This document shows positions 1-27,692 of a stretch of DNA of 27,692 bases, piece after piece. The translations under genes were made by a program, and so were the position numbers. The DNA is taken from positions 1-27,692 of the forward strand of contig JBHLNT010000042.1 in NCBI GenBank assembly GCA_048941265.1. The letters are read 5' to 3'. The notes beneath the pieces were generated by a model. That model saw nothing but the letters and a program-made list of their open reading frames with translations, searched no databases and was not told where the DNA came from. Every line of letters begins with the position of its first letter. Position 1 is the stretch's first letter. This DNA is from Promethearchaeota archaeon. Lineage in GTDB: Archaea; Asgardarchaeota; Lokiarchaeia; Sigyniarchaeales; SOKP01.

Positions 1-1
1 A

Positions 2-301
2 AATTCTACAAACGATGAGAATACTAAATTACACTATTTTTTATATAAAAAGGATGAAAATAATCTGGAGATGACAAGAGAAGATCCTAAAATTAAGCCA
101 GATTTAATTTTATATTTCACAGAAAAAGCTATCTTGAATTTTATTAAGGGAAATCCAAGCGCAGATGAGTATTATGTTCGTTATCGTGAAATTATGGACA
201 ATCCCCAACCTGGAATTGAAGTGGATAGCTTAGTTAATAAGCCCAGGCTTATGCTTTGGAAGATTGGGTATAGAAAATGGCAAAAAGACTTTAAGTTTTA
301 A
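2..301 (+). CDS. Hypothetical protein, probably 5'-partial; weak resemblance to an SCP2/sterol-binding-like fold
   Basis: The frame of ORF 71..301 is open back to position 2 (NSTNDENTKLHYFLYKKDENNLE-MTRED...) and ends in TAA. The segment 'PDLILYFTEKAILNFIKG' recalls SCP2 'PDxxxxxxExxxxxxxxG'; the product call is tentative. Confidence 0.6.
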   Translation, partial: NSTNDENTKLHYFLYKKDENNLEMTREDPKIKPDLILYFTEKAILNFIKGNPSADEYYVRYREIMDNPQPGIEVDSLVNKPRLMLWKIGYRKWQKDFKF

Positions 302-381
302 TATTGATTGATATATTAAAATTATTTTTATTATATCTCTTTTTTTAATTTTTATTAAATCAGATTTTAGATCCGATTTTT

Positions 382-876
382 ATGCAAACTGAAATTCGTC
401 AAGCTATTATAAAGGACGCAAAAGCAATCTCAGATATCTGGAAAATTATCTGCAATGAGCGAATATATACCGCAGTTAATAAACCATTTACAACTGAGCA
501 AGTGCGGAGTTATATTAAATCTCTGTCTGATAGAGAGGGTATCTTTATAGCCATAATTAATGATTTAATTGTAGGTTTCCAATCTTTAGATATGTGGGCG
601 AAATATACAGACTCTTTTGATCATGTGGGCGTTATTGGAACATTTATCTTGCCAAAATGGAGAGGGATGAAAATTAGTTCTCATTTAGCAAATTACACTT
701 TTGATTTTGCCCGTGATAAAGGATATGAAAAATTAATAATTTATGTACGGTCTGGAAACAAAAATGCTTGCGTATTTTATAAAAAGTTAGGATTTGTACC
801 CAAAGGTGTCTTAAAAAAACAAGTTAGGATTGATGGAAAGTATGAGGATGAAATCTTCATGGAATTATTTCTATAA
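382..876 (+). CDS. GNAT family N-acetyltransferase
   Basis: 164 aa. N-terminal 'IRQAIIKDAKAI', acetyl-CoA-binding region 'FILPKWRGMKISSHL', motif B 'NKNACVFYKKLGF', and C-terminal 'DGKYEDEIFME'. Confidence 0.9.
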   Translation: MQTEIRQAIIKDAKAISDIWKIICNERIYTAVNKPFTTEQVRSYIKSLSDREGIFIAIINDLIVGFQSLDMWAKYTDSFDHVGVIGTFILPKWRGMKISSHLANYTFDFARDKGYEKLIIYVRSGNKNACVFYKKLGFVPKGVLKKQVRIDGKYEDEIFMELFL

Positions 877-898
877 AAATAAAAAAAAGAGAAGCTGA

Positions 899-1090
899 TT
901 ACTCAGTCTTCTTTCTTATAATGTATGGGTACTCATCTATCATTTCGAAATGTTCAGGATAGTTAAGTTTCCATCCACGAGATTTAAAGATTTTTCTTTT
1001 AATTTTTTGCGTATGAATAACTTTCCTACTGACTCTTTTTCGCGGGTATTTTCTTTTCTTTTTTCTTTGTTTTTGATATACGATTGACAT
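899..1090 (-). CDS. Small, highly basic hypothetical protein (63 aa)
   Basis: K/R-rich ORF ending in TAA, 58 nt downstream of the co-oriented 258-aa gene, with a GAGGTG SD-like motif at 1117-1112. Confidence 0.5.
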   Translation of the reverse strand: MSIVYQKQRKKKRKYPRKRVSRKVIHTQKIKRKIFKSRGWKLNYPEHFEMIDEYPYIIRKKTE

Positions 1091-1148
1091 GCTAATCCGT
1101 CATGGATTAGGCACCTCGAATTCTGTAATTTTTTTTAGAATAATGGTT

Positions 1149-1925
1149 TTAATCGACAAATTTAACTCCGTTAAATATCGCCCTCCCTGAGATAAAAGAG
1201 GTTCTCGCTTCGTTATTTTTTACCACCCGAAACCAACCGTGTAATTTTAAAGTCTTATGGTCTCTATGGGAAATCTTACCTTTAGCAAATTGTCCTGCTT
1301 GAATTGTTAGCAATAAATCGGCGATATGTGAATTTCCAGATCTCCACATAGACTCTCCTAATGGTCTCTTTTTTTCAACTAAATTCAAATTTTTGTTGAT
1401 TTCTTTTAATTCTTCTTTTGTTGTAGGAATAAAAAACCATTCCCCTTGTCTTTTAATCCTATTAGTACCTGATTCCTTGTCAATCACATCATCAGGTTTT
1501 AAAGCTTTATGAGCGTCTTTGATTTTATTAATTGGACCTAAATTACGTGGCAGTTCAGCAATAAACAAATGACATTCGTCCATTCCCATTAAATATTTTC
1601 TTAGAAGTCCAGGTGATTTTTGTTTTTCATAAACCCAATCTCTTTTATTTCGATCCCATAATCTTACTGAATATTTCCTTTCAGGCTCATTAACTAATAA
1701 AATTAATTGTTGCTTTCCGGAATCAGTATCAATTACTCTCACTTCATTATCTCTATGACCGGGAAAGATTCTAAAATATTCCTTTATGTGCTTTTTACCC
1801 TTAGTATCAATTGTCATTTGAAAAATATCTTGATTATTAACTGAAAAACTAATAGAGCTTAGGGATTCTTTTTCCACCTTAATTGGCAATCCTGCCTTGG
1901 CAAACCATAATTCTAAATCTTGCAT
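1149..1925 (-). CDS. Hypothetical protein with a C-terminal RQG...GxxH...HxxH...VD His-containing domain
   Basis: 258-aa ORF. Motifs KRQGEWFFIP, SGNSHIA, ISHRDHKTLKL, WFRVVKNNE and terminal FVD. Confidence 0.8.
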   Translation of the reverse strand: MQDLELWFAKAGLPIKVEKESLSSISFSVNNQDIFQMTIDTKGKKHIKEYFRIFPGHRDNEVRVIDTDSGKQQLILLVNEPERKYSVRLWDRNKRDWVYEKQKSPGLLRKYLMGMDECHLFIAELPRNLGPINKIKDAHKALKPDDVIDKESGTNRIKRQGEWFFIPTTKEELKEINKNLNLVEKKRPLGESMWRSGNSHIADLLLTIQAGQFAKGKISHRDHKTLKLHGWFRVVKNNEARTSFISGRAIFNGVKFVD

Positions 1926-1980
1926 TTTAAAATTTTCTTCTTTTTTGTTGTAAACTCTAATGAATTGTTATTTTTTTTAT

Positions 1981-2020
1981 CAATCTTTTATTAAAGAATA
2001 AAGAAGATTGTATATTTAAA
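1981..2020 (-). promoter_or_regulatory. TATA-like box with an adjacent inverted repeat upstream of the 258-aa gene
   Basis: On the minus strand, TTTAAATA (2020-2013) is followed by CAATCTT-N16-AAGATTG (1981-2010), which has an inner TTATT/AATAA pair. Confidence 0.4.
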
Positions 2021-2597
2021 TCTATCGTATTTATCCATTGATCACACTAATCTCCCTTCCCAGATCTACATCTAAGTCAATTTAATATAATAATAAACGA
2101 TATATGCTCAATTCATAGAAAAATATCAAAAGTTATCTGACATTTTCATTGAACATTTAGCTTCCTCCTAAGAATTTGGTAAATTATTACTTATTAAGCC
2201 TATTGCTGAAATTTAAGTAATAATAATCTTTTACTACTTCTTACAAAGCTTTATGATCCCGAGTAGCTTCTTAGGCTACATTACAGTTATCCTATCAAAA
2301 TAGGTAAGATCATCTTTTTTATGATGGGTGTTTGAATTTTTTCCTTATCTAAATCAAGAGATCTCCAATAAAAACCATTGAAATATAGATTCATTTTGAT
2401 AAATTCCATTTTCCATCAGTATTTCAAAAAATTAGGTATTATAAAATAACATTAAACAATAGTATTTAAATTATATGGTGAAAACTTCTTGCTTCCTCTT
2501 TTTTTCCCATAATTGTGGGAATCTAATACCATTCAATATGAAAAAAATAGGAATTTATCTAAAATCTCCAAAAAAAAAGAGAGAGGAATTTTTAATT

Positions 2598-4091
2598 TTA
2601 GATCTTTGAAATAGGGGCACCACATTTGTCACAAAAAATATCAAAAACAACAGACTGCTGACAATTTGGACAGATTATGTATAATCTTGCTCCACAATTG
2701 ACACAAAACTTATCGGGTTTAACATTTTGTTTACAATTAGGGCAAGTTATGTAGGATATACTGGGAGCAGGAGTAGATTCGGGTTTAGAATATTTTTTTG
2801 ACTGTCTTATTATAATTACAAATGTAAAAATAATAACCGCTGTTAAGATACCAAAAAACTCTACACCAGAAAGATATGCAAGTATTGCTTCCAAAAGTAT
2901 TGATCCTTCTTCAATCTCATAGATTAATGTATTTCCTATCACAGTAATAAAGGTATAAAGGGTATAATTAAGTAATATTAAGCTAACTGCTAAATTACTT
3001 ACCGCATTTTCAGAATCGCTATTTAAAGGTGTAGTAAGGAATTCTTGATCATAACTTTGATTAGATATATGCTCTTTAGATTTAATATTAAATTTTTGCA
3101 GTTTTTTATCTCAATCATTATAATATTCTCTCAATTCATCACCAATATCATCTAAAGTTCCTTGAATAAAGAAAAACACTATAACAATAAAAGAAATTAT
3201 AGGTCCAGCTAAATTAACAAACAATCCAATAATAAATGGTATAAGAATTGCTGCAACGATTGTATAGATGGCCGATATATGACTTATTGTATAGCCAGAT
3301 CTCCAATTTCTTTTTATTAGAGCTGGAATTCCTATAAAACCTAAAATTAGGAACATAAATGAAAGAAGTCCTAGCATAGCAAATAACATCACATCAACTG
3401 CACGAATATATTGAAAGGTAAATAACATTACTAAATAAAATATCCAAGGAATTGGAAATAAAAGAAAGGACCAAGACTGATTGTCATAGAACTTTTCAGA
3501 ATATTTATCTTCGAATGATTGCATCTTATCTTTCGTTGCTATAAATGCTAAAATTCCCATGATAGCCATTGAACTAAAAAACAGAAAGACTGCTAAGAAA
3601 ATCATTATCAATATCACTATTTGGGTAAGAATGATATAGAACATAATTTGTGCGATTAGAAATAAGAACATTATTAAACAGATTGTTATAAACAATATCA
3701 ATCTAATTTTTCTTGTTCTTGAAGCATATTTAGAAGTGTCCCAGTACTTCATTTTAAGAAACTTATTTTTTTCAGGATAATTCTTGTAATTTTTCGCACT
3801 CTTATAGAAAAATAGGAGTTCAATAATAATAAACAAAAATACAATTAAGAGAAGTCGGTCGCCCGCAACTAAGAAAATTAATGTAATTTGATTAAATTCC
3901 CCTAAGGATGTTATTAGTAGGAATGCTATCCCGTAATATATTCCTATAGAAACTAACAAAATCAATAATAACTTTATATAATAGCGGAATTCAGGAGTTT
4001 GCCATAAAAATTTTATTCCATCAAAATGTTTTTTTACATGTGTTACTGATGTTTCTTCTATTTTATTAGATAAAGAGTTATTTTCGCCCAT
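2598..4091 (-). CDS. Multi-pass membrane protein with a C-terminal double zinc ribbon, interrupted by one in-frame TGA (3113-3111): nonsense pseudogene or readthrough
   Basis: ORFs 3111..4103 and 2598..2942 are in the same frame and the intervening 3110..2943 is stop-free (DKKLQKFNIKSKEH...YTFIT). Likely start is ATG 4091, 8 nt after GGTGA. C-terminal CPNC/CVNC/CPNC/CDKC. Confidence 0.75.
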
Positions 4092-4287
4092 TTTATAACT
4101 CACCTTTAAGGTTTTTTTATAATAAACCTATAAGTACTATTTTTTTTTAAACAATTTAAGCTTTTTTTCAGTTGTTATTCATACTAAAACTTGTGAGTCA
4201 TAAATTTATTTAGAAAGCAAAAACAAGAAAATTAATTAAATTACTTAAAAAAATAAATAAAAAGTAAAATTTAGGAATAAGATTTAG

Positions 4288-5742
4288 TTAATGTCCTAAC
4301 TTTAGCAATTTTTCCTTATTTTCATCAGCTAGTTCTTTAGTTATATTAAAAAATTTCCAGATAAGGATACCTGCGATAATAGTAATAATCAATGGAAGAA
4401 TTGATATATACACTAATAATCCAAATTTTGCAAACGCGGTATTTTCTGTTCCTTTGAGAGGATCATAAAGAAAAATAGCCACTACGGCTGCGAGTAATAG
4501 AGCAGAAGTAGTTTTTGACGTAGCACTGAATATTTGATTAATCGCAAAATATTGAGCTTCTTCGCGTTTTCCATATTTTAAAGTATCGTGATCTACAGCT
4601 TCGATGGCCATTAATCCCCGTGCAGTACCTTGAGCACCCATACCCATTCCCATGATAAAGGAAAATAAAGTTAAGGTCCAAATATCAATGGTAAATATCA
4701 TCAAAGAAAAACCAATAATTACAATATATATTCCAATCATGAAAGTTTTCTTAGCACCATATTTTGTAAGTAATTTATAACTTAAAATTCCAAAAATAAA
4801 GGCTCCAAGTAGTGCTCCAACTTGTGGTAATGCTGTATAAGCAATATCTAGGCCAAGAACGTCGACAATATATAAATCATATCCTAGCACTATCATGCGC
4901 ATTATAAGGCCCCATTCTAAATAGGCGATAACAAAAGCCATCCAATTTCTACTTGTTAAGGCTCTTTTTCCCGCGTCCCAAACGGACGCTTCTTCTTTTT
5001 TAATAATATCAAATTCATGTCTAAATTCTCGCATTTCTTGAGGTTCCCAGATACCATAAGCACGAACAGGTAAAATTGAAATGTATAATATTGCCATTAC
5101 TATAGCCATCATAAAATAAGCGTAAGGATCATTTACTCCTCCGAAAATACTTATTGAAAGTGGTATTAGAATAATACCTAATAGTAAGCCAATAGTACCA
5201 ATAATTGATCCTACTAGTTGAAACCTTGCCCGCGATTTCTGATCTCGAATCAAATCAGGAACTAACGCTCGAGAATTTAATTCCTCGATGGTTTGCAGAG
5301 TATCCCATAGGGAAACTGAGAATGCAAGCCATATTATTGCTATTAATGTTTGTTCTGGGTTTACCAACCCTCCTTCGGGCTTAGTTTCCCAGATTGGTAA
5401 AAATATTAGTATTAATGCGAGGGCATTCCCCACTCCACCAACCATTATGAAAATAAAGCGCTTACCCCATCGTTTCGTAAATTTTGTAGCTCTATCTGAT
5501 AAATGTCCAACTAGATATTCATTAAGAATATCCGCAATAGTGAATATAGCCATAAAAAGGGCAACCATTAGAGCAGTCAACCCTAACACCTTTAAGGCAT
5601 ATAATTGTATTCTAAATGCTGCCGTAAACATTACCTGTACAAATATACCTCCTGCAGCTAACGCAATAATTTTTTTTGTAGGAGGTGGTGTGTATCCCCG
5701 ATCTAAGCCTGTGGCTTCTATTTTAGATTGTGGTTCCGACAT
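4288..5742 (-). CDS. MFS transporter, glycoside-pentoside-hexuronide (MelB/GPH, MFS_2) family
   Basis: 484 aa with about 12 hydrophobic segments. Loop motif 'GHLSDRATKFTKRWGKR', 'DHDTLKYGKREEAQYFA' and a C-terminal 'FNITKE' tail typical of MFS_2. Confidence 0.9.
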   Translation of the reverse strand: MSEPQSKIEATGLDRGYTPPPTKKIIALAAGGIFVQVMFTAAFRIQLYALKVLGLTALMVALFMAIFTIADILNEYLVGHLSDRATKFTKRWGKRFIFIMVGGVGNALALILIFLPIWETKPEGGLVNPEQTLIAIIWLAFSVSLWDTLQTIEELNSRALVPDLIRDQKSRARFQLVGSIIGTIGLLLGIILIPLSISIFGGVNDPYAYFMMAIVMAILYISILPVRAYGIWEPQEMREFRHEFDIIKKEEASVWDAGKRALTSRNWMAFVIAYLEWGLIMRMIVLGYDLYIVDVLGLDIAYTALPQVGALLGAFIFGILSYKLLTKYGAKKTFMIGIYIVIIGFSLMIFTIDIWTLTLFSFIMGMGMGAQGTARGLMAIEAVDHDTLKYGKREEAQYFAINQIFSATSKTTSALLLAAVVAIFLYDPLKGTENTAFAKFGLLVYISILPLIITIIAGILIWKFFNITKELADENKEKLLKLGH

Positions 5743-5892
5743 TTTTTTACTCTTAAAAAATAATTTAATTTTAATATTAACTAGTAATGAATTTCGATAG
5801 TGATATACTTAAATTTTTCTCTTAGGTTAGTATACCATTAAAGAAACATAATTAAAGATAAATAAATAAGAAAATTTTCTCAAGAATCCAAA

Positions 5893-7713
5893 TTAACACT
5901 CTGGTTCTTCACATATTTCCTTGATTTTTTCTATATATTCGAGGGATTGGTGTCTGAAGTAAGTATTATATAGATTAGCGTATTTTCCCCCGCGTGCTAT
6001 TAATTCTTCATGGTTGCCTTCTTCTACTATCTTCCCGTGATCTAAAACTATTATTCGTTCGACATGCCGAACCGTCCAGAGACGGTGTGCTATCACAATT
6101 GAAGTTCGTCCTTTTATGGTCTTTTCAAGTGCGTCTTGAATACGAGTTTCAGTAAAAGGATCAACTGACGCTGTTGCTTCGTCTAATATCAATATAGAAG
6201 GATTTTGGAGTAAAGTCCGAGCGAAAACAACTAATTGACGTTGTCCCATCGAAATTAAATTACCTCTTTCTCCAACATAAGTGCTTAATCCATAACTTAA
6301 GTCTTTAATCCAGTCGGCCCCTCCTGCTTTATCTAAAGCATCCAAAACTTCTTTCTCAGTAGCTTTATCGCTTCCATACTTAACGTTATTTAGTAAAGTG
6401 GTTGCCCATAAAAAGGGCGTTTGGGGTATAATTCCAATATGCTTTCTATAGGTCTTTAGGTCAAAATCCCTTATTGATATTCCATCGATTAAAATATCTC
6501 CCCCTTGAAATTCGTAAAATCTTGCTATTAGTTTTGCTAAAGATGACTTACCAGCACCAGTATGTCCCACAATGGCAATAGATTCACCAGGATTGATAGT
6601 CAATGAAAAGTCTTTAAATACTTCCTTTTTTTTATCGTAATAAAAAGTTAAATTCTTGAATTCGATCTTTCCCTTTAGAATTTCAGGCTTTTTATTATCA
6701 TCTTGAACAACAACAGGTAAATTATCTATCAATGCAAAAATTCGCTCAGATGCCGCCAACCCGAGCTGAAGTTGGGGCCAAAAAGCAGCTATAGCTAATA
6801 AAGGGAAGAATAGCATGGATAAACTTTGTAAAAATAAATATAAGTCGCCTACGCTCAGCTGACCGTTAATAACAAAATTCCCACCAAAATAGATAATTAA
6901 AGCTAAAATAATCCCTTGAGTCACCCCAAGAGTAGGAAAAATTGAAACTAGTATAAAACCTTTTTTTAAGTTGACATCATAAGATTGGTTATTGACTTCT
7001 TGAAATTTTTTATACAATTTCGATTCCTGTCGAAAGGTTTTTGCGATCTGAATTCCACTAAAACTCTCTTTAACATAAGCATTAACCGATGCTAATGCTC
7101 TTTGACCTAAAAGAGTCAAACGCCTGGCAACTTTTCTATACGTTAAAGCCACAATGAAAAAAATCGGAATTGATATCATAAAGATCAATGCTAAGGTTAA
7201 ATTTATAAACAACATAAACGCTAATAAAATTATAATCATTAAAAATGAAGAAAGAACTTGCATAGTTAAATCTACGATTTGTCCAAAATCACGACTGTCC
7301 GTATTCATCCGGCTGACTATTTTTCCTATCGGATTCTTATCAAAGAAAGATAAATCCCTATCTAATACGGCAGCATTAGCACTATGTCTTAAATCTAAGA
7401 CGATATCTCCTATAACCATTGAAGAATATTTTTGGCGAAAGTAATTAAAAATCCAAGCCAAGCAATTTAATGAAAAAATCGAAATAATTATAAATACTAA
7501 ATAGATAGGCTCTCTATTAGTTTCTAAATTACTAATAGCTATTGAGGTCAAAAGCGGAATAGCTGCATAAGTAAAAGCTGTTGCAGTTAGTAATAGTGTG
7601 ACTATACCCATTTTTCGTTTATATGGACTAAAATATTTAAAGATTCGGTTTAATAAATCCTTATCTTTATATATCCGGTCATATTGTTCTGCTTCTAAGC
7701 CGTACCATGCCAT
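5893..7713 (-). CDS. ABC exporter half-transporter (TMD+NBD), heterodimer subunit B, copy 1
   Basis: Walker A GHTGAGKS, Walker B ILILDEAT, degenerate signature ISMGQRQ and H-loop IAHRL. Starts 1 nt after the partner's stop. Confidence 0.95.
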   Translation of the reverse strand: MAWYGLEAEQYDRIYKDKDLLNRIFKYFSPYKRKMGIVTLLLTATAFTYAAIPLLTSIAISNLETNREPIYLVFIIISIFSLNCLAWIFNYFRQKYSSMVIGDIVLDLRHSANAAVLDRDLSFFDKNPIGKIVSRMNTDSRDFGQIVDLTMQVLSSFLMIIILLAFMLFINLTLALIFMISIPIFFIVALTYRKVARRLTLLGQRALASVNAYVKESFSGIQIAKTFRQESKLYKKFQEVNNQSYDVNLKKGFILVSIFPTLGVTQGIILALIIYFGGNFVINGQLSVGDLYLFLQSLSMLFFPLLAIAAFWPQLQLGLAASERIFALIDNLPVVVQDDNKKPEILKGKIEFKNLTFYYDKKKEVFKDFSLTINPGESIAIVGHTGAGKSSLAKLIARFYEFQGGDILIDGISIRDFDLKTYRKHIGIIPQTPFLWATTLLNNVKYGSDKATEKEVLDALDKAGGADWIKDLSYGLSTYVGERGNLISMGQRQLVVFARTLLQNPSILILDEATASVDPFTETRIQDALEKTIKGRTSIVIAHRLWTVRHVERIIVLDHGKIVEEGNHEELIARGGKYANLYNTYFRHQSLEYIEKIKEICEEPEC

Positions 7714-7714
7714 G

Positions 7715-9553
7715 CTATACTTTCTCCTCTCCTTTTAATAATTGTTCAACGCTAATATCAAACTTTTTGATAAATATTTTCTGGTACTCGTCTGACGCTT
7801 TTAAAAGCTCTTCATGCGTGCCTTGGGCTATAATTCTGCCACTCTTTAGAACAATGATAAGATCAGCCCATCTTATCTGACTTAAACGGTGAGTAATTAT
7901 GATTGTTGTCCTGTCTTGAAGGATATTGTGTATTGCGCGTTGAATTTTGTCTTCAGTGTCAGAGTCAATTGCTGACGTAGAATCATCTAGGATAAGAATG
8001 CGTGGATCCGTAAGAAATGCCCGAGCAATGGCAATTCTCTGTCTTTCACCACCACTTAACTGAACTCCCCGTTCCCCAACCTCAGAATTATAACCATTAG
8101 GGAATTCAGATATAAATTGGTGTGCTTGAGCTTGTTTAGCTGCCATCTCTACCTCTTCTATAGAACTTACTCTCCCAAAAGCTATATTTTCAAAAACGGT
8201 TGTGGAAAACAAGAAAACATCCTGTTCAATGTATGATATTTGACTTCTAAGAGATTCCAACGCATAGTCACGTACATCTACATCATCTATCAAGATCTTT
8301 CCTTCATCAACATCATATAATCTTGAAATTAATTTAGTCAATGTCGTTTTTCCTGACCCCGTGGTACCTACAATTGCGACTGTTTGGCCTGGTTTTATTT
8401 CGAAAGAAATATTTTTTAATACTAAAGAGCCTTTATCATATGAAAAAGAAACATTTTCAAATTTTATACTGCCATCTATTAACTTTTCAGTACCTTCAGG
8501 ATTTTCATCAATATCAGTTTCCTGATTCATAAAATTGAGTAACCTTTCAGAACTTGTTATAGCCATTCTTACAACTGCAAATACAAATATCGAAATAAAA
8601 GTGGAAAAGCGAAGAAGACTTATTAATCCCAGATATGCTATGATTTGGCCAATGCTAATAAGCCCTAGTGTGTATAAATAAATAGAATGCGCTAGCCCAA
8701 ATGTAACCGATATAGCAAAAAATAAAAGCGGTAAATACTTTGCTTGAATGTTACCTTGTTTCACAAATGCATCTCTGTATCTTTTTGCTTTTCCAAAATA
8801 TTTTTTCATTTCGGTCTCTTCTTGGGTCGTTCCTTTTACTACTTCTATTCCCGTTAAAGTTTCATTTAAGATAGCATTCATTTGCCCAAATTCTGCCCTC
8901 ATTATCCCAGTCACGGTACCAATTTTACGAATATAATCTCTTAATGTAATGAGAAAAATTATTACAAAAGCAATTGGGACTATAAGTAATTGCGTGGGAA
9001 AAAATAAGGCAATATATATTATAGGAATAATCATAGAAGTGAAAGATTCTAATATAAGAGAAAATGCGGGACTAATCATGAAATTAAGCATACGAACATC
9101 ATCAGTAGTACGTGCCATGATTTCTCCTATTTTTTGCTGATCGTGAAATGATTGGCTTTTTCCTAGAAGGTTTGCGTAAAATTCCTTACGAACATCTCTT
9201 TCTAACCTTTGGGCCAATACCTCACGCAACATAGAATTTATTAATCTTAATATTGGTGCACTAATCCCTAAAATTAAAATTATTTCAACATAAAACATTA
9301 AATTCGAATTATTTCCATTTAAGAAATCTGATATCGCCATACCTAAAACAATCATTGATATCGAAGTTAAATTAACAGTAAGTATAGTGAGGAATAGAAC
9401 GGTAAAAACATAATATTTATTGGACTTATAAAATAAATGCGCTAAAATCCATTGTCTGGTCCCTTTTTGACGAGCTTTAATGAATCGCTCTTCAGTTTCC
9501 GGCGAAAATTCTACTAAGGGTGCTACATTAATGTTTTTCGAATTTGTTTTCAT
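7715..9553 (-). CDS. ABC exporter half-transporter (TMD+NBD), heterodimer subunit A, copy 1
   Basis: Walker A GTTGSGKT, signature LSGGERQR and degenerate Walker B ILILDDST (catalytic E replaced by D). Confidence 0.95.
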   Translation of the reverse strand: MKTNSKNINVAPLVEFSPETEERFIKARQKGTRQWILAHLFYKSNKYYVFTVLFLTILTVNLTSISMIVLGMAISDFLNGNNSNLMFYVEIILILGISAPILRLINSMLREVLAQRLERDVRKEFYANLLGKSQSFHDQQKIGEIMARTTDDVRMLNFMISPAFSLILESFTSMIIPIIYIALFFPTQLLIVPIAFVIIFLITLRDYIRKIGTVTGIMRAEFGQMNAILNETLTGIEVVKGTTQEETEMKKYFGKAKRYRDAFVKQGNIQAKYLPLLFFAISVTFGLAHSIYLYTLGLISIGQIIAYLGLISLLRFSTFISIFVFAVVRMAITSSERLLNFMNQETDIDENPEGTEKLIDGSIKFENVSFSYDKGSLVLKNISFEIKPGQTVAIVGTTGSGKTTLTKLISRLYDVDEGKILIDDVDVRDYALESLRSQISYIEQDVFLFSTTVFENIAFGRVSSIEEVEMAAKQAQAHQFISEFPNGYNSEVGERGVQLSGGERQRIAIARAFLTDPRILILDDSTSAIDSDTEDKIQRAIHNILQDRTTIIITHRLSQIRWADLIIVLKSGRIIAQGTHEELLKASDEYQKIFIKKFDISVEQLLKGEEKV

Positions 9554-9800
9554 TTACTTTTCGATTGCTTTTTTTTCTTACTTAACGTAATTTTTAAAAT
9601 AGAAGAGATAAGAAAAAATTTATTATTTTTAAGAAAATAGTAATAATCTATTATTGAATCACTAATCGTATTATTATCTAATTTATTCTTTATGATTAAC
9701 TAATATAATTAGATATGTCTATTTCTTATTTTTAACTATAATTATTAATTAGATTATCAAAAAAGTTTAGGAAAATTACCGATTAGACAAGAGAGAAAAG

Positions 9801-11618
9801 TTAAGTGAGCCCTTCTTTTATTTTTCTCATTTTTTCGACATATTCTAAAGACTGATGGCGGAAATATGTATTGTAAAGAGCAGCATACTTACCACCCCGC
9901 GCCATTAATTCATCATGAGTACCCTCTTCAATTATTTTTCCATGATCCAAGACAATAATTCGATCCACATGTCGCACTGTCCAAAGGCGGTGCGCGATAA
10001 TTATCGAAGTTCGATTCTGAATTGTCTTTTCAAGTGCATCTTGAATTCGTGTTTCGGTAAAAGGATCAACAGAGGCAGTGGCTTCATCAAGTATAAGAAT
10101 TGATGGATTTTCTAATAATGTACGCGCGAAAACAACTAATTGGCGTTGTCCCATAGATAGTAAGCTTCCTCTTTCACGAATGTATGTATCTAATCCTTTC
10201 GACATCTCCTCAGTCCAATTAGAACCGCCTGCTTGTTTGAGTGCTAATATAATATTTTCTTTATCAGCTACTTCACAACAATACTTGATATTGTTTTCAA
10301 TAGTATCTGCCCATAAGAAAGGTGTCTGAGGGATAATCCCTATTTGTTTTCTATATTCCTTTAAATTAAATTCTCGGATGCTAGTATCATCAATCAGAAT
10401 GTCACCTTCTTGAAATTCATAGAATCTTGCTATTAATTTTGCAATTGTAGATTTACCAGCTCCAGTATGACCAACGATTGCTAACGATTCCCCCGGATTT
10501 ATGATAAGATTGAAATTTTCAAAAATATTTTCTCCTTCTTTATATTGAAAGGTAACATTTCTAAATTCAATCTTTCCTTTAAATTTAGGAGGATTCAAAT
10601 CATTATTTTGAATAACTACCGGTTTAGCATCAATGAGAGCAAATATCCTTTCAGAAGCTGCTAAACCTGCTTGAAATTGAGGCCAAAAAGCTGCTACAAT
10701 AAATAGAGGATATACTAAAATCCAAAGACTTTGTAGAAATAAAAATAAATCTCCAGGTTGTATTTGCCCATTTAAAATAGCAATTCCTCCATAATACATT
10801 AATAATACTAGGACTATCCCTTGAATAATCCCTAAAGAAGGAAATATAGCATTTAATACCCACGCCCTTCTCAAATTAACATTATAAGATTGAATATTCA
10901 CATCCTTAAATTTCTCATTTAATTTTTCTTCTTGCCTAAAAGTTTTAGCAATCTGAATACCAGATAAAATTTCTTTAACCATTTCGTTTACCGTTGCTAA
11001 AGCACGTTGACCCAAGAGAGTTTTTTTTCTAGCAAGTTTTCGAAAGAAAAAAGCAAGGATGAAAAATAAGGGAATTGCTAATACAAATGCAAAAAATAAT
11101 ATCAAATTAATGAATGCCATGTATACTAACAAAATACCTAAAATGAATATCGAAGAGATTACTTGATTAGCTAAATCCACCATATTTCCGAAATCTTGAC
11201 TATCTGAGTTAATTCGGCTAACTATCTTTCCGATAGGATTTTTGTCAAAAAAAGAGAGATCATGCTCTAATACAGCAGTTGCAGCATCCTTTCTTAGATC
11301 TAATAATACGTTACCTAACGCTTTAGCTGAATAATTCCAATTAAGATAATTGAACACATAGCTGAGTAGGTTAGAAATAAGAATAATAAATAATAATAGA
11401 ATTAAATTATTGGGATTTTGATTAATTGTTAAATCATTTAATAGAATAGCAGATAAAATGGGAACAAGCGCACTTACTAGAGATGAGAATATTAATGTTA
11501 TAATAACTATTGACATTTCTCTTTTATAAGGAAGAAAATAGGTAAAAATTCGATTTAATAATTCTTTATCACTATATTTTCTATCATACTCTTCTGCCTC
11601 CAATCCGATAAATGACAT
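9801..11618 (-). CDS. ABC exporter half-transporter, heterodimer subunit B, copy 2
   Basis: GHTGAGKS, LSMGQRQ, ILILDEATASVDPFTETRIQDALEKTI; a clear paralogue of 5893..7713. Confidence 0.95.
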   Translation of the reverse strand: MSFIGLEAEEYDRKYSDKELLNRIFTYFLPYKREMSIVIITLIFSSLVSALVPILSAILLNDLTINQNPNNLILLLFIILISNLLSYVFNYLNWNYSAKALGNVLLDLRKDAATAVLEHDLSFFDKNPIGKIVSRINSDSQDFGNMVDLANQVISSIFILGILLVYMAFINLILFFAFVLAIPLFFILAFFFRKLARKKTLLGQRALATVNEMVKEILSGIQIAKTFRQEEKLNEKFKDVNIQSYNVNLRRAWVLNAIFPSLGIIQGIVLVLLMYYGGIAILNGQIQPGDLFLFLQSLWILVYPLFIVAAFWPQFQAGLAASERIFALIDAKPVVIQNNDLNPPKFKGKIEFRNVTFQYKEGENIFENFNLIINPGESLAIVGHTGAGKSTIAKLIARFYEFQEGDILIDDTSIREFNLKEYRKQIGIIPQTPFLWADTIENNIKYCCEVADKENIILALKQAGGSNWTEEMSKGLDTYIRERGSLLSMGQRQLVVFARTLLENPSILILDEATASVDPFTETRIQDALEKTIQNRTSIIIAHRLWTVRHVDRIIVLDHGKIIEEGTHDELMARGGKYAALYNTYFRHQSLEYVEKMRKIKEGLT

Positions 11619-11621
11619 AAT

Positions 11622-13454
11622 TTATACCTCTTCCTTTAATAATTGTGTTACATCAACATCAAATCTTTTAATAAATATTTTCTGATATTCGTCTGAGGTT
11701 TTTAAGAGATCTTCATGGGTGCCTATTGCATCAATTTTTCCTTTTTTCAAAACTATTATTTTATCAGCCCATCGAATTTGACTTAATCGATGAGTGATGA
11801 GTATTGTGGTGCGATCTCTAAGAATATTATTAATCGCTTCTTGTATTTTATCTTCAGTTTCAGAATCAATTGCCGAGGTAGAGTCATCTAAAATTAAAAT
11901 CTTTGGATTAGCAAGGAAAGCTCTTGCTATAGCAATTCTCTGCCTTTCTCCACCACTTAATTGAACTCCTCTTTCTCCTACTTCTGAATTATATCCTTCA
12001 GGAAAATTTGAAATAAAATCATGTGCTTGTGCTTGTTTGGCAACCTCGATTACTTCTTCTAAAGAACTTCCTCTCCCAAATGAAATATTGTCAAAAATGG
12101 AGGTAGAAAATAAAAATACATCTTGTTCAATGTAGGAAATTTGACTTCTGAGAGATTTCAATGAATAATCTCGAATGTCTATATCATCAATAGTAATTCT
12201 ACCTTCTGAAACATCATATAACCGAGAAATCAATTTTGTTAATGTCGTTTTACCTGCCCCTGTAGCACCTACCACCGCAAGTGTTTGTCCGGGGTCTACC
12301 TCAAATGAAATGTTTTTTAATACAGGTTTAACATCATCTGGATATTTAAAAGTAACATCCTCAAATTTGATTTTTCCTTCAAGATCTTTTTGTTTCCCTT
12401 CTTTATTTTCATCTATTTCTGTTTCTTTATTCATAACTTCTAATAACCTGTTAGATGATGCTTGTGCTAATTTTACTAGTGCAAATATGAATATAGAAAT
12501 ATTAGTAGGAAAACGTAATAACGCAAATAAACCCATATAGGCAATAATTTCCCCTATTGTTAAAATCCCTTGATAATATAAATAAATTGATTGTGCTAAC
12601 CCAATAGTGATAGCAATTGCAAGTATTAAAAGTGGAGTATATTTTGCTTGAATTTTTCCTTCTTGCATATAAGCATCTCTATATTTTCGAGCATGAACTA
12701 GATATTTTTGGGATTGTCTGATCTCCTGAGCTGTACTTTTTATAAGTTCTATGCCAGTAAGACTTTCATTTAATTTGTCGTCCATTTCTCCAAATTCTGT
12801 CCGTAATTGCATAGTAACAGGACCTAATTTCCGATTATAATCTCTTAAAGCTATCAAAAATAAAATTGTAAAGATTAAAGGTGCTATTGCTAATTCACTT
12901 GGGTAAAAGATAATAATATAAATAATTGGAACCACTAAGGAGGAAAAAGACTCAAAAATTAAGGATAGTGCGGGACTTACTAAAAAATTTAACATTCTAA
13001 CGTCCTCAGTGGCACGAGCCATAATATCTCCCGTCTTTTGTTGCTCATGGAAAGATTGACTCTTTCCTAAAAGATTTTGCAAAAATTCTTTGCGGGTATC
13101 TCTCTCCATTCTTTGAGCAAGTACTTCTCTTAACATAAAATTAATTAATCTCAATATAGGGGTACCAATTCCAAGGATTAAAATCAATATAATATAATAT
13201 TGGAATCTTGATTGGTCTCCATTTAAAAAATCAGTAATTGCTAACCCTATAACAATCAAAATAAGAGAAGATAAATTAGCTGTAATAATTGTAGTGATAA
13301 ACACAATAATAACGATATATTTATTATTTTTATAAAATAAGTGTGCTAATATCCAAGATCTTACTCCCTTTTGGCGAGCTTTTATAAAAACGTCTTTTTC
13401 GGGGGAGAATTCGACATAGTGTTGATTATTTTCATTATTTTGATGGGTTTTCAT
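11622..13454 (-). CDS. ABC exporter half-transporter, heterodimer subunit A, copy 2
   Basis: GATGAGKT, LSGGERQR, ILILDDST; a clear paralogue of 7715..9553. Confidence 0.95.
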   Translation of the reverse strand: MKTHQNNENNQHYVEFSPEKDVFIKARQKGVRSWILAHLFYKNNKYIVIIVFITTIITANLSSLILIVIGLAITDFLNGDQSRFQYYIILILILGIGTPILRLINFMLREVLAQRMERDTRKEFLQNLLGKSQSFHEQQKTGDIMARATEDVRMLNFLVSPALSLIFESFSSLVVPIIYIIIFYPSELAIAPLIFTILFLIALRDYNRKLGPVTMQLRTEFGEMDDKLNESLTGIELIKSTAQEIRQSQKYLVHARKYRDAYMQEGKIQAKYTPLLILAIAITIGLAQSIYLYYQGILTIGEIIAYMGLFALLRFPTNISIFIFALVKLAQASSNRLLEVMNKETEIDENKEGKQKDLEGKIKFEDVTFKYPDDVKPVLKNISFEVDPGQTLAVVGATGAGKTTLTKLISRLYDVSEGRITIDDIDIRDYSLKSLRSQISYIEQDVFLFSTSIFDNISFGRGSSLEEVIEVAKQAQAHDFISNFPEGYNSEVGERGVQLSGGERQRIAIARAFLANPKILILDDSTSAIDSETEDKIQEAINNILRDRTTILITHRLSQIRWADKIIVLKKGKIDAIGTHEDLLKTSDEYQKIFIKRFDVDVTQLLKEEV

Positions 13455-13650
13455 TGAATATAATTCATGCTCTTTTAATTAGTTCTTCAGTTTTTATAAA
13501 TCCTTATCAGAAATCTTTTTGTATTAATTTAACAAATAAAAGAATATAATCTGAGATTTATTACACGATATAATTTTCAAATTTATGGATTATAAATTAT
13601 TAATATAGAAAAGCCTTTTGAGAGACTGGTTATAATTAAAAATTAAAGAT

Positions 13651-14628
13651 TCAAAAAAATAAAGAAATAGGTCCGTATATAATAATCGCTAACACGCCTG
13701 CCATCGGAAAGGTTAAGAGCCAAATTAAGATAATTTTCCATAGCCCTTTTTTCACTGGAGCATTTCGAGCTTTCGCTAATCCAACTAATGAAGCAACTAT
13801 CATATGAGATCCGGACAAAGGAATGCCTCGAATAGTTCCAATCAATAATATGATTGCTGTAGGTATCTCCGCTGAAAAAGCTGTGCTTGGATGCAATTCA
13901 GTAATTTTACTTAGATTTTTGATCACACCCCTTCCTAAAACTAAAATTCCACTTGCAAAACTTAGACCCGCAATAAATAAGAGTACATTAATATCAACAT
14001 TACCAACGCCTACCACGATTCCTACAGCATTTGAACAATCATTTCCCGCTCTTGAAAAAGCTGTTAAACATATGGAAGCGAGTAAGATATAAGCAAAAAT
14101 TCTTTCTATACGTTCAAAGTCTTGGAAGCTATTGAGTTTGTTAATTATGAATCTATGAATCATTTTATAAGTGAAATAAGTGACTATAAATCCTATTATC
14201 GGAGAAAGAATCCACCACAGAGCCATTTCAACTATAACTAACCAATTAACTCCTTCTGCTCCTCCTAAAAAAATTCCAATACCTATAATCGCACCAATAG
14301 TTGCGTGAGTAGTGCTGATTGGCAGTTCAAAATAAGAGGAGATTATTAACCATATCGCTGTAGAAACTAAGACTGTGATTACAATCGGAATGGTGATTTT
14401 AATATACAGTATATCGTGGCCTACCGTTTTACTGACAGCCTGCCCTAAGAAAAAGGCACCCATAATTGCGAAAATGGTTGCTAATATTAAAACCTCTTTC
14501 ATTGTGAGAGTTTTTGCCCCATAAATCGTAGCAAAAGTCTCATCATTGCCTCCTATAGCGAAAGCAATAAGTATCGAAAGCAATATAAAAACCATTAAAA
14601 TAGGAATTATCATCATTTCTTCCCTCAA
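13651..14628 (-). CDS. Inorganic phosphate transporter, PiT (PHO4) family
   Basis: PiT repeats 'AIGGNDETFATIYG' and 'RAGNDCSNAVG', plus 'LPISTTHATIGAIIGIG' and 'GIPLSGSH'. The true start is more likely ATG 14616 or 14613, after GAGGGA. Confidence 0.92.
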   Translation of the reverse strand: MREEMMIIPILMVFILLSILIAFAIGGNDETFATIYGAKTLTMKEVLILATIFAIMGAFFLGQAVSKTVGHDILYIKITIPIVITVLVSTAIWLIISSYFELPISTTHATIGAIIGIGIFLGGAEGVNWLVIVEMALWWILSPIIGFIVTYFTYKMIHRFIINKLNSFQDFERIERIFAYILLASICLTAFSRAGNDCSNAVGIVVGVGNVDINVLLFIAGLSFASGILVLGRGVIKNLSKITELHPSTAFSAEIPTAIILLIGTIRGIPLSGSHMIVASLVGLAKARNAPVKKGLWKIILIWLLTFPMAGVLAIIIYGPISLFF

Positions 14629-14633
14629 AAATT

Positions 14634-15290
14634 TTATCTACTTGGATATTTAATGATCAATCCTCTGAAATAATCGGAGAGCTCCTCTGCTGCAGATATT
14701 ATATCATAAATAAGCGATATGATCTTCCATGTAAGATTTACTCGCATGGGTTCATCAGTTTTTTGGAAAATAATATTAAGCATTTTAAACTTTAGGTTAT
14801 GTGCTTCCCGTCTTAATTTTTCAACTTCGAAAGTAATTTCATACGCTGCTGAAAAACTCGTCTCCATAAGTAGGCTACAGTTTAATAATTGGTTAATTAT
14901 ATCGAAAGATAATTTATTTAATGAGTTTAGATCTTTTCTAAGTTCCGGATAAACCTCGAAGGGATAAACTTGTAAATAACGTGATAAAAACTCATATCTA
15001 TTAACAATCTTATCTAATGAGGTAATGATTTTATATCTGTCTTCTACTAAAAACGGCAATGCACGTTTTTCCTTAAATAGAATTCCAATATATTTTTCCT
15101 TCAACCGGTCGCATTTTTTTTCGTATAAAATAATTTCTTGAAATTTTTGATCAGCTTCAGGATCAATCAATTTGTTATCAATAAAGTCGCTTAGATAAAA
15201 AAATAACTTTTCTGCCCCATTACGAATTTCCTCTTGAAATTCAGTATTAAGATCATCTAATTTTACTTTCTTCTCCTTCAAGTTTTTCAC
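14634..15290 (-). CDS. DUF47 / PhoU-like phosphate transport regulator
   Basis: 218-aa helical protein with 'EKKCDRLK', 'LPFLVEDR' and 'DIISAAEELSD', immediately upstream of PiT in the canonical DUF47-PiT arrangement. Confidence 0.85.
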   Translation of the reverse strand: MKNLKEKKVKLDDLNTEFQEEIRNGAEKLFFYLSDFIDNKLIDPEADQKFQEIILYEKKCDRLKEKYIGILFKEKRALPFLVEDRYKIITSLDKIVNRYEFLSRYLQVYPFEVYPELRKDLNSLNKLSFDIINQLLNCSLLMETSFSAAYEITFEVEKLRREAHNLKFKMLNIIFQKTDEPMRVNLTWKIISLIYDIISAAEELSDYFRGLIIKYPSR

Positions 15291-15386
15291 TTTACTATAT
15301 TATATATAGGATAAAATTAAATGATTCAATTAAAATGCTTCTATAAATTTGATACTAAAGACGATTAAAGATTAGAAATTTCTATT

Positions 15387-16847
15387 TTAATTTCTTGATT
15401 GTTTATCATTTTTAAAGACATTTTGATAATACCATTCTTTTAGATCTTCTATTTTTAATGTTTTATATTCTAAGAGAAGTTCTCCTTTCGCATCGGATTC
15501 AATTTTTTTAAATAATTCGTGACAGATATCAGGATTATCCTCTGCCACATCATAATTCCAGTCAGGATCTTTTCTTAAGTTAAATAATTTTTGTTTAGAT
15601 TTATCATTAGATGTGATAAAAGCATATTGATTATCTTTATACAAAGTGTGTAAACCATATCCGCATGTAATATAATCTCGATTAGTAATTAATTGATCTT
15701 TCCCTTCAACAAAAATCGATAGATCAATTCCCTCAAACACATCCGGCTTTTCTTTATTGAGAAAACCAAACAAAGTTGGCAAGATATCATGAACATATAC
15801 ATAGGGTTTTTTAATTAGTTTTGGACCATTAACCCCATCCGGAGGTTTAATTATAAGGGGAATATCAACTACTTCGGGATACATATAGTTTGGCATTTTT
15901 CCAACAATGTTGTGTTCACCAATACAATGACCATGATCGCTCATAAGAATAATTAAAGATTCTTCATATAATTCCATTTGTTTTAATTCATTGATGAAAT
16001 GACCAAACCAGTAATCACACATCGAAACTTCTCCCGCATAGCACGCTCTTAAATAGTTTAATTCCCCATCAGTAATGCAATTTAGATTATCATTATAAAT
16101 GGGTTGTATGATTTTTGCTCCGGAATAGCCTTTGTCAACATACATGTCTAAATATTTTGGCGAGGGATCCCATGGTTCATGAGGATCGAACTCGTCAAGT
16201 ATACTAAAGACGTTTTGAAAGTTTCTCGTATCTTTAACAAATTGAATAGCTTTAGTAAAAGTTTGGGCTGGAAAGTAATCATCTTCAGTTATTCTATCTT
16301 GGACGTTTCTAAAATACATTTCTAACACTATTCTTTGATACTTTTTTATCCCACGATGCTTTTTTGTTGCGATACTATGCTCATCTAGAAGTTCATTAAT
16401 TTCAGATTCATCTTTAAGCAAATTAGCCCTGAATTTATCTAACTCTTGTCCTCTTATCCAATGAAATTGATCAAATCCTAAATGAAAGTTCATATTTGGT
16501 TTAAATTGATGGAAAGTACTAGTTATAAGAGATGTTGTATAATGAAAACTTTTCATATATTCCCCTATATGTTTTTGGTAAGGCGGAATTGGAAACCAAC
16601 CGGGATCCGAGACAAAATCATCCGTCCTAAGAATTTTCATGTCTTGATTAAATGGAAATGTTCTTATTCCAGTATGAATTGCTCTTCGAACTGGAATAGT
16701 TGCAAGGGATTCTGGATATGCGTTATCGAATACGATTGAATCTTTTGCCAAAGCATCAAAATTTGGCGTTTTAATCCAATTGTTCCCATATGTTCTACCA
16801 GTATGGTCCTTGCGTAAAGTATCAAATATAATCAGAAAAATCTTCAT
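15387..16847 (-). CDS. Sulfatase-like / alkaline phosphatase superfamily hydrolase with Thr at the nucleophile position
   Basis: Motifs 'IIFDTLRKDH', 'TPNFDALA', 'T-I-P-V-R-R-A-I-H-T-G', 'DPHEPW' and 'MSDHGH'. Confidence 0.88.
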   Translation of the reverse strand: MKIFLIIFDTLRKDHTGRTYGNNWIKTPNFDALAKDSIVFDNAYPESLATIPVRRAIHTGIRTFPFNQDMKILRTDDFVSDPGWFPIPPYQKHIGEYMKSFHYTTSLITSTFHQFKPNMNFHLGFDQFHWIRGQELDKFRANLLKDESEINELLDEHSIATKKHRGIKKYQRIVLEMYFRNVQDRITEDDYFPAQTFTKAIQFVKDTRNFQNVFSILDEFDPHEPWDPSPKYLDMYVDKGYSGAKIIQPIYNDNLNCITDGELNYLRACYAGEVSMCDYWFGHFINELKQMELYEESLIILMSDHGHCIGEHNIVGKMPNYMYPEVVDIPLIIKPPDGVNGPKLIKKPYVYVHDILPTLFGFLNKEKPDVFEGIDLSIFVEGKDQLITNRDYITCGYGLHTLYKDNQYAFITSNDKSKQKLFNLRKDPDWNYDVAEDNPDICHELFKKIESDAKGELLLEYKTLKIEDLKEWYYQNVFKNDKQSRN

Positions 16848-17144
16848 AATTGAGTAGAACTATTACTTAGTTGTTATTAATTTTTACATTTCAGCATGTT
16901 TTTAATCTGTTTTAAGAAAATCCCAGCGACAAAAATCGGATATTAATAATAATATGATGCAATTTAAGTTATCATAAATTTAAACCGCCATAAATTATCA
17001 AATTTCTCAAATATCTAAAATATCAAGTATAGTCTTAAAATTATTAATCCATTAATATAATATTAACATCTTAATAGCTCACTCTATATTTATATAGATT
17101 TTATAAGGAGTTTATTTAAATAGCAGAGTTTTTATATTATAATT

Positions 17145-17294
17145 ATGGCCAAATTTGATATTGCCTATGACATAGGATTAGAAGAACTGTATGATAAGGT
17201 CAGAATGCAAATATGGATAAATGAAGAATTACAACTTCAGCCTAAGTCAATACAAGAAACAATAATTAGGACTTACCAAGAACTTAATAGGTAA
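17145..17294 (+). CDS. Small hypothetical protein (49 aa), not in the ORF track
   Basis: MAKFDIAYDIGLEELYDKVRMQIWINEELQLQPKSIQETIIRTYQELNR*. TATA-like TTTATTTAAA at 17111-17120 and a hairpin plus T-run just downstream. Confidence 0.55.
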   Translation: MAKFDIAYDIGLEELYDKVRMQIWINEELQLQPKSIQETIIRTYQELNR

Positions 17295-17300
17295 TATTCA

Positions 17301-17321
17301 GTCATTCAGTGACCTTTTTTT
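17301..17321 (+). terminator. Short hairpin plus T-tract after the 49-aa ORF
   Basis: GTCAT-TCA-GTGAC followed by CTTTTTTT. Confidence 0.4.
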
Positions 17322-17729
17322 AATTACTATTCAATTCCTTATCGTCCTGAAGTTCATTTTATATTGATTCTAATATAATACTTGAAAATTCCAAAATGTA
17401 AACGATTTATAATCTTGTTTAAGGCCCAATTTTTCTAATATAACTAATATATATTTCCACTTTTTATCTTGTTTTCTAATTTTAAATTAAACTGCTCATT
17501 TTCTTTATAAGAGGAATGGTATATATTGAACATTATTCAGTGAAAAACGCTAAGGATATACATTGTTCATTGTTCTTACTTTTTATTAACAATTATGAAA
17601 AGATTCTTAAAAATTATGAAAAAGTTTTTAAACTTAAAATCAATATAAATTATAAGTTATATTAATCGTAGAAATATATATTAAATATATATTTTCGACA
17701 AAAATATAAATTTAATAAGTTGGTAGAAA

Positions 17730-19076
17730 TTGACAATTCAAGACATTGTACTCTTTCCAGGCTGTATGATATCATACCGTTTGCCCTTTATTGAAGTGTC
17801 AGTAAGAAAAGCATTGGACTTTTTTGGAATTCAATTTACAGAAAATCTAAACTTTAGTTGTTGTCCCGAACCGAATGGAATCAAAAATACTAACGAGTTA
17901 TTATATTCTGTAACTGCTGCTAGAAACCTCGCAATTGCCGAATTAGAAGGGAGAGATATTTTAACCCCATGTAATGGTTGTTTTGAAACTTTAAAAGGGA
18001 TACGGAGTGAGATTAAAACAGATTCCCATTTTCGAGCTAAAATTAATTCTTATCTTAATAAGATTGATTTAAATGTTAGTGGAGAAAAAGATGTCTATCA
18101 TTTAGTTGAATTTTTTCACAAATTAGGAAAAGATACAATTAAAGACAATATTGAATATCCTTTAACTGGCTTAAGAGTTGCAGTTCATTACGGGTGTCAT
18201 TTTCTCAGGCCTAGTGAAAAAATCCAAATGGATGATCCGATGGAGCCTCACTTTTTTGATACACTAATTGAAGATCTCGGGGCAAAGAGTGTTGATTATG
18301 ATCGTAAAATGGATTGTTGTGGAGGTAGTCTTGCCAGAGCGGATAATCCAGATTCTGGAATGGAGCAAATTCATACAAAGTTAGAAGCGATGAAAGATGC
18401 AAGAATCGATTGTATTGTTGTTGGTTGCCCCCAATGTTTTATTCAATTTGATCACCTCCAACAAGACTTGAAAAAATTGGATTATGAGTATGATATTCCT
18501 GTGCTATATTATTCTGAACTTTTATGTATAGCATTGGGAATTGATATCAGAGAGATTCTTGAAAAATATCATCGAACTCAAGTTAAGAGTGTTTTTGAGA
18601 AGGTGGATCTTATCCATCAAAAAAATGAAGAGATCAAAAAATATTTTGATGTCGAATTTTTAAAAAAATGTTATTCCTGTGGGGCATGCAATAATGATTG
18701 CCCTATAGCGAAAATATCAGATTTTGATCCAAACGAAATAATTGGAAAAATTCTTGATGGGAAAATAGATAAGGTAATAAAAGACCCTCTAATTTGGATG
18801 TGTCTTGATTGTTATGTGTGCTATGAATTGTGCCCCATGAGAGTAGGTTTAGTGGAAGTTTTTACAAAGCTAAGAAATTTAGCAAGAGAAAAGGGGTATA
18901 TTACAAAGGGATTTAAAGGAGAATTTGATTCTTTTAAAAAGATGGGAACAGTTGCGATGTTTTCTCATTCAGCCAGAAAGAGAGTCGGTTTGGAATCCGC
19001 TAAACCAGAACTAAGTGATTTAAAAAAATTAATCAGTGAGATAGAAAAAGAAAAGGAGATGGAAGGGAGTAGCTAA
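17730..19076 (+). CDS. hdrBC: Heterodisulfide reductase HdrB-HdrC fusion-like protein (two CCG domains plus a 2x[4Fe-4S] domain)
   Basis: HdrB motifs FPGC, SCCPEP, TPCNGCF, HYGCHFLRP, DCCGG and GCPQCFIQFD. C-terminal HdrC motifs CYSCGACNNDCP and CLDCYVCYELCP. TTG start. Confidence 0.88.
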   Translation: MTIQDIVLFPGCMISYRLPFIEVSVRKALDFFGIQFTENLNFSCCPEPNGIKNTNELLYSVTAARNLAIAELEGRDILTPCNGCFETLKGIRSEIKTDSHFRAKINSYLNKIDLNVSGEKDVYHLVEFFHKLGKDTIKDNIEYPLTGLRVAVHYGCHFLRPSEKIQMDDPMEPHFFDTLIEDLGAKSVDYDRKMDCCGGSLARADNPDSGMEQIHTKLEAMKDARIDCIVVGCPQCFIQFDHLQQDLKKLDYEYDIPVLYYSELLCIALGIDIREILEKYHRTQVKSVFEKVDLIHQKNEEIKKYFDVEFLKKCYSCGACNNDCPIAKISDFDPNEIIGKILDGKIDKVIKDPLIWMCLDCYVCYELCPMRVGLVEVFTKLRNLAREKGYITKGFKGEFDSFKKMGTVAMFSHSARKRVGLESAKPELSDLKKLISEIEKEKEMEGSS

Positions 19077-19077
19077 C

Positions 19078-20271
19078 ATGCATTGGAAAAATTATACTAG
19101 TTTACCAGAAAAGTTTCGAAATGAAAGGGTGTTTGATGGTTGTGGTATTTCGGGCTATATTAACATAGATGGTACAAGAGATTCTGGAACTAAAGTTATT
19201 GATATGTTATGTATTTTACATGACAGAGAAAATGGGCTTGGAGCCGGTTTTGCTGCTTACGGAATATATCCGAAATATAAAGATTATTATGCACTTCATT
19301 TTTTATTTGATGATGAGCCAAGTAAAGAAATTGTATTACAGCATTTAGAAAAGACAGGGTATATAATTCAATCTGAAGTCATTCCCACTAAAACACCTTC
19401 GAATGTTGATAATCCCCCAATAACTTGGAGAGTGTTTTATGAGCCAAAAGAGATGAAGAGTATTTCAAAAGATGATCAAATGGTAAGTTTAGTAATGGAA
19501 ATTAATGAGAAGTTTGATGGAGCATTTATCATGTCATCGGGCAAAAATATGGGTGTTTTTAAGGGGAATGGATGGTCCCATGAAATAGCGGAATATTATA
19601 AAATTGCCGATTATAAAGCGTATATGTGGTTAGCCCATAGCCGATTTCCAACGAATACTCCTGGATGGTGGGGTGGAGCCCATCCATTTAATTTATTAGG
19701 GACTTCTGTAATCCATAATGGAGAGATAACTTCATATGGAACGAACATGAGATATTTAGAATCATTTGGTTATAAATGTACATTATTTACGGATACAGAA
19801 GTAATAGCATATTTATTTGATTTATTAGTCAGAAGGCATAAAATACCAATTTCAATAGCGAGTCTAGCCTTAGCTCCACCTTTATTTGATGAAATTATGA
19901 GAATGGAAAAAAAATATCAAATTGCCCTTAAAAATATAAGGGCAACTTACCGTTCTGCTATGCTAAATGGGCCATTCTCCATTGTAGTGGGTTTTAACGG
20001 TCTTGTGCCAACAATGATTGGATTAACAGATAGAAAAAAATTAAGACCTTTAGTTGCAGCCATCTCAGATGATGAGAATACTGTATATCTGAGTAGTGAA
20101 GAGGCTAGTTTTAAGAGATTGATGCTAAATCAATCTTCCTCATTTAAATTTAGGGAAATTTGGCATCCGAGAAGTGGTACGGCGATTGTCGCTAGATTAG
20201 GAGATGGTCTTTTAAGAAATGGCCTTGAAAAGCCATTTGAAAAATTAAAATTATCTGTAATAGGTGAATAA
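19078..20271 (+). CDS. gltB1: Glutamate synthase domain 1 (class II glutamine amidotransferase subunit)
   Basis: 'DGCGISG' (Cys22, Ntn nucleophile after propeptide removal), 'HDRENGLGAGFAAYG', 'AHSRFPTNTPGWWGGAHPF', 'IHNGEITSYG' and 'DRKKLRP'. Confidence 0.92.
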   Translation: MHWKNYTSLPEKFRNERVFDGCGISGYINIDGTRDSGTKVIDMLCILHDRENGLGAGFAAYGIYPKYKDYYALHFLFDDEPSKEIVLQHLEKTGYIIQSEVIPTKTPSNVDNPPITWRVFYEPKEMKSISKDDQMVSLVMEINEKFDGAFIMSSGKNMGVFKGNGWSHEIAEYYKIADYKAYMWLAHSRFPTNTPGWWGGAHPFNLLGTSVIHNGEITSYGTNMRYLESFGYKCTLFTDTEVIAYLFDLLVRRHKIPISIASLALAPPLFDEIMRMEKKYQIALKNIRATYRSAMLNGPFSIVVGFNGLVPTMIGLTDRKKLRPLVAAISDDENTVYLSSEEASFKRLMLNQSSSFKFREIWHPRSGTAIVARLGDGLLRNGLEKPFEKLKLSVIGE

Positions 20272-20274
20272 TAA

Positions 20275-21795
20275 ATGTCAATAAATCATGCAGTCCCAAC
20301 ATATTTTCGTGTTAATATCGATAGGGATTATTGTAAGAAATGCAAACGATGTGTTACCCATTGTTCTTATGGAGCATTATCTTTTAATGGAGAACGTATT
20401 GTAGCTGATGATAGCCTATGTGTGGCTTGCCAAAGATGTGTTGCGATGTGTCCGGGTAAAGCAATTAGAGTCGTAAAAAATGATTCTTATTTACCACCAC
20501 ATGGAAATTATACAAGAAGGATACGCAATATCATATGGGCTCAATCTGGGAATGGAGGTGTTTTATTAAGTGCCACTGGAAATGATAGGCCCATCAGAGT
20601 CATATTTGATGATTTGCTTCTTGACGCTTGTCAAGTTACAAATCCCGCAATTGATCCGTTAAGAGAAACTATTGAAACCAAAATATTTTTTGGTCGAAAG
20701 CCGAAAAAACTTGATTTCTCTATGGATGAGATAGATCCATCAAAAGTCTCATTAAAAACTGAAATTATGCCTCATTTCGAGATAGATATGCCAATTATGG
20801 TGGGTCATATGAGCTTAGGATCTATTAGTTATAATGCGTGTATGGCAATTTATCAGGCCTCTAAAGAGCTAAATATTCTTGCAGGTTCTGGAGAAGGAGG
20901 ACTTCATCCCGATTTCTATGAATATGGTCCGAATATCATTTCTGAAGTTGCATCAGGAAGATTTGGAGTGGATATTAACTATTTACACAATGTAGCGGGA
21001 CTTGAGATCAAGATTGGTCAAGGAGCAAAACCAGGACACGGAGGTCATTTACCAGGAGAGAAAGTCAATACTTTAATATCTCAAACGAGAATGATTCCCA
21101 AAGGTAGTGATGCATTGTCGCCTTATCCGCACCATGATATTTATTCAATAGAAGATCTTGCACAGTTAATCGCAGCTTTAAAGGAGGCTACTCGATATAA
21201 AGTGCCAGTTGGTGTGAAAATCGCAGCAGTTCACAATTCTGCACCAATAGCAGTAGGAATAGTTAGAGGAGGAGCGGATTTCTTGACTCTTGATGGTTTC
21301 CGTGGCGGTACTGGTGCAGCCCCAAGGATTATTCGGGATCATGCTGGTATTCCAATCGAATTAGCAATTGCTTCTGTTGATAAAAGATTACGAGAAGAGG
21401 GCCTTAGAGATGAGGTCACTTTAGTGGCGGGAGGATCTATTCGGTATTCTGCAGATCTGATAAAGGCGATTGCATTAGGAGCCGATGTAGGAATGTGCTG
21501 TTTACCAGTGCTAATCGCAATGGGTTGTAGAGTTTGCCAACAGTGTTTTAAAGGACTATGTTCATGGGGAATTGCTACTCAACAAGAATATTTAGTTAAG
21601 AGATTGGACATTGATGTTGCGAGGAATCGAATTATTAATCTCTTCCATAGCTGGAATGAAGAATTAAAGGAAGTTTTAGGAGCAATGGGAATAGATTCCG
21701 TCGAATCACTTCGTTCAAATAGGGATAGATTAAGATATATTGGTCCAAATCCCAAAATTGCTGATATATTAGGAGTAAAACATGCAGGTGAATAA
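20275..21795 (+). CDS. gltB2: Glutamate synthase domain 2 (FMN-binding, archaeal GltS type, with an N-terminal ferredoxin domain)
   Basis: CKKCKRCVTHC and CVACQRCVAMCP; MSLGSIS; GEGG; VASGRFGV; EIKIGQGAKPGHGGHLPGEKV; SPYPHHDIYSIEDL; CRVCQQCFKGLC. Confidence 0.96.
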   Translation: MSINHAVPTYFRVNIDRDYCKKCKRCVTHCSYGALSFNGERIVADDSLCVACQRCVAMCPGKAIRVVKNDSYLPPHGNYTRRIRNIIWAQSGNGGVLLSATGNDRPIRVIFDDLLLDACQVTNPAIDPLRETIETKIFFGRKPKKLDFSMDEIDPSKVSLKTEIMPHFEIDMPIMVGHMSLGSISYNACMAIYQASKELNILAGSGEGGLHPDFYEYGPNIISEVASGRFGVDINYLHNVAGLEIKIGQGAKPGHGGHLPGEKVNTLISQTRMIPKGSDALSPYPHHDIYSIEDLAQLIAALKEATRYKVPVGVKIAAVHNSAPIAVGIVRGGADFLTLDGFRGGTGAAPRIIRDHAGIPIELAIASVDKRLREEGLRDEVTLVAGGSIRYSADLIKAIALGADVGMCCLPVLIAMGCRVCQQCFKGLCSWGIATQQEYLVKRLDIDVARNRIINLFHSWNEELKEVLGAMGIDSVESLRSNRDRLRYIGPNPKIADILGVKHAGE

Positions 21796-21800
21796 TAAAG

Positions 21801-22625
21801 TTGATAGATAGTACTCTTATTTTAAGTAAAGAAAACAAAAAAACTATAGAAATAGATGCTTGCCCGAATGGTGAGTCCATAATCTATCAAGACTTAAATG
21901 AGAAAATTCATGAAGCTATAAGAGATGGATATGAGAGATTAATTTTGAATAATGTCTGTGGACAGCGATTTATAGCTGCATCCCTACAAGGAGATTTTGA
22001 GATAATTATAAATGGTGTTCCTGGAAATGATCTCGCTGTTTTTATGGATGGTCCTAAAATCATTGTTAATGGAAATTGTGAAGATCAAACTGGTAATACG
22101 ATGAATAATGGAATAATTCTAATAGATGGTGATGGTGGGGATGTCATTGGTCTATCCGCTAGAGGCGGTAAAATATATGTAAAAAAAGATGTGGGATATA
22201 GAGTTGGCATTCACATTAAAGAATACGAAAATCAATTTCCTGTCATAATCATCGGTGGGACGGCAAAAGACTTTTTAGGAGAATATATGGCAGGAGGGTT
22301 AATACTAGCTCTTGGACTTAAAATCTTACCTGATGGCTCTGTTATTGAGAGTGAAGAATCGATATGCGGAGGAGAATTAGGAACCGGAATTCATAGAGGC
22401 AAGATAATATTAAGAACTGAAGAGAATTTAGAACCGAAATTAGGAGTAGGAGCAAAACTTTTCGAAATAACTCCAGAAGAACTTAAAGAAATTGAACCAC
22501 TATTAAGAGAATTTTGCGAGTTTTTCAATATACCATATGAGATTATCGGGAATAAGCCTTTTAAAGTTATTAAACCAATCTCAAAAAGACCATTTGGTGG
22601 CAATTATTGTGGCCAAATTATATAA
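21801..22625 (+). CDS. gltB3: Glutamate synthase domain 3 (GXGXG beta-helix subunit)
   Basis: 'NVCGQRFIA', 'GVPGNDLAVFMDG', 'GNTMNNG' and 'FLGEYMAGG' GXGXG repeats; TTG start 5 nt after gltB2. Confidence 0.92.
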   Translation: MIDSTLILSKENKKTIEIDACPNGESIIYQDLNEKIHEAIRDGYERLILNNVCGQRFIAASLQGDFEIIINGVPGNDLAVFMDGPKIIVNGNCEDQTGNTMNNGIILIDGDGGDVIGLSARGGKIYVKKDVGYRVGIHIKEYENQFPVIIIGGTAKDFLGEYMAGGLILALGLKILPDGSVIESEESICGGELGTGIHRGKIILRTEENLEPKLGVGAKLFEITPEELKEIEPLLREFCEFFNIPYEIIGNKPFKVIKPISKRPFGGNYCGQII

Positions 22626-22730
22626 TCTCATTGAAAATCTTTTTCTAAATTTTACCCTTTTTTTCTCAAAAATTGTATTATGCATATTCTTGAATTAAAT
22701 TTAACTAACTTTAGTTTTTTTTGATTGAAA

Positions 22731-22835
22731 ATGTGTGAGATAAACGGATTCAGTTGGAAAGACAAACCAATGAATGAAAAAATGAATAATAAATTTATTC
22801 ATGGAAGTCCTCATTACTCTAATATTATTTATTAG
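22731..22835 (+). pseudogene. Degenerate N-terminal remnant of an asparagine synthetase B-like (class II GATase) gene
   Basis: MCEINGFSWKDKPMNEKMNNKFIHGSPHYSNIIY* aligns by eye with the AsnB N-terminus pattern MCGIxGF...MxxxxxHRGPD..G.Y, with G3 and the RGPD motif mutated and an early stop. Confidence 0.55.
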
Positions 22836-22980
22836 AACCAATTGCATCAAATCTAATAAGAGAAATAAGAGAGCTGTAATAAAAACTGGAATTTGAACTC
22901 TTATTTTAGATTTTCAAAATGTTTTTATAAACTCACTATTATATTTAAATTGAGGTTTCTGGTATAAGAAAAAACTGGAT

Positions 22981-23130
22981 ATGAAAGAATTAAAAAAATG
23001 TCCCAAATGTGGGAATATAATGGCCTTAAGGACATTTCTGTTAAATTCAAAAAAAATGCGAATAGTTCAATGTTTCGTATGTCGATATTGGGAACCCTTC
23101 ATTTCTGAAGATACAGCATATCCATCCTGA
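22981..23130 (+). CDS. Small zinc-ribbon protein (49 aa), not in the ORF track
   Basis: MKELKKCPKCGNIMALRTFLLNSKKMRIVQCFVCRYWEPFISEDTAYPS*, with CPxCG and CxxC motifs; TATA-like TATTTAAAT at about 22942-22950. Confidence 0.75.
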   Translation: MKELKKCPKCGNIMALRTFLLNSKKMRIVQCFVCRYWEPFISEDTAYPS

Positions 23131-23183
23131 TTGTTTTGATATGACAATTAGAATTAATCATTTAAAAAAAAAATTAAAATTAT

Positions 23184-24215
23184 TTAAATACTAACTGTCC
23201 AGCCAAACTCATCTTCGATTTCTAGGCGCTGGATTCCAGTTAATAAATTATAGAGTTTGATTGTTAATTCACCGGGCTGATGATTATTAAACACTTTTGT
23301 TTTCTCTTCCATATTGATTGAACCTATTGGAGTAATAACGGCTGCAGTTCCTGTACAAAACGTCTCTGTGCAATTATCTTCGAATAATTCTTTATATGAA
23401 ATATCTCTTTGTTCAACCTTAACTCCTAATTTTTTCTCGGCAAGCTCTAACACAGATTTAACTGTAATACCTTCAAGTATAGTCCCTATGAATCTAGGGG
23501 TGACAAGATTGCTATCTATGACACCACAAAAGTTAGCCGCTCCCACCTCATTTATGTATTCTAAATGTACAGAATCTAAATAAAGAATTTGAGCGAAACC
23601 TTTCATTTTTGCTTCTTTTGCTGGTTTCATGGTCCCCGCATAATTCCCTCCCATTTTTGTAAATCCCGTTCCTCCCTGAGAAGCTCTTGTGTACTTTTTT
23701 GAAATTTCAATATCGATAGCTTTAAAACCTTCAGGGAAATAAGGGCCGACAGGTGAGACAAAAATGATAAATTTAAATTCTTCGGCGGGTGCAACACCCA
23801 ACATCGGACCATTTCCAATCATTAAAGGTCGGATATATAATGCTCCGCCACTATCATAAGGCGGAATATATTCTTCATTAGCTCTTACAACGGTTTTAAG
23901 CGCATTGATGAATTTATGAGGATCGTATTTCGGCATAAGTAATCTTTCAGCGCTTTTGTTGAGTCTTTTTGCATTTTCACTTGGTCGGAATAAAGTGATA
24001 TCACCATTCTTTGCTCTCAATGCTTTCATTCCTTCAAAAAATGTTTGACCATAATTTAAGGCACAGGCAGCAGGGGAAATTTCTAAATTTCCAAAAGGAA
24101 CTAATTTACCCTCGTCCCATTCACCATCTTTATAGTCCGAAACGAACATCATTTTGGTTTTTATAAATTTAAAACCCAAATTATAAAAATCTATATCATT
24201 ACTTTTTACACTCAT
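23184..24215 (-). CDS. ilvE: Branched-chain amino acid aminotransferase (PLP fold type IV)
   Basis: LNYGQTFFEGMKA, LYIRP, PVGPY, PLP lysine in TKMGGNYA, EVGAAN, ILEGIT and TGTAAVITPI. Confidence 0.96.
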   Translation of the reverse strand: MSVKSNDIDFYNLGFKFIKTKMMFVSDYKDGEWDEGKLVPFGNLEISPAACALNYGQTFFEGMKALRAKNGDITLFRPSENAKRLNKSAERLLMPKYDPHKFINALKTVVRANEEYIPPYDSGGALYIRPLMIGNGPMLGVAPAEEFKFIIFVSPVGPYFPEGFKAIDIEISKKYTRASQGGTGFTKMGGNYAGTMKPAKEAKMKGFAQILYLDSVHLEYINEVGAANFCGVIDSNLVTPRFIGTILEGITVKSVLELAEKKLGVKVEQRDISYKELFEDNCTETFCTGTAAVITPIGSINMEEKTKVFNNHQPGELTIKLYNLLTGIQRLEIEDEFGWTVSI

Positions 24216-24249
24216 TATACTTTAATCTCTTTTTTGTTTTTTGTATTGA

Positions 24250-24447
24250 ATGACCAATAAGCAAAAGCGCTTTTCTTAAATGACCTCTTTCTAAAAATAT
24301 TATCTACAAAGCAAGAAAAATCTTCCAATCAAATATGTTAGAGAAAAAGTCAGGAAAAGGTCTCTTGCTTTATAATACTAATGCTGCTGCTACAATAACA
24401 TCAATGGCTATATCCATAGCCAGTTTTTTTATAGCATTAGTATTATA
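24250..24447 (-). promoter_or_regulatory. Candidate attenuator RNA (three hairpins and U-tracts) in the ilvE 5' leader
   Basis: 15-bp perfect inverted repeat 24371-24385/24433-24447 with an inner 7-bp stem 24405-24411/24416-24422; a 14-bp stem 24361-24374/24305-24318; and the AAAAGCGCTTTT hairpin at 24263-24274. Confidence 0.65.
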
Positions 24448-24456
24448 TGAGGCCAT
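24370..24456 (-). CDS. Putative ilvE leader peptide (28 aa, Ile/Val/Leu/Ala-rich)
   Basis: ATG 24456 to TAA 24370 gives MASYNTNAIKKLAMDIAIDVIVAAALVL*; it ends 154 nt upstream of ilvE on the same strand. Confidence 0.7.
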   Translation of the reverse strand: MASYNTNAIKKLAMDIAIDVIVAAALVL

Positions 24457-24476
24457 TATATCTGAATTGTACTTTC

Positions 24477-24494
24477 TATAATTTAAACTTTGTC
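24477..24494 (-). promoter_or_regulatory. BRE/TATA-like promoter for the leader-ilvE transcript
   Basis: Minus strand GACAAAG-TTTAAATTATA, about 25-30 nt upstream of the leader ATG, consistent with a leaderless or near-leaderless start. Confidence 0.5.
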
Positions 24495-24667
24495 TATTAA
24501 TATGGGTTTGTTTTCCCACGTTTGGTTTGGAAAAGAAAAAATTATAAAAAAAATATGAAAAGTTAAGAAAAGTTAAGAAATTATAATAGAAGAGTAAAAA
24601 ATGGAATGATAATTAATAGAATTAAGCATTAGAGTTTTAATAAATTAGATATGAATAATTTTAAGTT

Positions 24668-26329
24668 ATGGAATTAAAGATGAAAAATCGAAAATTAAAA
24701 TTAGTCATTGGTCAAATTAATCCTATTGTTGGAGACGTTGACTATAACAGAAATAAAATCATAAACATTATAGAAAGCAATCAAAATGCAGATATTATTG
24801 CATTTCCTGAGATGTCGTTGGTTGGATATCCATTAATGGACCATATCTATGACGATCTAATAAAAGAGAAAAATATGAATTCAATCGAAAAAATAAAGGA
24901 ATTGAATTCTTCATCAACGATCATTTTAGGTACATTTACCGAACCTCAAGAATTAAAGGAAAAAATCCAACATTTTTATAATTCTGCAATAGTAATTGAG
25001 GGAAAGATGATTAAATACATCGAAAACAAAAGACTTTTACCAAATTATGATATATTTGATGAGAGAAGATATTTTTCTTTTGACACTAAATTCACACCTA
25101 TTGAAATAAAAGGCATTAAGGTTGGATTACTAATCTGTGAAGATATTTGGGATAATTCGTATGATATCAAAGTCGCAGAAAACCTTGTTAATAATGGAGC
25201 TGAATTACTGATCATAATCAATGCTTCTCCATATCACATAAATAAATTTAACCTTAGAAAAGATTTAGTATGTGGAAAATCTAAAAGATTTTCTGTCCCT
25301 ATAGTATATGTTAATATGGTGGGAGGCCTTGACGAAATTGTTTATGACGGACAAAGTTTTATCACAAATAAATATGGTCAAATTATTTTTAAAGCAAAAG
25401 CTTTTGAAGAAGATATTAATCAAGTAGAAATTTCCATAGACGACCCAGCGGTAATCAAAGAACAAGATTATCATATTGATTGGAGGGAAGAAGTGTTAAA
25501 TGCTTTAAAATTGAATTTATTTGATTACTTTCATAAAAGCAATATTTTCAGCGGAGTTGTATTAGGATTGAGTGGAGGTATTGATTCGGCTTTAACAGCA
25601 TATATTTGCGCGAAAGCATTAGGACCAGATAAAGTCAATGCCATAATGATGCCTACAAGATATACCTCCCGAGAAAGTTTGGATTTAGCGCAAAAATTAT
25701 GTGAAAATATAGGTATTAACTATAATATTCACCCAATCGATGATCTATTTGATGCCTATGAAAATTCGATAGAAAAAAACCTTGGAAAAGTACCTTTTGA
25801 TATCGCGGACGAAAACCTCCAAGCTCGGATTAGAGCAACCATATTAATGTATTATTCAAATAAATTTAATTGGCTACTCGTCTCTACAGGCAATAAATCT
25901 GAAATTGGTGTAGGCTATTGCACTTTGTACGGAGATACCAATGGCGGCAAAAATGTGCCAGGTGATCTTTTAAAAGTGCAAATTTATGAAATCTGTGAAT
26001 ATATTAATAAAGATAAAGAAGAAATACCCCGAGGTATTATTGAAAGACCTCCAACCGCTGAGCTAAGAGAAAATCAAAAGGACAGTGATTCTCTACCTCC
26101 ATATGAAATTCTTGATATAATACTCGAAGAAATAGTTGAACATGGGGTCGGTTCAGAATTAGATCATCTGGTAAAAAAGGGTATTGATGCGCAAACTATT
26201 TTAAAAGTAAGAAAACTCTATTTAAATTCAGAATATAAGCGAAGACAACTAGTTCAATCAATAAAAATTAGTGAAAGTGCATTCGGAATAGGTAGAAGAT
26301 ACCCCGTATTAAAGAGATTAAAATTTTAA
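24668..26329 (+). CDS. nadE: Glutamine-dependent NAD+ synthetase (nitrilase-like glutaminase plus NAD synthase domains)
   Basis: Triad motifs FPEM, KRLLPNYDIFDERRYF and ICEDIW; PP-loop GLSGGIDSA; ENLQARIR; TGNKSE; PPTAEL. Alternative start at ATG 24680. Confidence 0.96.
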   Translation: MELKMKNRKLKLVIGQINPIVGDVDYNRNKIINIIESNQNADIIAFPEMSLVGYPLMDHIYDDLIKEKNMNSIEKIKELNSSSTIILGTFTEPQELKEKIQHFYNSAIVIEGKMIKYIENKRLLPNYDIFDERRYFSFDTKFTPIEIKGIKVGLLICEDIWDNSYDIKVAENLVNNGAELLIIINASPYHINKFNLRKDLVCGKSKRFSVPIVYVNMVGGLDEIVYDGQSFITNKYGQIIFKAKAFEEDINQVEISIDDPAVIKEQDYHIDWREEVLNALKLNLFDYFHKSNIFSGVVLGLSGGIDSALTAYICAKALGPDKVNAIMMPTRYTSRESLDLAQKLCENIGINYNIHPIDDLFDAYENSIEKNLGKVPFDIADENLQARIRATILMYYSNKFNWLLVSTGNKSEIGVGYCTLYGDTNGGKNVPGDLLKVQIYEICEYINKDKEEIPRGIIERPPTAELRENQKDSDSLPPYEILDIILEEIVEHGVGSELDHLVKKGIDAQTILKVRKLYLNSEYKRRQLVQSIKISESAFGIGRRYPVLKRLKF

Positions 26330-26477
26330 AATTATTCTGTCGACATTTAAGAAGCAAGAAAATAGAATTACTAAATATTCATGCTAAAAAAGAAAAAGCC
26401 TTTTATGAATATTTAAAAAGAAATGGAGTTTGAAATTAAAAAATAAAAAAATGGATAATTGATATAAAATTTCTTAA

Positions 26478-27692
26478 TTATATACCTAATTTCTCCAATT
26501 GCTCTTTATTTTTTAAAACAACGTCTTGAGTTAATGGGTAATATTTCCAAAAGATAAGGGTTCCTATAAACATAACAATAGCTGGAATGACCCCCGCCAA
26601 AAGGCGAATTCCCCATAATACTAGGTGTATATCAGCAACCGCAGCCGCTAACTCAGCATATGATTCCTTGCCTGGAACGAATCCTGTGAGATTATGTACA
26701 ATTGCTATTATTAATTCGTCGATAGTGGCAGCAAGTCGACCAAAAAATGCAGAAGCTCCAACGAGAATAGCTTTTTGATCCTTTTTAGTTCGCACCGCAT
26801 AGTCATCTTGAACATTTGCTGCTATAATTGTGTAGATAAACGCCCAAAGTGAGCCCAAGCAAAATCCGAGAATAAATATTATTATTAATAAATCTAATGT
26901 TGTTTGAAAAAATGTTATTGGGACCATAGCTGCAGAAACTAAAAATCCCCCGATGGCTCCCACCTTTTTGTTGTTGTTCATTGTTTTTAAAATTTTAAGC
27001 CAGAATGGAATAGAAATTAAAGCACCTAAAAGTAGGGCAACAAATATGAGAGTTATATCGTCGGTACTGGCACGCGCAACAAAGACTATTATATAGATAG
27101 TATTTCCCATCATTATACTAGTTGATGCAACCCACGCTGTGACAAAAATAAAATAAACAATGAAGCTTTTTTGTTTAACAACTTCTTTTATTCCCTTGAA
27201 AAATGTCATTCTCTCATATTCGCCCGTGTAATAGCGATCAATTACAACCTTATCTTCTCGGGCACCAGGAAGAAATAAAAGACCGCCAATAAGAGCTATG
27301 AATGCAACCATTGCACCCATAAATGCAAATCCCTCTCTTCCAGCACCAGCACTAAGGAATAGGGGAGGAATTACTAAACCAATGGCTTGAGCCACCATAT
27401 CTATAGGCATGAAATATTTCGATAATTTTCGGCGCTCTTCTTCAGTGCGAAATAAATCTGGGCGTAGAACTCCAAGATTTACCTGCACAAGTGATCCAAA
27501 TGTATCAAAAATAAATAATGAGAAAATAAGCCACCAAAATATTGGCCAAGGATTGCTGGAACCATCCACATCTGGAGCTGAGAAGATAAGATACAAACTT
27601 AAACACCAAGGGACGACCCCTATAACAATCCAAGGGAATCGCCTTCCGAATCGTCTTGTGAGTTTTGTATTTCTATCTACTAAAAACCCAAG
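26478..27692 (-). CDS. MFS transporter, GPH/MelB (MFS_2) family, 5'-partial
   Basis: The frame is open to the window end (LGFLVDRNTKLTRRFGRRFPWIVIG...), so the true start lies outside the window. Multiple TM segments and a C-terminal 'YPLT' motif. Confidence 0.9.
   Translation of the reverse strand, partial: LGFLVDRNTKLTRRFGRRFPWIVIGVVPWCLSLYLIFSAPDVDGSSNPWPIFWWLIFSLFIFDTFGSLVQVNLGVLRPDLFRTEEERRKLSKYFMPIDMVAQAIGLVIPPLFLSAGAGREGFAFMGAMVAFIALIGGLLFLPGAREDKVVIDRYYTGEYERMTFFKGIKEVVKQKSFIVYFIFVTAWVASTSIMMGNTIYIIVFVARASTDDITLIFVALLLGALISIPFWLKILKTMNNNKKVGAIGGFLVSAAMVPITFFQTTLDLLIIIFILGFCLGSLWAFIYTIIAANVQDDYAVRTKKDQKAILVGASAFFGRLAATIDELIIAIVHNLTGFVPGKESYAELAAAVADIHLVLWGIRLLAGVIPAIVMFIGTLIFWKYYPLTQDVVLKNKEQLEKLGI

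What the first reader, a model, noticed from the sequence alone, without database searches (positions are those of the whole stretch)
17730..22625. HdrB-HdrC fusion as first gene of a split glutamate synthase operon: possible thiol/disulfide-linked GOGAT
Seen in sequence: hdrBC-gltB1-gltB2-gltB3 are co-oriented with gaps of only 1, 3 and 5 nt. No gltD-like NAD(P)H subunit, FrhB-like F420 subunit or hdrA is present in the window. The fusion keeps both CCG domains and both CxxCxxCxxxCP motifs. Established knowledge: glutamate synthases take electrons from NAD(P)H via GltD or from ferredoxin, and HdrBC performs thiol/heterodisulfide chemistry and Fe-S electron transfer. Inference: the fusion is the dedicated electron-transfer partner. 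It would either dock the enzyme on an HdrA/Mvh bifurcating complex encoded elsewhere, or let it run oxidatively (glutamate oxidation coupled to disulfide reduction) in an amino-acid fermenter. Similar three-subunit sets also form N-methylglutamate synthase, so the reaction is not certain.
Basis: partly seen in the sequence, partly recalled or inferred. Interest (0 to 1): 0.72.

Follow-up and report, generated by a model that had tools for sequence, protein, structure and literature searches.

The report
HdrBC-type fourth subunit of glutamate synthase
A fused HdrB-HdrC iron-sulfur protein is encoded as the first gene of a split glutamate synthase operon, here and in many other Asgard archaea and high-GC bacteria, which points to an undescribed way of feeding electrons into nitrogen assimilation.

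Summary
Four co-oriented ORFs lie 1, 3 and 5 nt apart: an HdrB-HdrC fusion, then GltB1, GltB2 and GltB3.

The linkage is not unique to this genome:
- Asgard genome contigs: 34 of 34 fusion loci with at least 600 nt downstream have gltB1 next. 26 of 27 with at least 4200 nt have all three glt genes.
- High-GC metagenome contigs, whose nearest named relatives are labelled Coriobacteriia, Actinobacteria or Thermoleophilia: 66 of 66 and 36 of 36.

Type I glnA often sits beside the operon. This argues for assimilatory GS-GOGAT, not N-methylglutamate synthase or glutamate oxidation.

In other Asgard GOGAT operons the gene directly upstream of gltB1 is an NAD(P)H-type flavoprotein, so that slot looks like a swappable electron-input module.

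All 18 Fe-S cysteines are invariant in 114 of 114 fusions. One of the three arginines that bind coenzyme B, and the tunnel phenylalanine, are not kept.

Best reading: a dedicated electron-input subunit, probably oxidising a thiol pair other than CoM/CoB. Physical binding and the donor are not shown. My literature searches found no description of it.

The parts
16848..17729 (+). AT-rich upstream intergenic region with the likely promoter. Conserved A/T blocks (TTTAAA/TATA-like) lie about 60-115 nt before the start codon.
   Evidence: Sequence; GC 0.25 for 17001-18000. Alignment with five orthologous upstream regions. The promoter is an inference. The sigma-70 scan does not apply to an archaeon.
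17730..18605 (+). HdrB-like half of the fusion (aa 1-292). [quoted passage not shown]
   Evidence: Pfam CCG x2. TIGR03288 matches aa 6-292. phmmer to solved HdrB chains 8rvu_b at 2e-62 and 5odc_B at 3e-51. AF2 model against HdrB chains: TM(target) 0.90-0.91, rmsd 2.5 A. The 10 cysteines are invariant in 114/114 fusions.
18606..19076 (+). HdrC-like half of the fusion (aa 293-448). It has two CxxCxxCxxxC motifs for 2x[4Fe-4S] and a conserved C-terminal tail.
   Evidence: Pfam Fer4_8 at aa 311-372. TIGR03290 matches aa 312-439. Solved HdrC chains 8rvu_c and 5odc_C at about 1e-19. The 8 cysteines are invariant in 114/114. Tail residues G406, S412, R416 and L421 are invariant in A1.
19078..20271 (+). 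gltB1: class II (Ntn) glutamine amidotransferase subunit. The catalytic cysteine is C22, behind a conserved 21-residue leader.
   Evidence: Pfam GATase_2. The 'RVFDG|CGISG' motif is kept in Asgard orthologues and 'FKIHGG|CGLMG' in bacterial ones. Some start directly M-C.
20275..21795 (+). gltB2: FMN synthase subunit with an N-terminal 2x[4Fe-4S] ferredoxin domain (C20-C59) and a C-terminal four-cysteine motif (C418, C421, C424, C429).
   Evidence: Pfam Glu_synthase at 415 bits plus Fer4 families. PRK11750 matches aa 176-489. All of these cysteines are invariant in 30 orthologues.
21801..22625 (+). gltB3: GXGXG (beta-helix) subunit of glutamate synthase.
   Evidence: Pfam GXGXG at 93 bits. Present after gltB2 in 26/27 Asgard loci and 36/36 metagenome loci that reach far enough.

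Best explanation
The HdrB-HdrC fusion is a fourth, dedicated electron-input subunit of an assimilatory, split ('archaeal-type') glutamate synthase that works with glutamine synthetase.

Proposed path (inferred):
1. [quoted passage not shown]
2. Electrons pass one at a time through the two [4Fe-4S] clusters of the HdrC-like half.
3. They move to the two [4Fe-4S] clusters of the GltB2 N-terminal ferredoxin domain.
4. They continue to the GltB2 C-terminal Fe-S site and the FMN.
5. The FMN reduces 2-iminoglutarate, formed from 2-oxoglutarate and the ammonia that GltB1 releases from glutamine.

The most likely donor is a thiol pair other than CoM-SH/CoB-SH, either a low-molecular-weight anionic thiol or a protein dithiol.

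Shown: the gene order, its conservation, the motifs and the fold.
Inferred: that the four proteins form one enzyme, the direction of electron flow, and the donor.

My odds:
- Dedicated redox partner of GOGAT: about 0.8.
- Donor is a thiol pair oxidised at the HdrB site: about 0.35.
For: 1. Synteny. Asgard genome contigs: 34/34 loci have gltB1 next and 26/27 have all three glt genes, with the fusion 60-92% identical to the window's. High-GC metagenome contigs: 66/66 and 36/36, with the fusion 35-40% and GltB2 52-56% identical. A second Asgard clade, with the fusion about 40% and GltB2 about 58% identical, has the same order in six genomes of three further families. This rests on coordinates, confirmed by tblastn for four of the six loci (L117-L120).
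2. Co-occurrence in 300 Asgard genomes. The fusion is patchy: 17 of 68 other genomes of the same family. All 17 also have the close GltB2. Both genes are missing together in two same-genus genomes that are 99% and 92% complete.
3. Module swap. In GOGAT operons of other Asgard genomes the gene overlapping the start of gltB1 is a Pyr_redox_2 + Rubredoxin_C flavoprotein, preceded by glnA in three of the four (L113-L116). L112 has a Fer4_11 protein plus a Pyr_redox_2 protein inserted instead. Genome G041 carries both operon types. In print, Methanothermobacter GOGAT is assigned an FrhB-type 'subunit 4' (PMC3087415, passages).
4. Assimilatory context. Type I glnA, at 504 and 530 bits against a cut-off of 429, lies directly after gltB3 in 14 bacterial loci and near the operon in about 13 Asgard loci.
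5. Genes are very tightly spaced here (1, 3 and 5 nt). Predicted ORFs overlap in many orthologous loci.
6. The redox hardware is intact. All 18 cysteines are invariant in 114/114 fusions. The HdrB fold is recovered at TM 0.90-0.91.
7. The HdrB pocket is partly kept. The equivalent of Arg14 is R in 114/114 and that of Arg201 is R in 111/114. The equivalent of Arg240 is never R (0/114) and that of Phe233 is F in 1/114. This fits thiol/disulfide chemistry on a substrate other than CoM-S-S-CoB.
8. No HdrA or MvhD gene lies in the flanks of 123 loci.
Against: - No physical or kinetic evidence exists, and no RNA data were available.
- Three genomes of one Asgard genus keep intact gltB1-3 without the fusion. 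One of them retains only a remnant of the fusion's C-terminal tail. The GltB1-3 core may therefore work, or persist for a time, without the fusion.
- GltB2 has its own ferredoxin domain, which could take electrons directly from ferredoxin.
- No thiol-carrier gene is conserved next to the operon.
- CCG-domain proteins also occur in enzymes that are not known to act on thiols, such as GlpC, GlcF, LutA and SdhE. NCBIfam and Foldseek hits to such proteins appear.
- The context of bacterial clades labelled Eubacteriales, Chloroflexi and Nitrospirae was not sampled.
Confidence: 0.6

Rival explanations
1. Plain Fe-S relay. The fusion is a GOGAT subunit, but no thiol chemistry occurs. It only extends the cluster chain, or takes electrons from reduced ferredoxin or another carrier. 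The HdrB-like clusters act as a wire or have a structural role.
For: - GltB2 already has a ferredoxin domain.
- Three Asgard genomes keep intact gltB1-3 after losing the fusion.
- No thiol-carrier gene is conserved nearby.
- Other CCG proteins, such as GlpC, GlcF, LutA and EtfD, appear among the NCBIfam and Foldseek hits and are not known thiol enzymes.
Against: - All ten non-cubane-cluster cysteines and two substrate-binding arginines are invariant or nearly so across bacteria and Asgard archaea. A mere wire is unlikely to be kept that strictly.
- A soluble ferredoxin would not need four extra clusters to reach GltB2.
Confidence: 0.2
2. HdrA-docked GOGAT. The HdrC-like half binds an HdrA (with MvhD/hydrogenase or another donor module) encoded elsewhere. 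Glutamine plus 2-oxoglutarate then replaces the heterodisulfide as the high-potential acceptor of a flavin-based electron-bifurcating complex.
For: - HdrB and HdrC are solved as parts of HdrA-containing complexes (titles of 5odc, 7bkb and 8rvu). That HdrC contacts HdrA there is my recall.
- This genome has 10 MvhD/FlpD matches, several inside ORFs of 797-1167 aa, and several separate hdrC-hdrB pairs.
Against: - No HdrA or MvhD gene lies in the fetched flanks (at most 6-7 kb per side) of any of 43 Asgard or 80 metagenome loci.
- The conserved unit is exactly four genes.
- In the fusion, the HdrC part follows HdrB, unlike the genome's own hdrC-hdrB pairs.
Confidence: 0.12
3. Oxidative enzyme. 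Glutamate is oxidised at the GltB2 FMN and the electrons reduce a disulfide at the HdrB site, as part of amino-acid fermentation.
For: - HdrB-type sites reduce disulfides in methanogens (PMC13261682, passages).
- The genome shows signs of a heterotrophic lifestyle, such as transporters and a sulfatase in the window.
Against: - glnA is syntenic, and ANTAR/PdtaS-type regulators are present in the bacterial loci.
- The GltB1 glutaminase cysteine is kept wherever the N-terminus was readable, and glutaminase is useless in the oxidative direction.
- The genome has a separate GDH-type gene for glutamate oxidation.
- By my own rough recalled thermodynamics, the full reverse GOGAT reaction is strongly uphill.
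Confidence: 0.04
4. Not glutamate synthase. The GltB1-3 set is an N-methylglutamate synthase (MgsABC-like) or another amidotransferase/FMN enzyme, and the fusion serves that reaction.
For: MgsABC has the same three domain types. I recall this; no call tested it.
Against: - The neighbouring GS-family gene scores above the type I GlnA cut-off: 504 and 530 bits against 429, while the type III model scores below its own cut-off.
- No NMG-dehydrogenase-like genes appear among the eleven recurrent neighbour families I scanned; three had no family hit.
- N-methylglutamate synthesis needs no external electrons, yet GltB2 here has a ferredoxin domain and a redox partner.
- The best NCBIfam hit of GltB2 is the GltB large subunit.
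Confidence: 0.02
5. Co-location without a shared function. The fusion gene merely travels with the glt genes.
For: No binding evidence exists. Three genomes lost the fusion but kept the glt genes.
Against: - The order and adjacency are kept from 92% down to 35% identity and across two domains of life, in 100 of 100 loci with enough DNA for gltB1.
- The other neighbouring genes are not conserved.
- Other known redox modules occupy the same slot.
Confidence: 0.02

Closest known systems
Split ('archaeal-type') glutamate synthase with an FrhB-type fourth subunit: the putative F420-dependent GOGAT of Methanothermobacter (MTH193) and the ANME FrhB10 clusters
   Same: Separate GltB1, GltB2 and GltB3 proteins plus one extra redox subunit encoded with them. 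PMC3087415 calls it 'subunit 4' (passages). PMC9012536 reports FrhB paralogues clustered with GOGAT subunits (passages).
   Different: The extra subunit here is an HdrB-HdrC fusion, not FrhB. No FrhB domain was found in the four proteins. It has no flavin or F420 site, and four Fe-S clusters instead.
HdrBC of the methanogen HdrABC-Mvh/Fdh complexes (PDB 5ODC, 7BKB, 8RVU)
   Same: Both CCG motifs and both ferredoxin motifs are present. Identity to HdrB is 33-39%, with TM 0.90-0.91. The equivalents of Arg14 and Arg201 are kept.
   Different: - It is one polypeptide in the order B then C. This genome's own pairs are separate genes in the order C then B.
- It scores below both NCBIfam equivalog cut-offs.
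- The equivalents of Arg240 and Phe233 are lost.
- No hdrA gene is adjacent.
- It is encoded with GOGAT genes.
Split GOGAT operons with an NAD(P)H-type Pyr_redox_2 flavoprotein, found here in other Asgard genomes. By recall, the TM0394-TM0398 cluster of Thermotoga maritima is similar.
   Same: Same GltB1-3 set, and a GltB2 with the same ferredoxin domain. The redox gene sits directly upstream of gltB1. glnA is adjacent. In the GltB2 tree these are sister to the bacterial fusion-type sequences.
   Different: The donor module is a flavoprotein with no Fe-S motifs, and the donor is presumably NAD(P)H. The Thermotoga comparison comes from memory and was not tested.
Bacterial NADPH-GOGAT (GltBD) and plant/cyanobacterial ferredoxin-GOGAT
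   Same: Same catalytic domains: Ntn amidotransferase, FMN synthase and GXGXG.
   Different: Those enzymes carry the domains on one large chain. Their electrons come from GltD (FAD plus 2x[4Fe-4S]) or directly from ferredoxin. There is no GltD in the window, and Fer4_20 domains occur only on contig C211.
N-methylglutamate synthase MgsABC
   Same: Three subunits of the same domain families (recalled).
   Different: Here there is a ferredoxin domain on GltB2, a redox partner, and a true type I glnA neighbour.

Membership tests
Glutamate synthase (GOGAT), split form | Class II amidotransferase subunit with the nucleophile cysteine | tested here: met
   GATase_2. The 'G|CG[IL]xG' cysteine is visible in every Asgard sequence printed and in the bacterial sequences whose N-terminus was readable. 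It lies behind a conserved leader or directly after the initial Met. In many high-GC loci the printed upstream stretch did not reach the motif. Removal of the leader was not tested.
Glutamate synthase (GOGAT), split form | FMN synthase domain with an Fe-S cysteine motif | tested here: met
   PF01645 at 415 bits. C418, C421, C424 and C429 are invariant in 30 orthologues. The cluster type cannot be determined here.
Glutamate synthase (GOGAT), split form | GXGXG domain subunit | tested here: met
   PF01493 at 93 bits.
Glutamate synthase (GOGAT), split form | Works with glutamine synthetase (genomic association) | tested here: met
   Type I glnA is adjacent in 14 bacterial loci and near the operon in about 13 Asgard loci. 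In this genome glnA lies on another contig.
Glutamate synthase (GOGAT), split form | Glutamine and 2-oxoglutarate-dependent glutamate formation | not testable with these tools
   Needs an enzyme assay.
CoB-CoM heterodisulfide reductase HdrBC | Two CCG motifs and two CxxCxxCxxxC motifs | tested here: met
   All are invariant in 114/114 fusions.
CoB-CoM heterodisulfide reductase HdrBC | Scores above the curated equivalog cut-offs | tested here: not met
   TIGR03288: 259.6 bits against 345.15. TIGR03290: 84.1 against 160. NF041780: 143.7 against 450.
CoB-CoM heterodisulfide reductase HdrBC | Residues that bind CoM and CoB: Arg14, Arg201, Arg240 and Phe233 of M. thermolithotrophicus HdrB (PMC13261682) | tested here: not met
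   R17 is kept in 114/114 and R203 in 111/114. The position of Arg240 is H, L, V, S, A, T or F and never R (0/114). The position of Phe233 is Q or S, with F in 1/114.
CoB-CoM heterodisulfide reductase HdrBC | Encoded with, or working on, HdrA | tested here: inconclusive
   No HdrA or MvhD gene lies in the flanks of 123 loci. HdrA and MvhD genes do exist elsewhere in this genome.
F420-dependent glutamate synthase (FGltS) | FrhB-type F420/FAD subunit or domain | tested here: not met
   None of the four proteins or the other scanned window ORFs has an FrhB family hit.
NAD(P)H-GOGAT (GltBD) | GltD small subunit next to gltB | tested here: not met
   No Fer4_20 or GltD in the window. The three genome matches are in ORFs of about 920 aa on contig C211.
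N-methylglutamate synthase (MgsABC) | Association with gmaS and NMG dehydrogenase; no external redox partner | tested here: not met
   The GS-family neighbour is type I GlnA, above its cut-off. GltB2 has a ferredoxin domain and a redox partner. The recurrent neighbour families I scanned show no NMG dehydrogenase; three had no family hit.

The most novel reading that the evidence does not exclude
This is a further class of glutamate synthase. Its electrons come not from NAD(P)H, ferredoxin or F420 but from a thiol pair, oxidised at HdrB-type non-cubane clusters. Nitrogen assimilation would then be tied directly to the cell's thiol/disulfide pool. The disulfide it makes could in turn feed Hdr-type electron bifurcation. 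The enzyme is shared by Asgard archaea and anaerobic bacteria labelled as Actinomycetota.
Probability: 0.3. Interest if true: 0.88.

Novelty: new variant of a known kind. Interest (0 to 1): 0.74.

Why it matters
Textbooks sort glutamate synthases by electron donor: NADPH, NADH or ferredoxin, with F420 proposed for some methanogens. The donor of the split, archaeal-type enzyme has stayed uncertain.

This work defines a protein family, the B-then-C HdrBC fusion. It has about 25 clusters at 50% identity among 1.84 billion representatives. Its only conserved genomic partner in the loci sampled is that enzyme. This gives three things:
- a concrete, testable candidate for the missing electron-input module;
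- a new, non-methanogenic, non-sulfur role for HdrB-type non-cubane clusters;
- a better name for genes that sources now call 'heterodisulfide reductase subunit B' or 'heterodisulfide reductase-related iron-sulfur binding cluster'. Those names can be misread as energy metabolism in reconstructions of Asgard genomes.

If the donor proves to be a thiol, nitrogen assimilation in these anaerobes is linked to thiol redox state.

Tried and rejected
- Complex prediction of GltB2 with the fusion, each given as a 30-row alignment: no verdict. Scores were 0.18 and 0.27 against a mark of 0.32. It counts neither for nor against binding.
- Expression: no RNA holder was listed for window 17300-23000. Read laying was not used because only DNA contig runs were offered.
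- Natural fusions of the HdrBC protein to a Glt domain: the 'longer' search found none. The tool itself calls this weak evidence.
- NrpR-type operator GGAA-N6-TTCC (consensus recalled): 0 matches in the window.
- Rfam scan of 16700-23300: only a sub-threshold snoRNA-like hit inside gltB1.
- Sigma-70 promoter and terminator scan: counts were at shuffle level and the scan does not apply to an archaeon.
- Conserved neighbours beyond the four genes: the class IV aminotransferase and NadE downstream are shared only with the closest loci. They are not part of the unit.
- A thiol-carrier gene in the operon: none among the recurrent neighbour families. A small zinc-ribbon protein family lies upstream in some Asgard loci and has no family hit.
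- ESM Atlas: the nearest clusters are CCG + Fer4 proteins, mostly bacterial. Domain order is not given, so this is only a lead.
- Literature: searches found no paper that links an HdrB/HdrC-type protein to glutamate synthase.
  - Passages read: PMC9012536, PMC11216029, PMC12054007, PMC3087415, PMC8097209, PMC5736913, PMC6085437, PMC7325909 and PMC13261682.
  - All other papers were seen only as search listings.
  - Subscription papers and supplementary files were not visible and could hold such a report.

Full report
**What is there.**
The window is contig C266 of a 5.0-Mb, 361-contig genome that is 91% complete. GC is low, 0.25-0.39. The closest relatives of the finding lie in MAGs labelled Promethearchaeota/Promethearchaeia, that is Asgard/Lokiarchaeia-type.

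Four co-oriented ORFs occupy 17730-22625, with gaps of 1, 3 and 5 nt:
- ORF1 (448 aa) has two CCG stretches and a 4Fe-4S dicluster domain.
- ORF2 is a class II amidotransferase.
- ORF3 has an N-terminal 2x[4Fe-4S] domain and the glutamate synthase FMN domain (415 bits).
- ORF4 is the GXGXG domain.

ORF1 aligns over aa 5-294 with solved methanogen HdrB chains (E 2e-62) and over aa 289-440 with HdrC chains (E 2e-19). It stays below the curated HdrB and HdrC cut-offs. Its TTG start aligns with ATG starts in orthologues. An AlphaFold2 model has pLDDT 84.6 and pTM 0.77. It superposes on HdrB chains at TM(target) 0.90-0.91 and rmsd 2.5 A, and on HdrC chains at 0.51-0.55.

**Is the linkage more than chance?**
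In one-genome-per-species contigs, 39 loci encode a 60-92% identical fusion. Of these, 34 have at least 600 nt downstream, and all 34 have gltB1 next. Of the 27 with at least 4200 nt, 26 have gltB1, gltB2 and gltB3 in order. The exception is L023, which has unrelated genes after gltB1. That genome's gltB2 lies on another contig.

In a sample of 300 Asgard genomes the full-length fusion is patchy. It occurs in 17 of the 68 other genomes of the same family. All 17 also have the close GltB2. Two same-genus genomes, 99% and 92% complete, gave neither with these queries.

A second fusion clade, about 40% identical, occurs in six genomes of three further Asgard families. By the coordinates it again sits before gltB1-gltB2-gltB3, with GltB2 about 58% identical. 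I confirmed this by tblastn for four of the six loci (L117-L120). Neighbours outside the four genes are not conserved.

**The family is mostly bacterial.**
A profile search of 1.84 billion representatives found about 25 full-length B-then-C fusion clusters. Below them came ordinary HdrB proteins of about 290 aa and a few C-then-B fusions. Sources label members as Eubacteriales, Nitrospirae, Coriobacteriia, Actinobacteria, Chloroflexi and Thermoleophilia (tree).

A metagenome scan with a 32-sequence alignment returned 80 loci. Their median GC is 0.66, and their nearest representatives fall in the clades labelled Coriobacteriia and Actinobacteria/Thermoleophilia. Of the 66 loci with at least 600 nt downstream, 66 have gltB1 next. 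Of the 36 with at least 4200 nt, 36 have all three genes. Here the fusion is only 35-40% identical to the window's, and GltB2 52-56%. The other 14 loci end within 600 nt of the fusion.

**What the enzyme is.**
The most frequent conserved neighbour is type I glutamine synthetase. It lies directly after gltB3 on the same strand in 14 bacterial loci and near the operon in about 13 Asgard loci. It scores 504 and 530 bits against a TIGR00653 cut-off of 429, while the type III model stays below its own cut-off.

Bacterial loci also carry a PdtaS-type kinase and an ANTAR response regulator upstream. Asgard loci often have Lrp/AsnC regulators, GMP synthase or NadE nearby. The GltB1 nucleophile cysteine is visible in every Asgard sequence printed and in the bacterial sequences whose N-terminus was readable, behind a conserved leader or directly after Met. 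The GltB2 ferredoxin cysteines and its C-terminal four-cysteine motif are invariant in 30 orthologues.

This genome has only this one strong Glu_synthase match. It also has glnA and a GDH-type gene. Together this points to an assimilatory GS-GOGAT. It argues against N-methylglutamate synthase and against an oxidative role.

**Why the fusion is read as the electron-input module.**
Other Asgard GOGAT operons have GltB2 51-55% identical to the window's. In them, the gene that overlaps the start of gltB1 is a 434-461-aa Pyr_redox_2 + Rubredoxin_C flavoprotein, preceded by glnA in three of the four loci (L114-L116). Its best NCBIfam hits are NADH-dependent Fe-S reductase subunits such as PadH and NirB. 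One genome instead has a Fer4_11 protein plus a Pyr_redox_2 protein between gltB2 and gltB3. Genome G041 has both an HdrBC-type and a flavoprotein-type operon.

In the GltB2 tree, the flavoprotein-type sequences are sister to the bacterial fusion-type ones. So the partner has been exchanged within one GltB2 lineage. In print, Methanothermobacter GOGAT is assigned an FrhB-type 'subunit 4' (PMC3087415), and ANME genomes cluster FrhB paralogues with GOGAT subunits (PMC9012536). The slot beside the split GOGAT is thus a place for interchangeable donor modules, and the HdrBC fusion is one of them.

**How it may work.**
All 18 cluster cysteines are invariant in 114 of 114 fusions. In M. thermolithotrophicus HdrB the following contacts are described (PMC13261682, passages):
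- the CoM sulfonate contacts the backbone NH of Gly46 and Gly198;
- the CoB carboxylate binds Arg201;
- the CoB phosphate binds Arg14 and Arg240;
- Phe233 lines the lipophilic tunnel.

Mapped through the phmmer alignment, the fusions compare as follows:

| HdrB residue | Position in the fusion | Residue seen |
|---|---|---|
| Arg14 | 17 | R in 114/114 |
| Arg201 | 203 | R in 111/114 |
| Arg240 | 242 | never R (0/114); mostly H in Asgard, mostly L or V in bacteria |
| Phe233 | 235 | Q or S; F in 1/114 |

The reactive site and part of an anion-binding pocket are therefore kept, but the coenzyme B-specific features are not. I infer thiol/disulfide chemistry on a different, probably anionic, substrate. 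I propose the oxidative direction, thiol pair to disulfide, with electrons passing through HdrC-type clusters, then the GltB2 ferredoxin domain, then FMN.

From recalled standard values only, the effective acceptor potential of glutamine plus 2-oxoglutarate going to two glutamate is far above that of common thiol/disulfide couples. The reaction would therefore be downhill. These numbers come from no call.

**Evidence against, and limits.**
- Three genomes of one Asgard genus keep intact gltB1-3 that are 80-83% identical, without the fusion. In one of them only the fusion's C-terminal tail survives as a remnant without a start, directly upstream of gltB1.
- These three nest inside the fusion-type GltB2 clade, so the fusion was lost secondarily. 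The GltB1-3 core may function without it, for example directly with ferredoxin.
- No thiol-carrier gene is conserved nearby.
- There is no binding, kinetic or expression evidence.
- HdrA docking is not excluded. No HdrA or MvhD gene lies in the flanks of 123 loci. This genome has 10 MvhD/FlpD matches elsewhere. I could not search the bacterial carriers' genomes.

**Novelty.**
Six literature searches and the passages I read found no report that couples an HdrB/HdrC-type protein to glutamate synthase. A review of Fe-S flavoenzymes says only that ORFs for individual GltS domains exist in Archaea (PMC8097209). Sources name these proteins 'heterodisulfide reductase subunit B', 'B/C subunit' or 'heterodisulfide reductase-related iron-sulfur binding cluster'. 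Subscription journals and supplementary files were not visible. I rate it a new variant of a known kind: a glutamate synthase with a new type of electron-input subunit.

**Verdict.**
A dedicated redox partner is likely, at about 0.8. A thiol donor stands at about 0.35. The oxidative and N-methylglutamate readings are unlikely.
- Interest is 0.74.

Noticed in passing
L110:6172-6342 (-), genome G083; also L109 and L111: Three genomes of one Asgard genus have intact gltB1-3 but no fusion gene. L110 keeps a 56-codon remnant of the fusion's C-terminal tail (53% identical to aa 374-441), without a start codon, just upstream of gltB1.
   Followed up: partly
L119 and L115 (genome G041, contig C4, about 25 kb apart): One Asgard genome carries two split GOGAT operons. 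One has the HdrBC fusion. The other has glnA plus a Pyr_redox_2 flavoprotein upstream of gltB1.
   Followed up: partly
L031, L033-L036, L044, L046, L047 (upstream of the fusion); L109:4666-4992: A family of small zinc-ribbon proteins with repeated CPxCGxxYxYxRxxCxxCE motifs, 81-172 aa long. It lies directly upstream of the operon on the same strand in eight Asgard loci and has no Pfam or NCBIfam hit. It may be a regulator.
   Followed up: partly
window 17600-17729 and the orthologous upstream regions (alignment A5): There are conserved A/T-rich blocks about 60-115 nt before the start codon. In L021 and L018 they include a near-palindrome, TTATGATAAATTCATAA, next to a TTTAAA box. This could be an operator plus TATA box. 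The palindrome is weaker in the window itself.
   Followed up: no
window 5893-13454 (-): Four tandem genes of about 605-612 aa each, with an ABC_membrane and an ABC_tran domain. They look like two duplicated pairs of half-transporter exporters.
   Followed up: no
G000 contigs C138, C350, C301:42488-42853 and C251: Four of the ten MvhD/FlpD matches in this genome contain one or two in-frame TGA codons. They may be selenocysteine-containing VhuD-type proteins.
   Followed up: no
window 23184-24215 (-) and 24668-26329 (+): A class IV aminotransferase and a glutamine-dependent NAD synthetase (CN_hydrolase + NAD_synthase) lie downstream of the operon. The aminotransferase is shared only with L009 and L027. 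NadE also lies downstream in L009, with N-terminal fragments at the edge of L033 and L047.
   Followed up: partly
L023:2722-6250: In this locus gltB1 is followed by unrelated genes, including leucine-rich-repeat-like ORFs, instead of gltB2. That genome's gltB2 is on another contig. This may be a rearrangement or an assembly join.
   Followed up: partly

Follow-up and report, generated by a model that had tools for sequence, protein, structure and literature searches.

A divergent gene pair lies in a 27,692-nucleotide stretch of DNA from a Promethearchaeota archaeon (GenBank assembly GCA_048941265.1, contig JBHLNT010000042.1; this whole stretch is referred to below as the window). On the minus strand is a 343 amino acid branched-chain amino acid aminotransferase (ilvE, type II; 23184–24215), identified by a match to Pfam Aminotran_4 and to the NCBIfam models NF009897 (422.6 bits against a cut-off of 307) and TIGR01123, both above their cut-offs. 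The divergent neighbour is nadE, whose closest named homologues are from Promethearchaeota or Lokiarchaeota archaeon, consistent with an Asgard affiliation. Upstream of ilvE, on the same strand, is a TATA-like box (TTTAAATT, 24487–24480) that ends 23 nt before an ATG (24456–24454) and starts 31 nt before the A of that ATG. In archaea this spacing places the transcript start at, or 1–3 nt before, the AUG, such that the ORF that follows is predicted to be leaderless. The ORF (24456–24370, stop codon TAA at 24372–24370) comprises 28 codons, reads MASYNTNAIKKLAMDIAIDVIVAAALVL and ends 154 nt before the ilvE ATG at 24215. Its last 13 residues include eight isoleucine, valine or leucine residues, four alanines and one aspartate.

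The ORF and the region behind it have the potential to form extensive RNA structure. A 15-bp perfect inverted repeat (24433–24447 and 24371–24385, elements B and B′) forms hairpin 1 within the ORF, with B covering codons 4–8 and B′ the last codons (A-L-V-L) and the first bases of the stop codon. It is the only perfect repeat of that length with a 3–80 nt spacer in the window, and such a repeat was found in 6 of 300 first-order Markov copies of the window. At the tip of hairpin 1 is an inner stem-loop, UGGCUAU-GGAU-AUAGCCA (24422–24405, arms 24422–24416 and 24411–24405). The second stem (hairpin 2) is part of a longer repeat with 22-nt arms that are 77% complementary (element D, 24374–24353, and element D′, 24326–24305), overlaps hairpin 1 by 4 nt and contains the stop codon. 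Because D starts at the stop codon, a ribosome at or near the stop would cover it. The loop of hairpin 2 is formed by a pyrimidine tract (element E, CCUUUUCC-UGACUUUUUCUCU, 24360–24340) with a U5 run at 24348–24344, 21 nt after the stop codon.

Further downstream lie element F (AGAAAGAGGUCAU, 24292–24280), which resembles a Shine–Dalgarno sequence, element G (AAGAAAAGCGCUUUUGCUU, 24277–24259) and a second GGUCAUU (element G′, 24255–24249). In the minimum-energy fold the GACUUUUUCUCU segment of the pyrimidine tract (24351–24340) pairs with F, G pairs with D and extends the E:F helix into a long helix, and the 5′-terminal AAUGGCCUC (element A, 24457–24449), which includes the start codon, pairs with G′. 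Element A can pair instead with F. The 279-nt stretch folds better than shuffled sequences on this strand (z = −3.36, 2 of 200 shuffles as good) and less so on the other (z = −2.37). The TATA-like box, the ORF, both stems and the alternative pairing of the U/C tract, on which the original prediction rested, are all present in the sequence.

Distribution and codon content of related leaders

To determine whether this arrangement is a one-off, we first built a covariance model from five ilvE leaders. This proved too narrow (69 of 135 genomes of the same family) and was replaced by a second model, R2, which at E ≤ 1e-4 finds matches in 126 of the 135 genomes and in 13 of 13 genera, with 1–4 per genome. 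There are about 250 matches in all. In a phylum-wide sample, R2 matches 22 of 25 genomes of this family and 1 of 125 genomes of other families. The genome from which the window comes has three strong copies, on C266 (this one), C351 and C41 (the leuS leader at 3219–3399). Of the approximately 250 matches, 137 were read, including 40 picked by hand and 11 new places taken from the loci of the phylum-wide sample. As the members are related, the counts that follow are not independent events.

All 137 members read have an AUG-started ORF of 20–37 codons at the same place, despite in-frame length changes, and in each case the element is on the same strand as, and upstream of, a gene. The AUG lies about 31–34 nt after a TATA-like box, and the best TTTWWWWW match starts between −37 and −30 in 119 of 136 members, with peaks at −34 (45 members) and −31 (37 members). 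The fraction of alanine, valine, isoleucine and leucine is 0.27 in the first halves of the ORFs but 0.72 in the second halves. After five members were dropped, the remaining 132 were classed by downstream gene, a recognisable gene on the same strand being found for 127 of them, and the most common residue of the last 12 was compared with that gene. Leucine is dominant in 47 of 47 leaders of leucyl-tRNA synthetase (LeuRS), where it makes up 6.9 of 12 residues on average against about 10% leucine genome-wide. Alanine is dominant in 16 of 16 ilvE leaders, in which 10.9 of the last 12 residues are alanine, valine, isoleucine or leucine (A 5.2, V 2.7, I 1.4, L 1.6). Isoleucine is dominant in 11 of 13 leaders of an FrhB–TrmB fusion, and valine in 9 of 12 leaders of a 45-aa ORF and in 2 of 2 leaders of acyl-CoA dehydrogenase. 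Alanine and leucine codons are used in a synonymous mix like that of the genome.

The correspondence is not perfect, however. Alanine has no obvious link to a branched-chain aminotransferase, the class designated SP74 shows only a weak bias, and many members precede the FrhB–TrmB fusion or small proteins of unknown function, for which searches of Pfam and NCBIfam gave nothing. Part of the hydrophobic tail, the final V-L-L, is forced by hairpin 1. No such leader was seen in front of the isoleucyl-tRNA synthetase, valyl-tRNA synthetase or MetRS-like genes of this genome.

Covariation of two alternative folds

RNAalifold alone found no consensus (0 pairs) on a 65-sequence MAFFT alignment, because the helices shift register between classes. 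We therefore used an alignment-free swap test, in which the binding of each sequence's own partner is compared with that of swapped partners, together with helix columns defined by hand, with slid and shuffled controls; it should be noted that these columns were chosen after looking at the sequences. In the swap test own partners bind better for A:F (−7.9 against −6.4 kcal/mol), B:B′ (−15.0 against −9.8), D:D′ (−18.2 against −12.4), D:G (−11.7 against −8.3), A:G (−6.0 against −4.6) and E:F, with 0 of 2000 permutations as good in each case. The control pairs A:D′ (1686 of 2000) and B:F (108 of 2000) show no such advantage. Nor was any seen for a further hairpin between the codon-run region and D or E that might act just upstream of the U tract (ORFmid:D 863 of 2000, tail:D 752 of 2000, ORFmid:E 1563 of 2000).

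On the 65-sequence alignment, fold 1 is 72.6% paired (36–57% when partners are slid) and fold 2 is 69.0% paired (42–63%), with covariation scores above 500 of 500 shuffles for both. Individually, the helix formed by element A with F is 78.5% paired and the E:F helix 82.4%, whereas the D3′:G helices are only 52–54% paired in the fixed alignment. When column 269 of F is A, the corresponding base in element A is U in 21 of 22 sequences and that in E is U in 17 of 22, and C in element A (12 sequences) occurs only with G in F, indicating three-way covariation of A, E and F. Hairpin 2 covaries even though the long helix that pairs D and E with F and G is the more stable in 120 of 130 members, by 8.7 kcal/mol on average, which fits a co-transcriptional role. 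The presence of many G–U pairs and the better fold on this strand point to action at the level of RNA rather than DNA.

A run of five or more T residues occurs within +10 to +50 of the stop codon in 109 of 131 members, against 68.4 expected from shuffles, with the first T5 starting at +21 in 51 of the 109, although this tract would be transcribed before D′, F and G. The genome also encodes a candidate β-CASP protein in a 641-aa frame.

Proposed leader-peptide attenuation and alternative readings

Taken together, these results suggest that the stretch 24264–24458 (minus strand) is one member of a family of cis-acting, ribosome-sensing leader-peptide attenuators in an Asgard (Promethearchaeota/Lokiarchaeia-like) family, a reading to which we assign a probability of roughly 0.7. 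The comparative data establish the conserved archaeal-type promoter, the small ORF at the 5′ end of the transcript as placed by that promoter, the enrichment of its last ~12 codons for one or a few hydrophobic amino acids that depend on the gene behind it, the placement of hairpin 1 within the ORF and of hairpin 2 with its 5′ arm at the stop codon and a U tract in its loop, the more stable alternative pairing of D and E with F and G, and the competition of the 5′ AUG region with E for F. What the ribosome does is inferred. With no RNA run among 13 runs, translation of the ORF and any response to amino acid supply remain inferences from sequence alone. In this view, a pioneer ribosome would load on the nascent 5′ AUG and the time it spends on the hungry codons at the end of the ORF, and so on B′ and D, would depend on charged tRNA. 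That occupancy would decide whether hairpin 2 forms first, leaving the U tract exposed and F captured by A, or whether E pairs with F and masks the U tract. The most likely output is premature termination or cleavage at the U tract (of the U-tract/aCPSF1–FttA type), and our preferred sign is that stalling gives more full-length mRNA, because the largest class controls LeuRS and the opposite sign would be a positive feedback on charging. Both output and sign are guesses, however, and this version is little more likely than not. No structure upstream of the U tract other than hairpin 1 covaries, so how a ribosome would change termination at the tract itself is not evident, hairpin 2 and F being made only after it.

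The original prediction of a leader peptide plus competing RNA structures through which the ribosome senses amino acid supply is thus strongly supported as to the kind of element, the ORF, its predicted 5′-terminal start, both stems and the alternative pairing to AAAGAGGUCA being conserved and covarying across the family, but as a whole its interpretation is only partly supported. The prediction emphasised branched-chain residues, whereas alanine is the dominant residue of the ilvE class. The second stem that it proposed is not the stable state, and it did not identify the competition of the 5′ AUG region for F. Its proposed logic, in which a ribosome reaching the stop gives termination and stalling gives read-through, remains a hypothesis. 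In addition, ketol-acid reductoisomerase was not found in the four genomes of this genus that were searched, making a simple analogy with the biosynthetic ilvGMEDA operon doubtful.

Leader-peptide attenuation is a textbook bacterial mechanism that depends on coupled transcription and translation and on hairpin terminators, and we found no description of such a system in archaea in full-text literature searches (supplementary files, which might list archaeal small ORFs or RNA motifs, lay outside these). On the boldest reading, which is tentative and less likely than not, this would be the first ribosome-mediated attenuation system of archaea, a ‘ribulon’ of about 250 leaderless leader peptides in one Asgard family. 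The dwell time of the pioneer ribosome on leucine, isoleucine, valine or alanine codons would decide between a hairpin that displays an oligo-U tract and locks the 5′ AUG away and a longer helix that hides the tract, and charged-tRNA levels would thereby gate aCPSF1/FttA- or U-tract-dependent termination of LeuRS, a branched-chain aminotransferase and other genes. If the family works as proposed, archaea, here a relative of the lineage that gave rise to eukaryotes, also use the translating ribosome as an amino acid sensor. The family would then provide a natural and compact test bed for archaeal transcription–translation coupling and for how U-tract/FttA termination can be regulated, about 250 unannotated small ORFs would be annotated, and a regulon (LeuRS, a BCAT paralogue, acyl-CoA dehydrogenase, an FrhB–TrmB fusion and small acidic proteins) would be defined in organisms that are very hard to grow.

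Among known systems, the bacterial ribosome-mediated transcription attenuators of amino acid operons (trpL, ilvL of ilvGMEDA, ivbL of ilvBN, leuL; PMC11857589; PMC1262725) likewise have a short ORF in the 5′ leader with runs of relevant codons near its end, mutually exclusive helices of which one overlaps the ORF or stop so that ribosome position can choose, a U-rich tract that follows and several loci per genome. The archaeal elements differ in having a TATA-box promoter and a predicted leaderless ORF with no Shine–Dalgarno site, in that no G+C-rich hairpin is directly followed by a U run (the U tract lies in the loop of hairpin 2) and in the participation of the 5′ AUG itself in the switch. 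There is also no sequence or model similarity: no Rfam family matched the window at gathering score (best E = 0.11), and neither Leu_leader, Trp_leader, His_leader, Thr_leader nor the leu-phe leader appears among the seven matches with E ≤ 10 in 24180–24520. In E. coli pheST, as with the 47 LeuRS leaders, an aminoacyl-tRNA synthetase gene sits behind a leader peptide (there the Phe-rich pheM) rich in its own amino acid, but that system has a classical bacterial terminator. T-box riboswitches share the targets (aminoacyl-tRNA synthetase and branched-chain amino acid genes) and the quantity sensed (tRNA charging) but bind tRNA directly, are defined by a stem I with a specifier loop and the conserved T-box sequence, and have no ORF; no T-box match was found in the window. 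The leaderless polycysteine ORFs of the mycobacterial ‘Cys ribulon’ (Canestrari et al., bioRxiv 10.1101/834739) are also sensory first cistrons at several independent loci that share one logic, in which stalled ribosomes alter mRNA structure, but they are bacterial, sense cysteine and act by masking the ribosome-binding site. In archaea, oligo-U tracts downstream of stop codons and aCPSF1 (FttA) are described in the sources cited here as general terminators (PMC8716108; PMC7515710) rather than as regulated attenuators coupled to a leader peptide, and the FttA structure paper puts forward steric competition between ribosome and FttA as a hypothesis only (PMC11616081).

Of the alternatives, all of them unlikely, the one that survives best is that the element is the same but control is translational, transcription being unaffected. 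A and E resemble anti-Shine–Dalgarno sequences whilst F, G′ and the main ribosome-binding site resemble Shine–Dalgarno sequences; F could act as a decoy; the mycobacterial precedent works by masking, and in single cases, such as the leader designated L056, E can pair over 11 bp with the main site. No 16S rRNA, sought for its anti-Shine–Dalgarno end, was found in the assembly. Masking of the main site is not supported by two crude tests, however. Predicted accessibility shows no consistent change with no ribosome, a stalled ribosome, a ribosome at the stop or a queue in 70 leaders (weak evidence, since nested folding cannot see pseudoknots), and the best downstream site for E is near a long-ORF start in only 7 of 47 LeuRS and 2 of 16 ilvE members.

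Slightly less likely still is a structured non-coding leader (a riboswitch, or an RNA bound by tRNA or protein) whose open frame is a by-product of the UAN-rich hairpin. The conserved N-terminus (M-I/T-S-N-N-T) and the final V-L-L are fully explained by elements A, B and B′, and the structure is large and covaries. Against this, the frame is open in 137 of 137 members, with in-frame insertions, whereas by our estimate from base composition about 15% of 24-codon frames would be open by chance in DNA of 32% G+C. The class-specific runs lie mostly outside the B:B′ stem and use several synonymous codons, and no Rfam family matched.

It is also improbable that the small ORF is an independent gene for a small hydrophobic (membrane or toxin-like) peptide with its own U-tract terminator, the RNA structure controlling that gene only and the neighbouring genes reflecting synteny. 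The C-terminus is hydrophobic, a U tract sits 21 nt after the stop as after ordinary archaeal genes, a 5′ end that pairs with a distant 3′ segment recalls type I toxin mRNAs, and there is a very weak, chance-level Rfam match to ohsC (E = 8.7). However, the peptide is conserved in composition rather than in sequence, the composition follows the downstream gene, the covarying elements D′, F and G lie beyond the supposed terminator, and the hydrophobic run of about 12 residues is short for a membrane helix. Finally, although the region lies between divergent genes and TrmB- and Lrp-type regulators are common in archaea, it is very unlikely that the repeats are DNA operators for a transcription factor, since the pairings keep G–U wobbles that would be mismatches in DNA, the arms are 26–170 nt apart and the element travels with different downstream genes irrespective of the upstream neighbour.

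The ilvE leader and its distribution

The features under study all lie on the minus strand. A TATA-like box, TTTAAATT, is found at 24487-24480 and is followed 23 nt later by an ATG at 24456. The ORF that begins here reads MASYNTNAIKKLAMDIAIDVIVAAALVL and stops at 24372-24370, 154 nt before the ATG (24215) of a gene encoding a 343 amino acid protein. Pfam places this protein among the class IV aminotransferases and it exceeds the NCBIfam equivalog cut-offs for branched-chain amino acid aminotransferase (NF009897, 422.6 bits against 307; TIGR01123, 355.4 against 250). A gene for a glutamine-dependent NAD synthetase, whose named close homologues are from Promethearchaeota or Lokiarchaeota archaea, runs divergently from 24668. 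The observation behind the original prediction held: the 15-bp perfect inverted repeat inside the ORF, the 22-nt, 77% repeat that starts at the stop codon and the pairing of the U/C tract with AGAAAGAGGUCAU are all present. The perfect repeat is unique in the window, and a repeat like it occurs in 6 of 300 first-order Markov simulations. The stretch folds with z = -3.36 on this strand and -2.37 on the other, and a search against Rfam gave 0 matches at gathering score (best E 0.11). Elsewhere in the window, a 12-bp perfect inverted repeat (26436-26447 and 26505-26516) lies at the 3' end of the MFS transporter gene, in the convergent gap with the NAD synthetase gene, whilst four adjacent plus-strand genes (17730-22625) carrying CCG/4Fe-4S, GATase_2, Glu_synthase (with ferredoxin start) and GXGXG domains look like a split, archaeal-type glutamate synthase cluster.

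Homologues of the aminotransferase were found in 36 of 41 related genomes. Among 30 fetched loci, five had a similar ATG-started small ORF at the same distance upstream, including one from another genus. Alignment of these showed that the very 5' end, AAUGACCUC, pairs with GAGGUCAUU about 170 nt downstream, with a compensatory AUGAUC/GAUCAU variant. A covariance model of the five (R1) matched 69 of 135 genomes of the family, including places that are not next to ilvE. A second model (R2), built from 65 dereplicated members, matched 126 of 135 genomes (13 of 13 genera) at E <= 1e-4, with 1-4 matches in each and about 250 in all. In samples of wider groups, R1 matched 38 of 126 genomes of this family and 0 of 24 genomes of six other families of the class, whilst R2 matched 22 of 25 genomes of this family and 1 of 125 of other families of the phylum, the one being a partial match at E 4e-5.

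The window's genome (G000) has three strong copies, on contigs C266 (the present one, 123.9 bits), C351 (133.1) and C41 (100.1), together with two chance-level matches. Of the two further strong copies (C41:3219-3399 and C351:12008-12186, both minus strand; loci L120 and L118), one precedes leucyl-tRNA synthetase (leader MISNNNMKNSLSLQILSKVLLLLLL) and the other precedes two small ORFs (leader MTSNTTTSNTLLRVLGVLVLVVVL). In a related genome (locus L037, G006:C178:13703-13855), a truncated copy of the ilvE-type leader, comprising the ORF, its hairpin and the two elements that follow (D and E, see below) but lacking element F, has no gene behind it on the same strand. It lies about 3 kb downstream of an ilvE gene and looks like a remnant.

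Predicted leader peptides and the genes behind them

We read 142 matches, about half of the total: 90 R1 places (88 matches in fetched loci plus the two other copies in the window's genome), 40 R2 places picked by hand, 11 further new R2 places among the loci fetched for the phylum-wide sample, and one weak match in the window's own genome (L121). Five had no ATG at the expected place, of which three were truncated matches (L091, L095, L110) and two were weak (L171, L121). The other 137 all have an ORF of 20-37 codons that starts at the first bases of the model. The best TATA-like 8-mer starts 30-37 nt before the ATG in 119 of 136, with peaks at -34 and -31, which, by the usual archaeal spacing, puts the transcript start at or just before the AUG. 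No Shine-Dalgarno sequence precedes it. Alanine, valine, isoleucine and leucine make up 27% of the first halves and 72% of the second halves of the peptides. The conserved N-terminus (M-I/T-S-N-N-T) is the 5'-terminal element A and the 5' arm of the first hairpin (B) read as codons, and the final V-L-L is the 3' arm of that hairpin (B').

For analysis of composition, five members were left out: L040, whose start had been wrongly assigned by script, and L070, L101, L141 and L133, in which the usual stop is mutated so that the ORF runs 3-4 codons further, into element D, before the next stop. The last four are natural variants that could inform the role of ribosome position. Among the remaining 132, the most common residue of the last 12 is leucine in 47 of 47 leaders of leucyl-tRNA synthetase (mean 6.9 Leu; the gene was identified by Pfam and tblastn), alanine in 16 of 16 leaders of ilvE (Ala 5.2, Val 2.7, Ile 1.4, Leu 1.6), isoleucine in 11 of 13 leaders of a roughly 480 amino acid FrhB/FdhB-TrmB fusion, and valine in 9 of 12 leaders of a 45-aa ORF and in 2 of 2 leaders of acyl-CoA dehydrogenase. 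A class in front of a 65-74-aa protein (SP74, n = 19) has a weak bias. Genome-wide, these residues make up about 5-10% each. The leaders use the synonymous codons in roughly genomic proportions (for example GCA 35, GCT 30, GCC 14 and GCG 4) and the runs occupy codons -1 to about -12. Whilst the LeuRS leaders of different genera differ greatly in sequence, they keep the leucine bias. This is the strongest argument that the ORF is read and that it senses a particular charged tRNA. Related genomes are not independent.

Several of the genes behind the leaders are of unknown function. The protein behind the Ile-rich leaders (L079:302-1723 and L075:295-1746, both plus strand) fuses a ferredoxin-like start, the FrhB/FdhB N and C domains and a TrmB-type winged helix. 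Behind the Val/Leu-rich leaders sits a family of small acidic proteins of about 45 aa and about 62-74 aa, with motifs such as ILDYYKDW and PGEIEIEDE..LGYLW..Y (for example at L048:1263-1457 (-), L056:1726-1929 (+), L086:1239-1460 (-) and downstream of the leader on C351 of the window's genome). It often lies convergent with a class I/II aminotransferase gene, and searches of Pfam and NCBIfam gave no match. Also in the window's genome, about 130-230 nt upstream of a gene for a 920-aa class I synthetase on contig C34 (tentatively valyl-tRNA synthetase), the sequence looks like a tRNA gene interrupted by an insert, a possible intron.

Two predicted, mutually exclusive RNA folds

In order after the ORF come D, which starts at the stop codon, E, a tract of 51% U and 21% C, D' followed by an A/U-rich spacer, F (GAAAGAGRUCAU), G, and often a second GRUCA (G'). 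Two predicted folds exclude each other. In fold 1, D and D' form hairpin 2 with E in its loop, and A:F closes a three-way junction with hairpin 1. In fold 2, D+E form a long helix with F+G, and A pairs with G'. In a test that needs no alignment, each sequence's own partner binds better than partners taken from other members for A:F, B:B', D:D', E:F, D:G and A:G (0 of 2000 permutations each). Two control pairings show nothing, and a third (E:D', whose windows overlap D) shows little (8 of 2000).

With helix columns that we defined on the 65-sequence alignment, fold 1 is 72.6% paired, against 36-57% with slid partners, and fold 2 is 69.0% paired, against 42-63%. Covariation scores are above all 500 shuffles for both. 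The E:F helix is 82.4% paired, and one column of F (G or A) covaries with both its A partner (UG 25, UA 21, CG 12) and its E partner (CG 22, UA 17, UG 15). The long helix is predicted to be the more stable state in 120 of 130 members, by 8.7 kcal/mol on average, and the unconstrained fold contains E:F in 114 of 130. Yet D:D' covaries, which points to a structure that matters while the RNA is being made. The many G-U pairs show selection on RNA of this strand, not on DNA.

A possible mechanism and its relatives

What the comparison shows is the shared ORF, its gene-dependent codon runs and the two covarying folds; translation of the ORF, the sensing of charged tRNA, the output and its sign are inferred, from sequence alone. 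In the view we propose, a ribosome could load on the 5' AUG only before F and G' are transcribed, as afterwards the AUG is paired in either fold, so the sensing would be co-transcriptional. A ribosome held on the hungry codons at the end of the ORF would keep hairpin 1 open and cover D, in which case hairpin 2 could not form and E would be left to pair with F. A ribosome that finishes and leaves would let hairpins 1 and 2 form, A would then capture F, and the U tract would stay single-stranded in the loop. An oligo-U tract is the kind of signal that archaeal RNA polymerase and aCPSF1/FttA use (PMC8716108; PMC7515710). T5 or longer is found in 109 of 131 members, against 68.4 expected, starting 21 nt after the stop in 51 of 109, and the genome has a beta-CASP protein in a 641-aa frame. 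The U tract is, however, made before D', F and G, so the folds cannot act on termination exactly at the tract, and no other upstream pairing covaries. On this version, stalling would give more full-length mRNA, which is the stable feedback for LeuRS.

The opposite sign is also possible. A ribosome that keeps up with the polymerase could shield it at the U tract from FttA, as hypothesised in PMC11616081, and this would suit catabolic targets. Masking of the main ribosome-binding site finds no support in two crude tests.

By function, the element fits the class of leader-peptide attenuators, whilst by sequence and structure it belongs to no described family. The interpretation given in the original prediction, a ribosome-mediated attenuator upstream of ilvE, is partly supported, its output step remaining inferred. 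Full-text literature searches, which did not extend to subscription journals and supplements, found no archaeal case. The nearest relatives in logic are the bacterial ilv, leu and pheST leaders and the leaderless polycysteine ORFs of mycobacteria.

The dominance of alanine in the ilvE class is unexplained and argues against the attenuator reading. Ketol-acid reductoisomerase (PF01450) was not found in 4 of 4 genomes searched of the window's genus (91-99% complete), but was found in 26 of 41 genomes of the family. This aminotransferase may therefore work in salvage or breakdown rather than in de novo synthesis. The window's genome also has a second ilvE paralogue (C70:50511-51521), and R2 matched nothing on that contig.
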